The position numbers and the translations under genes are program-made. From Gammaproteobacteria bacterium (GTDB lineage: Bacteria > Pseudomonadota > Gammaproteobacteria > Chromatiales > Chromatiaceae), in the NCBI GenBank assembly GCA_038146785.1, contig JAYQSI010000019.1, forward strand, positions 161,370 to 225,369: DNA of 64,000 bases, written 5' to 3'. Shown here piece by piece: positions 1 through 64,000 of the stretch (positions within the stretch are counted from its first letter, which is position 1; each line of letters begins with the position of its first letter). The notes beneath the pieces were generated by a model. It had not been told where the DNA came from and ran no database searches. It was given only the letters and a program-made list of their open reading frames with translations.

Positions 1-1073
1 AAACGCTCGGTGTAGGTGAGGGCGTCACACAAGATCAAGCGACCCTCTGCATCAGTGTTAAGGATCTCGATGGTTTGGCCTGACATTGAGGTCACAATGT
101 CACCAGGTTTATTGGCATCACCATCGGGTAGGTTCTCAGAAGAAGGAATAACGCCAACCACGTTAATAGGGAGTTCAAGCTCGACACAGGCTTGCATAGC
201 GCCAAACACACTCGCAGCACCACACATGTCGTATTTCATTTCATCCATGCCGGCACCTGGCTTGATGGATATGCCGCCAGCATCAAACGTCAGTCCTTTA
301 CCAACAAGCGCAATAGGCTTTTGGCTGGCTTTACCACCTTTGTATTCCATCACAATCAATTTGGCAGGCTGACGAGAGCCGCGAGATACAGAGAGTAATG
401 AGCCCATACCAAGCTTCTTCATCTGTGCTTCATTGAGGATGGTGGTTTTGAGTTTGCGTTTGCCGCGCGCCAGGTCCGATGCAGCATCTGCTAGATAGGT
501 AGGGGTGCAAATGTTGCCTGGTAGATTGCCAAGTGTTTTTGCGAGCGTCATGCCGTTAGCGATCGCTAAACCTTGATCAGCGGCTTTTGTTGCTGCTTTA
601 ACGTTCTTGCGCTCGCTCATCACAAAGCGAAGTTTGGCGAGAGGTTTGGCTAAAGATTTAGTGGATTTACAGTCATCGAAAACATAGTTGGTTTCAGAGG
701 CTGAAATCACTGCTTCTTTGATAAAGCTGACATCTTCTCCGCATGCGATGCTGACCTCAGTCGCTCCCGCAGCTTTTGCAGCCTTGATGGCATTGGCAAT
801 TCCTGCAGCATATTTTTTGGCATTGAGATCAGATGCTTTACCAAGACCAACAACAAGTACGCGTTGGGCGGAAATGTTGATGTCAGTCAGTAATGAGCAG
901 GTATTAGGTTCAGCAATGTTTTTTATCTTTTTAGCTGCTTTGCTCAGCGCGCCTTTCGATTTTTGATCGATATGTTTAAAAGCATCACCTTTGGATGAAG
1001 ATGAAAAAGCGGGGATGATGAGGCATTGAGTTTTTAAGGTATCAAGCGCTAAAAAAGTGGCTGAAACTTGCAT
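1..1073 (-). CDS. pepA: Leucyl aminopeptidase PepA (M17 family), N-terminal ~357 codons; 3' end runs off the window
   Basis: Own minus-strand translation from ATG at 1073-1071: MQVSATFLALDTLKTQCLIIPAF...VGKGLTFDAGGISIKPGAGMDEMKYDMCGAA...NTDAEGRLILCDALTY. Absent from the ORF track because no stop lies inside the window. Divergent to lptF as in many gammaproteobacteria. Confidence 0.9.
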   Translation of the reverse strand, partial: MQVSATFLALDTLKTQCLIIPAFSSSSKGDAFKHIDQKSKGALSKAAKKIKNIAEPNTCSLLTDINISAQRVLVVGLGKASDLNAKKYAAGIANAIKAAKAAGATEVSIACGEDVSFIKEAVISASETNYVFDDCKSTKSLAKPLAKLRFVMSERKNVKAATKAADQGLAIANGMTLAKTLGNLPGNICTPTYLADAASDLARGKRKLKTTILNEAQMKKLGMGSLLSVSRGSRQPAKLIVMEYKGGKASQKPIALVGKGLTFDAGGISIKPGAGMDEMKYDMCGAASVFGAMQACVELELPINVVGVIPSSENLPDGDANKPGDIVTSMSGQTIEILNTDAEGRLILCDALTYTER

Positions 1074-1187
1074 CACAGAGTCCTAAATTTAAGTTGGATA
1101 ATCTGACTTGAGATGGGGTAATTTTGGTAATATCAAACCATCTAAGGCAGTTTTAATTTCTGCTCAGTTTACAGAAAGGATGGCAGA

Positions 1188-2304
1188 TTGATACCCCGTT
1201 TGACCATTTATAAAGCATTGTTACGCGATGTTTTTAAAGCCTTTTTTGTTGGTGATTTGATTTCCTTCTGATCATTTTTTCGATGAAGTTTGTAAAGATT
1301 TTCCAGAAGGTTGCTGAGGGAGCTTTAAAGCACCCTGATGCTGTTTTTCAGATGATTGGGATTGAGATGATTAAGGTATCTGGCATTATCGTTGCCTCCC
1401 AGCCTTCTTTTTTTGCCTTACTTTGGGTCTTGGCAAGTTGTATCGAGATTCTGAGATGACAGCCCTTCAGGCCAGTGGAATTAGTTTGCCGCATTTACCT
1501 CGTTCTTTGATATGGGTTGCATTACCTGCGACGATCTTATCTGGGTTTCTTGTAATGTTTGAAGCGATTCCTTGGGCAAACAAGCAAATTGAGAACTTAA
1601 AGCTTTTGATGAAGCGTTCGGATATCAGCTTTGTTCAGGCAGGTAAGTTTAATGAATTCACGCGAGGAGACTTAATTGTTTATGCAGAGCGCGTTGATCC
1701 AGAGACCGGCTATTTAAAGAATGTTTTTGTTCAAGATCGCCAGAATGGCGAGTTGGGCGTGATTTAGTTCTGATGAAGAGGCGTGGCATTTATTGATGAA
1801 GAACTCTTGGATAACTTTGTTGTCTTAGCATCAGGTAATCGGTATGAAGGGTAAGCCGGGGCAGCGTTGATATCAAGTCTCTGATTTTCTCATTATGACT
1901 GAGAATACATTTTCGTCAAATGAACTTAAAGGTCTGGAGAATGGGCGCTGAAGATACATCTGCGCATTGATTAGCTATGGACTCATTGATGGCTAGGGCT
2001 GAAATTGCCTATCGCTTATCAGTGCCTTTGGGTGTCATCGTTTTTACAGTTTTGCTTTTGTTTTATCAAAATCTGAACCGCGAAAAGATGTGCATGGTCG
2101 ATTAGGCATTTGCTGATTCTTAGTTTATTTTATTTTTTTAATTTGCAGCGAGTTGGTGAGCGTTGGATTGAAACAAGATGTTTTGCCGCATCAGATTGGA
2201 TTGTTTTGGATTTTCTTGATGCTCGTTGTTTGGGAATCGATGATGTATTTTGATTCAGTGAAATGGCGAAAGCTTCGTAAAAATTGCTTAGTGGTATTAA
2301 GTAA
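1188..2304 (+). pseudogene. lptF: LPS export permease LptF, fragmented by many frameshifts (real decay or sequence errors)
   Basis: TTG at 1188 after AAAGGA gives (M)IPRLTIYKALLRDVFKAFFVGDLISF then stop. ORF 1423..1767 (GLGKLYRDSEMTALQASGISL...PWANKQIENL) is typical of the YjgP/YjgQ family. Homology continues in changing frames to the TAA at 2302-2304. pepA-lptF-lptG synteny. Confidence 0.7.
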
Positions 2305-3379
2305 ATGACTATTTTGGAGCGATATATGTTGCCAGAACGGTCACCCGTGCAACTTTGACCACCTTAATTGCTCTTTAGTTGCGCTATTGGTTTTTTTAAT
2401 TTTATTGATGAATTTGAAGATGTTAGGCACTGGGCTACGAGATTAGTGATGCCTTTATTGTTGGGTATTATCTGCACCGCGTTTTTATTTGAACTTTTCC
2501 CAGTTGCAGCTTTGATTGGTGCTTTTTTGGCGTCGGTGGTTTGGCTAAGCCACAGTGAAATAACAGCGATGCGTTCGGTGGGGTTTTCAGTAATCATTTA
2601 TAGCAAAATCACTTGGCAAAGATGGGTGCAGTTCTTTTGATGGTCTTTGTTGCGCTGATGGGTGAGTATTTTGGGCCCATCGCTGAGAACTTTGCTCAGG
2701 ATTATCGCCACGCAAAATTACATGGCACGGTAGTGATGCGGTCTCGTCATGGCTTCTGGGCTAAAGACGGAGCGAACATTGTCAATATTCGAAATGTTTC
2801 TACTGATAAACACTATTCAATAGTCAAAATCTACGACTTTTCAAAAGATAACACCTTGTCACTGGCAAGCAAAGCTAAACAGTGGTGATTTTAAGAATGA
2901 AGAATGGTTTTCAAAGATATTCAACAAACAGAATTTAGCTGAGCTTATAACTAAGGAATCGTCATTTAGAATCAGCAGATTGGAAATGCAAATTTTAATG
3001 TCGATTTGTTATCTGGTGCAGTTGTTCGCCCAAGTATGCTCTCAACCTGAGCTGATTGAATTCATCGATTTTTGATCATAACGATCAGAATGCCAATGAG
3101 TATGAAGTTGCTTATTGGTTGAAGCTAGCGACCCCTTTTGCTGCATTTGTAATGTTATTTTTGGCTATACCCTTCGTGATTGGAAGTCAGCGAGACGGCT
3201 CAAAAGGAAAGCGAGTTTTTATTGGGGCATGATCCTGGGCGCGAGCTTTTTCTTTTTGCTGAGTCGAGCGATGTCATCTGGCCAGTGGCGTTTACAGTGT
3301 CAGCCCAGGTTTGATGGTGATTATTCCGTCACTTATTTTCTTAGGTTCAGCCCTCTGGCTACTTAAACGCGTCCGCTAA
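2305..3379 (+). pseudogene. lptG: LPS export permease LptG, fragmented by many frameshifts (real decay or sequence errors)
   Basis: ATG at 2305 gives MTILERY... directly after the lptF stop. ORFs 2368..2640, 2613..2888 and 3115..3366 carry YjgP/YjgQ-like pieces in different frames. The alternative final frame ends ...ALWLLKRVR* at 3379. Confidence 0.7.
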
Positions 3380-3828
3380 GCTTTCTTGCGCTTTTGCACC
3401 ATGACCAATCGAGTATTCGATAGAAGGTCATGCCAACTACGATTCTCTTTATCGAATAGCACCCAAATAAAACCAAGACCAAGGGCCAGCCATGACAGTA
3501 GGGCAGCAAGGTAACGTTTGATCGTTGCCGATCGTGAGATGGGATCACCATTTAGATCGACAACCTTGATGCGCCATGAGCGCATGCCAAGTGTCTGTCC
3601 GCCATGCATCCAAAACCACGCGAAGAAGATCCAAGGACTGAGCAAAAGGTAGGCCTGAAGAATAAGATAATTGCCATCACCGACATGATCCATCAGCGCA
3701 TTCCTGATAACGGCATCTAGCGTGGTTCCGATCAGCCAAATGGCAGCAATAAGCCAGAAATCGTAAAAAATAGCGGCCAAAATACGCAAAAGACCCGGTC
3801 TAGCAGCGTTTTCCAATTTTTCCGACAT
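3376..3828 (-). CDS. RDD-family membrane protein
   Basis: 150-aa ORF with three hydrophobic segments and an RDD-like pattern (...GQTLGMRSWRIKVVDLNGDPIS...NRSWHDLLSNTRLV). Confidence 0.7.
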   Translation of the reverse strand: MSEKLENAARPGLLRILAAIFYDFWLIAAIWLIGTTLDAVIRNALMDHVGDGNYLILQAYLLLSPWIFFAWFWMHGGQTLGMRSWRIKVVDLNGDPISRSATIKRYLAALLSWLALGLGFIWVLFDKENRSWHDLLSNTRLVMVQKRKKA

Positions 3829-3920
3829 TTAGGGTAATTCCCCGGTTAACTTGGTAGGGCTCAGGATAGCCGAACTGCCGATTGAGTTCATATGATTGCG
3901 ACTCTTAAAGGAGAGGGCTC

Positions 3921-4247
3921 ATGGCGCAATTGTCAGAACATTCGGATATCACACCGCATGAGGTGGTGGTTTCTTGTGCCCGTTTTGGCTTGTTCCGCGC
4001 ATCCATGGTCCGCGTTGATGATCAGCATCTCTTTTTGAAGTCCGATCTCACGCGTTTGTGCCTTTCTGAAAAGGCAGAGATCGTCATGACGCACCACGAA
4101 GAAGGTCAGGAATGGACTGAGAAGCTTTTCGTGAAAGTGCTAGAGACAGGCCCATCAGGCTCTCTGGTCGAGATTCAAGAAATTGCATCACATCAAGGAA
4201 GAACTGTTGAAAGCCATGCCGTGTTATTCAATCAAACTCAGCACTAA
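3921..4247 (+). CDS. Hypothetical small protein (108 aa)
   Basis: Intact ORF with AGGAGAGG upstream and no domain I can name; sits immediately upstream of the sensor kinase. Confidence 0.45.
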   Translation: MAQLSEHSDITPHEVVVSCARFGLFRASMVRVDDQHLFLKSDLTRLCLSEKAEIVMTHHEEGQEWTEKLFVKVLETGPSGSLVEIQEIASHQGRTVESHAVLFNQTQH

Positions 4248-4287
4248 GCATATCGTTCCTTTATTAAGCTTCTGACATAATTCCTCT

Positions 4288-6849
4288 ATGGTGCAGTCTC
4301 GTTCGTGGTTGCGACGGTTTCTTCGCAGCCTGCCTTTGCCAGTGTTTGTTTTGATGTTTGGTCTGTTGGCCGGCATCAGTGTGCTTTGGCTTGTCGATAG
4401 ACAGCAGTCAGGTGCGCTCCAAGATATTTTTGACGAAACCCTCCAGACGCGTTTGGAATCAGCATCCCGCCAAGCGCTGATCAATTTCGACGAACATAAA
4501 CAGTCTTATGTGTATTTGATGCGCCTTTTGGCGAATCACCGTCGTATGGCGACCTACATGGACCTGACATTCTGGGGTCCTTTTACAACCGCCTTTGAAG
4601 ATCGCAAAGAATTGCCTCCTTGGATGCCGCTTCAGCAGTTTTGGCGTCAGCTCGCTCAGCCCACCTATCTGATCCTGATGGACTTAGATGGCAACATGCG
4701 TGAAGGCTTTAGTCCCAAAGGTCTTCCTATTCCGACAGGCTTACTGGAAGACCAGGCCTTTGTAATGGCAAGTCGAGGTGAAAAGTCTTTTGTGACCACC
4801 TTGGGCGGCGCACCTTATTTTGTGGTGACTGAGCCGATTTGGGATACCGGCCCTGAAATGATGGGGCATCTGGTGATGTTGCTACGAGTGGATAGTGACT
4901 TTTTGGCAGCCTCCCAACAGGGTGGTACCGATAACCAAGCAATTGTTGCGATAACCGAGCCGGAGGGTAAAAAGCTTCTCGCTACCAGTGATACAGCACG
5001 TGTCGATGCGGGCGAGGATGTTGAGCTGTTATCGCTTGAGTACCTGATCACAACTCAGTCATTTACCCAGTATGACGATGCGGACTTGAACTTGTTATTT
5101 ATGACGCTGATGCCGCGCTCAAGCTTTTTAGCAACCTCAGAGAAGGTTATCGATCTTGAGCGCAAGCAAAGAGCCGTGGGTGCTGGTGCGATTATCGTGA
5201 CTTTTATGGTGGTGGTATTACTGATTTCAGGTCGTATCAATCGCGTTCTCCGTCGCTTGCAGGAATTCGCATCACGCGCCTTGGGTGATGCGCCCGAAAA
5301 GACGCAATCAAAAACCGGTAACCAGCTTTTGATCTTGGAAGAGCGGGTGAGAGATGTTATCGACTTGGTTTTAACCGCACGTGAGCGCACGCGAACTCAA
5401 CACGAGAGCCAAGTAGAGCAGCTTGAATCGTTACGAGCGGCAGCGATGTCTGCTTCAGCAGATGGCATGATCACCATCGACTATGCCGGTAATGTGATCG
5501 ATATGAATGCCACTGCCGAACGACAGCTTGATAGACGATTGTCACAAGTCCTGGGCTTGGAGCTTTCACGCCTCGCTTTTAATACCTCATCAGCAAAGCG
5601 ATTCGATGAGATGCTAGAAAGCTATCAAGCACCGCTTGAAAAGTTGCCCATTCAATCTGATGAGTTACAAGGCTATCCAAAAGATGGTCATTCGAATGAT
5701 TTTGAGGTCTCTTTAACGCCGGTACATCTTGAGGATGATTTGCTGTTCACCGTGACTTTGCGTGATGTGGGTGAGCGTAAAGCGAGAGAGCGTGAGATTG
5801 CTGCCTTGGCAGCATTCTCAGCTGAGAGTCCTTCGCCAATTCTTCGTATTAATCAGCGTGGCGTTATCGTTTATGCGAATACCCCGAGTGAGCCATTACT
5901 TAAGTATTGGAACTGTCGACCTGCACAGACCTTGCCGCTTTACTGGCGCACAATCGTTATGCGGGTGTTGGAAGAAAACACAGATTATGAAACCGAGATC
6001 GAGACATCTAACCATCGTTTTTCATTGTTGGTGACTCCAGTAAAAGAGCTGGAGTATGTGAATATCTATGCACGCGATATCACCGCGCAGCGACTAGCGG
6101 AAGATGAGCTGCAGCGTCGCCAAGATGAATTGGTACACGTGGCGCGTTTGAGCACGATGGGTGAGATGTCGACCGGTATTGCGCATGAGCTCAATCAGCC
6201 TTTGTCCGCCATCAGTAACTTCGCAAATGGTTGTGTGCGACGCTTGAACAGCGATGTAGGCACCAAAGAAGATTTAGTTAAGGCACTTGAGCAGATTGCA
6301 GCACAGTCCAAACGTGCCGCAGAAATCATTAAACGCTTGCGTGCATTAGTGACTAAGCAGCAAACGATTCGGCAGCATATCAATCTGAATGAAGTCGTTA
6401 ACGAAGTCTGCGAGCTTGTGGCGCACGATATCCGTAAAGAGAAAATCTCTTTGGAGAAAAAGCTTTTTGATCAGCCGTTATGGGTCGATGTTGATACGGT
6501 GCAGATCGAGCAGGTGTTGATTAATCTGATAAGAAATGCGATTGATGCGATGCAAATGCGAGCACAAGGTGAGCGTCGATTACTCATAGAAACGAACCTC
6601 ACAGATGATGATCGTGCGCAGATTCGAATTAAAGATGATGGCGCAGGCATCCCTGAAGAGCAGCTGATTAAGCTGTTTGATGCCTTCTACACCACCAAAG
6701 AGCACGGCATGGGCATGGGGCTTGCGATTACTAAGACCATCGTGGAAGAGCACTCTGGTAAGATTTATGCCAATTCTAAAGTGGGCAAGGGCAGTACGTT
6801 TTACGTAGAGCTGCCGTTAAGTTCAGATAACAAAGTGGACGAGGAATAA
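4288..6849 (+). CDS. Membrane sensor histidine kinase (2 TM + ~270-aa extracytoplasmic domain, PAS regions, HisKA, HATPase)
   Basis: 853 aa. TM1 LPLPVFVLMFGLLAGISVLWLV, TM2 AVGAGAIIVTFMVVVLLISG. H-box MSTGIAHELNQPLSAI (FixL/DctB-like). N/G boxes LINLIRNAIDAM, DDGAGIP, GMGMGLAI. Confidence 0.9.
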   Translation: MVQSRSWLRRFLRSLPLPVFVLMFGLLAGISVLWLVDRQQSGALQDIFDETLQTRLESASRQALINFDEHKQSYVYLMRLLANHRRMATYMDLTFWGPFTTAFEDRKELPPWMPLQQFWRQLAQPTYLILMDLDGNMREGFSPKGLPIPTGLLEDQAFVMASRGEKSFVTTLGGAPYFVVTEPIWDTGPEMMGHLVMLLRVDSDFLAASQQGGTDNQAIVAITEPEGKKLLATSDTARVDAGEDVELLSLEYLITTQSFTQYDDADLNLLFMTLMPRSSFLATSEKVIDLERKQRAVGAGAIIVTFMVVVLLISGRINRVLRRLQEFASRALGDAPEKTQSKTGNQLLILEERVRDVIDLVLTARERTRTQHESQVEQLESLRAAAMSASADGMITIDYAGNVIDMNATAERQLDRRLSQVLGLELSRLAFNTSSAKRFDEMLESYQAPLEKLPIQSDELQGYPKDGHSNDFEVSLTPVHLEDDLLFTVTLRDVGERKAREREIAALAAFSAESPSPILRINQRGVIVYANTPSEPLLKYWNCRPAQTLPLYWRTIVMRVLEENTDYETEIETSNHRFSLLVTPVKELEYVNIYARDITAQRLAEDELQRRQDELVHVARLSTMGEMSTGIAHELNQPLSAISNFANGCVRRLNSDVGTKEDLVKALEQIAAQSKRAAEIIKRLRALVTKQQTIRQHINLNEVVNEVCELVAHDIRKEKISLEKKLFDQPLWVDVDTVQIEQVLINLIRNAIDAMQMRAQGERRLLIETNLTDDDRAQIRIKDDGAGIPEEQLIKLFDAFYTTKEHGMGMGLAITKTIVEEHSGKIYANSKVGKGSTFYVELPLSSDNKVDEE

Positions 6850-6851
6850 AC

Positions 6852-7475
6852 ATGGAAGCACAAGCGAATGCCGCAACCAGTATTTGGGTGGTGGATGATG
6901 ATGAGGCAATGCGTAGCTCATTGCAGTGGTTGATGGAATCGGTCGGCATGAATGTTCAGGCCTATTCTTCAGCGGATGAATTTCTAGCTTCTCATTATCC
7001 CGGTCGTCATGGCGTTCTCCTGTTGGATGTACGCATGCCTGGCATGAGTGGCCTTGAGCTACTGGAGCAACTAACGAAAGAGCAAATGGTGCCGCCGACG
7101 ATCATTATTACCGGTCATGGTGATGTGCCTATGGCGGTGCGTGCGATGAAGCAGGGTGCTATCGACTTTATTGAAAAGCCTTTCAATGACGAGGTGCTGC
7201 TTGATGCGATTCGTCGTGCGGTCAATTCAGCAGAGCAGCAGCGCTCAAGTAAAGCACTGGTTGCTGATTTGGCAGCGCGCTTCGCTAATCTGACACCTCG
7301 TGAGCACGAAGTGATGGATATGGTCACAGCGGGTCAGTCGAATAAAGAGATTGCGAACGCCTTAGGTGTTTCAGCTAAAACTGTTGAGGCTCACCGTGCG
7401 CGTGTGATGGAAAAGATGCAGGCAAGCTCACTCGCTGAGCTTGTGCGTATGTCGATCTCGGTCGAAAAGCTCTAA
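6852..7475 (+). CDS. FixJ/LuxR-family response regulator (REC + LuxR-type HTH)
   Basis: 207 aa. WVVDDDEAMRSSL...LLLDVRMPGMSGLEL...KP then LTPREHEVMDMVTAGQSNKEIANALGVSAKTVEAHR. Starts 2 nt after the kinase stop. Confidence 0.9.
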   Translation: MEAQANAATSIWVVDDDEAMRSSLQWLMESVGMNVQAYSSADEFLASHYPGRHGVLLLDVRMPGMSGLELLEQLTKEQMVPPTIIITGHGDVPMAVRAMKQGAIDFIEKPFNDEVLLDAIRRAVNSAEQQRSSKALVADLAARFANLTPREHEVMDMVTAGQSNKEIANALGVSAKTVEAHRARVMEKMQASSLAELVRMSISVEKL

Positions 7476-7492
7476 CGCAATGCATCAAAAGA

Positions 7493-7519
7493 AAAGGCGC
7501 CGTTAGGCGCCTTTTTTGT
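7493..7519. terminator. Bidirectional rho-independent terminator between convergent genes
   Basis: AAGGCGCC-GTTA-GGCGCCTT hairpin flanked by an A-run and a T-run. Confidence 0.6.
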
Positions 7520-8932
7520 TTAGAGAGGTCTTAGCTCTGTAATCGGCGTGTCGTTTTTCTTATCGACCTTTGAGTACAAGTCATACAAGGCTGCTTGCAA
7601 TGCCTCTTCCATCACCGGATGGTAGAAAGGCATCTGTAATAGATCACCGACAGTCAGCTCCTGCTGAATAGACCAGGCCAGAATATGTGCGAGGTGTTCA
7701 CCACGTACAGTAATCATTTCAGCGCCGAGCATCTTGCCACTGGCTTTGTCCGCATAAACGCGAATAAGACCGCGATTGTTTGCCATGATCAGTGCGCGTC
7801 CAACGGGAGCGATCATCATGCTGCCAACGGCAGTGGTTTCAGGATCTAGCTCTGCAAAAGAAGCGCCCACCTGAATGATGTTGGGATCGCTGAAGACAAT
7901 GTTGAGCGGTGTTTTGCGTTTAAAGGCGGTGTTACTACCGGTGGCAGCGTTATAACCGGCAATCTTGCCTTCATCGCCAGCCTCGTGAAGAAGAGGGCGG
8001 TCGCCATCAATATCACCGGCAAGATAAATTGGGCTATCACCCACTTGCATGGTGTTTGGATTGTAAACAGGGATGCCGCGATCGTTGAGTTCAACGCCAG
8101 CTGCCGCTAGATCAAGCGATTCAACATTAGGTGTTCTGCCTAAACTTGCAAAGACCTTATCAACAACGACGCTGTTGTCGCCTGCAGTGACCTTAATGCG
8201 CCCATCTTCCGCACGGCTCAATTCAGCTGCAGCGCCAAGCCAGATAGGGAAGCCTTTACCGATAATGGTCACAGCTTGTTCGTTGACCTCTGGGTCGGTT
8301 AATCCGCCAATGTTATCTGCCATGTCGATACCGGTGATATCAACACCCATGCGACTCATGGATTGGCCGATCTCAAGACCAATCACACCAAGACCGATGA
8401 CAACGGCTGAGCCCGGTAATGTTTCGAGCTCAAAGAATTCATCGGTGGTGATGATGTCATCACGGAACTCATTCCAAGCATCAGGAATGATTGGGCGAGA
8501 GCCAGTAGCAATCACGATGCGTTCTGCACGGATGCGTTGGCCGCTGGTGGTTTCTAGTAGATTTGGCTCGATAAATTTAGCGTACTCATCAATGAGCAGC
8601 CCTTCAGGGAAGTTGTCTGAGCTGTTTGAAAGTACGCGATCAACGAAGTTGTCACGTAAATCACGGACATACTCCATCGCTTCTTCGGTATCGAGCGACA
8701 GTGATTCGCCACCTTCAAGGCCAAAGCGTGAATAGACTTCGCGGCGGTGAAAATCTTCAGCGACCTGAATGGCTGCTTTAGAGGGCATACAGCCAACACG
8801 TGCGCAGGTCGTGCCGAGCTCGCCACCATCGATCACCACAACATTTTTACCTGCAGGACGTACCTTGCTCAGGGTGTTTAGACCGGCACTACCACAACCT
8901 AAGATAGCAACTTCTACCTGACGCTCTTCCAC
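7520..8932 (-). CDS. Class-I pyridine nucleotide-disulfide oxidoreductase, dihydrolipoyl-dehydrogenase-like
   Basis: 470 aa. FAD fold VAILGCGSAGL, redox-active GTTCARVGCMPSK, second Rossmann VIGLGVIGLEIG, C-terminal dimerisation region. Confidence 0.8.
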   Translation of the reverse strand: MEERQVEVAILGCGSAGLNTLSKVRPAGKNVVVIDGGELGTTCARVGCMPSKAAIQVAEDFHRREVYSRFGLEGGESLSLDTEEAMEYVRDLRDNFVDRVLSNSSDNFPEGLLIDEYAKFIEPNLLETTSGQRIRAERIVIATGSRPIIPDAWNEFRDDIITTDEFFELETLPGSAVVIGLGVIGLEIGQSMSRMGVDITGIDMADNIGGLTDPEVNEQAVTIIGKGFPIWLGAAAELSRAEDGRIKVTAGDNSVVVDKVFASLGRTPNVESLDLAAAGVELNDRGIPVYNPNTMQVGDSPIYLAGDIDGDRPLLHEAGDEGKIAGYNAATGSNTAFKRKTPLNIVFSDPNIIQVGASFAELDPETTAVGSMMIAPVGRALIMANNRGLIRVYADKASGKMLGAEMITVRGEHLAHILAWSIQQELTVGDLLQMPFYHPVMEEALQAALYDLYSKVDKKNDTPITELRPL

Positions 8933-9087
8933 AGCGATTTCCTCTTAATGTTCTAAATTGGGATGCATGTTACCGCAGCAGCAGAATTGAGGGGCTTATC
9001 ACTGTTCGGGAAAGGGTTAATCAGACTTCAAAAGATGGGCGGGCAGCCGAGAAAGTGAGCCAAGTTAATCACTCTGTTGTTTGCATC

Positions 9088-9333
9088 ATGAAAACGCTCG
9101 TTAAAACCTTCTTTTTGATCAATATCTTAGCGTCTAGTCAGCTGTATGCTGATGCGATTGAGTTGTCAGATGAGTTAACAGTTAGTGAGTTATATCAATC
9201 GATGGATCATCGATTCTCACGTGATGTGCGTTTGAGTCAAAATCAAGATTGGCGCATTGAATCACTTTGGCGCGGCACAGCTTACGTAATTTTCGACAAG
9301 GAAGCGCGGTTGGCAGATCGCCAAGAACCGTAA
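9088..9333 (+). CDS. Possible small secreted protein (signal-peptide-like N-terminus)
   Basis: MKTLVKTFFLINILASSQLYADA... Its last ~70 nt overlap the convergent cupin gene, so it may not be real. Confidence 0.3.
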   Translation: MKTLVKTFFLINILASSQLYADAIELSDELTVSELYQSMDHRFSRDVRLSQNQDWRIESLWRGTAYVIFDKEARLADRQEP

Positions 9334-9639
9334 GTCGTTACTGCCAGTGTTCTTAATGCGTTGAGCGACGCCCGCAGGAATAACCACTACATCCCCAACG
9401 CTCACCTCGAAAGTCTCTTTGCCGATCTCGGCAAGACCCGCACCTTCCAAAATCACATAACGCTCTTCGGTGTCTTTTAAGTAGTGCCATGCAGTCACGC
9501 CTTCAGCAGGTACGCGTGCTTGGGCAATCGATAGCTGTGGATGATCAGGGTCATTCAGTTGCTCTTTAATGAAGCAGCCTTCTTCGAACCAATATTCATC
9601 GGATGCAGCAGCAGAGTGGTGCAGCTTAGAGGTCGGCAT
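9262..9639 (-). CDS. Cupin-domain protein
   Basis: MPTSKLHH...GVTAWHYLKDTEERYVILEGAGLAEIGKETFEVSVGDVVVIPAGVAQRIKNTG is a cupin beta-barrel pattern. The internal Met start overlaps the glcE stop by 14 nt. Confidence 0.7.
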   Translation of the reverse strand: MPTSKLHHSAAASDEYWFEEGCFIKEQLNDPDHPQLSIAQARVPAEGVTAWHYLKDTEERYVILEGAGLAEIGKETFEVSVGDVVVIPAGVAQRIKNTGSNDLRFLAICQPRFLVENYVSCAAPK

Positions 9640-10681
9640 GCGTACCTGGATTAAAGATCCGCTTCGGATCAAAGGTCTCTTTAAGACGTTTTTGTATGGG
9701 TGCTAATGCGGCTTGCGACGACATCGCCCAAGGCTCAGGTGATGCATTGCCGTAAAACTGTTTTGCGTGACCTTTGAGCTTTAAAGCTTCAGCTTTGATT
9801 TGCTCAGGCGCCGCATCTGAAATGATCCATCGTTGACCGCCTGCCCAATCGATAAGCGTTGAATCTGCGCAGGCGAGTGATGGAGCAGCTGGTGGTAGAG
9901 AAATACGCCATACAGGCTTAGAGCGATCGAAAAAGTCGAGTTGATGATCACGTAAGCGTTCCCAGAAGGTACTGTTCTCGGCCAGGCGTTCGCCACCGAT
10001 TTTCTTACTCCATGCATTCACACTGGCATGTGCGCCAGATAAGCGAATATAAAGCTGCCCATTGGTATAACAGGCGCCACTGAGTGGCATCGGAATAGCT
10101 GCGAGTTCGCGCATCTTTTGATGGGCTTCAGCTTCGCTGAGATCCTGAGTCAATGTGATGGTTTTGCTCGGCGCAGGTAATACTTTCAGTGAAACCTCAA
10201 GAAGCACACCAAGACTTCCTTGAGCGCCGGCCATCAGACGAGAAACGTCATAACCAGCGACGTTCTTCATCACCTCGCCACCAAAGCGCATGACATCACC
10301 GGTGCCAGTTAATAAACGGCAACCTAAAAGTACGTCACGAGGTGCGCCACCCCAGGGGCGACGAGGACCTCCCATGCCGCTAGCAACGGCGCCACCAATC
10401 GTGGTGTTTTCGCTGAAGTGAGGTGGCTCAAAAGATAAGTACTGACCGTTATCGGCAAGCAGCTTTTCAATTTCTACTATGGGTGTGCCAGCGCGAGCAG
10501 TCAGAACAAGCTCGGTTGGCTCGTAATTGACAACGCCAGCATGTGAGGTCATTTCAAGTGAGTCTGGAGCGTTACAGGCTTGTAAAAAAGCTTTGCTATT
10601 GCCGCCGACAATTTTCAGTGTCGTGTTATTGGTGTGAGCGGATTTAACCTGATCGATCAGTTGCTGTGTGTTATCAGTCAT
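9626..10681 (-). CDS. glcE: Glycolate oxidase FAD-binding subunit GlcE
   Basis: 351 aa, FAD_binding_4-type N-terminus (LKIVGGNSKAF...), overlaps the glcD stop by 1 nt. Confidence 0.8.
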   Translation of the reverse strand: MTDNTQQLIDQVKSAHTNNTTLKIVGGNSKAFLQACNAPDSLEMTSHAGVVNYEPTELVLTARAGTPIVEIEKLLADNGQYLSFEPPHFSENTTIGGAVASGMGGPRRPWGGAPRDVLLGCRLLTGTGDVMRFGGEVMKNVAGYDVSRLMAGAQGSLGVLLEVSLKVLPAPSKTITLTQDLSEAEAHQKMRELAAIPMPLSGACYTNGQLYIRLSGAHASVNAWSKKIGGERLAENSTFWERLRDHQLDFFDRSKPVWRISLPPAAPSLACADSTLIDWAGGQRWIISDAAPEQIKAEALKLKGHAKQFYGNASPEPWAMSSQAALAPIQKRLKETFDPKRIFNPGTHADL

Positions 10682-12156
10682 TAGAAGCGCTCCAAATGAG
10701 GGAAGCGCATATCACCTTGACTGATATGCATCGCGCCAAACTCAGCACAACGATTTAATGTTGGTATTGCTTTACCTGGGTTTAATAAACCTTGCTGATC
10801 AAACGCGGCTTTCACGGCATGGAAAAGCGTGATCTCTTCGGGTGGGAACTGCGCACACATTTGATTGATCTTTTCTAGACCAACGCCATGCTCACCTGTA
10901 ATTGAGCCACCCACTTCAACACAGGCTTCTAAGATCTTGCCGCCGAAAGCTTCAGCACGTTCGATCTCACCTGGCTCATTACCGTTATAAAGAATGAGAG
11001 GGTGTAGGTTGCCATCACCGGCATGGAATACATTAGCTGCACGCAAGCCATAGACTTCACTTAGGCGATTAATCTCACGCAGGATGTAGGGCAGGTGCTT
11101 ACGCGGAATGGTGCCATCCATGCAGTAGTAATCAGGCGAGATACGACCTACCGCAGGGAAGGCCGCTTTACGACCCGCCCAGAAGCGAGCGCGCTCGTTG
11201 TCATCTTTTGCGGTACGTACTTCAGTGGCACCTGAGTCAGTCAATCGCTGACGCACACGAGCGATCTCTTCAGAGACCTCTTCGTTATCCCCATCCACTT
11301 CGCATAGCAAGATGGCAGCCGCTTCAACGGGGTAACCGGCATGCACAAAATCTTCTGCAGCTTGCAGGGAGGGCTGATCCATCATTTCAAGACCGGCGGG
11401 CAAAATGCCTTCCGCAATCAGATCAGCAACCGCTTGTCCGGCTGTTTCAACATGATCGAAAGCCGCCATAACGACTTGTGCACGCTCTTGAATAGGCAAT
11501 AGCTTGACGGTGATCTCAACCACAATGCCCAACATGCCCTCTGAGCCGGTGATCAACGCCAGCAGATCAAAGCCTTCAGAATCAAGACCGCCGCTACCCA
11601 AAGTCACTAGCTCACCCTCAGCTGTGACAATGGTCACACTGAGTAGATTGTTAACTGTTAAGCCGTACTTTAAGCAATGCACGCCGCCCGCATTTTCCGC
11701 AACATTGCCGCCAATACTGCAGGCAATTTGTGAGGAGGGGTCTGGTGCGTAATACAAACCAAAGGGTTTAGCGGCTTCACTGATCGCCAGATTGCGAACG
11801 CCCGGTTGGACGGTAGCGCAGAGATTCGGTTTATCGATATCGAGTATTTGATTAAAGCGCGCAAGACTCAGCAGAACGCCATTTTCTAAGGGCAGTGCGC
11901 CACCAGAAAGACCAGTGCCGGCACCGCGTGCAACCACAGGCACTTGTTCTGCATGACAGATACGCATGATCTTTTGCACATCATCAATTGTTTCGGGTAG
12001 CACAACGATCAAAGGCAGATGTCGATAGGCGGCTAAGCCGTCGCATTCATAGGGCTTTCGTTCGGATTCTTCTGCCAAAACATAGGCCGGATCCACGAAA
12101 GATTTGAACTGTTCTGCGAGGCGCTCGCGTAGTGCGGATGTGTCTTGTGTGCTCAT
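10681..12156 (-). CDS. glcD: Glycolate oxidase subunit GlcD (FAD-linked oxidase)
   Basis: Near-colinear with E. coli GlcD as I remember it (...YECDGLAAYRHLPLIVVLP...APDPSSQIACSIGGNVAENAGGVHCLKYGLTV...NPGKAIPTLNRCAEFGAMH). Start moved to the internal MSTQDTS... codon. Confidence 0.85.
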   Translation of the reverse strand: MSTQDTSALRERLAEQFKSFVDPAYVLAEESERKPYECDGLAAYRHLPLIVVLPETIDDVQKIMRICHAEQVPVVARGAGTGLSGGALPLENGVLLSLARFNQILDIDKPNLCATVQPGVRNLAISEAAKPFGLYYAPDPSSQIACSIGGNVAENAGGVHCLKYGLTVNNLLSVTIVTAEGELVTLGSGGLDSEGFDLLALITGSEGMLGIVVEITVKLLPIQERAQVVMAAFDHVETAGQAVADLIAEGILPAGLEMMDQPSLQAAEDFVHAGYPVEAAAILLCEVDGDNEEVSEEIARVRQRLTDSGATEVRTAKDDNERARFWAGRKAAFPAVGRISPDYYCMDGTIPRKHLPYILREINRLSEVYGLRAANVFHAGDGNLHPLILYNGNEPGEIERAEAFGGKILEACVEVGGSITGEHGVGLEKINQMCAQFPPEEITLFHAVKAAFDQQGLLNPGKAIPTLNRCAEFGAMHISQGDMRFPHLERF

Positions 12157-12218
12157 AAGCCTATGATGCCGGAATAACTCCCCATATACTGCACTCATTG
12201 TCCAAATTTGGGGGTGAC

Positions 12219-13036
12219 ATGGAAGAGCGACCAGCAATATTTCTGATCTCAGATCGTACGGGTATTACGATTGAGAAGCTTGTGCACACACTGCTGACGC
12301 AATTTGATAATGCCACCACGGATGCGCATTTCCGCGCCTTTCAGGATACCCCCGAGAAAATCAGCAAATTAGTCGATGAGATCGATACGTTTGCCGAGCG
12401 CGAAGGCGTGGCGCCGCTGGTCTTCTCGAGTGTGGTGGATGAGTCGCTACGCAAACAGTTAAAAACAGCGAAAACGGAGATTGTCGATATCTTCGATATC
12501 TTTTTGCCGAATCTCTCAACCGCATTACATAAGCCGATGAACCAGAACGTGGGTAAAGCGCACGGTATGGGAACGGAGAGCGAATACGAGCGCCGGGTTG
12601 AGGCAGTTAACTATGCCTTGTCGTATGACGATGGTGCGCGCATTAAAGGCTTAGATAAAGCTGACCTGATTTTAATGGGTGTGTCGCGCAGTGGTAAAAC
12701 GCCAACCTGCTTGTATCTGGCGATGCAGTACAAAGTCCTCGCGGCAAACTATCCGCTGACCGAAGATGATTTTATGGAAGGTCGTTTGCCAGAGCCGCTT
12801 AAGCCCTTTAAAGAAAAACTCTTTGGTTTGAGTATCACACCTGAACGTCTGCATCAGATTCGTGAAGAGCGACGCCCTGGATCGAAGTACGCGAGTATTG
12901 ATCAATGTCGCCGTGAGATCACCGCCGCTGAAGCGCTGTATCGTCAGCAGGGTATTCAGTTTGTTGACTCAACCGCTGTGTCGATTGAAGAGCTCGCCAT
13001 TGCTGTGATGCAACAGATTGGTATGAAACGTGGTGT

Positions 13037-13040
<4 letters not shown>
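12219..13040 (+). CDS. ppsR: PEP synthase regulatory protein (bifunctional kinase/pyrophosphorylase, DUF299)
   Basis: MEERPAIFLISDRTGITIE...ADLILMGVSRSGKTPTCLYLA... matches the PpsR/YdiA pattern. Start at the internal Met. Confidence 0.85.
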
Positions 13041-14738
<1,698 letters not shown>

Positions 14739-14797
14739 TCACTCGCTACAATCGCGCGCTCATGAACGGGCATTGCCCCAATTTAAAGGTGAAAGGC

Positions 14798-15037
14798 ATG
14801 AAAGAAGTAAAAAAGACATCCGAGTACACCATTTACCAAAAGCGTAACGGTCGTCACGCGGTAAAAGGTTCTAACGGTTACGTAAACGGCGAAGAGAAGG
14901 CAAAGATCTTGTTGGCTGAAGGCTTGATCAAATTGACTGAGCCTCGTCCAGTTGAAGAAGCGCCTGCAGAAGAAGCAGAAGCTGAAGCACCAGCAGAGGC
15001 AGAAGCAGCTGAAGGTGGCGAAGAAGCTGAGGCGTAA
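14798..15037 (+). CDS. Small hypothetical protein with basic N-terminal half and acidic Ala/Glu-rich tail
   Basis: MKEVKKTSEYTIYQKRNGRHAVKGSNGYVNGEEKAKILLAEGLIKL...EEAPAEEAEAEAPAEAEAAEGGEEAEA. Own terminator follows. Confidence 0.5.
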   Translation: MKEVKKTSEYTIYQKRNGRHAVKGSNGYVNGEEKAKILLAEGLIKLTEPRPVEEAPAEEAEAEAPAEAEAAEGGEEAEA

Positions 15038-15055
15038 TCCTCACTTTGCTCGAAG

Positions 15056-15082
15056 AGCCCGGATTTTTCCGGGCTTTTTTTT
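15056..15082 (+). terminator. Rho-independent terminator
   Basis: AGCCCGG-ATTTTT-CCGGGCT followed by T8. Confidence 0.7.
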
Positions 15083-15104
15083 ACCCAAAATTCATCCGAA
15101 CTCA

Positions 15105-15132
15105 CTTGAAAAGTCCTGAAGTGACCTCATTT
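15105..15132 (+). promoter_or_regulatory. Sigma-32 (heat-shock) type promoter upstream of htpG
   Basis: CTTGAAA (15105-15111), 13-nt spacer, CCTCATTT (15125-15132). Consensus is CTTGAAA-N13-14-CCCCATNT. Lies ~60 nt upstream of the htpG start. Confidence 0.6.
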
Positions 15133-15190
15133 AGAGGGTGAATTCATAAATTAGCGCTTAATGCGCAGAAAACCTGGGAGAAAAGCGACG

Positions 15191-17110
15191 ATGTCGGCTA
15201 CCGCGCAAAAAGAAACCCTCGATTTCCAAGCAGAAGTCAGCCAAGTGCTGAATCTGGTGATCCGCTCACTCTATTCGAATAAAGAAATCTTTCTTCGTGA
15301 GCTGGTCTCGAATGCATCTGATGCAGCTGAAAAGTTACGCTTCGAGGCGCTGAGTAACGATGCGCTCTATGAAGAAGATCCAAATCTTAAAATCCGTATC
15401 TCAGTAGATGCTGACGCAAAAACGGTCACGATTGAAGATAACGGCATTGGTATGAGTCGAACCGAGGTCGGCGAGACGATCGGCACCATCGCCAGCTCAG
15501 GCACCAAGAAGTTCTTGCAGAACCTCTCTGGTGATCAGGCAAAAGACTCTGCATTGATCGGTCAGTTTGGTGTGGGTTTCTATTCCGCGTTTATCGTGGC
15601 GGATCGTGTGGTGCTCGAAACGCGTCGTGCGGGCATGAATGCCGATGAAGGTGTGCGCTGGGAATCAGCTGGTGAGGGCAGCTACACCATTGAGAATATC
15701 GATAAGCCATCTCGTGGTACCAAGATCACATTGCATTTGCGTGAAGATGAGGCGGAGTTCGCGGATAAGTGGCGCCTGCGTAACATCATTAACAAGTTCT
15801 CTGATCACATCGCAATGTCAGTTGAGATGCTGAGTGATCCAACGCCTGAGTTCGATGAGGACGGCAAAGAGAAACCATCGGATAAAAAGCCAGAGTGGGA
15901 GCAGGTCAACACAGGTACCGCGCTATGGATGCGTAATAAGTCGGATGTGTCAGACGAGGAATACCAAGAGTTCTATAAACACATCTCGCATGACTTCGAA
16001 GATGCGATGACATGGGCGCATAACCGCGTGGAAGGCTCACATGAGTACACCACTTTGTTGTATGTGCCGAGTAAGGCTCCGTTTGATCTGTGGGATCGTG
16101 AGCAGCGCCATGGCGTTAAGTTGTATGTGCGTCGCGTATTCATCATGGATGAAGCTGAGAAGCTGATGCCGCATTACTTACGCTTTGTGAAAGGCGTGGT
16201 CGATTCTGATGATCTACCGCTAAACGTTTCACGTGAGATTCTTCAAGCGGATAAAAAGATCGACAGTATCCGCAGCGGTAACGTTAAACGCGTGCTGGGC
16301 ATGCTTGAGAAGTTAGCTAAAGATGATGCTGAGAAGTATCAATCTTTCTGGAATCAGTTCGGTAATGTGCTGAAAGAAGGTCCGGGAGAGGATTTCGCCA
16401 ATAAAGAGAAGATTGGTGGTCTGCTGCGCTTCGCGTCAACCAAGTCAGATTCTAAAGATCAGGATGTTTCGTTTGATGCCTATATCGAACGTATGGCGGA
16501 GAAGCAGGACAAGATCTATTACATCACGGCAGATACCTTGTCCGCGGCTAAAAATAGCCCACACCTTGAGGTCTTCAAAAAGAAAGATATCGAGGTCTTG
16601 CTATTAACCGATCGTGTTGACGAATGGTTTGTCTCGCACTTTACCGAGTACAAAGGCAAGAAACTTCAGTCTGTCGCTAAGGGTGCGCTAGACCTGGGTG
16701 AGCTGGAAGATAAAGCGGATAAGGAAAAGGCAGAGAAAGCAGCGGAAGACAATAAAGGCTTACTTGAGCGCGTGAAGAATGCGTTGGGTGAGCAGGTGAA
16801 GGAATCCCGTGTGTCGACCCGATTGACCGACTCGCCAGCTTGTTTGGTAGTAGATGACTACGAGATGAGTCAAAACTTGGCGCGCGTGCTTAAGCAAATG
16901 GGCCAAGACGCTCCGATGCCGGTGCCGGTGATTGAGCTGAATCTGGAACATCCATTACTTAAGCGTATGGATGCTGAGGCAGATGAAGATAAGTTCAATG
17001 ATTTGGCGCAAGTCATCTTTGATCAGGCATTGCTTGCAGAAGGAGGTCAGCTAGAGGACCCTGCAAGTTTTGTGCATCGCTTGAATCGATTGCTACTGGA
17101 ACTGCAATAA
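15191..17110 (+). CDS. htpG: Chaperone HtpG (Hsp90)
   Basis: [45 protein letters not shown]...[12 protein letters not shown]. Start at the internal Met of ORF 15161..17110. Confidence 0.95.
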
Positions 17111-17111
17111 G

Positions 17112-17138
17112 AAAAGCCGGCGTAAGCCGGCTTTTTTA
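17112..17138. terminator. Bidirectional rho-independent terminator
   Basis: GCCGGC-GTAA-GCCGGC with a flanking A-run and T-run, between convergent htpG and the REC/GGDEF-like gene. Confidence 0.7.
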
Positions 17139-18095
17139 ATGGGTGGTTAATTCGTTGGGTTCGAGTTGATCGACTAAGAAGTGGTCCGACGACTGTTTGG
17201 CTTGTAAAAGCAGATCGCCGACACGATCAATCACGCTGTCAGCATTTACTTTGTAATCCTTGATATCAGCGACAGGCAATACGCCAAGTGCCATGCTTGA
17301 TGCAGATGTGTTCTCTTGTTGAGTCAGACCTGCGATGACCTGATTAAAGTTACTTTGCAGCTGACGGTGATAGTTAATCGACCGTTGCTTATCTAGATCG
17401 TAGCTTACCGTGATGAAGCGAGCAGGGCCGTTGTGCGCAATCATTTCGCCTGCACGGGTAAAGGAACGACTCATGGTGTCTGATAGTACCTGCAGAAGCA
17501 CGTTACTCAGGTTTTGGCTAAAAGTTGCCTCAATCTGATCAAAGTTATTCACCTCAATCATGGAAATCATCAAGTTATGCGAGCTTGGCTGTGTTTTTTG
17601 AAAGCTGTTATTTAGCGATTGACGCAAATAGCTCTCGGTATACAGGCCGGTTAAAGCATCGGTTTTTTCGCTGTGAATCTTTTCGTTGACCTGACGCAAG
17701 CGCGACTCAATTCGACTACGCAGACGTAAAGGGTTGCTCGTTTTCTTAACAACATCGGTAGCCCCTTTATCCATCGCTTGTACTTCAAGCGCAAGGTTGT
17801 CTGCGGTTGTATAGCAGATGATTGGGGTGTCTCGAAACTCGTCGCTTTCGCGCAGTTGTTGGCAAAGCGCTAGGTTTTCAGGTCTATCAAGTCCGATAGA
17901 AATAATGAACAGATCGGAGTCGATAGCATCCTCAAGGTTGTGAAGGCTTTTTAAGCACGATAGATCACCGAGGTCACCGAGTTGCTCACACAAGAAATTC
18001 AACGCTTTGGTGTCGGCCTCAACGATCGTGATGTGCGGCGGGGGCGTTGTTATCGATGGTTTATTGCTCAACATGCTTTCAACCGAGGTACTCAT
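17136..18095 (-). CDS. Receiver-like domain + degenerate (probably inactive) GGDEF domain protein
   Basis: 319 aa. C-terminal half starts DALTGLYTESYLRQSL (GGDEF fold entry), but the signature position reads NGPARF instead of GG(D/E)EF. Confidence 0.7.
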   Translation of the reverse strand: MSTSVESMLSNKPSITTPPPHITIVEADTKALNFLCEQLGDLGDLSCLKSLHNLEDAIDSDLFIISIGLDRPENLALCQQLRESDEFRDTPIICYTTADNLALEVQAMDKGATDVVKKTSNPLRLRSRIESRLRQVNEKIHSEKTDALTGLYTESYLRQSLNNSFQKTQPSSHNLMISMIEVNNFDQIEATFSQNLSNVLLQVLSDTMSRSFTRAGEMIAHNGPARFITVSYDLDKQRSINYHRQLQSNFNQVIAGLTQQENTSASSMALGVLPVADIKDYKVNADSVIDRVGDLLLQAKQSSDHFLVDQLEPNELTTH

Positions 18096-18104
18096 TATTC
18101 GCTC

Positions 18105-19107
18105 CTAGGCTGCGCCTGCGCCTTGTTGTACAAGCTGTTGATCAATCAACTGGCTGTGAATCTGATCTCGGCCGTTTCGCTTTGAGATATACATTTGCTC
18201 ATCTGCTTGCTCAATCAATTGCTTGATGGTTTCAAGTGGCTCAACGTTGTTAGCGCTTTTAGCGGTACTCATATCCAAGATGGCTACGCCAATTGATAGG
18301 GTGATGCGTGTTTTTACGCCATCAAGCTCGATATGAATGTCTTCTACAGCTTTCGCTAGCTTACTGGTGTGAGCATCGACAGATGCAGGTGTTGGTGAGG
18401 TGCTCAGGGCAATGAATTCATCCCCTGCAAAGCGTCCAATGACTTCACCTTCACGCGCGAAGGATGCTTTCAGTGTTTTTGCGACCAACTTAATAACTTT
18501 GTCACCAGCGAGGTGTCCGTAGGTGTCGTTGTAATGTTTGAAGTGGTCGATATCAAACAAGTACAAGCCCATGCAGTAGCCCATACGAGCGGCACGTTTA
18601 AATTCTGCTGCAGCATGCTCAAGAAAAGCATGACGATTGAATAACTGACTTAAGCCATCGCGTTGGGCAGTTTCTTGCAATTGGTCATAAAGGCTTTTGT
18701 TTTGCAGGTGAACCTGAATGCGCATTTGTAAGCGGAAGAAACTAATTGGCTTTTCGATAAAGTCGTTAGCGCCTGCATCAAAGGCGAGCTTCTCCAGTTG
18801 AGGATCATTGAAGCTCGAATAAATCAGGATGGGTAGGAAGTCACGATTAAAACGCTCACGGACTTGGGTGCAGAATTCAACGCCATGCATTTCTTTCATC
18901 ATCATGTCGGTGATGATGGCATCTACGCAACCGTGACCATCAAGATAGCTCAGCGCATCTTGCGGGATTGCCAAAATCGACAACGCGACCTAACGGTTTT
19001 AAGGCTTCTTTGAGGGTGGCGCGGGTGCTGTCATCGTCTTCTACGACCATGATGCACGGTGTCATTCCACTGACTTCAGCAGCGATGTTGTCTGCAGTTA
19101 ATTCCAT
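18105..19107 (-). pseudogene. Response-regulator diguanylate cyclase (REC-GGDEF, AGDEF signature) with one frameshift in the REC domain
   Basis: ORF 18105..18983 has ...DGLSQLFNRHAF...LFDIDHFKHYNDTYGHLAGDKV...RFAGDEFIAL. The REC N-terminus MELTADNIAAEVSGMTPCIMVVEDDDSTRATLKEALKPLG... starts at ATG 19107-19105 in another frame. The frames meet near 18975-18990 (TTTTGG run). Confidence 0.8.
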
Positions 19108-19194
19108 AATTTTTCGCGAAAAAAAGGGGTTCCCACTATTGAGAACCCCTTAACGGCAGAAAAAGCCTTTATTTAGCTGATTTTGATGAAATTT

Positions 19195-21393
19195 TTAGAA
19201 GAATCTCATCACCGGCGCTTGAACTAAGTCATTGAATGCCATGTTCTTTAAGCTCAGGCGCATGGCGTGGAGTACAGGCTCGGTGTAACCACTTGGTACT
19301 TCACGGCCACGGAAAACCAATTGCTTTGAGCTTTCGAAGGCGTAGCCCTGATAAGTCGGTGCGATCGGGGTGTATGTCGGGTCATTCGCGTTCTGACCAT
19401 CGACAACTTTGGCCATGCGGCGCATAGCCTCGATGATTTGCTTCTCGTTTACCCATCCGTGATACAGCCAGTTAGCAATGTGCTGGCTTGAAATGCGCAA
19501 TGTTGCACGGTCTTCCATCAAGCCGGTGTCTGAGATATCAGGTACTTTTGAGCAGCCCACACCTTGATCAATCCAACGAACAACGTAGCCCAAGATGCCC
19601 TGACAGTTGTTGTCGAGCTCTTGCTGAATCTCTTCAGCTGAGTAGGTGCCAGTTGCCAAAGGTAGAGTGAGAAGATCATCCAGTGAGGCAAGACCGCGTT
19701 GCTTTACTTTCTCTTGCTCAGCCCAGACATCAACTTGGTGGTAATGAATGGCGTGTAAAGTCGCAGCCGTTGGAGAGGGCACCCAAGCACAGTTAGCACC
19801 GGTTTTAGGGTGCGCGACTTTCTGCTCAACCATAGCAGCCATTTCGTCTGGCATTGCCCACATGCCTTTACCGATCTGCGCTTTGCCGCTTAGGCCGCAA
19901 GCTAGACCGATATCTACGTTCCAGTCTTCATAAGCTTTGATCCAGGCTTGGGTTTTCATCTCAGCTTTACGAACCACTGGGCCTGCCATCATGGCGGTAT
20001 GGATTTCATCGCCAGTGCGATCGAGGAAGCCGGTATTGATGAAGATCAGACGCTCACGCGCAGCATGAATACATGCCTTGAGGTTAACCGTGGTGCGCTT
20101 CTCCTCGTCCATCAAGCCAATCTTAAGTGTGTTGCGATCAAGGCCGAGCGCATCTTCAACCTTACCGAAGAGTTCAACTGCAAAAGCGACTTCTTCTGGG
20201 CCATGCATTTTTGGCTTAACGATATAAACCGAACCTTCGCGGCTGTTTTGATGCTGACCATTACCTTGAAGGTCATGCATCGCGATCATGCTGGTGATAA
20301 GTGCGTCGAGTTGACCTTCGAAAACTTGATCGCCATTGGCATCGAGAACCGCAGGGGTTGTCATCAAGTGACCGACATTACGCACTAAGATAAGCGCGCG
20401 ACCAGGTAACACTAATAAAGAGCCATCTGTACCGATGTACTCACGATCTTCATTCAAGGTGCGGGTAAAGCTTTTATCGCCTTTCTTAACTTGAGTGCTC
20501 AAGTCACCTTTCATTAAGCCTAGCCAGTTACGGTACACCAAGGTTTTATCTTCACCATCAACTGCAGCTACTGAGTCTTCACAGTCTTGGATAACAGTCG
20601 CGGCAGATTCAAAGATGACATCACAAACGCCAGATGAGCTGTTCTTGCCGATAGGGTGGTCACGATTGATATGTAACTCGATGTAACGTCCGTTTTGTAC
20701 GAGCAGTACGAGTGATGGATTGCTTTCATCGCCTTGATAACCGGCGAACTGATTGTTATCAGCCAATGTGGTATCGCCAGCGTTTGTTGCAATGTTTAAC
20801 GTGCCTTTATTGATGCTAAAGCCAGTGATGCTGGCATAGTCTTCGCCGTTAGCGAGTGGGCAGAAGGTTTTCAGAAGATCATTGGTGTAAGCCACAACAG
20901 CAGCAGCACGTTTTTCATCTAAGCCTTTACCGCTTGCAGGTGCTTCCGGCAGCATGTCAGAACCGTACACAGCGTCATACACAGAGCCCCAGCGTGCGTT
21001 AGCTGCATTCAATGCATAGCGAGCGTTATTAACCGGTACAACAAGTTGAGGTGCAGCGGTTGTTGCGATTTCAGCATCAACATTCTTAGTGCTGATAGAG
21101 AAGTCAGCCACTTCATCAACTAAGTAACCAATCTCTTTTAAGAAGGCCTTATAGCTTGCGACGGTGTAGTCATTTGACTGATGCCACTCATCGATTTGAT
21201 GCTGTAATTGAGCACGCTTTTGCAGCAAAGCACGATTCTTCGGCGCGCATTCAGCAAAAAGTTTTGCCATCGATTCGAAGAAGGCTGAAGCGTCAATGCC
21301 AGTGCCAGGCAGCGCATCGTTGACGAGGAAGTCATGCAAGCCTTTCTCGATTTTGATGCCAGCAACGTCGATGTAGTGTGTTGAGGTGCTCAT
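19195..21393 (-). CDS. glcB: Malate synthase G
   Basis: ~732 aa. [33 protein letters not shown]... and ...[15 protein letters not shown]...[12 protein letters not shown] are typical of the G-type enzyme. Confidence 0.95.
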
Positions 21394-21538
21394 GCGAAAC
21401 CCTTTCTGCAAATGAAATTAACCATTGCAGACTAATGAGTCTGAGAAGCGTTTTCGCATTATATTTTTCAATGTTGCGCGTATGTCTTGATCGCTGCTTT
21501 ATGCTTAGCACATCACCATCATCGAGAGATTTAGACCA

Positions 21539-22018
21539 ATGACTGAAAAGGTAATTGCAACCGCAGATCTATCTGACGAGCTAGGTAAAGACGCGCAGGT
21601 GTTAGCGCCTCATTGGAATAACTACGGCGGCAATGTCGCGTTTTCTGGACCTGCTGCCACTGTGCGTTGTCACGATGACAACAGCAAGGTGCGTGAAATG
21701 TTAGAAACCCCGGGGAATGGTCGGGTGCTCTTTGTGAATGGCGGTGGTTCTACTCAGTGTGCATTACTGGGCGACATGCTGGGTGATCTAGCGGTGAAAA
21801 ACGGTTGGGCGGGCATTATCGTTCACGGATGTGTACGTGATTCAGCCGCTTTACTGAAATTACCCTTAGGCGTTAAAGCGCGCGGCACCCATCCGCAGAA
21901 AAGCGTGAAAGGTGGTCAGGGTGATACCGAGGTAACGATTGCCTGTTGTGGCGCTGTGGTTGCACCAGGCGACATGATCTATGCCGACGAAGACGGCATT
22001 CTTGTGGTGCGCCAGTAA
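21539..22018 (+). CDS. RraA-family protein (RNase E regulator / HMG-CHA aldolase-oxaloacetate decarboxylase family)
   Basis: 159 aa. TADLSDELG...VLFVNGGGSTQCALLGDMLGDLAVKNGWAGIIVHGCVRD...PGDMIYADEDGILV. Confidence 0.85.
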   Translation: MTEKVIATADLSDELGKDAQVLAPHWNNYGGNVAFSGPAATVRCHDDNSKVREMLETPGNGRVLFVNGGGSTQCALLGDMLGDLAVKNGWAGIIVHGCVRDSAALLKLPLGVKARGTHPQKSVKGGQGDTEVTIACCGAVVAPGDMIYADEDGILVVRQ

Positions 22019-22021
22019 AGC

Positions 22022-22996
22022 TTAGCGAACGACGCGGCGGTCTTTACAGGCCGCACAAACGCTAACTTCAGCCGGATCTCGACCTTCGTAGAACTCACGC
22101 AGCATATCGATGTAGCGAACCGCTGCTGGCGATAAGAACTTACCGCGACGAGAAACGATGCCATAGCTGCGTGTTGGGAATAGGTTGCCCAGCGGGATCG
22201 CACAGATATCGTCATCACCCATCAAACAGATGTCAGTCACGATGGAGATGCCCATGTTCATCTTCACGTACTTCTTAATGACTTCCCAGCCGCCAGCTTC
22301 CAGAGACACATTCAGCTTCAGGCTGTTTTGTTCAAATACGTTTTCAACAATGCGCCAAGTCGATAGGTGACGTGGTGGCAAGATCAAACCGTGTTGAGAG
22401 ATCTCTTCAAGCGTGATTTCACGTTTCTTAGCCAACGGATGGTCTTTAGAACAGATCAGCGCAGGGTAGTAGGTGACAATCGGCTCATAGCGGATGTCAT
22501 CTGGAATATCGATCATCGAGCCCACAGCAAAGTCACACTGATCTGAGCGGATCATTGAGAGACCGTCACGACCAGTCACATTGTGCAGTTTCATGCTGAT
22601 GCCGGGATATTCGTCCGAGAATGCCTTGGTGACATCAGGAAGGACATACAGAATCGTCGATTCACCCGCCGCAATATTGAGCTCACCACGCTGTAGATCG
22701 CCCATATGCGCTGCAAAAGACTCACCGAGGCGGTCAATGCCTTCAACCAAGGGGCTAGCAAGCTGATAAAGCACCTCACCTTCAGGCGTTAGGCTGATTT
22801 TGGGGCCACGACGTTCGAAAACGGTGATCTCCATTTCACGCTCTAGCGCTTGGATTTGAAGGGTGACTGAAGGCTGGCTCAAAAACAGCATTTCTGCCGC
22901 TTCAGTGATGCTGCCGCTCTGTGCTGCGTGACAAAACGCGCGCAACTGCTTCAAGCGATTTTGCTTGTAATAGGGTGTTTTCAGCTTAGTTGTCAT
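22022..22996 (-). CDS. LysR-family transcriptional regulator (CysB-like subfamily), divergent from aceA
   Basis: LKQLRAFCHAAQSGSITEAAEMLFLSQPSVTLQIQALEREMEITVFERRG HTH plus a substrate-binding domain. Start placed at the internal MTTKLK. Confidence 0.85.
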   Translation of the reverse strand: MTTKLKTPYYKQNRLKQLRAFCHAAQSGSITEAAEMLFLSQPSVTLQIQALEREMEITVFERRGPKISLTPEGEVLYQLASPLVEGIDRLGESFAAHMGDLQRGELNIAAGESTILYVLPDVTKAFSDEYPGISMKLHNVTGRDGLSMIRSDQCDFAVGSMIDIPDDIRYEPIVTYYPALICSKDHPLAKKREITLEEISQHGLILPPRHLSTWRIVENVFEQNSLKLNVSLEAGGWEVIKKYVKMNMGISIVTDICLMGDDDICAIPLGNLFPTRSYGIVSRRGKFLSPAAVRYIDMLREFYEGRDPAEVSVCAACKDRRVVR

Positions 22997-23195
22997 CGCT
23001 GATTGTTGTCCTTTGGTGTCGTAACTTATTGTTTTTTTTCTATTTATTAACCAACCCAATAATCTAAATTAAAACAATTGGTTTGGATTTTCGAGCGCTT
23101 GTTGGCAGTGTGCACACACCAAAATTTACCCGTAGTGCAATTCTATTACCAAAGTAGGGTGCACTGCACAAACTTTACGCATGTTAGGAGTCACC

Positions 23196-24503
23196 ATGGC
23201 AACTAGAGAAGAACAAATTGCAGCGCTGAAAAAAGACTGGGCTGAGAATCCTCGTTGGGCAAATGTTAAGCGCGGTTATTCAGCAGAAGACGTTGTGCGT
23301 CTGCGTGGCTCTGTGCAGCCTGAGCTGACTCTGGCAAAAATGGGCGCTGAGAAGCTGTGGGACAAGATCAACGGTGGCGCTAAGAAAGGCTACGTAAACG
23401 CATTCGGTGCGATTACTGCTGGTCAAGCGATGCAACAAGCGAAAGCGGGCTTGGAAGCGGTTTACTTGTCAGGTTGGCAGGTTGCTGCAGACGGTAACAC
23501 CTCTGAAACCATGTACCCAGACCAGTCTTTGTACGCATACGATTCAGTTCCAACCATGGTTCGCCGTATCAACAACACCTTCAAGCGCGCTGACGAGATT
23601 CAGTGGTCTAAAGGCGTTAACCCAGAAGACAAAGAGTTCGTTGATTACTTCCTCCCAATCGTTGCTGACGCAGAAGCGGGCTTCGGTGGTGTATTGAATG
23701 CATACGAGCTGATGAAGAACATGATCACTGCAGGTGCTGCAGGCGTTCACTTCGAAGACCAGCTAGCAGCGGTTAAGAAGTGTGGTCACATGGGCGGTAA
23801 GGTATTGGTACCTACCTCTGAAGCGGTTCAAAAATTGATCTCAGCTCGTTTGGCAGCTGACGTCATGGGCGTTCCAACCATCGTATTGGCACGTACTGAC
23901 GCAGAAGCAGCGAACTTGTTGACCTCTGACGTTGATGAGAACGACAAGCCATTCTGTACTGGTGAGCGCACTGCTGAAGGCTTCTACCGTGTTAAGAACG
24001 GTCTTGAGCAAGCAATCAGCCGTGGTGTTGCATATGCACCGTATGCTGACTTGGTTTGGTGTGAGACTGGTACCCCAGATATCGGCTTCGCTCGCGAATT
24101 CGCACAAGCAGTATTGGCTGAGAACCCAGGCCAGTTGTTGTCATACAACTGTTCACCTTCGTTCAACTGGAAGAAGAACTTGTCAGATTCACAAATCGCA
24201 AGCTTCCAGGAAGACTTGTCTGCACTAGGCTACAAGTACCAGTTCATCACTTTGGCGGGTATCCACGTCAACTGGTACAACACCTTCCAGTTTGCACATG
24301 CATACGCTCAAGGCGAAGGCATGAAGCACTACACTGAGATGGTTCAACAGCCTGAGTTTGCTGCACGTGATCAAGGTTACACCTTCGTATCTCACCAGCA
24401 GGAAGTTGGCGCAGGTTACTTCGATGACGTAACTACCGTTATCCAAGGTGGCGCTTCTTCTGTAACTGCACTGACTGGTTCTACCGAAGAAGAGCAGTTC
24501 TAA
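23196..24503 (+). CDS. aceA: Isocitrate lyase
   Basis: [21 protein letters not shown]...[14 protein letters not shown] (KKCGH active-site motif)...SPSFNW. Confidence 0.95.
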
Positions 24504-24524
24504 GCCTCCTCTCCAAGTGTTCTT

Positions 24525-26360
24525 TTGATGAGTTTGAACTCTTGGAAATTAGCACCGGTTCGTCACTTAGGTGGCGGACCGGTTTTTTTATCGGATAATG
24601 ATGGGGTGAGTAGCGGAGCACCTTCATCTTTTGATCCAGAGCGTTATCAAACAGCGCGTGAAATTGCGCATGCTGTGTTGATGGCTTTCAATCGTCACTT
24701 CCGCATCTTTCGCGAACATACCCAAGCGGCTCGGCAACACTACATAGATGGTGATTGGAGTGCGGCAACTCAAAACACCAGTGATCGAATCAGCTTGTAT
24801 GACATGCGTGTTAAAGAAGCGATTGCTGATCTGCGTGAACGGTTTGATTTAGAAGCGCCTGATCAGGCGTTGCTGCAAGAAGTAAAGTTTCAATACCTCG
24901 GTATGCTCTACGATCATTTGCAGCCAGAGCTTGCAGAGACGTTCTATAACTCGTGTTTTGTGGGATTGTTTGAGCGCGCCTTCTATCACAACGCCAATAT
25001 ATTCGTGCGTCCTTCAGTTTCAACAGAGCGTATTGAAGGTGAACATCCGCCGTTTAGAAGCTTTTACCCAACGCAAGATGGTTGGCGATTAAGCTTTAGT
25101 CGCTTGCTCGACAGTATTGATTTAGGCGTACCTTTTGAAGATAAGCGCCGTGATTTGAAGCACCTTATTTCATTTGCAAAAAACTTTAAGAACACATCGG
25201 GGTATGTGGCAAAGCACTTCCAGATCCAAGTGCTCAATACGGTTTTTTATCGGAACAAAGCGGCTTACATCATTGGTCGTGCGTTGAATGGTGTTGAAGT
25301 TCAGCCGTTTATCCTGCCGTTATTGCGTAATCGTAAAGGCGAGATCTTTATTGATGCTGTCGTGAGTGAGCAAAATGATGTGACGAATGTCTTTTCGTTT
25401 GCACGAACCTATTTCATGGCGGATTGTGAAGTGCCTTCATCGGTGGTGCGTTTCTTGCGCAGTATTTTGCCGGGCAAGTCATCAGCAGACTTATATACCT
25501 CGATTGGTTTTCACAAGCAGGGTAAGGCAGAGTTCTATCGTGACTTCTTAGATCATTTGCGTAACTCAAGCGATCGCTTCCAGATAGCGCCCGGTATTAA
25601 AGGCATGGTGATGTTGGTGTTCAACCTGCCGTCTTATCCTTATGTGTTTAAGGTCATCCGAGATAACTTCGGTAGTGCAAAAAAAGTGACCGAGCGAGAA
25701 GTTATCGAGAAGAATCGTTTTATCAAACGACGTGATCGTGTAGGTCGCATGGCAGATACATGGGAGTTCTCGCATGCGGCATTCCCTTTAGATCGTTTTG
25801 ATCCTGAGTTACTCGAAGAGCTCAAGAGTGAAGCGGCGAATAAAGTCACGATTGAAAACGATCGCGTGGTTATCTCGCACTTATATATAGAACGTCGTTT
25901 GAATCCTTTGAACTTGTATCTCGAGCAAGTGGATGAAGAGAAACAACGTCTCGCGATGCGCGAATATGGCAATGCATTAAGAGAGATTGCGGCCTCTGGA
26001 ATCTTCCCTGGGGACCTCCTTTTGAAGAATTTCGGGGTCACAAGACACGGTCGCGTTATTTTTTATGATTATGACGAGATAGTCCCAATTAATGAGTGTC
26101 GCTTCCGTGAAATTCCTGAAGCGATGACGCCAGAACAAGAGATGGCATCTGAGCCGTGGTACAGCATTGCCGAAAATGACGTGTTCCCAGAAGAGTTTAT
26201 GACGTTTTTGATGAACAATCCGGCGTGGCGAAAATTGTTCCGTGAGGAACATGGCGGCCTGGCTGAGGCATCAACTTGGCGTGATCTTCAAGAGATTGCG
26301 GCGCGCGGAAAGTCTCTCGACGTTTATCCTTATCGCAGATCGATAAGTTTTCCTAGATAA
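24525..26360 (+). CDS. aceK: Isocitrate dehydrogenase kinase/phosphatase
   Basis: Colinear with E. coli AceK as I remember it (...FYRNKAAYIIGR..., GIKGMVMLVFNLPSYPYVFKVIRD, DRVGRMADTWEF, FPGDLLLKNFGVTRHGRVIFYDYDE, EPWYSIAENDVFPEEF). Exact start uncertain. Confidence 0.9.
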   Translation: MMSLNSWKLAPVRHLGGGPVFLSDNDGVSSGAPSSFDPERYQTAREIAHAVLMAFNRHFRIFREHTQAARQHYIDGDWSAATQNTSDRISLYDMRVKEAIADLRERFDLEAPDQALLQEVKFQYLGMLYDHLQPELAETFYNSCFVGLFERAFYHNANIFVRPSVSTERIEGEHPPFRSFYPTQDGWRLSFSRLLDSIDLGVPFEDKRRDLKHLISFAKNFKNTSGYVAKHFQIQVLNTVFYRNKAAYIIGRALNGVEVQPFILPLLRNRKGEIFIDAVVSEQNDVTNVFSFARTYFMADCEVPSSVVRFLRSILPGKSSADLYTSIGFHKQGKAEFYRDFLDHLRNSSDRFQIAPGIKGMVMLVFNLPSYPYVFKVIRDNFGSAKKVTEREVIEKNRFIKRRDRVGRMADTWEFSHAAFPLDRFDPELLEELKSEAANKVTIENDRVVISHLYIERRLNPLNLYLEQVDEEKQRLAMREYGNALREIAASGIFPGDLLLKNFGVTRHGRVIFYDYDEIVPINECRFREIPEAMTPEQEMASEPWYSIAENDVFPEEFMTFLMNNPAWRKLFREEHGGLAEASTWRDLQEIAARGKSLDVYPYRRSISFPR

Positions 26361-26421
26361 TCTTATACAGCCGTCGACCCTTAGATAACGATCGGCACTA
26401 AAGAAGTATTAGAGAGGAAGT

Positions 26422-27063
26422 ATGAAACTCATTCTGTTAGGTGCGCCTGGCGCAGGTAAAGGCACCGTTGCAAAACTATTAACTGAAATGGATGGATCTG
26501 TTCAGATCTCAACTGGCGATATTTTGCGTGCAGCTGTTAAAGCAGGCACCGAGCTTGGCAAAAAAGCTGAAGCGGCAATGAAAGCAGGTGAGCTTGTTTC
26601 TGATGATTTGATCATGGGCATCATGGGCGAGCGTTTAAAAGAAGACGACTGTAAAGCAGGTTTCTTGTTAGACGGTTTCCCTCGCACCATTCCACAAGCG
26701 GATGCTTTGAAAGGCTTGCTTGAGAACATGGGCATCAAGTTGGACGCAGTTGTTAACTTGGTTGTACCACGTGAAGAGATTTTGAATCGTCTTACTACGC
26801 GTCGTACCTGTGTTGATTGTGGCGCTATCTACAACGTTCGTAGTAACCCACCAAAACAAGAAGGCGTATGTGACAAGTGTGGCGGTGATGTTGTTCAGCG
26901 TGACGACGAAACTGAAGAAGCAATTTCAAAGCGTTTGGATGTATTCAATGAGCAAACAGCTCCATTGGTTGAGTACTACCGCAACGAAGGTAACTTGCTT
27001 GATGCAGATTCAACCAATTCATCGAATGTTGTTGATGTGATCAAAAAAGAATTGGGTATTTAA
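26422..27063 (+). CDS. adk: Adenylate kinase with Cys4 zinc-type LID
   Basis: MKLILLGAPGAGKGT...; LID CVDCGAIYNV...VCDKCGG. Confidence 0.95.
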   Translation: MKLILLGAPGAGKGTVAKLLTEMDGSVQISTGDILRAAVKAGTELGKKAEAAMKAGELVSDDLIMGIMGERLKEDDCKAGFLLDGFPRTIPQADALKGLLENMGIKLDAVVNLVVPREEILNRLTTRRTCVDCGAIYNVRSNPPKQEGVCDKCGGDVVQRDDETEEAISKRLDVFNEQTAPLVEYYRNEGNLLDADSTNSSNVVDVIKKELGI

Positions 27064-27079
27064 TTTACAAAAACCCGAA

Positions 27080-27106
27080 AAAGCCCGGCGAAAGCCGGGC
27101 TTTTTG
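27080..27106 (+). terminator. Rho-independent terminator after adk
   Basis: AGCCCGGC-GAAA-GCCGGGCT + T5. Confidence 0.75.
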
Positions 27107-27172
27107 TTTATGAACACATGGCGTCCTGCTATCATGATGCCTTTATTTTAATGCGAAGTATGGAGGCCCTCT

Positions 27173-27538
27173 GTGGCTGTAGTAGAACTAAACGAAGCGA
27201 ATTTTGAAGCAACTATTACCGATAACGCGTTTGTTATTGTCGATTTCTGGGCGCCATGGTGTGGTCCTTGTAAATCATTCGCACCAACCTATGACAAAGT
27301 GTCAGAAGATTTCCCAGATGTTGTGTTCGCCAAGGTAAATACCGAAGACGAGCAGGGCATCGCAGCGAATTTCCAGATTCGTTCTATCCCAACCTTAATG
27401 ATCTTCCGTGACAACGTAATCATTTACAGCGAAGCGGGTGCGTTGCCAGAAGCTCAATTCCGTGAGCTTGTGACTAAAGCTGGTGAGTTGGATATGGATG
27501 AGGTGCGTAAGCAGATTGCTGAACAGCAAGGTGCTTAA
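27173..27538 (+). CDS. Thioredoxin (WCGPC)
   Basis: GTG start after GGAGG. IVDFWAPWCGPCKSFAPTYD...IRSIPTLMIF. Confidence 0.9.
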   Translation: MAVVELNEANFEATITDNAFVIVDFWAPWCGPCKSFAPTYDKVSEDFPDVVFAKVNTEDEQGIAANFQIRSIPTLMIFRDNVIIYSEAGALPEAQFRELVTKAGELDMDEVRKQIAEQQGA

Positions 27539-27560
27539 ACACTAAACATCAATTCAGAGA

Positions 27561-27585
27561 AGACCGGCGAAAGCCGGTTTTTTCG
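27561..27585 (+). terminator. Rho-independent terminator after the thioredoxin gene
   Basis: ACCGGC-GAAA-GCCGGT + T6. Confidence 0.7.
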
Positions 27586-27662
27586 TTTATGCTTTTTGTA
27601 TGTTTATTTCACCTTACCCTTGGACTGGCGCATTGCTTCGTTCGCTCGATCAAGAGCCGACG

Positions 27663-28082
27663 ATGGGGCGCTTGCTTGATTTGTGTGAAGAAAACTACCA
27701 AGCCTTACTCACCCTTTTCCCAGAGCTGCCTGAACACAAGGGCGAATTTGAATCGCATCTTCCCGGTCAGGCGCATCTGAAGCTGACGGTATTAGAGCAA
27801 TCGAAATACACCAGCTTGATCAATCTGACCTACGCATTTGATGATGGTCGCGAGTCTGACCCCGATGCGGTGTTGCGTGTCTATCACGATGCGGAACAGG
27901 TTGAGGTAGAGCAGGTGAGGCAATCCAATTTGCCCGAACTTTCACTGTATGAGGCGCCAGGCCTTGTGAATAAATGGCGGGCTAATATTTTCGTCGGGAA
28001 ATGGCTGCGTTTTTGTGTCAATCAAGGGCATTTTTTCACCTCTCGTCAGAGCCAAAAAGTCGCAGAAGTGGCGACTATTTAA
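27663..28082 (+). CDS. DUF1249 (YqiB-like) protein
   Basis: MGRLLDLCEENYQALLTLFPEL...LRVYHDAEQVEV...KWLRFCVNQGHF parallels the E. coli YqiB pattern. Start at the internal Met. Confidence 0.7.
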   Translation: MGRLLDLCEENYQALLTLFPELPEHKGEFESHLPGQAHLKLTVLEQSKYTSLINLTYAFDDGRESDPDAVLRVYHDAEQVEVEQVRQSNLPELSLYEAPGLVNKWRANIFVGKWLRFCVNQGHFFTSRQSQKVAEVATI

Positions 28083-28199
28083 GAAATAGCTAATACGTTT
28101 AAAGTTTATTTTGCTTGATGAAAGCGAGCTAACTTATTGCTTTTAAATATCTTTATCGATGTCCTGAAATTCAGCCCTAGTCAGTTTGGGGGATAAAAC

Positions 28200-28254
28200 T
28201 TGACTGTTTTTGTAGGTTTCTCTACATTGATACCTGACAAATTTACTCGGGTAC
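28200..28254 (+). promoter_or_regulatory. Candidate isc promoter (-35 TTGACT / 17 nt / -10 TACATT) with adjoining type-1 IscR box
   Basis: TTGACT 28200-28205, TACATT 28223-28228. ATACCTGACAAATTTACTCGGGTAC (28230-28254) resembles the E. coli iscR-promoter IscR site ATAGTTGACCAATTTACTCGGGAAT (from memory). Confidence 0.5.
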
Positions 28255-28291
28255 TCCCGACCTTCTTCGATCTTAGAGCGAGGACATTAAA

Positions 28292-28762
28292 ATGAGACTT
28301 TCTACTAAAGGCCGTTATGCGGTGACTGCAATGTTGGATTTGGCGCTGAATGGCACCGATGGCCCAGTCACATTGGCTGATATCTCTGAAAATCAGGGTA
28401 TTTCTCTTTCTTATTTAGAGCAGTTGTTTGCCGCGTTGCGCAGCAAAGGCTTGGTTCGTGGTGTTCGTGGTCCAGGTGGTGGTTACTACCTCGGTCGTGC
28501 ATCGGACGAGATTTCAATCGCTGACGTAATCTGCGCAGTGGATGAGTGGGTTGAGTTCACGCGTTGTAATCCGCCTGCAAGTTCAGCGGATATTCAGCGT
28601 GGCATGACGCACAGTTTATGGGATGATTTGAGCCAGCAAATTTTTGTATTCCTGACTGATATCACCCTAGCTGACTTAGTTGAGCGCGGCCATTCTCGTG
28701 AAGCGGCGCGTCGCAGCGGCAAGTTGGCAGATGCTTTGGGTTTGAACGGTCACGCAGCTTAA
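28292..28762 (+). CDS. iscR: Fe-S cluster assembly regulator IscR (Rrf2 family)
   Basis: [19 protein letters not shown]...[29 protein letters not shown]. Confidence 0.9.
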
Positions 28763-28781
28763 GTTGGGGTCAACGAGCAGT

Positions 28782-29996
28782 ATGAAACTTCCCATTTATT
28801 TAGATTACTCGGCGACTACGCCGGTTGATCCACGTGTCGCAGAAAAGATGTGCGCGTGCTTAACGCCTTCAGGTGCTTTTGGTAACCCTGCATCTCGTTC
28901 TCACCACTTTGGTTGGGAAGCAGAGAAGCTAGTTGATGAAGCGCGTAATAACGTCGCGGCATTGATCAATGCAGACGCTAAAGAGATTGTTTGGACTTCA
29001 GGTGCAACTGAGTCAAATAACTTGGCAATCAAAGGTGCGGCGCATTTTTATAAACAGAAAGGTAATCACATCATTACTGTGAAAACTGAGCACAAGGCCG
29101 TTCTTGATACGTGCCGCCAGTTGGAGCGCGAAGGTTTTGAAGTGACCTATATGGATGTTCAACCGAATGGCTTAGTTGATTTGGCAGCATTCGAAGCGGC
29201 AATCACAGACAAGACCATTCTGGCATCAGTGATGCACGTGAATAACGAGATCGGTGTTATTCAGGACTTGAATGCGATCGGCACCATCTGCCGTAAGCAC
29301 GGTGTGATCTTCCATGTTGACGGCGCACAAAGTGCTGGCAAGGTTGAGATCGACATGCAGTCAATGCCGGTTGACCTGATGAGCTTCAGCGCACACAAAA
29401 TCTATGGCCCTAAGGGTATTGGTGCTTTGTATGTGCGTCGTAAGCCAAGAATTCGTTTAGAAGCACAAATGCATGGTGGTGGTCATGAGCGTGGCATGCG
29501 TTCAGGAACCCTCGCGACCCATCAAATCGTGGGTATGGGCGAAGCCTTCCGTTTAGCAAAAGAAGAGATGGCTGAAGAAAACGCGCGCCTGATGGTGCTG
29601 CGTAACAAGCTGCTCGATGGTCTTAGCGACATGGAAGAGGTTTACGTCAACGGTGATATGGATCAGCGTATCGCGGGCAACCTGAACATTAGTTTCAACT
29701 TTGTTGAAGGCGAGAGCTTGATGATGGCGCTGAAAGATATGGCGGTTTCATCGGGTAGTGCTTGTACTTCGGCAAGTTTGGAGCCTAGCTACGTATTGCG
29801 TGCTTTGGGTCGTGAGGACGAATTGGCGCATAGCTCGATTCGCTTCACTATCGGTCGATTCTCAACAGAAGAAGAGGTCGATTACGTGCTGTCTCAGGTG
29901 CGTGACCAGGTAGAGCGACTACGTGATTTGAGCCCACTTTGGGATATGTTCAAAGACGGTATCGACCTAAAGTCGGTGCAATGGGCGGCTCACTAA
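28782..29996 (+). CDS. iscS: Cysteine desulfurase IscS
   Basis: [19 protein letters not shown]...[17 protein letters not shown]...[21 protein letters not shown]. Confidence 0.95.
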
Positions 29997-30114
29997 GAAA
30001 TTACCTTTAAAGACGGCAATTTGGGTGCGCTTGCGTTAAAATCGCGCGCCTAATTGGGCAGTCTGAATAATTCGGCAAAGTGCGCACCGCGCACGTTCGG
30101 AAGAGGAAACTGAC

Positions 30115-30492
30115 ATGGCTTACAGCGAAAAAGTTATCGATCATTACGAAAATCCACGCAACGTGGGCAACTTGGATAAAGATGCTAAGAACGTTGGTAC
30201 TGGCATGGTGGGTGCACCTGCATGTGGTGACGTGATGCGTCTGCAGATTCAAGTCAACGACAATGGCGTGATTGAAGATGCAAAGTTCAAAACCTACGGT
30301 TGTGGTTCAGCGATTGCATCAAGCTCGTTGCTCACTGAGTGGGTTAAAGGCAAGACCTTGGAAGAGGCGAGCCAAATCAAAAACACTGAGATTGCAGAAG
30401 AGTTGGCATTGCCACCAGTGAAAGTTCACTGTTCAGTGCTTGCTGAAGATGCCATCAAGGCAGCGATCGAAGACCTTAAGTCAAAGGCTTAA
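30115..30492 (+). CDS. iscU: Fe-S scaffold IscU
   Basis: MAYSEKVIDHYENPRNVG...GAPACGDVMRL...YGCGSAIASSS...VHCSVLAEDA. Confidence 0.95.
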   Translation: MAYSEKVIDHYENPRNVGNLDKDAKNVGTGMVGAPACGDVMRLQIQVNDNGVIEDAKFKTYGCGSAIASSSLLTEWVKGKTLEEASQIKNTEIAEELALPPVKVHCSVLAEDAIKAAIEDLKSKA

Positions 30493-30507
30493 TCAACGGA
30501 GCTTGAT

Positions 30508-30831
30508 GTGGCGATTTCTTTAAGCGAATCAGCAGCTGAGCGTGTTTCTCGATTCCTCGAGAGTCGTGGTTCCGGCGTTGGTGTTCGTCTTGGCGTAAAA
30601 ACCTCGGGCTGTTCTGGCATGGCTTATGTGCTGGAGTTTGTTGATGACGTCAATGATGACGATGTCGTTTTTGAAGATCGTGGTGTGAAAGTCATCATTG
30701 ATCAGAAGAGCATGGTTTATCTCGACGGTACTGAGTTGGACTACGGCAAAGAAGGTCTTAACGAAGGTTTTAAATTTAATAACCCTAACGTCAAAGACGA
30801 ATGTGGTTGTGGAGAAAGTTTTACCGTTTAA
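30508..30831 (+). CDS. iscA: Fe-S carrier IscA
   Basis: GTG start. ...[16 protein letters not shown]...[14 protein letters not shown]. Confidence 0.9.
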
Positions 30832-30856
30832 CGTGAGTTGATCGGTTCTCACGACG

Positions 30857-30880
30857 GCGCCCGCGAAAGCGGGCGTTGTT
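30857..30880 (+). other. GC-rich GAAA-tetraloop hairpin between iscA and hscB (intra-operon attenuator or stabiliser candidate)
   Basis: GCGCCCGC-GAAA-GCGGGCG then TTGTTGC. No strong T-run, so not a clear terminator. Confidence 0.4.
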
Positions 30881-30897
30881 GCTTGAAGGATTTGCGT

Positions 30898-31440
30898 ATG
30901 GACATGTCGCAGAATTATTTTGAGCTGTTTGAGCTGCCCGTGGCATTCGACGTAGATCGTGATGCGTTAGCGCAGCGCTATCGCCAGCTGCAACAGGTTG
31001 TCCATCCTGACCGTTATGCCAGTGCAAGTGAAAGCGAGCAGCGTATCGCGCTACAGCATGCGACATGGGTTAATGAAGCATTCGATACGTTGAAAGATCC
31101 ATTGCGTCGTGCGATGTATCAGCTCAAGTTGGCGGGCGTGGATCTCAATCAAGAAACCGCAACCACGCGTGATGGTGCTTTTTTGATGGCGCAAATGGAG
31201 CTGCGCGAAGCACTCAGTGAAGTTGAGCAAACCTCGGACCCCTTTGCATCACTTGATAGCTTGATGCGAGATATTCGTCAGTTACTTAAGCAGCAGCTTG
31301 AGTCATTAGCAGCACAATTGAATGACGGTTCTGATGAAGCGTTAAAAGATGCACAAGAAGGTGTGAGTAAATTGCAATTTTTAACCAAGCTGCAGCGTGA
31401 AGCAGAAGCGGTCGAAGCGAAACTCGAAGAGGCGATGTAA
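30898..31440 (+). CDS. hscB: Co-chaperone HscB
   Basis: [20 protein letters not shown]...[13 protein letters not shown] (J-domain HPD). Confidence 0.9.
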
Positions 31441-33311
31441 TGGCATTACTTCAAATTGCAGAACCTGGCCAATCAACGGCACCGCATCAGCATCGCTTTG
31501 CGGCGGGCATCGATTTAGGTACGACCAATTCCTTAGTGGCGACTGTGCGCAGTGGTGAGCCAGTCACTTTAGATGACGAGTCTGGACATGCGATCCTTCC
31601 TTCGGTTGTGCGCTATACCACTGAAGAGATCATTGTTGGTGAAGCGGCACGCCAAGCGGCGGTATCAGATCCACTCAATACCATTGCCTCAGCAAAGCGT
31701 TTGATTGGCCGTGCAATCAGTGAAGTGAAAGCACTTGGTGATCACTTGCCTTATCAATTTACGCAAACGGATCAAGCGGTCCCTCGTATTCAAACCGCAC
31801 AAGGTGATGTCAGTCCGATTGAGGTGTCTGCGGAAATCTTAAAGGTGCTGGCAGCGCGTGCAGAAGCATCATTGGGTGATGCCTTGACCGGCGTGGTGAT
31901 TACTGTGCCGGCTTACTTTGATGACGCACAACGTCAAGCAACCAAAGATGCGGCGAAGCTCGCGGGTTTAAATGTATTCCGTTTGTTAAATGAGCCAACG
32001 GCAGCGGCAGTTGCGTATGGTCTAGATCATCAAGCAGAAGGTGTGCATGCGATCTATGACTTGGGTGGTGGCACCTTTGATATCTCAATCTTGCGTTTGC
32101 AGAAAGGTGTTTTCGAGGTTCTCGCGACCGGTGGTGATTCAGCGCTTGGGGGCGATGATTTTGACCACGTGGTGGCTGAATGGATTTTGCAGCAGGCGGG
32201 TGTCACGAATGCTGATGCTTCATTGTTGCGTCAGATCAGTGTTGCAGCACGTGCGGCCAAAGAAAGTTTAAGTGAGCAATCGTCAGCTGATATTCAGGTT
32301 GATTTGCCAGACGGTTCGCAATGGCAGGGTCAATTATCGCGTGATCAATTCAATGCCTTGATTGAGCCGCTGGTTAAGAAAAGTTTGATGGCTTGCCGCC
32401 GTGCAGTTCGAGATGCTGGCGTTGAGTTGGATGAGATCAAAGATGTTGTGATGGTCGGTGGTTCGACCCGTACGCTGTATGTGCGTGAGCGTGTCGGCGA
32501 GTATTTCGGTACTGAGCCACTTGTCAGTATTGATCCTGATCGTGTCGTGGCGATTGGTGCGGCTATTCAAGCGGATGTCTTGGCAGGCAATAAGCCAGAT
32601 GGCGAGATGTTGTTGTTGGATGTGAATCCACTCTCGCTAGGTCTTGAGACTATGGGTGGCTTGGTTGAGAAAGTCATTCCACGCAACACCACCATTCCGG
32701 TGGCGCGTGCACAAGAGTTTACGACCTTTAAAGATGGCCAAACTGCAATGTCGATTCATGTGTTGCAGGGTGAGCGCGAGCTAGTCTCAGATTGCCGTTC
32801 ATTGGCGCGTTTTACCTTGACCGATATCCCGCCAATGGTGGCAGGGGCTGCGCGTATTCGCGTGACATTCTCGGTTGATGCAGACGGTTTATTGCATGTA
32901 GAAGCAGAAGAGCAAAGCCAAGGCGTGAAAGCGAGCGTTGAAGTTAAACCATCGTATGGTCTGAGTGATGATGAGATCATGACTATGCTGAAAGCGTCGA
33001 TTGATCATGCAGGCGATGATATGCAGGCACGTCGATTAGCTGAGCAAAAGGTTGAAGCGGCACGTGTAATTGAAGCGCTAACAGCAGCATTGGCGAGTGA
33101 CGCTGATGAGCTATTGAATACCGAAGAGCGCGCTGGTGTAGATCAACAGCTTGATGCGTTGAAACAAGCAGCTGAAAACAGCACTGATGCTGAAGCGGTT
33201 AAAGATGCGATTAAAGCGTTAGAGTCGCATTGTGAATTTTATGTAGAGCGTCGAATGAATAGTGGTATCCGCAAAGCGATGGCGGGCCATAAGGTCGATG
33301 AGTTTGAATAA
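31440..33311 (+). CDS. hscA: Fe-S chaperone HscA (Hsp70 family)
   Basis: [12 protein letters not shown]...[19 protein letters not shown]...[10 protein letters not shown]. Confidence 0.95.
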
Positions 33312-33326
33312 GGAATAGGGTAAAGC

Positions 33327-33665
33327 ATGCCTCAAATTATCTTTTTGCCAAATGACGATTTGTGCCCAGAAGGTGCAGTAATTCAGTGTGAGCCAGGTGT
33401 CACCATTTGTGATGCAGCCTTGGCGAATGACATTGAGATTGAGCACGCCTGTGAAAAATCATGTGCCTGTACAACCTGTCACATTATTGTGCGTGAAGGT
33501 TTTAACTCGCTTAACGATGCAACCGAAGACGAAGATGACATGCTGGATAAAGCATGGGGTCTAGAGCCGGATTCGCGTTTGGCTTGTCAGGCTGTGGTGG
33601 GTGATGAAGACTTGGTTGTAGAACTACCCAAGTACACCATCAACCATGCAAAAGAAAATCACTAA
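33327..33665 (+). CDS. fdx: [2Fe-2S] ferredoxin of the isc operon
   Basis: MPQIIFLPNDDLCPEG...IEHACEKSCACTTCH...LACQA. Confidence 0.95.
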   Translation: MPQIIFLPNDDLCPEGAVIQCEPGVTICDAALANDIEIEHACEKSCACTTCHIIVREGFNSLNDATEDEDDMLDKAWGLEPDSRLACQAVVGDEDLVVELPKYTINHAKENH

Positions 33666-33674
33666 GGAGACATC

Positions 33675-33875
33675 ATGAGCTTAAAGTGGACTGATACCTT
33701 GGATATCGCGATCGAATTGGATGAGGCGCATCCTGATGTGGATCCAACGCACGTTAATTTTGTTGATTTGATGAATTGGACCATGGCGTTGCCTGAGTTT
33801 GATGACAACAAAGATCGTTGTGGCGAAAAGATCCTTGAAGCCATCCAGATGGCGTGGATTGAAGAGCGAGAATAA
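33675..33875 (+). CDS. iscX: IscX (YfhJ)
   Basis: MSLKWTDTLDIAIELDEAHPDVDP...KILEAIQMAWIEE parallels E. coli IscX. Confidence 0.85.
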   Translation: MSLKWTDTLDIAIELDEAHPDVDPTHVNFVDLMNWTMALPEFDDNKDRCGEKILEAIQMAWIEERE

Positions 33876-33886
33876 CGAGGCCGTCA

Positions 33887-36082
33887 GTGGTTTCTGTTGC
33901 GCAATCACTCCCCGATAGCGGTGAGCTGACCGCTGAAATTGTTGCGCAATGGTTAGCGGGGCAGTCGCAGCAACGCTCTGCTAAAGATATCGATCGTTTA
34001 ACGCATGCGATCGCTCTGATGCAAAAAATACATGCAGGCGAGACCAATACCGATGGCATGTCTCGTTCTTTGGCGTTACTGCATACGGCACATATCGCCG
34101 ACTCACTGAAGCTCGATACCGATACCTTGCTGAGTATCTTTCTCTCTGAGCTGCCCACACGAGATGATTTTGCAGCTGATCAAATTGCTGAGCAGTTTGG
34201 TTCTGATGTCGTCACGCTGATTCAGCAAGTCGCACGACTGCGCGAAATTTCTCATCGTGGTGCCAAAACCGAAGCACAAAACATCGAAAGCCTACGTCGC
34301 TTATTGCTTGAGTTGGCTGGCGATGTGCGCGTGATCTTAATCGTCTTAGTTAAACGATTACGTTTGATGCGCTACCTAAAAAATACCGATGCTGAGTTGC
34401 AGCGCGTCATTGCTCACGAAACGCGACAGGTTCATGCGCCCTTAGCGAATCGTTTAGGTATCTGGACGGTTAAGTGGGAGCTAGAAGATCTATGTCTGCG
34501 TTTCCTCGAGCCTGATCAGTACAAAAATCTTGCTAAGCAGCTCGATGGTAAACGTTTAGAGCGCGAAAGTTTCGTTGAGAATTTTCTGTGTGAGTTAAGT
34601 GAGATCTGTGAAGCAGCGGATATTCATGCGGATGTGATGGGTCGGCCAAAACATATTTTCAGCATCTGGAACAAGATGCGTCAAAAGCAGCTCACCTTTG
34701 AGCAGTTATTCGATGTCCGCGCTGTACGGGTGTTAGTTGAAACCGTAGCGCAGTGTTATGAAGTGCTAGGTTTGGTGCACAGCCAGTGGAAGCCTATTGC
34801 CAAAGAGTTCGATGATTACATTGCCAATCCAAAGCCCAATGGTTATGCCTCACTCCATACCGCAGTGATTGCTAGTGACGGTAAGCCAGTAGAGATTCAG
34901 ATTCGCACACATCAAATGCATGATCATGCAGAGCGCGGTGTTGCCGCACACTGGATGTATAAAGAGGCCAAAGCAAGTGATGCGGCACTAGAGTCGCGTG
35001 TTTCGATGATGCGTAATTGGCTCTCGCAAGAGGTGACAACGCATGAGGCTGATGCGGATGAGGCTGAATACGAAGCGCAGCGTATTTATGTGCTGACGCC
35101 GCAAAATAAAGTGATTGAGCTATCAGCTGGTGCAACACCTGTGGACTTTGCGTATGCAGTGCATAGTTCGGTAGGTGATCGTTGTCGTGGTGCCAAGATC
35201 AATGGCCAGATGGCAACGCTAACGCGCAAGCTACAAAGTGGTGATGTCGTTGAGATCATCACGGCAAAGCAGGGTGGGCCAAGTCGTGATTGGCTGAATG
35301 TCTCTTCAGGGTATGTCACGACATCGAAAGCACGAAATCGCATAAAGCATTGGTTCAAGCAGCAGGACTATGAAGAAGATCTGCATGAAGGGCGTGCGGC
35401 CTTAGATCGTGAGTGTCACCGCACGCAAATACCTAAAGCTGAGTTAGATCAGTTAGCCAAGCGCTTTAATTTTAAAAACGTTGACGATCTTTACGCGGCG
35501 ATTGGTCGTGGTGATGTCTCTGCAATACAGGTGGCAAACACTCTGCAGCCTAAGACGCATGAGACTGACGAAGAAGTGGATGAAAAGATCCGCAAGCGCA
35601 CCAAGAAGCCGGCTAAGCCGGACAGTAGCTCGGGCCCTGTCATTGTTGGTGGCGTGAATGATCTACTGACTCATGTGGCGCGTTGTTGTAAGCCAGTCCC
35701 GCCAGATCCGGTAATCGGTTTTATTACCCGTGGTCGTGGCATTACAGTGCACCATCAGAATTGCCGAGTAATCGATCGAATTGATGAGGCGAATCGTGAT
35801 CGTTTGATTGATGTGGCCTGGAATGCACATTCAAAGCAGCGTCGGTATGTCGTGGATATCTTGGTTGAGGCCTATGATCGAAAAGGGCTCCTACGGGATA
35901 TCACCTCAGTGTTTACGCATGCCGATGTGGATGTTTTGGCGGTGAAAACACGCTCAGATAAGCGTCATGAGCGGGCAAAGATGCGATTCAGTGTCGAGAT
36001 AGCCGAATTGGCAGAATTAGAGCGGGTAATGAGCCAATTGGCGCAGGTGCCAGACGTGCAAAGCGTTGGCCGTCAGGTGTAG
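33887..36082 (+). CDS. relA: (p)ppGpp synthetase RelA (RelA/SpoT homologue with TGS and ACT regions)
   Basis: 731 aa, GTG start. GRPKHIFSIWNKMRQK...DVRAVRVLV...NGYASLHTAV...IQIRTHQMHDHAERGVAAHWMYKE. Confidence 0.9.
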   Translation: MVSVAQSLPDSGELTAEIVAQWLAGQSQQRSAKDIDRLTHAIALMQKIHAGETNTDGMSRSLALLHTAHIADSLKLDTDTLLSIFLSELPTRDDFAADQIAEQFGSDVVTLIQQVARLREISHRGAKTEAQNIESLRRLLLELAGDVRVILIVLVKRLRLMRYLKNTDAELQRVIAHETRQVHAPLANRLGIWTVKWELEDLCLRFLEPDQYKNLAKQLDGKRLERESFVENFLCELSEICEAADIHADVMGRPKHIFSIWNKMRQKQLTFEQLFDVRAVRVLVETVAQCYEVLGLVHSQWKPIAKEFDDYIANPKPNGYASLHTAVIASDGKPVEIQIRTHQMHDHAERGVAAHWMYKEAKASDAALESRVSMMRNWLSQEVTTHEADADEAEYEAQRIYVLTPQNKVIELSAGATPVDFAYAVHSSVGDRCRGAKINGQMATLTRKLQSGDVVEIITAKQGGPSRDWLNVSSGYVTTSKARNRIKHWFKQQDYEEDLHEGRAALDRECHRTQIPKAELDQLAKRFNFKNVDDLYAAIGRGDVSAIQVANTLQPKTHETDEEVDEKIRKRTKKPAKPDSSSGPVIVGGVNDLLTHVARCCKPVPPDPVIGFITRGRGITVHHQNCRVIDRIDEANRDRLIDVAWNAHSKQRRYVVDILVEAYDRKGLLRDITSVFTHADVDVLAVKTRSDKRHERAKMRFSVEIAELAELERVMSQLAQVPDVQSVGRQV

Positions 36083-36273
36083 CAGAAAACCCTTCAGACA
36101 GTTAAACTAAGCGCCGGTTTTTTCAGGAAAAATTGCCGCCCATCGCCTAGACTTTTTAGCGGTGTTCGAGCAGGTGAAAAAGCGCCCAGTTTTGAATCTT
36201 TAGCAGCCCCTCATTTGTGCTGAAGATTGGTTCAAATTTTTACTTATCTAATTGTTTTTTAAGGAAATTAAAG

Positions 36274-36702
36274 ATGGCAGTCCAGCGCACTATCTCTATT
36301 ATCAAGCCAGACGCAGTTGCTAAAAACGTCATTGGTGACATCTACAATCGTTTCGAAAAAGCCGGTTTGCGTGTTGTGGCAGCAAAAATGGTTCACTTGA
36401 GTGAAGAAGAAGCCGGTGGTTTCTACGCGGTTCACAAAGAGCGTCCTTTCTTCGGTGAGTTGGTTGCTTTCATGACCTCTGGTCCAGTGATGGTTCAGGT
36501 TTTGGAAGGTGAGAATGCGATCGAGAAAAACCGTGAGCTGATGGGTGCAACTAACCCAGCAGAAGCGGCAGCCGGCACCATTCGCGCTGATCACGCATCA
36601 ACTATCGATGAAAATGCAGTACACGGTTCAGACGGTGAAGATACCGCGGCAACCGAGATTGCGTATTTCTTCCCAGAAGGTGTTTGCGAGCGTACTCGCT
36701 AA
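36274..36702 (+). CDS. ndk: Nucleoside diphosphate kinase
   Basis: [15 protein letters not shown]...NAVHGSD. Start at the internal Met of ORF 36217..36702. Confidence 0.95.
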
Positions 36703-36711
36703 TCATCCTTT

Positions 36712-37812
36712 ATGAGCTTGGCGTCAGACAAAATGAATCTGCTCGACCTCGATAAGTCAGGTTTTGAAAACCTGGCTGTCGAGTTCGGCGCCAAGCCGTT
36801 TCATGGCCGTAACTTGCTGAAGTGGATTCACAAGCACGGCGTGATTGATCTTGAGCAGATGACCGATTTACCAAAAAGTTTTCGTGAAGCCTTAGCTGAG
36901 AAAACCTATATCGCTGTTCCCGAGATTGTTTTTGAACAGCCTTCGCTCGATGGCACAACCAAGTGGGTGCTTGAGCTAGAAGATGGTCAGCGTATCGAGA
37001 CCGTGCATATTCCTGAAGGTGATCGCAGTACCATTTGCGTGTCATCGCAAGTGGGTTGTGCCTTGGATTGTTCGTTTTGCTCAACCGCACAGCAGGGTTT
37101 TAACCGTAACCTCACAACCGGTGAGATCATTGGTCAAATTTGGCAAGCAACCCGTGAGTTAGGTCGTTCACCGACTAATGTGGTGATGATGGGTATGGGT
37201 GAGCCATTGGCAAACTTTGGACCTGTCACCGCGGCAATGAAGCTGATGACTGATGACTTGGCTTATATGATCGCCAAAGCGCGCGTCACTATCAGCACCT
37301 CGGGCATTGTGCCTGCTTTGCGTCGCCTTAAAGGTGAATGTGATGTGAGTTTAGCTGTGTCATTACACGCGCCTACCAATGAGCTGCGTGATGAGTTGGT
37401 GCCTATCAATCAAAAATACCCACTCGAAGAATTAATTCCTGCGTGTAAAGAATTCGTTAGTGGTGAGCGTAAGCGTAAGGTGACGTGGGAATACGTGATG
37501 CTTGATGGCGTTAACGATTCGATCGCACATGCTAAAGCGCTGATTCGTTTGTTAGAAGGCGTGCCTTCTAAAATTAATTTGATTCCGTTTAACCCTTTCC
37601 CGGGAACACGCTATACCACTTCGCCACGAGATAAGGTGGATGCCTTCCGTGATCGTTTAGTGCGAGCCGGTATCGTGACGATTACGCGCAAAACACGCGG
37701 TGATGATATCGATGCGGCCTGTGGTCAGTTGGTGGGTAAGGTAAGAGATAAAAGTCGTCGTCAATTACGACGCGATCAATCCGTTGCAGCGCAAGGAGGC
37801 AATGCTCAATGA
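36712..37812 (+). CDS. rlmN: 23S rRNA/tRNA m2A methyltransferase RlmN (radical SAM)
   Basis: ...[28 protein letters not shown]...MGMGEPL...CGQL. Confidence 0.9.
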
Positions 37813-38597
37813 AATACGTTCTTACACTTTTAGCTGTGATGCTGTTGGCGGGATGTCAGTCGAATCCACAACGCACTGCTGAAACGTCATCGACGGACAG
37901 TAAAGCGGGTGTTGATACGACAGGTGCATTAGGTTCACCTGTTGAACGCCGTAGCGCTGCGAATGTTTACGTGGAGTTGGGTACGGCTTATCTGCAAGAG
38001 GGTGTGCTAGGTGAAGCGTTAAAGAATGCGCGTAAAGCCATCATTGTCGATCCTGAGTTAGCACCTGCACATAATCTGCTTGGCATTATCTATCAACGCT
38101 TAGGTAAAACCGTGTTGGCGGGTGAGCATCTTGCTAAAGCGGTCAAGATTGATCCATATGATCCTTATGCGCTGAATGCCTTGGGTTCGTTTGAGTGTGA
38201 TCAAGCGCAATATGATTCTGCGATCTCGCGTTTTAAGGCTGCGCTGGAAAACCCGCTTTATCCAACGCCTTGGGTGGCATCGCATAACGCCGGTCAGTGT
38301 TCTGAGCGTCAAGGTAATGCCGCAAAGGCTGAAGATTATTACCGTGCTGCGCTAAAGCGTAATCCTGGTTTCGCGCAAAGTTTGGCGCGTATGGCGCATA
38401 TCAGTGCCGGCAAGGGTCAGTCGCTGAGTGTGCGCGCTTATTTGCAACGGTATGCAGGCATTAGCCCGCTAACCGCTGATTTATTGTTACTCGGTGTTCG
38501 CGCTGAGAACGCATTGGGGGATGCGAAACAAGCTGCTTTATATGCGGCGGAGTTACGCAAGCGTTATCCAACAGCAAAGGAGATTGAGTCGCTTTAG
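37809..38597 (+). CDS. pilW: Type IV pilus biogenesis/stability TPR lipoprotein PilW (PilF of Pseudomonas)
   Basis: Lipobox LLAGC, then TPR repeats. Conserved position between rlmN and rodZ. Confidence 0.75.
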
Positions 38598-38611
38598 GCT
38601 CTTGATAAGCG

Positions 38612-39592
38612 ATGGTTGAAGAAACAATAAGTCAGCCTACTGACCAACAAATCTTGATTGGTAAGTTGTTGCGTGATGCGCGTGAGGCCAAAGGCATCGC
38701 GATTGAAGATTTGGCGGAAAAGCTCCATCTGCTCACTGATGTGGTTCGTGGTATTGAACAGTGCGACTTCGAAGAAATGCCATCGCGCGTTTTTGTCCGT
38801 GGCTATGTGCGTAACTATGCCCGCTTGGTGGGTTTGAATGCACAGGAGATGCTCGACAAGTTTGATCAAGCGCATCCAGAGGATCTCTCACATCTTCAGA
38901 TAGATAAAACCCCACACCTACCAACTGACTCGCCGGTGGCAAGTCGTTTTGCCGGTGTTGTGACTTGGGTAACTGTTTTAGCGATTGTGATCTTGTTTGT
39001 AGTTTGGTGGTACGACTACCTTACGCGTGAAGAAGCGCAAGAGATCACTGCGGAGCAGGCTGTTGTGACCGAAGAGGTCATTGCTCAGTCGCCTGTTGAG
39101 TTAGCGCCTCAGGTAGAGAGTGTTACTCCGCCTGCTGTAGTGGCCGAACCCATCGAAGAAGTTCAGGCGGTCGAGCTTAAGCAAGATGAAATTGAGCCAA
39201 AGGTTGCAGTGCCTGTTGAAGTGGCACCCGTTGAGCCGGTGGTCGAGCCACAGCCTGTTGTTGCTGAGCCGATGTTCATCGAGCCAGTTCAAACGCCAGT
39301 GATTGAAGAAAAGCCAATTGAAGTTGTGGAAGCGCAACCGCAAGCGCCGGTAATTCCAGATGTGCGCCTTAAGCTGAATGGTGATTGTTGGGTCATCGTT
39401 AAATCCGATGATGACAGCTTTAAGCTGGTGGGTTTGTATAACACCGGTTACGAAAAGATCTTTGAGGGTAATGCGCCTTACACCATCGTGTTGGGTAACT
39501 ATGAGTCAGCCGAGCTTTGGGTGAGAGGTGAGTTATATGACTTAACGCCTCATGCGCGTGGCAATGTGGCCCGTTTTACCCTGACGTTGTGA
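38612..39592 (+). CDS. rodZ: Cytoskeleton protein RodZ (XRE-type HTH, TM, P/V/E-rich linker, C-terminal DUF4115)
   Basis: IGKLLRDAREAKGIAIEDLAEKLHL..., TM VVTWVTVLAIVILFVVWW, linker VEPVVEPQPVVAEP... Confidence 0.8.
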   Translation: MVEETISQPTDQQILIGKLLRDAREAKGIAIEDLAEKLHLLTDVVRGIEQCDFEEMPSRVFVRGYVRNYARLVGLNAQEMLDKFDQAHPEDLSHLQIDKTPHLPTDSPVASRFAGVVTWVTVLAIVILFVVWWYDYLTREEAQEITAEQAVVTEEVIAQSPVELAPQVESVTPPAVVAEPIEEVQAVELKQDEIEPKVAVPVEVAPVEPVVEPQPVVAEPMFIEPVQTPVIEEKPIEVVEAQPQAPVIPDVRLKLNGDCWVIVKSDDDSFKLVGLYNTGYEKIFEGNAPYTIVLGNYESAELWVRGELYDLTPHARGNVARFTLTL

Positions 39593-39628
39593 TTCACAAC
39601 CTAACCTAGACAAATATAGTAAGAAGGT

Positions 39629-40909
39629 ATGTCGAAAAATATTCAAGCAATCCGTGGAATGCATGATCTGTTGCCAGATCAATCGCCACGTTGGCAGTTT
39701 CTTGAGCGCACTGTTGCGCAAGTGCTTAAGTCATATGGCTATGCAGAGATCCGTATGCCCATTGTTGAATCGACGGATTTGTTTAAGCGTTCTATCGGTG
39801 AGGTTACCGATATTGTCGAGAAGGAGATGTATACCTTCGATGATCGTAACGGCGACAGCTTAACCCTGCGTCCTGAAGGCACTGCTGGATGTGTGCGTGC
39901 GGCACTTGAGCATGGTTTGCTACATAACCAAACACAACGCCTTTGGTACTTCGGTCAGATGTTCCGACATGAGCGTCCGCAGAAAGGGCGTTATCGCCAG
40001 TTCCACCAAATCGGTGTTGAGACTTATGGCATGTCTGGTCCAGATATCGATGCTGAATTGATTCTGATGACCGCGCGTCTGTGGAAAGAGTTAGGTATTG
40101 ATGGCCTTGAGCTTCAACTCAATACCCTGGGTACGCCAGAAGAGCGCGTGATTTATCGCGATGCCTTGATTGCGTACTTTGAGCAATTTACTGATCGTTT
40201 GGATGAAGATGCACAGCGTCGCTTACACACTAATCCGTTGCGTATCTTAGATACAAAGAACCCAGATATGGCGGAGATTGTGGCAGGTGCGCCAACGCTA
40301 GATGCATACCTTGGCGATGAATCTAAGCAGCACTTTGATGCCATCTGTGCGCAGTTAGATCGTGCGGGCGTTAAGTATGTAATCAACCCACGTTTGGTGC
40401 GTGGCTTGGATTATTACTCGCGCACGGTTTTTGAATGGGTAACTAACCTGTTGGGTGCGCAAGGTACTGTATGTGCCGGCGGTCGATACGATGGTCTGGT
40501 CACTCAGTTAGGTGGTCGTGAAACACCAGCGATTGGTTTTGCGATGGGTGTTGAGCGATTGATTGCTGTGATGGAAGAGTTAGGTCGTTTCGATGAACTT
40601 TCGCCACCGGTTGATGCCTATTTGGTACTTGCGGGCGATAAAGCGCAAGAGATTGGCTTAGGTCTAGCTGAGCAGTTGCGTGATGGTATTCCATCCTTGC
40701 GTTTGATGACGCATTGCGGCGGCGGCAGCATGAAGTCGCAATTTAAAAAGGCGGATAAGTCTGGTGCGCCGATTGCTTTGGTCTTGGGTGATCAAGAAGT
40801 CGAGAGTGAACAGATCGCCGTTAAGTTTTTACGAGATCAACGCGACCAAGAGATGGTGGCATGGGATGATCTCAATGAGTTTTTAACCTCTTTGCAGTTT
40901 GAGGCATAA
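39629..40909 (+). CDS. hisS: Histidyl-tRNA synthetase
   Basis: [14 protein letters not shown]...[12 protein letters not shown]...[16 protein letters not shown]...GGGRYDGL. Confidence 0.95.
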
Positions 40910-40911
40910 CA

Positions 40912-41535
40912 ATGAGTACGTATTTATCTGATGACGAACAAGCAGAAGCGCTGAAGAAATGGTGGAAAGAAAACGCCGTTTCAATCATCGTGGGTGCAGG
41001 TCTTGGTTTCGGCATCATCTTTGGCTGGCAGGGCTGGCAAATGTTTCAAACCTCGCAAGGTGAGGCAGCATCACAGTTGTATGCACAGGTCGAGCAGGCG
41101 ACTAAATCGGGCGCTGATTTTGATAACACAGCAACACAGTTAAAAGCTGACTATGCCGGTACCGCTTATGCGAGCTATGCAGCGATGCAACAAGCTAAAG
41201 CAGCTTACAAAGCTGGCAATCCAGATCGCGCACGTTCTGAACTAGAGTGGGTTATGGCGAATGCACCTGATCCCGTTTTAGTGGATTTGGCGCGTTTACG
41301 TTTGGCAGCATTGCTTGTCGATCAACAGCAATACGATGCGGCTAAAGAGGTTATCGCAGCGGCAGGCACCTTCATGAAGGGTGACTTCGAACAGCTCCAA
41401 GGTGACATTGCGCGTGCGCAAGGTGACAAGGTTGCAGCACTCGCTGCTTATCAAGCCGCGGCATCCAGTGGTGTGACCGATATGCGTTTGCTCAGCATGA
41501 AGATTGTTGATGTCACGCCAGTTGAGGGTAAATAA
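40912..41535 (+). CDS. YfgM-family membrane-anchored TPR-like protein
   Basis: N-terminal DDEQAEALKKWWKENA + single TM. Conserved position between hisS and bamB. Confidence 0.7.
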   Translation: MSTYLSDDEQAEALKKWWKENAVSIIVGAGLGFGIIFGWQGWQMFQTSQGEAASQLYAQVEQATKSGADFDNTATQLKADYAGTAYASYAAMQQAKAAYKAGNPDRARSELEWVMANAPDPVLVDLARLRLAALLVDQQQYDAAKEVIAAAGTFMKGDFEQLQGDIARAQGDKVAALAAYQAAASSGVTDMRLLSMKIVDVTPVEGK

Positions 41536-41545
41536 GTTGCACTCA

Positions 41546-42697
41546 ATGATTCGTTTACTGGCGACAGCATCGTTAGCGATTGCTTTAAGCGCTTGCTCAA
41601 GCGTTGTTGAATACATTCAGCCAGCTGAAAAAAATCCGCTCGCTGAACTCACTGACTTTGATGAAAAAGTCGCACTCACTGAAGTGTGGCAAATCAGCCT
41701 AGCTGAAAATGATCATCGTCTGCATTTGTATCCAGCGATTTCTAATGATCGTGTGTATGTGGCTGATGGTGAAGGTCAGCTCCAATCACTCGATCTCGCA
41801 TCAGGCAAAGTCATTTGGGCAAATGAAACCGAGGCGACCTTGTCTGGTGGTCCCGGTGTTAATCAGCGCTATGTGGCTGTCGGAACGCGTGACGCTGAGT
41901 TACTGATGTTTGCTGCGATTGATGGGCAGCTTGTTTGGCGTAAGCGCGTGAGTAGTGAAGTGCTTTCAACGCCGGTGATGGATGATCAGCGCGTTATTGT
42001 TCGCACCATTGATGGCAAGGTGACTGCTCTATCTCTTACTGATGGTGCGCAACTGTGGCAATTTGAGCGTGAGATACCGGCATTAACCTTGCGTGGTAGT
42101 AGTTCACCCGTGCTGCAAGACGGCGTTGTCTATTTTGGTTTGGCAGGTGGTCGTTTGATTGCCTTGAATGCTGAGACAGGTGCTGTTGTTTGGGATACCA
42201 CGGTATCGGTTCCTCGTGGTCGTTCCGAGCTTGAGCGTTTAGCGGATATTGATGCACCACCCGTGTTACTCGATGGTGTTGCCTATGTTTCAACCTTCCA
42301 AGGGCAGGTTGCGGCAATCAATGCACGTAATGGCCAAGCTATATGGCGTCGTAATTTCTCGTCATACCGCTCAATGGATACCGATCGCAAAAGCTTATAT
42401 GCCGCTGATGATAAAGGCTTGGTATGGGCATTTGACCTTGATACAGGTGCTGCACGTTGGCGCCAAGAAGGTCTAAAGAATCGTCAGACATCCGATGTGG
42501 TGTCTTTAGGTGGTGTGGTTATTGCGGGTGATATCGAAGGTTATCTCCATGTGATGTCAGCTGCTGATGGCGCCTTCCTTGGGCGTATTGAATTGAGTGA
42601 TCCGATCGAATCAGGTCTTGTTGCCATCAATGGTCATGTCTTAGTGCAAGATCGCGGTGGTCGTTTAACGCTTCTTAAGGTGAGTGCACGGCCTTGA
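41546..42697 (+). CDS. bamB: Outer-membrane protein assembly lipoprotein BamB (PQQ-like beta-propeller)
   Basis: [19 protein letters not shown] lipobox, repeated G.l.ald..tG...W motifs. Start at the internal Met. Confidence 0.85.
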
Positions 42698-44100
42698 TGC
42701 TTCCTGTTATTGCATTGGTCGGCCGCCCGAATGTGGGTAAGTCGACCCTGTTTAATCGTTTAACACGCTCACGAGATGCCTTGGTTGCTGACCAGCCGGG
42801 TATTACCCGTGACCGTAAGCATGGCGTGGGCAAGATTGGCGCGCATCCGTATGTCATCGTGGATACCGGTGGTATTAGTGGTCAAACCGACGGCATTGAT
42901 GTGCTGATGGAAAAGCAGGTGAAACACGCGATTGGTGAGGCGGATCATTTGATCTTCTTGCTAGATGGTCGCGATGGTATGACCGGTGCTGATGAAGCGA
43001 TCGCAGAAGAGCTACGTAAAACCGGTAAACCGATCACCGTTGCAGTGAATAAAAGTGAAGGCTTGGATAAAGCGGTCGCTGGCGCTGATTTTTATGCCTT
43101 AGGTTTAGGTGATCCGCATCTGATTGCTGCAGCGCATGGCGGCGGCGTAAAACATTTGATTAATACCGTTCTCGATACCTTTATCTGGCCAGATAAAAAG
43201 GATGAAGAAGAGGAAGTCGAGGAAGAAGATAAGGGTATTCAAATTGCACTTGTTGGCCGCCCGAACGTGGGTAAGTCGACCTTGGTGAATCGCTTACTTG
43301 GCGAAGACCGTGTGGTCGCGTTTGACCGCCCGGGTACAACGCGCGATTCGATTGCAATTCCTTTTGAGCAAAACGGTAAGCAATACACCTTGATTGATAC
43401 AGCGGGTGTTCGCCGTCGCGCGCGTATCGCTGAAGCAATTGAAAAGTTCAGTGTGATTAAAACGCTACAAGCGATGGAGCAGGCTAACGTTGTTATGCTG
43501 ATCCTTGATGCGCATCAGGGTATCAGTGAGCAAGACGCGACATTGGCTGGCCACGTGCTCGATAGTGGTCGCGCGCTCGTGGTGTGTATCAATAAATGGG
43601 ACGGCCTAGATAGTCACGAGCGTGAGCAGATTAAAAGCGAGATGCTGCGTCGTTTGCCTTTCTTAGCTTTTGCGGAATGGCGTTTTATATCTGCTTTGCA
43701 TGGCAGTGGTGTAGGGCATTTGATGGAAGCGGTTGATCAGGCCTATAACGCTGCGATGATTGACATGAAAACTCCAGAGCTCACTCGTATTCTTGAAGAG
43801 GCTGTTCAAGAGCATCAACCGCCAATGGCACGCGGTCGTCGTATCAAGCTGCGTTATGCTCACCAAGGCGGTAAGAATCCGCCAATCATTGTGATTCACG
43901 GCAATCTAACTGATGCTGTGCCACCAACATATCAACGTTACTTAATGAATCGTTTCCGTGAATGTTTTGATTTACACGGCACACCATTACGTATCGAATT
44001 TAAAGGTGGCGAGAATCCTTTTGAAGGCAGAAAAAACACACTGACAAAACGTCAGGTGGATAAGCGTCGCCGCATGATGAAGCACGTCAAGAAGCGTTAA
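42694..44100 (+). CDS. der: Ribosome-associated GTPase Der (EngA), two G domains + KH-like
   Basis: [19 protein letters not shown] and [18 protein letters not shown]. Confidence 0.95.
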
Positions 44101-45443
44101 TCAGTCTTCTTGCTTGTCTTGGTGACTGTCGCGCTTAGCGTGCCTTCTGATAAGCGAACATCAATCGAATCACCCGATACGACATCACTGCTTTTAGTGA
44201 TCACTTTGTTTTTGGCCGTACTAACGATGCTGTAACCACGCTCAAGTGTGGCTAATGGGCTAATCGCATGCAGCTCACGGGAATGAGCGCTTAATTTCTC
44301 ACGACGTGCCTTGAGTGCTGATTCGGTAGATCGCGTTAGGCGACTTTGCATAGATGAAAGTCGTTCTTTGAATCGCTCGATAATCGCAGAAGGTCGCTGC
44401 TGTTGCAGTCGTATAGTTAAGTTGGCCGCTGCTGTTTGTTGCTTCAATAAAGCCCTAGAGACTGAGCGTTGAAGTCGCACTTGGATTTCATCCAGACGTT
44501 GTTGCTGTTGTTGAGTGCGCGTACGTGGGTGTTGGCGCTCTAAGCGTTGCTCTAGTTGTTGTAGCTGTTTTTGTTTAGCCGCTAAGCTTTGTTGCGTGCG
44601 AAGGGTTAATTGCGCATTCAATTGATTTAAGCGCTGGCTGACTTGGGTCTGATCAGGTGAGATCAGTTCAGCCGCAGCAGATGGTGTCGGTGCTCGACGA
44701 TCAGCGACAAAATCGGCAATGGTGAAGTCGATTTCATGTCCTACTGCGGAGACGATAGGAATGCTAGCAGCGGCGATATCGCGTGCTAATTGCTCATCGT
44801 TAAATGCCCAGAGATCTTCGATGCTACCGCCGCCACGGGTTAAGACAATCACGTCATCTTGTTGACGCTTAAGCGCATTGCTCAAGGCTTGGCGGATATC
44901 GGCAGGTGCCTCAGCGCCTTGTACCAAACATGGATAGATAGTGACTGTCGCGGTTGGGTGTCGGCGTGACAGGATGTTCAACATGTCTCGAATCGCAGCG
45001 CCACTCGATGAGGTGACGATGCCGATATTCATCGGATGAGCTGGCAGCTCTTTTTTCAGTGAGGTCTCAAAAAGGCCTTCTTTCTGAAGTTTGAGCTTGA
45101 GTGCTTCAAAGGCTTGTTGCAGAGCGCCTTCGCCAGCGGGTTCCATGGACTCAATGATGAGTTGGCAATCACCGCGCGGCTCATAAAGCGCCACTTTGGC
45201 CCGCGCAATCACTGAGTCACCATCTTTGGGCTTAAAACGCAGCAGGTTGGCTTTGCCTTTAAAGAGGGCGCAGCGAATTTGGGCGTGGGAATCTTTTAGG
45301 CTGAAGTAAAGATGACCGGAACGGGGAATGCTGAGATTCGAGATCTCGCCCTGCACCCAAAGCAGGGGAAAGCTGCCTTCCAAAACATGACGCAGCTCGC
45401 TGTTGAGTCGGCTGATGCTAAAGATGTCACGATTTTCGGTCAT
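44097..45443 (-). CDS. xseA: Exodeoxyribonuclease VII large subunit
   Basis: [29 protein letters not shown]...[16 protein letters not shown]. Divergent to guaBA as in E. coli. Confidence 0.9.
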
Positions 45444-45445
45444 AC

Positions 45446-45472
45446 ATAAAAAAGCCGGGCTAAGCCCGGCTT
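45446..45472 (-). terminator. Rho-independent terminator of the lipoprotein gene
   Basis: Minus strand: AAGCCGGGC-TTA-GCCCGGCTT + T6. Confidence 0.7.
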
Positions 45473-45493
45473 CCGTGCTGAGTTATCAACAAA

Positions 45494-45838
45494 TTATTGA
45501 TAAATGTAGCTTGGGTTGCCAGCGCCAACTTGAGTTTTCGCTTGGCTCTGAGCAGTTTTAGCTTGGTAGTAAGCCGCGATAGCCTCGCTCTGAGCTGCAG
45601 CAAATTTGCCTTCAGCAACCAGTGCTTCTGCAGCTTTCAGTATTTTGCCGGTGTCACGCCATTCAAAACCGGCCTTTTTAGCTGCTTTGTTTTCAGCTGA
45701 AGCAGTTTCAATAGCAGCTACTGCTGAGCGCTTTTCTGGCTCTGGTGCTTGAGTGTAAGGCTCTTTTGCAGCGTTGCTTTGACAGCCAGTGAGGGTAAAA
45801 GTGGCGGCAATCGCGCCAGCGATCAGTACTTTTTTCAT
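45494..45838 (-). CDS. Small Ala/Lys-rich lipoprotein, unknown function
   Basis: MKKVLIAGAIAATFTLTGCQS lipobox. 114 aa. Confidence 0.6.
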   Translation of the reverse strand: MKKVLIAGAIAATFTLTGCQSNAAKEPYTQAPEPEKRSAVAAIETASAENKAAKKAGFEWRDTGKILKAAEALVAEGKFAAAQSEAIAAYYQAKTAQSQAKTQVGAGNPSYIYQ

Positions 45839-46000
45839 TGTTTTCTCCGTTCCTAGGGTGTCATGTCTTTATTTTGGCTTCGTGGGTGTCATGACTCACT
45901 CAGAAGCTTATTGTGAAATTATTTTAACCCACTTTGAGAGTATTTGTACTTTCAATTAGTTAGGTAATTTGGTTTACCTAAATGCAGCCAAATTCTATAA

Positions 46001-47506
<1,506 letters not shown>

Positions 47507-47593
47507 TTTAGGATCGACACAGATTAATGGCGCAGTTGTTGTAGTTCTACGACCTGCGCCTTTTTATTTATAGTTTTAAGTTAAGTTCACACC

Positions 47594-49171
47594 ATGACAA
47601 ATGATATTCATGCTCATCGCGTTCTGATCATCGATTTTGGATCGCAATACACTCAACTGATTGCGCGACGTGTGCGTGAGATCGGCGTGTATTGTGAGAT
47701 CTGGCCATACGATAACTGTGAAGAGCAGATCAAATTACAAAACCCGCGCGGCATCATCTTAAGTGGTGGTCCAGAAACGGTAACTGGTGAGAACACACCG
47801 CGTGCGCCACAAATCGTGTTTGATTTAGGTGTGCCAGTACTGGGTATTTGTTACGGCATGCAGACGATGGCGCAACAGCTCGGTGGTCGTGTTGAGAACT
47901 CAGATAAGCATGAGTATGGCTATGCCCAGGTGCGTGCTCATAACCACTCCAAGTTGCTAAAAGATATTGAAGATCACACAACTCCTGAAGGCTACGGCAT
48001 GTTGGATGTGTGGATGAGTCATGGCGACCGCGTCGCTGAGCTGCCTGAGAACTTTGTCAAAATTTGTAGCACCGATAACGCACCTTTAGCTGGCATGGCA
48101 GATGAAGCGCGTAACTACTACGGCATTCAGTTCCACCCAGAAGTTACCCATACCAAGCAGGGCGGTCGTATTCTTGAGCGTTTCGTGCGTGATATCTGTG
48201 GCTGTGATGCATTGTGGAATCCAAACAACATCATCAACGACAGCATTGCGCAAATGCAGGAGCAAGTTGGTGATGGCAAGGTTGTGTTGGGCTTGTCTGG
48301 TGGCGTTGATTCGTCAGTTGTCGCAGCATTGCTGCATAAAGCAATCGGTGATCGTCTGACCTGTATCTTTGTGGATAACGGTTTGTTGCGTCTTAATGAA
48401 GGCGATCAGGTGATGGCGACCTTTGCAGAACACATGGGTGTCAAAGTGATCCGTGTGAATGCAGAAGATCGTTTCTTATCAGCATTAGCTGGTGAAGCTG
48501 ACCCAGAAAAGAAACGTAAAATTATTGGTAACTTGTTCGTTGATATCTTTGAAGAAGAAGCGAATAAGCTCGAAGGTGTCGACTTCCTTGCTCAGGGCAC
48601 TATCTATCCTGACGTGATTGAGTCTGCAGGTGCAGCTTCAGGTAAAGCGCACGTGATTAAGTCTCACCATAACGTGGGTGGCCTGCCTGATTACATGAAG
48701 CTCAAGCTCGTTGAGCCATTGCGTGAATTGTTTAAAGACGAAGTGCGCAAGGTGGGTGTGGAGCTCGGTTTGCCAAGCGACATGATTTATCGTCATCCAT
48801 TCCCTGGTCCTGGCTTGGGTGTGCGTATCCTCGGTGAGGTAAAGAAAGAGTACGCAGATATTCTTCGCCAAGCGGATGCGATTTATATCGAAGAGCTGCG
48901 TAATGCGAATCTCTACGATGAAGTTAGCCAAGCCTTTACGGTTTTCTTGCCCGTGAAATCTGTTGGTGTCGTCGGTGATGCGCGTCGTTATGAATATGTC
49001 GTGACGTTACGTGCTGTTCGTACCATCGACTTTATGACCGCAAGCTTTGCGCATCTGCCATTTGAATTTTTAGAAGAAGTCTCACGCCGCATCATCAATG
49101 AAGTGCATGGCGTTTCTCGCGTGGCTTACGATATTTCGAGCAAGCCGCCAGCAACTATTGAGTGGGAATAA
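47594..49171 (+). CDS. guaA: GMP synthase (glutamine-hydrolysing)
   Basis: ...GICYGMQ...[11 protein letters not shown]...PPATIEWE. Confidence 0.95.
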
Positions 49172-49252
49172 GGCTTTACCGTCTGAGACAAGGCTTCTAG
49201 TGAGTTTTGGGTTTTAAGGTTAATTTATTCATCTCTTATTAGAGGTGAATAA

Positions 49253-49504
49253 ATGACAGTACTTGCTAGTCACGATATCAGTCGCATCATTGAAATGGCT
49301 TGGGAAGACCGGACGCCGTTTGAGGCGATTCATGAAGACTATGGTCTTTCTGAAAAAGACGTCATTAAATTGATGCGATCAGAGATGAAGGCGAGCTCGT
49401 TTCGCATGTGGCGTGAGCGTGTCACTGCGAGAAAGACTAAGCATTTATCGAGACGAAACTTTACCGTCGGGCGTTTCCGTTGCTCGACGCAAAAGATGCG
49501 ATAA
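49253..49504 (+). CDS. Small conserved protein (TIGR03643/DUF2805-like, from memory)
   Basis: 83 aa. IIEMAWEDRTPFEAIHEDYGLSEKDVIKLMRSEMKASSFRMWRERV. Confidence 0.6.
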   Translation: MTVLASHDISRIIEMAWEDRTPFEAIHEDYGLSEKDVIKLMRSEMKASSFRMWRERVTARKTKHLSRRNFTVGRFRCSTQKMR

Positions 49505-49533
49505 AAAGGCCGCTTAGAGCGGCCTTTTTGTTT
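49503..49533. terminator. Bidirectional rho-independent terminator
   Basis: AGGCCGC-TTAGA-GCGGCCT with an A-run and a T-run. Confidence 0.7.
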
Positions 49534-49681
49534 ATGCGGCATGTGCTTTGAGCATGCCGAACAATTGATCCTTGAGGTTGAGCCGCGCTTTTTTACGCTC
49601 CTCAAGGTAATCGTCGCTGGTGTTTTCAGCGCCAGTTTCAATGCGAAAACTCGTGGTGAAGATCGTGTTTTTCGCCTTGCA
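49532..49681 (-). pseudogene. DUF465 (YdcH-like) gene remnant: frameshift plus apparent internal deletion
   Basis: Minus strand: AAGGAGC RBS, then ATG at 49681-49679 gives MQGEKHDLHHEFSH*. A second frame gives FRIETGAENTSDDYLEERKKARLNLKDQLFGMLKAHAA*. The total is only 50 codons, versus the 70-80 I expect for this family. Confidence 0.55.
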
Positions 49682-49699
49682 TGATATTGCTCCTTGTTA

Positions 49700-51394
49700 T
49701 GTTATGACGACTGTCACTCTATTTCGGCGAGAGATTTATAAGGAGTTTGGGGATAGACGATGTTGTTGGGGTAATTTCATGTCATGGATTTGCCGGTATT
49801 TGGGGGAACGCTATCGGTAGCTTTATTTGGCGACTCAAGTAATTGGATAAATAACACTGACAGAATTGAACAACTTTTTATACAAATTATAGGGGTTGTT
49901 GTTTGTTTTTTATGGTCCTTCGGGCTTACTTTATGTTTTAGCAAGTTTTTCAATAAAATTTTTCCTTTACGAGTATGTATGGAAGACGAATACAAAGGGT
50001 TAAAAATGTCTCAGAGCATGGAGCGTCAACGGAGATTTTAAATCTTTTTAGAAGACATGGAGAAAAAAAGTACGGGAGATTATTCTAATAAAGTATTCGT
50101 AGAACCTTTTTACGGAAATAGGCCAGATAGCTCAAAAGTATAACCAAGTAATAGAAAAAATAAAAAAACAGAAAAACAATTACAAATTAGCGCAATACAA
50201 TCTCGTTCAGTCATTGACACTGCTTTCGACGCTTTTATTTCTGCAGATTCGTCTGGTATAATCAAGAAATGGAATAAAAGAGCGGAAGAGATATTTGGTT
50301 GGTCTGAGGAGGAGGCTTTAGGCCGTGGGTTCCATAGCTTAATCGTCCCCTGAAAAGTATCGAGAGGATTGCAGATTGGGTATAGAAAGGGTTGTAAATT
50401 TAGTGGGGGTTACCAAAGCTAAGCAAAAGATGGAATTAATGGCTTTGCATAAAGACCATCGCGAGGTTCCCGTAGAAATTTCTATATCGCCTTTAGTAAG
50501 CGGGGAGAAGATTTTATTCAACGCTTTTATTTCGGATATTACGGAGCGTCGGAATTTGCAAATTCAACTAAATCATGTTCAAAAGCTAGAGTCGATAGGC
50601 CAACTGGCGGCTGGCATCGCGCACGAAATCAACACGCCGTTACAGTTTATAGGCGATAACATGCTTTATCCAGGATTCGATGGAAGAGTTGATCCCTTTA
50701 ATAAACGAATAACAAATATTGAACGGGAATCCTGAAAACGAAAAACTTTCTATGGTCCTTAAACAATTAGAAGAAAGATATGAAGAGAAGGACGTTGGTT
50801 TTTTACTACAGGAAATACCCGATGCGATAGAACAGTCTTTAGAAGGAATCGGTCGAGTAACCAAAATAGTAGGCGCCATGAAGGAATTTTCGCATCCGGG
50901 AATGAGCGAGAAAAAGTTGAACGACATAAACAAAGCGATAGAAACAACGATCAACGTATCGCGTAATGAATGGAAATACGTTGCGGAATTAGATACCGAC
51001 TTAGCCTCCGACCTTCCTCTCACTCCCTGTTATTTAAACGATATCAACCAGGTGATATTAAACTTAATTGTTAATGGGGCTCATTCAATAAAGGATAAAT
51101 TGAATGAGAGCGAAAACGATAAAGGAAAGATTGCGATCCGTTCAAGAATGAAGGAGGATAACGTAGAAATTAGAATCGCGGATACGGGAATGGGAATACC
51201 CGAAGAGATTCGACCGAAAATCTTTGATCCATTTTTCACAACCAAAGAGGTTGGGCGGGGGCACAGGACAGGGATTGTCTATCGCTCACACAATTGTCGT
51301 TAAAAAACATCAAGGAACAATCGATTTCGAAACCGAAGTGGGTAAGGGAACCATTTTTACTATTCGACTTCCAATTAACAAAGAAAATATCTAA
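49700..51394 (+). pseudogene. 5'-truncated, frameshifted Amt(ammonium transporter C-terminal third)-HAMP-like linker-PAS-HisKA-HATPase fusion (ammonium-sensor histidine kinase type)
   Basis: Frames around 49,700-50,030 read ...LYFGERFIRSLGIDDVVGVISCHGFAGIWG..., ...GGTLSVALFGDSS...QLFIQIIGVVVCFLWSFGLTLCFSKFFNKIFPLRVCMEDEYKGL, then (frame change) VSEHGASTEILNLF. Next come DMEKKSTGDYSNKVFVEPF..(I)AQKYNQVIEKIKK (HAMP-like). PAS: IDTAFDAFISADSSGIIKKWNKRAEEIFGWSEEEALGRG. H-box: LESIGQLAAGIAHEINTPLQFI. ATPase: [74 protein letters not shown]. At least 5 frame changes. Confidence 0.7.
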
Positions 51395-51616
51395 AAATGG
51401 TTATGTAAAAAATTAAAGTTGACTTTGGAAGGAAAGTTCTGAAAAAGCACTTTTCAAAGCTTAAAATTTGTTTTTGAAACTCGGTTTTTATTTAACGTTT
51501 TCTGGATTTAACGAATAAATTTTTAAAAAGAGAATTATTTATTTTTTTTGTAAAACTATTTAAATGATCAAATACTGCCGTTTTCTACCCAGTCGTTTTA
51601 TTTCTCTTAAATCGTT

Positions 51617-52733
51617 TAAGGCTCGTCAAGTTTTGTTGAATTTAAAATCAAAGAATTTTGCCAAATGAACGCGTTGTTAATGGCTGCGGGGAAATTTGTT
51701 TGATGATTTGGAGGAAAGTTCTGAAAAGCGACAGCTTCAACTATCGGATAGGGTAATCCCAATAGTCTTAAAATGTCCATTTCTCAGGCTATTTGGGTAT
51801 GGGGCGCTCCAAAAAGTTTCGATTTCGGTTTCATAATATTTTCATTCGCGCAGTTTGTTTCCCATGAAACTTTTTTAAACTTTTTCAGGAAAATTCAATA
51901 GACATATAAATTTACCGATTTCATGAAACAGACCAGCTGTGAAAGAAAATTTTGAATGTTATTATCCATTTTTTCTGTTTTTCGCCAGCGATAAGCATAA
52001 ATATCCTACTTTTGTAAGCTGTTTGCGTAAATTTTTTTTTACTATAGGCTCAATGGATTTTGACACATTTTGTTTGAGAAAACCTGATGCTGTAAAACCA
52101 ACGATTGAATAAAATCCAGTCCTAAAACTTGAAACGCCCCTACTGGCGTGGAAACTTTTGAGAAATTCCGAAAAAGCTGAATTTGCCACTTTAAGAATAT
52201 TAGCGGACATACTGATGTCTTTAGAAATGATATTTCCAATTGTTTCCAGCGTTGAATTCTCAGATTTTAACTCTTCCATTAAGTCATAATATAATTCTGG
52301 GAGGCTGGGTAATGAATCAATGTTTAACAAAGTTTCCTTTAATTTTTTATCTTGTAAGTGATCATTTAACGACAAACTGGAGTTTATGGATTTTTTCAAA
52401 AAATCAAAATCGCAGGGTTTGGATAAAAACTGGTGCATTGAACCAAACGCTCGAACAAAAGCTTTTCCTTCCGTCTGACCGGATAAAATAAAGCGTAACG
52501 TGTCTGGGTACAAATTTTTACTTGATTTAAAAACTCCGCTCCATCCATTCCTGGCATACGCATTTCGGAAACGACTAAGTCGAATTTCTTTTGCGTGAGT
52601 ATTTTAAGGCCTTTTTCGCCGCTATTTGCGAATTCGCATTCCCATTCCTGTCGTATGGAACGAACTGCTCGACGAATGGAAATTAGTATTGAAATATCGT
52701 CGTCAACAAAAAGAATGTTTAATTTTTTCCCAT
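51617..52733 (-). pseudogene. Response regulator REC-HDOD, frameshifted
   Basis: Minus strand from ATG 52733: MGK(K)LNILFVDDDISILISIRRAV...DLVVSEMRMPGMDGAEFL. ORF 51962..52513 has DSLPSLPELYYDLMEEL...IISKDISMSANILKVANSAF (HDOD). It continues as AGLFHEIGKFI...FGAPHTQI..LGLPYPIVEAVAFQN in other frames. The 3' end is approximate. Confidence 0.7.
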
Positions 52734-52780
52734 TTTTAATCGCGACAAAATCTATTTGAGTTTAATTTGGGGATCAGGTT

Positions 52781-54789
52781 TTATTTTGAGTTTGAAAAGA
52801 CATTTTGTGAAATGAGAGAAATGATTTGGTCAATAAGTTTGTCTGGGCTGTAAAGGCCTTTTGTGAATATTTTTTGAACTCTGTTATTTAACTGTAAGCG
52901 ATCTTGATTTGTTAGATACTTTGCGCTAAGAACTATAATTGGTATAGATTGCCAAGAGAAGTTTTCATCAATCTTGTTAAGTAACTCAAATCCATCCATT
53001 TCTGGCATCATTAAATCAAGAATAATTAAATCCGGTTGCTTTTCAGTGATTTTTTGGAAACCTATTTTCCCATTTTCCGCTTCGCGAACATTGAAATTAT
53101 TTTTCTAATATTGATCCAAGCAATTCTCTTTGTTGAGGGTCGTCGTCAATTATTAGAATTTCCGAGCAGTTTCTTTCGTCTAAATATTTTTTTAAAACTG
53201 AATTTAATTGGTTCCTATCTATTGGTTTTAAGAGATATTCCGCAGTTCCCAAAGAGTAGCCCTTATTTTTATCGTCAATCATAGACAAAATTATGACTGG
53301 AATTTTAGAAAGTTCCGAATCCTCTTTTAATTTTGTTAATACATTCCATCCATCCATTTCTGGCATTTGAATGTCTAAAACAATAACAGAAGGAGAAGTT
53401 CTTTAGCTCTTTTTATACCGTCTATACCATCATAAGACGCAAAGTACTGATAGCCTTTTTTACTAAGAGCCCACATCATCAAATCCTGAATAACTGGATC
53501 GTCGTCGATTACTAGTACTGAAGGATTTTCTAAAACATTTGGCAGCGAATCGATATATATAGGTAATTCAATATCGTCGGTTTGAGATAGTATTTTTTCT
53601 GAAATTGGAATTTTGATCGTGAACGCTGATCCTTTATCTATTTTGCTTTGAACGCTTATGTCTCCTCCCATCAATTGCGCAAACTTTTTGCTTATTGCCA
53701 ATCCCAGGCCCGTGCCGCCATATTTGCGAGTTGTGGAGGAGTCTGCTTGAGAAAAATTTTGGAATAACTTGCTCATTTGATCTAAAGTCATCCCTATTCC
53801 AGTATCGGTAATTTTGAAATAAACCCAATTTTCGCCTTGGGAACGTGCTTTAGTTACATCTAGAGAAATTTTACCTTCATGAGTAAATTTTGTCGCGTTA
53901 TTTAATAGGTTTAAAAGAATCTGTTTCAATTTAGTTACATCTGTTGAGAGTTCTTTTAAATCATTTGGCATATTGATCGTCAAGGAATTATGATTTTTAT
54001 CAAGGTTAGGTTGAACAATAGAGACCACTTCTTCAACTAAGTTCGATACATTGCAAGATTCGATAAATAGTTCCATTTTTCCGGCTTCAATCTTGGAGAT
54101 ATCTAGAATATCGTTTATGAGTTTTAATAAATGTTTTCCGGCGTCGTTGATTTTTTTCAAATCAGGAACAAAGTATTCTAGGCAATTGGTTTCAATGGCA
54201 ACATCTTCCAATATCTCGCTGTAACCAATAACGGCATTTAATGGCGTTCGAAGCTCGTGGCTCATCGTGGCAAGAAAAGCGCTTTTAGCATGATTTGCAG
54301 TCTCAGCTTTCTCTTGAGCTCGTTTTAGTTCGCTATTGGTAACCATTAATTCCCTAGTGCGTTCTTCAACTTTATTGGTTAACGTACTATTAAACTCTTT
54401 TATTTCATCCATATAGGATTTCAACCGAAGAGAGTTGTTTACTCTTGCGATCAGTTCCTCAAGGTTTATAGGTTTATTCAGTAAGTCGGTTGCTCCCAAA
54501 TCTAATGCCTTACGCTTAACATCCTTGTCGTCCAGACCAGTTAACATTACAATCGGGATATCGTTAGTTTCTTTTTACCTCTCAATTCTTTTAGTAATTC
54601 AAATCCGTCTTTTGAGGCATTTTTATGTCGGAAATTATCACGTCGAAATTTTTTTCGTTATTTGTTTTTATAGCGTCATCGACGTTTGAAACAAAGGCCA
54701 TTTCCCATTTTTGATTGTAATCTTAAAAGCCTTCTCAAGCTTGAAAGAATATGAGGCTCATCGTCTACGAATAGAATTTGGTTTTTCAT
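52781..54789 (-). pseudogene. Hybrid sensor kinase REC-coiled coil-HisKA-HATPase-REC-REC, frameshifted
   Basis: ATG 54789: MKNQILFVDDEPHILSSLRRLL... ORF 53375..54547 has [52 protein letters not shown] and VLVIDDDPVIQDL. ORFs 53097..53366 and 52781..53011 each have MPEMDG receiver cores. Confidence 0.8.
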
Positions 54790-55005
54790 GGCTTTTTTTA
54801 ATAATCAGTAAAATTACGATAACAATATTCTTTAAAAATGTAAAAAGCAAAAATGATACCATCGAAAATTAGAGCTAAAACTACTGTTATTTCAATATGT
54901 TTAATGCTTTGGAAATAGTTTTCCAGTTTCCCATTCACCAAATTTGGTGAATTCCCAAATGTTTTTATTATTTTCGGTGAATTTATTTTCGAATAAGTTG
55001 GAGGT

Positions 55006-56416
55006 TCAAAAAACTGTGAGGACTTGATTCTTTGAGAACGGATTACAAAAGTTTTTGCGATTTAAATTGTATTTTTGCATCTTATTGCGGAGAGTTTGAC
55101 GGGGGATTTGAAGAGACTCTAGAACCATTGAAATATTGCCGTTATTTCGTCTTAATTCTTTTTCGATAAGTTGTTTTTCAAATTCGGTTATCCTATCTGC
55201 AAGGGGAGGCAGTTTATCTTTTTCTATTTGAATGTTGCTATGGGAGTTTTCAAATCCTGAGTTAATTTCCATAGGAGGCATGTCTAATCCAAGCATATGT
55301 TTTTCTGCTTCATTTTTTAATTCTCGTATATTTCCCTCCCAGTCTCTTTCTAAAAGCTTGTCGAATAACCTTTTGGATAATTGGGGAATGGATTGATTGT
55401 ATCTTTGCAGACCTCTGCCACAAAATGCTGAAATAAAATAGGAATATCTTCCTTTCGATCGCGCAACGGTTGAATTTTTATTTCAACCATATTTAAGCGG
55501 TAATATAAATCCTCTCGGAATTGACCAGTTTTTGAAGCTTCTTTTAAATCTATTTTGGTAGCCGCTATAACTCGTATATCTAGCGAAATCAATTTATTGG
55601 AACCCATTCTTTCCACAGTTCGTTCTTGAAGAACGCGGAGTAATTTGACTTGAAGGTTTAAAGGCATACTTTCAATTTCGTCTAGAAAAACAGTTCCCTG
55701 ATTGGCGAATTCAAATTTACCAATTCGAGTTTTAATCGCTCCCGTAAATGCTCCAGATTCATGTCCAAATAGTTCGCTTTCAATAATTGATTCTGGGATA
55801 GCGCCGCAATTAATAGCTACAAAGTTGCGCTCTTTTCTTTTACTATTTTGATGTAAGCATTTTGCAATTAGATCTTTTCCTGTTCCTGTTTCCCCTAAAA
55901 GCAAAATATCCGCATGAGATTGGGCTACATTTTGGACAACATGCCGAAGTCTTTTAATTGATTCTGATTTCCCAATAATTTGATTTTCTATATTATTTTG
56001 ATTGGAAACCTCAGCCCGAAGTTCTCTCAACTCCATGACGAAATTCCTTTTTCAAGGGCGCGTTTGACTACTTCTAAAAATGTTTCTATTTCAGTAGGTT
56101 TTTCTACGAAATCATAAGCTCCATCTTTCATCGCTTGGACGGCCATGGAAATATTTCCCTTTCCCGTAATTAATATGACAGGCAATTCAGGATCGATTTT
56201 TAGAGCTTGTTTCATTAAAGTAAATCTATCCATTTCAGGCATCATTACATCTGAAATTAGAATTCCAGGCCAATTATTATTTAATCTTGAAAGGACTATT
56301 TTTGCGGAGTCAAAAATTTCAACTTCATAACCTGAGCGTTCTAAATTTCTTTTGTAGCCTAACGCCACATTTTTCTCATCGTCTACGATGATTATTTTTC
56401 CGTTGATTTTGGGCAT
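55006..56416 (-). pseudogene. NtrC-family sigma-54-dependent response regulator (REC + AAA+ + Fis-type HTH), split into three frames
   Basis: 56027..56416: KIIIVDDEKNV...SDVMMPEMD. 55350..56036: LLGETGTGKDLIAKCLH...[15 protein letters not shown] (GAFTGA)...RVIAAT. 55006..55296: NGNISMVLESLQIPRQTLRNKMQKY. Confidence 0.85.
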
Positions 56417-57143
56417 ATTAAATTTTTAACTTTTGGTCGCTTTTCATTCAATATTTTTAGGATTATTACAAAACAGGTTTGATAAAATCAATATTAAGTT
56501 GTTTTGTTGAGACCAATGGCTTGATATTGAGAATAAACGCTGCCAAATAAATAATCTATCCAATTTTAAAGGCAATATTACGACTTTGTAATGATAAAAA
56601 TGGCCTTTGCTTTTTATAAGGATGAAAAATTTAAATAAAAGCGCAAACTTAGTTTACCTATCCAATTTATTAAGACTCAGGTTCCATGAGCGCTTTTTTA
56701 TGATAGATAGAACTGCCGGGTTTGATTTTGTTAAGCGGATGTTTGATAAATGAATCTTATATAACAAACCGAGAAATAAAGTTTAAGATGAAAAGTAAAT
56801 TTATTCTAGTAGATTGTGAGATTAAAATGGGGGAAATTTTAAATTGTTAGAAATGTTTAACAATTCTACTAAGGGGATTCATTGAGTGTTTTATTATAAA
56901 ATTAATTTAGAGAAATATTAATCTGGAAAAAGTTTCAAAATGTTGGCAACACAAGTAAAAAATTAATTTCTGAAACCCAGTTTTGACCTTTTTCGCTTTT
57001 ATAAAAAGTTTGAGCCAAATACTCTAAACCACGGGTCCTAAATGCCGTAATAAAGATAATCCATTTAATGTAATTTCTATTGAGAAAAAGTTTTAAATTA
57101 AAGTGATAAGTTAATTAAAAAAGATAGATTTTCGAACTCAGAT

Positions 57144-57190
57144 GCGACTTTGATAAAACCTTGATAGAAGTTTCTTCCCAAAACAGAAAT
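57144..57190 (+). repeat. Copy A of a ~47-nt direct repeat (partner at 60167-60213)
   Basis: GCGACTTTGATAAAACCTTGATAGAAGTTTCTTCCCAAAACAGAAAT versus GCCGACCTTGATAAAACCTTGATAGAAATTTCCTCCCATAGCAGAATT. About 40 of 47 positions are identical by eye. Confidence 0.6.
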
Positions 57191-57267
57191 TTTTGATAGT
57201 AACTGGTTGATGGAAAAGTATATTGAATTAACTTAGTTCAACGTCAGTAATTCTAGTATTAAGCAAA

Positions 57268-59790
57268 TTAATCTGTTGATTGCACATTCAATTGCTCTAA
57301 AACGCGCCTCATTCCAACCAAGTCGAAATTTTTCATTAAAACTGTTAAATGCTTTTTTAAATGTTTGCAATCCTCATTAATTTTGTCTAACTCATCAAAA
57401 CTAGCTTCAAGCATTGTTATATTGCCCAAATCCATTGCCTCAAATAGTTTTTATGGGGGTTTCGGAATATAGATGTTTGATAATTCTATATCTAATTCAT
57501 TATTTTTTTTCTCATCTTGAATTTCTTCTTTCACATACTCAAATTCTATGTCAAGAAGACGAAGACGCTGAAGGTTTTCATAAATCTGTTCAATAAGAAA
57601 GGGTTTGGTAATAAAACCTTCACATTCTAGATTATCATAGCCTCCTCTTTGGCGATCCAATGCGGAAGCCGTGATGATGACGATCTTGAACCGATTCTTG
57701 CCAAATTCTTTTTGAATTGCATGAATGGTTTCTTCCCCATCCATAACCGGCATTCGCATATCCATAAAAATAATATCTGGAGTATGTTTACGAACTTTTT
57801 CCAAGCCATCTTTGCCGTCAACTGCTTGAATGACTTCTACCTTCAAATCGGTAAGGATCAGTGATAAGACGTCGCGATTTTCTTTAACGTCGTCAACAAC
57901 AAGAGCTTTAACCTGATATCCTTCTGCCAAGCAAAGGATATTTTGACTTTGTTTAGACTGTTCTGAGTTGTTTTTGGACGCTGGAGGTAATAATAAAGTA
58001 AAGTAAAAATTTGAACCTTTGTGCAGTTCAGATTTCAACTTTAATTCAGAATTCATGAGTTTCAATTGCTTATTAGAAATTGCTAGTCCCAGTCCAGTTC
58101 CTCCATGTTTGATGCCTGAATCTTCCTGATGGAAAGGTTCAAAAATAGCTTGCCGATCTTTTTCAGCAATACCTTTTCCGGTATCAATGACCTCGAATAG
58201 ATAATGATTATTTTCTAGAGCCTTCACATTAAACGATACTTCGCCAGAGTCTGTAAACTTGACGGCGTTTCCAATCAAATTGATCAATACCGCTTTTAAT
58301 TTGTCTGCATCTCCAAAGAGAAGACACTGTTCTTCCAAATTATTAACATTCCAATTTAATTCTTTTTGCTGGCAACGTAACTCAAACATTTGTGAAATTT
58401 CTTCAACGGTCTCTTTAAGATCAAAATTCGTTGGATTAAGCTCCAATTTACCAGCTTCAATTTTTGATATATCAAGAATATCATTGAGCATATTGAGAAG
58501 ACTTATACCGCTGGTATTGATTGTTTTTAGCGCTTGTTTTTGACCTTCATTTAAGTTTTTTCCCTTTAAAAGTATCTGAGCATATCCCAGAATCGCATTC
58601 ATTGGTGTACGAATTTCATGGCTCATATTCGCTAGAAAAAGGGATTTGGCTTGATTGGCGCTTTCAGCTAGCTCCTTTGCATTAACTAATTCCTTTGTGT
58701 GGTCTTCTATTATATTCTCTAAGTTTCTATTGAATTTTTAAGCGTCTCTTCAGACAACCTTATCTTTGCAGCTTCTTCGAATATTTCACGAAACCGATTT
58801 TCACTTAATTTCAAAGCCGATAGCGTTTGACTATATTGTTTAATCAATGCTGTTAATAACATCATGGAAATAAGGACGACAAATAGAAAAACCTGTAAGG
58901 ATAAAACGTTATTAGAAGAATTAAGAGTTGTGAAGGGACCTTGACCATTTATGGAATTCCAAATTGATATTATTGTAACCACAAGCGTTGCCGTAAAACT
59001 TCCCAGAGGACCAAACCGGATGGACATCAATAATAAAATCTGTAGTGGAAGGTAAACCAACGCAGGTATGTTTCCGGAAACGCCTATTTCACCTCCAAAG
59101 GCAAACAGGCTTACAGTAATCAAAAGGACTAGTGTAAGACTGAATTCAGCAAACCATTTTATGGAAAAGTTAATATCTCTTCTCTTTATTTCAGATATCC
59201 ATGCTAAGAGAAAAGGAAGAATAACGAGCAAGCCAAGAGAGTCGCCCAGAAACCATATACGCCAAGCAAGCCGATAGTCATAGGTTGACTTGTAGCTCCA
59301 AGGGAAGCCACAGATGCTGAAATCAGGGGTGATAAAAAAACCACAATAACTAAATAAAAATACTGTCCTTAATTTTCTCAAACTGAGGTTTTTTATTTAG
59401 CCTTAAATAACAAATGGAGGGAATCAGTATTTCAATACAATTTGATGCGAAAAAAATAATCGCTCTAACTACAGGAAACCCAGCTTCATTACTCGCAATA
59501 AAATAGGCTGGACAAATAGCATGAATATAAAATGGCCACCGCCGTTTTAGTGTCAAAAACAAAGCCGCAACGACTATTGAGTTAGGAGGCCAGAATACAG
59601 CAATTAACTCTGGTTTAAAGCTGAGCGCTATACCTATTTTGACGCTAAAATAATAAGCGAAACTGACTAACGCTGGGAAAAATAATAATTGAGCAGCAGT
59701 GTTCTGCTTTTGCGGAAGATTCTCTGACTCACTTTCCAATTTATCCCGATTAGGTTTGCTTTCAGTCATTATTATACTTAGCCATGCCAA
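57268..59790 (-). pseudogene. MASE1-type membrane sensor hybrid histidine kinase (MASE1-coiled coil-HisKA-HATPase-REC-C-terminal tail), 2 frameshifts + 1 in-frame TAA
   Basis: 59350..59790 and 58719..59381 form a polytopic membrane domain of MASE1 character. 57451..58626 has [45 protein letters not shown] and [11 protein letters not shown]...DMRMPVMDG. After the TAA at 57451-57453 the same frame continues KLFEAMDLGNITMLEASFDEL... to the stop at 57268. Confidence 0.75.
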
Positions 59791-60166
59791 AATAAAATTA
59801 ACCCCCCAGATTATCGGGAAATAATTAGTTGAAATTCATAGATTAACATCCATGGTATAATATGATTTTAAACCTATTTTGGTGAAATCCAAATTTAAAA
59901 AAGCTCTCAGACTCTAGTTTGAGTAGTTTGTGAAATAGCATTTAGCACGAATGTCCAAATTTCATTTTTGGTATTTTTATTTTCATCTGCATAATATTTA
60001 GAAAATATCATAGATGCATCGGGTTCTCTTATTTTGCTAATAAAGTGGCACTTGAGGCTAATAAAGGCTATTTCCAAAATTAGGATATTGGGAAAGTGAG
60101 GCAATGGTTGAAAAAAGAATTGCCTTGTAGATTAAATTCGAGATCATGCTGATGTATAGTCAGTAG

Positions 60167-60213
60167 GCCGACCTTGATAAAACCTTGATAGAAATTTCCT
60201 CCCATAGCAGAAT
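60167..60213 (+). repeat. Copy B of the ~47-nt direct repeat
   Basis: See copy A. Both copies contain CTTGATA twice, 11 nt apart. Confidence 0.6.
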
Positions 60214-60520
60214 TAATGGACTCAATGGAATTAATAGACAGCTTTTAAATAATTGAAAAGATTGTAGATTCGGGAAACCGCCCCAACATCAAGCAGTTAC
60301 AAAAATAGGCCGTTTCTGACTCTTAATCAGTAGGTTCATAATAAAGAAGAAGCACTTGGGGCAAATATAAGTCATTCACCTAAATCCAAAGATATTAAAT
60401 GTACGTTTTGACTATTGATATTGCAAAAGCTGATGAGCTCAGTCAAACCTTGAGCCAACCGATTAATAATCAGTTGGTCGTATTGCAAACTATTTCCGCA
60501 GAAATGTTTTTAAAATATAA

Positions 60521-60560
60521 AAAACTGCCTCCAAATTTTCTCAAAACTGGAGGCAGTTTT
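60521..60560 (+). terminator. Terminator-like hairpin (9-bp stem, 14-nt loop, flanking A-run and T-run)
   Basis: AAAA-CTGCCTCCA-...-TGGAGGCAG-TTTT. It lies inside the 60-aa ORF 60399..60581, which I therefore do not call. Confidence 0.4.
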
Positions 60561-60644
60561 ATCGTTGAGCAATGCCGGTAGGTGCACTTTTAGTCCACTT
60601 TTGTTAAACTTTTCTTAGTGGACTTATTTTAAAAGAAATAAAAA

Positions 60645-61082
60645 TTATTCTTTTTTATTGACTGGTACCGAATCGGCTTTCCCTTCATTATCTAAAGGCT
60701 TTTCAATTGATCCTTTAGTTCTTGTTTTGCTTTTCGAAGGGTCAAGAGGTTTTAATATATTAGGAATTTGCTTCATATATTGAATCTCCATTTGCATTAA
60801 TTCCTTAGGATCTAAATCTAAAGTTTCCTTTTTATCAAGTTCTTTTTGAATTGTATTAAGCCGTTCATTTATTAGATCTAATTGACCAGAAACGGATAAA
60901 CCATATTGTTCCAATTTTTGCTCTAGAATGGTTTCTTTCCACTCCGTAATCTCAGAACTAAATTCACGGTTCCATTTTATTAAGGTTTGTTTTGAAACCT
61001 TAATTTCTTTCGAAATTTTATCAAGACTGAGATTTTGAATTCTAAGTTCTAAGAATTTCATTTTTATTTCTTCTGAATACAT
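60645..61082 (-). CDS. Hypothetical HTH + coiled-coil protein (145 aa), possibly a mobile-element/phage remnant
   Basis: LSLDKISKEIKVSKQTLIKWNREF resembles resolvase/terminase-small/transposase-helper type HTHs, followed by a coiled-coil-like segment and a basic/acidic tail. Uninterrupted ORF. Confidence 0.55.
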   Translation of the reverse strand: MYSEEIKMKFLELRIQNLSLDKISKEIKVSKQTLIKWNREFSSEITEWKETILEQKLEQYGLSVSGQLDLINERLNTIQKELDKKETLDLDPKELMQMEIQYMKQIPNILKPLDPSKSKTRTKGSIEKPLDNEGKADSVPVNKKE

Positions 61083-61659
61083 TGATGTTTCTCCAAAAAT
61101 TTATTTAAGATGGTTTTTTCCGTTTAAAATTTCTAGTCTTCTTTTGAATAAAAATTTTTGAAGATAGGCATCCACGGACTAAGGTTATTTTGATTTTTAT
61201 ATTTAAATTAAAATTTCATTTTTTCTCCTTTGGTTGTTTGATGGGGAATTTCCTTTTTAATTTCCTCATAAAACTTCAAAATTTATGAAATTGCTTGGTT
61301 TTATTAAGATCTTTATTCTTATGGTGTTGAACGGGTATTTCACGGGTCGCCGATGTTATTTAGTAGGGAACTTTTTTGATGGACACAAAATATGGGGGTA
61401 TAAAAAATAGTGAGGCTATTCGAGATTTAGTTAAAATGGAAAATTAACGAAGTTTTAAACGTAAAATTGACATTTTTTGAATGGAGGGTGACAATAAGAA
61501 TTTATTATGTTTGATGGGATGAAGTTTCACTGTTGCTAGCTAATGGGAAATGTGATGGGTAGGGTGAGAGCAACTGGTTAAAAAATCAAAAATAGGGGAA
61601 TTGAATAAACTAAGTAGGAAAAATTAAACTTTTTTTAAATCTAGACTTTAAATAATGGT

Positions 61660-61679
61660 TTGCTAAGAATTTGCTAAGA
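61660..61679 (+). repeat. Tandem TTGCTAAGA x2 with 11-nt period
   Basis: TTGCTAAGAAT TTGCTAAGAT, ~90 nt left of the tRNA fragment. Confidence 0.5.
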
Positions 61680-61769
61680 TTACTTTAAGACTTATGCCGT
61701 TTTATGCAGTCTGAATCAATTTTTCGTTTTTTTAATATTTAATTATTTCAAGTAGTTAAAGAAAATATA

Positions 61770-61819
61770 CCTGCTTTGGGAGCAGGGGGTCCCAGGTTCA
61801 AATCCTGGTGCCCCGACCA
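61770..61819 (+). tRNA. tRNA-Pro(UGG) 3' fragment only (anticodon arm to CCA); acceptor 5' strand and D arm absent
   Basis: CCTGC-TTTGGGA-GCAGG (anticodon TGG at 61777-61779), variable GGGTC, T arm CCAGG-TTCAAAT-CCTGG, acceptor 3' strand TGCCCCG, discriminator A, CCA. The upstream sequence ...AGTAGTTAAAGAAAATATA cannot form CGGGGCA or a D arm. Confidence 0.7.
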
Positions 61820-61827
61820 TTAAATCA

Positions 61828-61862
61828 AGGACTTAGTCAATTTTTGGCTAGGTCCTTTTTTT
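61828..61862 (+). terminator. Rho-independent terminator downstream of the tRNA fragment
   Basis: AGGACTTAG...CTAGGTCCT (one mismatch) + T7. Confidence 0.6.
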
Positions 61863-61864
61863 AG

Positions 61865-61886
61865 ATGTAGTCAAAATGTAGTCAAA
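61865..61886 (+). repeat. Perfect tandem 11-mer ATGTAGTCAAA x2
   Basis: 61865-61875 and 61876-61886 are identical. A related AAATAGTC follows at ~61895. Confidence 0.6.
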
Positions 61887-62045
61887 TTATGCCAAATAGT
61901 CGGAGGTGTCGGAATTTAGAACCAGATAAAAAGTGATCCTCAGTTTAAAACATGTTAAAACTTGATAAGATAAGTAAAAGTAGCTTTATTAGAAAAGTGG
62001 GAAAATTTTTATAAAGTTTAAATGAAAATAATCTGATGAGTGAAC

Positions 62046-63188
62046 AAATTCCTATAACGCCAACTGTACTCAAATGGGCAAGAGAAAGAGCTGGTTATAC
62101 GGTTGATGACATTTCCAAGCAATATAAAAATTGAAGCTTTGGGAAAAAGGAGACTCATTTCAACATATAAGCAACTGAGGCGCTTTCTAATAAATATAAA
62201 TGCCCATTAGCTGTATTTTTTTCCCAGATCCCCCAAGCTTGAACCCATCAATAAATCGTTTAGAACTCTTCCAGATTTTGAATTTCGACAGATTCCCGCT
62301 CATTTAAAGAAAATTTTGCATAAAGCCAAGGCTATGCAAATTAATCTTGAAGAATTAAATGAAGGTGTTAATCCATCTAAAAACTAATTTTAAGTGATTT
62401 AGAAATTAAAGTTGGTACATCTTTTTCTAAAGTTGTATCTGAGGTTAGGTCTTATTTAGGCGTAACACGAAAACAACAGTTTTCATGGAATAACTTTGAT
62501 GTTGCATTTGAAGCTTGGCGAGGAAGTTTTAATTGATCACGGTATTTTTGTTTTTAAGGATTCCTTTAAGACCTCAGAGTTCTCGGGTTTTTGTCTTTTT
62601 GATAAAGAATTTCCTATTATTTATATTAACAATAGTAACTCTAAAACAAGACAGATTTTTACGTTGTTTCATGAACTAGGCCATTTGTTATTTGGAATAA
62701 GTGGAGTTGATAAGGAAAATAACGATTATATAAGGCGCCTAAAAGGAGACCAAAAGAAAATTGAGGTTTTTTGTAACAAATTCGCGGGTGACTTTTTAGT
62801 ACCTAAAAGTGAATTTACAAAATTAATTAATGAGGTTTCTTTGTTCGATGAGAAAAATATAAGAAAACTGTCTGACAAATTCAAAGTTAGTCGAGAAGTA
62901 ATTTTAAGAAAACTTTTAGATAGAAATAGAATTGATCAAGATTACTATAATAAAAAAATTGAAGAATGGAAGGGGGAAGCTCAACCACCTCAAAAAGGGG
63001 CGGGAGGCGATTATTACTTTACTCAAATAATTTACCTTGGAAAAACTTACACTCAATTAGCCCTAAGTAAATTTCATCAAAATAAAATAAATGCTGAAAA
63101 GCTCGCAGAATATTTGAACATTAAGCCCAAGAATATTAGTAAGTTTGAAGATAAATTTTTGGTGGACGAGCATGATTTATGTATTTGA
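62046..63188 (+). pseudogene. XRE-type HTH fused to ImmA/IrrE-family (M78, COG2856) zinc metallopeptidase; N-terminal third heavily frameshifted
   Basis: MSEQIPITPTVLKWARERAGYTVDDISKQ..., then in shifting frames ..KLWEKGDSF../TYKQL/EALSNKYKCPLAVFF/FPRSPKLEPINKSFRTLPDFEFRQIPAHLKKILHKAKAMQINLEEL... The clean ORF 62496..63188 has IYINNSNSKTRQIFTLFHELGHLLF (HEXXH). Confidence 0.8.
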
Positions 63189-63636
63189 TACTTCTCCTCT
63201 AATAATTTTATCCAGAAATTTTTATAGAAAGAGATTCCCAACGTTATGGGAAAAATTTGATTCCTTGATTGCAAATAATAAAATAATATCTACACGGGAA
63301 AGCTTTTGAAATCGAAGAGCAGGATGATGATTTATATAAATGGGCTAAGTTACATGAAGATATTTTTGAGATTCCAAATATTAAAGAAGCCGAGTTTATA
63401 AAACAAATTTATGCCATTCCTCATTTCCGCGATAATATCGAAAAGCAAAAATTCTAAAAGGGGGACTTAATGCTGATCCATTTGTAATAGCGAAAGCTTT
63501 TAACTATGGCGCTAGCGTTGTAACTTTAGAAAAAAAGAAACCCAATGCTGCTAAAATTCCTAATATCTGTGAGCATTTTAATATTATTTGTATGAACTTA
63601 GAAAAATTCATGGAAAAAGAAAATTGGAGTTTTTGA
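63172..63636 (+). pseudogene. DUF4411 (PIN-like) protein, 2 frameshifts; overlaps the upstream peptidase gene by 17 nt
   Basis: MIYVFDTSPLIILSRNFYRKRFPTLWEKFDSLIANNKIISTRE.. / EIEEQDDDLYKWAKLHEDIFEIPN...IYAIPHFRDNIEKQK / GGLNADPFVIAKAFNYGASVVTLEKKKPNAAKIPNICEHFNIICMNLEKFMEKENWSF*. Confidence 0.75.
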
Positions 63637-63769
63637 TTTTATCCATAAATTTGAATTACTCAAATACTTTTACTTTTGTTTAATAAATAAGTTTTTAAAT
63701 CTTGATAAAGAAGGCAAACTTATAAATCAAGCCGAACTCTTTACCGCCGTAAAGAATTTCTTTTTTTAA

Positions 63770-64000
63770 ATGACTAAGAAGTCAAAATCATTAGATTCGT
63801 CAAATACTATTAGTCTCAAACTCAGCCTCTCAGAACGAAAGCTATTACTCGATCTCGATATTGCCCCGCCTCATTTGTTAGAACGAATCGCTATCGCTCC
63901 AGACAAAAAATGGGACTCGCACTTCAATTTTACCCCTGAAGAGCTGGATCAATTTGCTGGTTTTATTTTAGACAAGGCTGAGGAAACGATGTACGTTGAA
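63770..64000 (+). CDS. Hypothetical protein, N-terminal 77 codons (runs off the window)
   Basis: ATG at 63770, open to the window end: MTKKSKSLDSSNTISLKLSLSERKLLLDLDIAPPHLLERIAIAPDKKWDSHFNFTPEELDQFAGFILDKAEETMYVE. No domain recognised. Confidence 0.4.
   Translation, partial: MTKKSKSLDSSNTISLKLSLSERKLLLDLDIAPPHLLERIAIAPDKKWDSHFNFTPEELDQFAGFILDKAEETMYVE

Follow-up and report, generated by a model that had tools for sequence, protein, structure and literature searches.

A mid-gene join of Nitrospinales DNA to a gammaproteobacterial contig, probably of technical origin

The fusion of an ammonium transporter domain to a histidine kinase has been described for Ks-Amt5, an ammonium sensor of Kuenenia stuttgartiensis (PMC5764959). 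Judging from its sequence, a gene native to Nitrospinales, represented by the JGI metagenome protein P0001 and by a metagenome-assembled genome (MAG) contig hereafter called L002, would likewise encode an N-terminal Amt/Rh domain followed by cytoplasmic PAS and HATPase_c domains, and it differs from Ks-Amt5 in having PAS domains between the Amt and the kinase parts. A piece of this gene lies in the window analyzed in this work, that is, the whole 64-kb stretch of DNA, on a contig whose left part is gammaproteobacterial. The window copy consists of the last ~105 Amt residues plus the PAS-histidine-kinase part, is frameshifted, and is missing about 75% of the Amt domain; the full architecture, with a complete Amt/Rh domain and a kinase in one frame, is found in P0001 and not in the window copy.

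Two kinds of structure might account for foreign genes beside a bacterial core. A horizontally acquired genomic island should exhibit a deviant base composition, traces of integration such as a tRNA/tmRNA target, an integrase or transposase gene and direct repeats on its flanks, and either the same junction in other genomes or a second border. The locus resembles such islands in that at least 14 kb of DNA with aberrant GC content and tetranucleotide usage adjoins core genes, in a variable region; it differs from them in that neither a tRNA target, an integrase nor direct repeats are seen and no second border comes into view, in lacking any amelioration, in being ~99.8% identical to a genome of another phylum, and in starting at nucleotide 888 of a gene. 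Inter-genome chimeric contigs, which occur in metagenome, MAG, single-cell (SAG) and long-read assemblies, are expected to join two organisms, each near-identical or affiliated to independent genomes, with a breakpoint inside a natively continuous feature and a discontinuity in quality. The locus is like them in combining two organisms, in its mid-gene breakpoint without mobility signature, and in the abrupt quality change at the join with frameshifts at A/T runs; here, however, the loss of quality extends beyond the foreign part, to lptF/lptG genes lying in native synteny. Homopolymer-driven frameshifts in low-depth assemblies are themselves documented (PMC3277595).

The step in base composition is real and sharp. 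The GC content of 1-kb windows ranges from 46 to 53% between 3 kb and 49 kb and from 30 to 39% between 50 kb and the end of the window, with overall values of 48.8% for the left core (3400-49500) and 33.7% for positions 49722-64000, so that the block does deviate in composition as an island would. In 100-nt windows the fall sits between 49.75 and 49.9 kb, and the alignment to L002 places it exactly, since the blastn match sets in at window position 49722, corresponding to L002 position 10888. An earlier note, made from the letters of the window alone, had described an abrupt junction from ~50% to ~30-35% GC; the change from 48.8% to 33.7% bears this out, and the break is now located to the base at 49721/49722. 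The two features that define the join are the following:

49721..49722, no strand: junction; in the pairwise alignment to L002, 100% identity from 49722 rightward and unrelated sequence leftward
49722..51394, + strand: 3' 65% (codons ~297-851) of an Amt-PAS-histidine-kinase gene, with ~10 indels; Pfam Ammonium_transp and HATPase_c, three-frame translation

The native gene occupies positions 10001-12556 of L002 as one 851-codon ORF, and it is also intact in the P0001 contig and in a second independent contig, L001 (JGI Ga0209992_10000959). The join falls at nucleotide 888 (codon ~297) of this 2556-nt gene, and hence inside a feature that is continuous in its native context. The earlier note had taken the fragment for the last third of a plain ammonium transporter gene; the truncation of the Amt part stands, whereas the gene is not a plain Amt but the 3' two-thirds (codons 297-851) of the Amt-PAS-histidine-kinase fusion. 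The conceptual translation of 49.75-51.39 kb shares 91% amino acid identity with the 852-aa Amt-PAS-HATPase protein P0001, and its other relatives include one named Nitrospinae. The Pfam Ammonium_transp model is matched at positions ~318-393 of 399 only, split across frames.

No sign of mobility was found at the border. The ORF list and the Pfam matches reveal no integrase or IS/transposase domain in the bordering ORFs, the repeat scan found no repeats at the border, and ARAGORN detected no tRNA in the 64-kb window; the earlier statement that integrase, IS element and direct repeat are all absent from the border thus agrees with the ORF, Pfam, ARAGORN and repeat scans. The sole match in an Rfam scan of the whole window is a marginal partial tRNA (61753-61808, 29.2 bits), 12 kb from the border. 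No element of an integration signature (tRNA/tmRNA target, integrase/transposase or flanking direct repeats) accompanies the join. Among the matches listed for the genome, metagenome and viral collections there was no junction-bearing contig, and a 32-mer spanning the junction gave 0 hits in viral contigs. Neither the same junction elsewhere, among the matches listed, nor a second border was observed, the window stopping inside the low-GC block.

The genes der, xseA, guaB, guaA and the DUF2805 gene are all intact to the left of the join, where guaBA and a DUF2805-like gene had correctly been recognized before. The end of this gene row is composed as follows:

46037..47506, + strand: guaB, intact ORF
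47594..49171, + strand: guaA, intact ORF
49253..49504, + strand: DUF2805 gene, intact (Pfam PF10985, E = 3.9e-36)
49503..49529, no strand: perfect 12-bp hairpin with a 3-nt loop, 100% complementary (inverted repeat I5), conserved in L168

The locus L168 comes from a Sedimenticolaceae MAG (GCA_049447515.1) and carries the gene order hisS-TPR21-bamB-der-xseA-guaB-guaA-(two extra genes)-DUF2805-DUF465. The hairpin lies between the convergent DUF2805 and DUF465 genes and is likely a bidirectional terminator. Window positions 40572-49172 share 92.1% nucleotide identity with L168, with 676 mismatches and 2 gap openings, and the comparison of the left side with a second gammaproteobacterial relative (L170) yields 342 mismatches and again 2 gap openings. 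GuaA is 99% identical to the JGI metagenome cluster P0121 and 84-86% identical to its counterparts in Sedimenticola, in other Sedimenticolaceae and in a snail endosymbiont, while the DUF2805 gene shows 87% nucleotide identity to the locus L088 and 86.5% to L168. An exact-protein look-up of GuaB returned a sole match, a relative with 92% nucleotide identity that diverges right after guaB; in the same kind of look-up, neither the DUF2805 protein nor a 391-aa kinase of the right side was on record. The tetranucleotide usage of the left core correlates with that of a gammaproteobacterial MAG at r = 0.95. On the basis of these comparisons, the left 49.7 kb can be assigned to an uncultured marine Sedimenticolaceae-like gammaproteobacterium.

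The region downstream of guaA is naturally plastic and varies among relatives at about 92% ANI. Indeed, among relatives with ~90% GuaA identity the genes following guaA differ in every lineage, and no "empty site" can be defined. For the flank of DUF465, no comparator from the same species came up among the matches listed, and the DUF465 homologues of other genomes are embedded in unrelated gene contexts. The contig of the closest MAG (L168) ends inside DUF465, 16 nt from the deletion point of the window, which hints that this locus is hard to assemble.

The last native gene before the join is itself damaged:

49532..49682, - strand: DUF465/YdcH gene, 151 nt, its frame broken by an internal deletion of 95 nt (32 codons)
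49683..49721, - strand: native upstream region of DUF465, 39 nt, with the RBS (49688-49694) and a promoter-like site (49681-49710)

The N-terminal 12 and the C-terminal 37 residues of the window copy match 78-85-aa homologues of the YdcH/DUF465 family at 77-85% identity; unlike those homologues, it lacks 32 internal codons and is out of frame, so that no normal member of the family can be encoded. The alignment accordingly contains a 32-column gap, and the joined pieces score 27.4 bits (cutoff 25), falling short of the full-length PF04325 match expected of an ~80-aa family member. The remnant retains its ATG (49680-49682) and its RBS (49688-49694), so that the earlier description of an internally deleted DUF465 remnant with RBS and start codon preserved was accurate, the loss amounting to 32 codons. 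The alternative of a full-length short ORF disturbed by just one +1 error at a T4 run is ruled out by the 32 codons missing with respect to the 78-85-aa homologues. The deletion point lies at 49646/49647, 75 nt from the join, and the homology to L168 stops at 49646; the 95-nt deletion probably belongs to the same damaged read or assembly region as the join. The 39 nt between the start of the gene and the junction (49683..49721) are the final bases of the left-hand gammaproteobacterial genome. The 28-nt stretch to the left of the junction occurs a single time in the window, and its 21-nt core is absent from all 170 fetched loci. An informal comparison by eye of the 39 nt left of the junction with nanopore and SMRTbell adapter sequences gave no convincing match.

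For the right side, the matches listed from species-representative genomes include one near-identical locus, namely L002 (contig JAYOZP010000028.1, "MAG: Nitrospinales bacterium", 34.2% GC). No gammaproteobacterial genome carrying the Amt-PAS-histidine-kinase gene at high identity was present among the species-representative matches listed. Window positions 49722-61439 align to L002 10888-22553 by blastn with 98.6% identity, 30 mismatches and 57 gap openings, and a global re-alignment reduces the differences to 23 mismatches and 64 indels; the substitution identity is about 99.8% over 11.7 kb. The alignment stops at 61439 merely since the fetched locus ends there, positions 61439-64000 being assigned by composition. 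The independent contig L001 is 94-96% identical to the right side. Tetranucleotide profiles and best-hit taxonomy of each side, which the earlier note had suggested, show the left to be Sedimenticolaceae-like and the right Nitrospinales. In tetranucleotide usage, the right side gives a correlation of r = 0.98 when compared with the upstream part of the Nitrospinales contig, with which it does not overlap, and of 0.25 when compared with the left core, and therefore no amelioration has occurred. Each of the two parts is thus near-identical or affiliated to an independent genome, L002 on the right and L168 on the left.

The gene order of the right side is also that of the Nitrospinales contigs. 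Downstream of the Amt-PAS-histidine-kinase gene, the P0001 contig harbors a response regulator-HDOD gene, a hybrid kinase, a sigma-54 activator and a HisKA-HATPase-receiver kinase, in the order found at 51.5-59.8 kb of the window. In L002 the native gene is preceded by 10 kb of further two-component genes and MotAB genes, other two-component genes also stand before it in L001 and in the P0001 contig, and none of the upstream 10.9 kb of L002 is present in the window. The features of the right side, beyond the interrupted gene, are:

51500..52760 (approximate), - strand: response-regulator-HDOD gene, frameshift-fragmented (Pfam HDOD), an intact 403-aa ORF in L002
52781..54800, - strand: hybrid histidine kinase (RR-HisKA-HATPase-RR), fragmented; the homologue in L001 and the P0001 contig is intact (671 aa)
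55006..56416, - strand: NtrC-type sigma-54 activator, in three ORFs (receiver, AAA+, HTH_8), a single 458-aa ORF in L002
57451..59790, - strand: MASE1-HisKA-HATPase-receiver hybrid kinase, in three ORFs, collinear with L002 18373-20900
61753..63640, + strand: 3' fragment of a tRNA, then ImmA/IrrE (M78) and DUF4411 genes with frameshifts (Rfam, Pfam Peptidase_M78, reconstructed ORF)

The last of these is the remnant of an integrated element within the Nitrospinales DNA, away from the junction.

Every large gene of the right side is fragmented by frameshifts, its counterparts in L002 and L001 being long ORFs, and about 10 frame changes are required to read the Amt-PAS-histidine-kinase copy alone; the gene description of the earlier note, in which frameshifts did not appear, was in this respect incomplete. 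Outside a variable intergenic patch (51.40-51.80 kb), ~45 one- or two-base indels stand against ~11 substitutions in the comparison with L002. Nearly all the indels are length changes, mostly of 1 nt, in A/T (few G) runs of 4-8 bases, and since the same sites differ from L001 too, it is the window that is the outlier. Their direction changes along the sequence, with mainly +1 insertions at 49.8-52.03 kb and deletions in 27 of 27 cases at 52.07-61.3 kb; this switch looks like the error bias of individual reads and suggests support at the level of a single read. The substitutions with respect to L002 are mostly transversions. Relative to L001 the right side exhibits 39 synonymous and 56 non-synonymous changes, a ratio too weak to split errors from decay, and the ratio of indels to substitutions and the miscall rate per homopolymer were used instead.

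Both measures separate the two sides. On the right, 4.6% of the 4-mers, 7.3% of the 5-mers and 25% of the 6-7-mers are miscalled. At these rates the left core should contain ~31 miscalls if its 464 runs of at least 4 are considered, or ~75 if all classes are, and yet none is seen: over 46 kb no gene is broken, and long ORFs that match Pfam models over their full length cover the core. Homopolymers of at least 5 are 4-5 times denser on the right than on the left; the absence of the ~31-75 expected miscalls therefore implies that more than homopolymer density is involved and that the two sides were sequenced at very different accuracy. In the same sense, there are more than 170 substitutions per gap opening when the left side is compared with its relatives and fewer than 0.5 when the right side is compared with L002. 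A discontinuity in quality is thus observed by proxy, with 64 indels to 23 mismatches on the right and 2 gap openings to 676 mismatches on the left. The frameshifts of the right side are best read as sequencing errors, which would reflect low-depth or unpolished sequence.

A second low-quality patch exists on the same contig, at the opposite end of the window:

1188..3370, + strand: lptF/lptG, ~40% GC, with at least 8 frameshifts (Pfam LptF_LptG on the reconstructed pieces)

In a tblastn search guided by protein P0327 the matching segments jump between frames, with switches at T6/T7 runs. The pepA-lptF-lptG arrangement looks native to gammaproteobacteria; no comparator for these two genes was found among the fetched loci, and the best species representative is only 68% identical. 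As lptF and lptG are essential in LPS-producing bacteria, their frameshifts must be errors, and it follows that the assembly holds low-quality patches. Because of this patch, a difference in quality becomes a less secure sign of a difference in organism: AT-rich DNA in general may have had poor coverage or polishing.

The data establish to which organisms the two sides belong, where exactly the break lies and how the error profiles differ, and the join is very probably a technical (assembly or sequencing) chimera, whose in vitro or in silico origin we infer from these data. According to this explanation, the left 49.7 kb would be a high-quality consensus of a Sedimenticolaceae-like gammaproteobacterium, to which, at 49721/49722 and 39 nt upstream of DUF465, at least 14.3 kb of low-GC DNA from a co-occurring member of the Nitrospinales would have been attached. 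The Nitrospinales part would be backed by low-depth or unpolished sequence, prone to homopolymer errors, which would make its large genes look frameshifted. As for the route, the assembler would most likely have extended the end of the gammaproteobacterial contig into Nitrospinales sequence by following a spurious overlap, or else a read or clone that was itself chimeric. A technical join is favored because the substitution identity of ~99.8% extends across phyla over at least 11.7 kb, because the cargo consists of ordinary chromosomal signaling genes, because the break interrupts a gene of which three independent assemblies have intact copies, and because no tRNA, integrase, IS element or repeat occurs at the border; moreover, the change in quality falls at the join, the 95-nt deletion adds a second lesion 75 nt from it, and no independent contig with the junction is present among the matches listed.

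The earlier note had left two readings unranked, a chimera or contaminant on the one hand and a real island with an eroded border on the other. The near-identity to Nitrospinales, the mid-gene start and the indel load speak for the former; the near-identity to the donor and the missing amelioration speak against the latter. If the island were old, with its genes decayed to pseudogenes and its border eroded by deletion, the foreign base composition, the truncated border gene and the many broken frames would all be accounted for. However, some 45 fixed frameshifts would have been accompanied by hundreds of substitutions, and only ~11-23 separate the block from the donor-like MAG; these few are mostly transversions, unlike the transition-rich spectrum of a mutator, natural divergence in the same window proceeds at more than 170 substitutions per gap opening, and the composition is unameliorated (r = 0.98 to Nitrospinales DNA). 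The indel-to-substitution ratio, the transversions and the lack of amelioration lead us to regard an old eroded island as excluded for practical purposes. No more credible is the idea of a single organism whose contig is uniformly error-prone, the errors only seeming to concentrate on the right as AT-rich DNA has more homopolymers: the four- to fivefold higher density of runs of at least 5 on that side fits it, but the ~31 miscalls predicted from the 464 runs of at least 4 in the left core, where none is seen, refute it per homopolymer, and it does not explain why the right side is nearly identical to a Nitrospinales MAG.

A very recent, real transfer between phyla deserves somewhat more consideration, although we consider it improbable. 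At least 14 kb of a Nitrospinales chromosome might have been captured by illegitimate recombination beside guaA-DUF2805-DUF465, having entered, for example, by transduction or transformation, with truncation of the Amt-kinase gene and deletion of neighboring DNA; the frameshifts would then be sequencing errors from poorly covered or polished AT-rich DNA. The variability of the region after guaA among relatives agrees with this, as does the local instability suggested by the nearby 95-nt deletion in DUF465; the AT-richer lptF/lptG genes, native by synteny, are equally error-laden, so that errors may track composition and not organism, and the foreign block does contain an element remnant (tRNA fragment, ImmA, DUF4411; 61.7-63.6 kb). 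On the other hand, a substitution identity of ~99.8% over 11.7 kb between phyla demands a very short time, the cargo is made up of common two-component genes of the chromosome, nothing at the border has a mobility function, the cut lies within a gene, and among the matches listed there is neither a second assembly with the junction nor a gammaproteobacterial carrier of the gene at high identity. Besides, chimeras arising from co-assembly are far commoner than very recent cross-phylum transfers. If true, this reading would show chromosomal DNA passing from one phylum to another almost as it happens, with no recognizable vector.

With the technical chimera as the preferred reading, a biological island interpretation is not supported, the block departing from its surroundings in composition and failing the other hallmarks of an island. 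The join itself carries little biological weight and is useful as a quality-control flag. It also illustrates how such joins might be detected without reads, namely by counting indels per substitution relative to a near-identical reference, normalizing this ratio per homopolymer and comparing it across the break. The gammaproteobacterial contig carries at least 14 kb of DNA from Nitrospinales, a stretch that probably continues past the end of the window. Taken at face value, the contig would lead to a false case of cross-phylum horizontal gene transfer, to false pseudogenes and to a wrong gene inventory, with an "ammonium sensor kinase" and sigma-54 regulators, for instance, credited to the wrong organism; the right-hand 14 kb should not be attributed to the gammaproteobacterium.

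In the loci of the gammaproteobacterial relatives (L082-L087, L088, L168 and L170), the run hisS..der-xseA-guaB-guaA is common, and the genes lying past guaA or guaB differ lineage by lineage, the alternatives being an RND pump, tadA together with a metallo-beta-lactamase-fold (Lactamase_B) gene, two small ORFs, or DUF2805. Within this group of gammaproteobacteria, the region after guaA is a hotspot at which gene content changes naturally. It is also worth reporting that in L168 (1-131; JBMTRT010000057.1, GCA_049447515.1), the locus of the closest gammaproteobacterial MAG, the contig end falls inside the DUF465 gene, only 16 nt past the point matching the 95-nt DUF465 deletion of the window (window 49646). 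This proximity could be accidental, or it could mean that the locus is a repeated or variable one that assembles poorly.

A second low-quality patch of the contig is represented by lptF and lptG (window 1188-3370), normally essential genes that are broken here by at least eight frameshifts at T6/T7 runs and flanked by pepA and an RDD-family gene, both intact. The GC content of this patch is ~40%, and its tetranucleotide correlation (r) is 0.64 with the left, gammaproteobacterial core versus 0.78 with the low-GC, Nitrospinales-like right side; the patch may be of native origin or derive from another strain.

As regards the right side (window 49802-61282), the error mode switches at ~52.05 kb: the homopolymer miscalls to the left of this point (from window 49802) are mostly +1 insertions, and those to its right (up to window 61282) are deletions in 27 out of 27 cases. 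This switch suggests that the two stretches are backed by different single reads or by reads of different strands.

The interval between the Amt-PAS-histidine-kinase and RR-HDOD genes is itself variable. The JGI metagenomic locus L001, representing one Nitrospinales strain, carries an additional ~4 kb (12157-16260) separating the two genes, compared with the window (at ~51390) and L002, the near-identical locus of a Nitrospinales MAG; this DNA contains three genes, one of 251 aa, one for a periplasmic-binding protein of 714 aa and one for a further PAS-histidine kinase, paralogous to the first, and only one gene occupies the site in the window, in L002 and in the metagenomic contig of the protein P0001. 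This difference amounts to structural polymorphism between paralogous kinases. Moreover, the window exhibits in the same interval a variable patch (51407-51800), extending into the RR-HDOD 3' end, with insertions of 18, 13, 12, 8 and 5 nt relative to L001 and L002 alike, which could be either true strain variation or a poorly read stretch.

Further downstream, the following feature was found:

61753-63640: partial tRNA 3' end (Rfam, 29.2 bits), then an HTH-ImmA/IrrE (Peptidase_M78) gene and a DUF4411 gene, both frameshifted.

This arrangement, inside Nitrospinales DNA, resembles what is left of an integrated element or toxin-antitoxin-like pair.

Lastly, a complete Amt-PAS-histidine-kinase fusion is encoded by low-GC Nitrospinales (L002 10001-12556; P0001), a lineage of nitrite oxidisers, and its gene is adjoined by sigma-54 activators. 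This native protein is a matter separate from the junction finding; it is a candidate for an ammonium sensor built like Ks-Amt5, the likeness consisting in the fusion of Amt to a histidine kinase.
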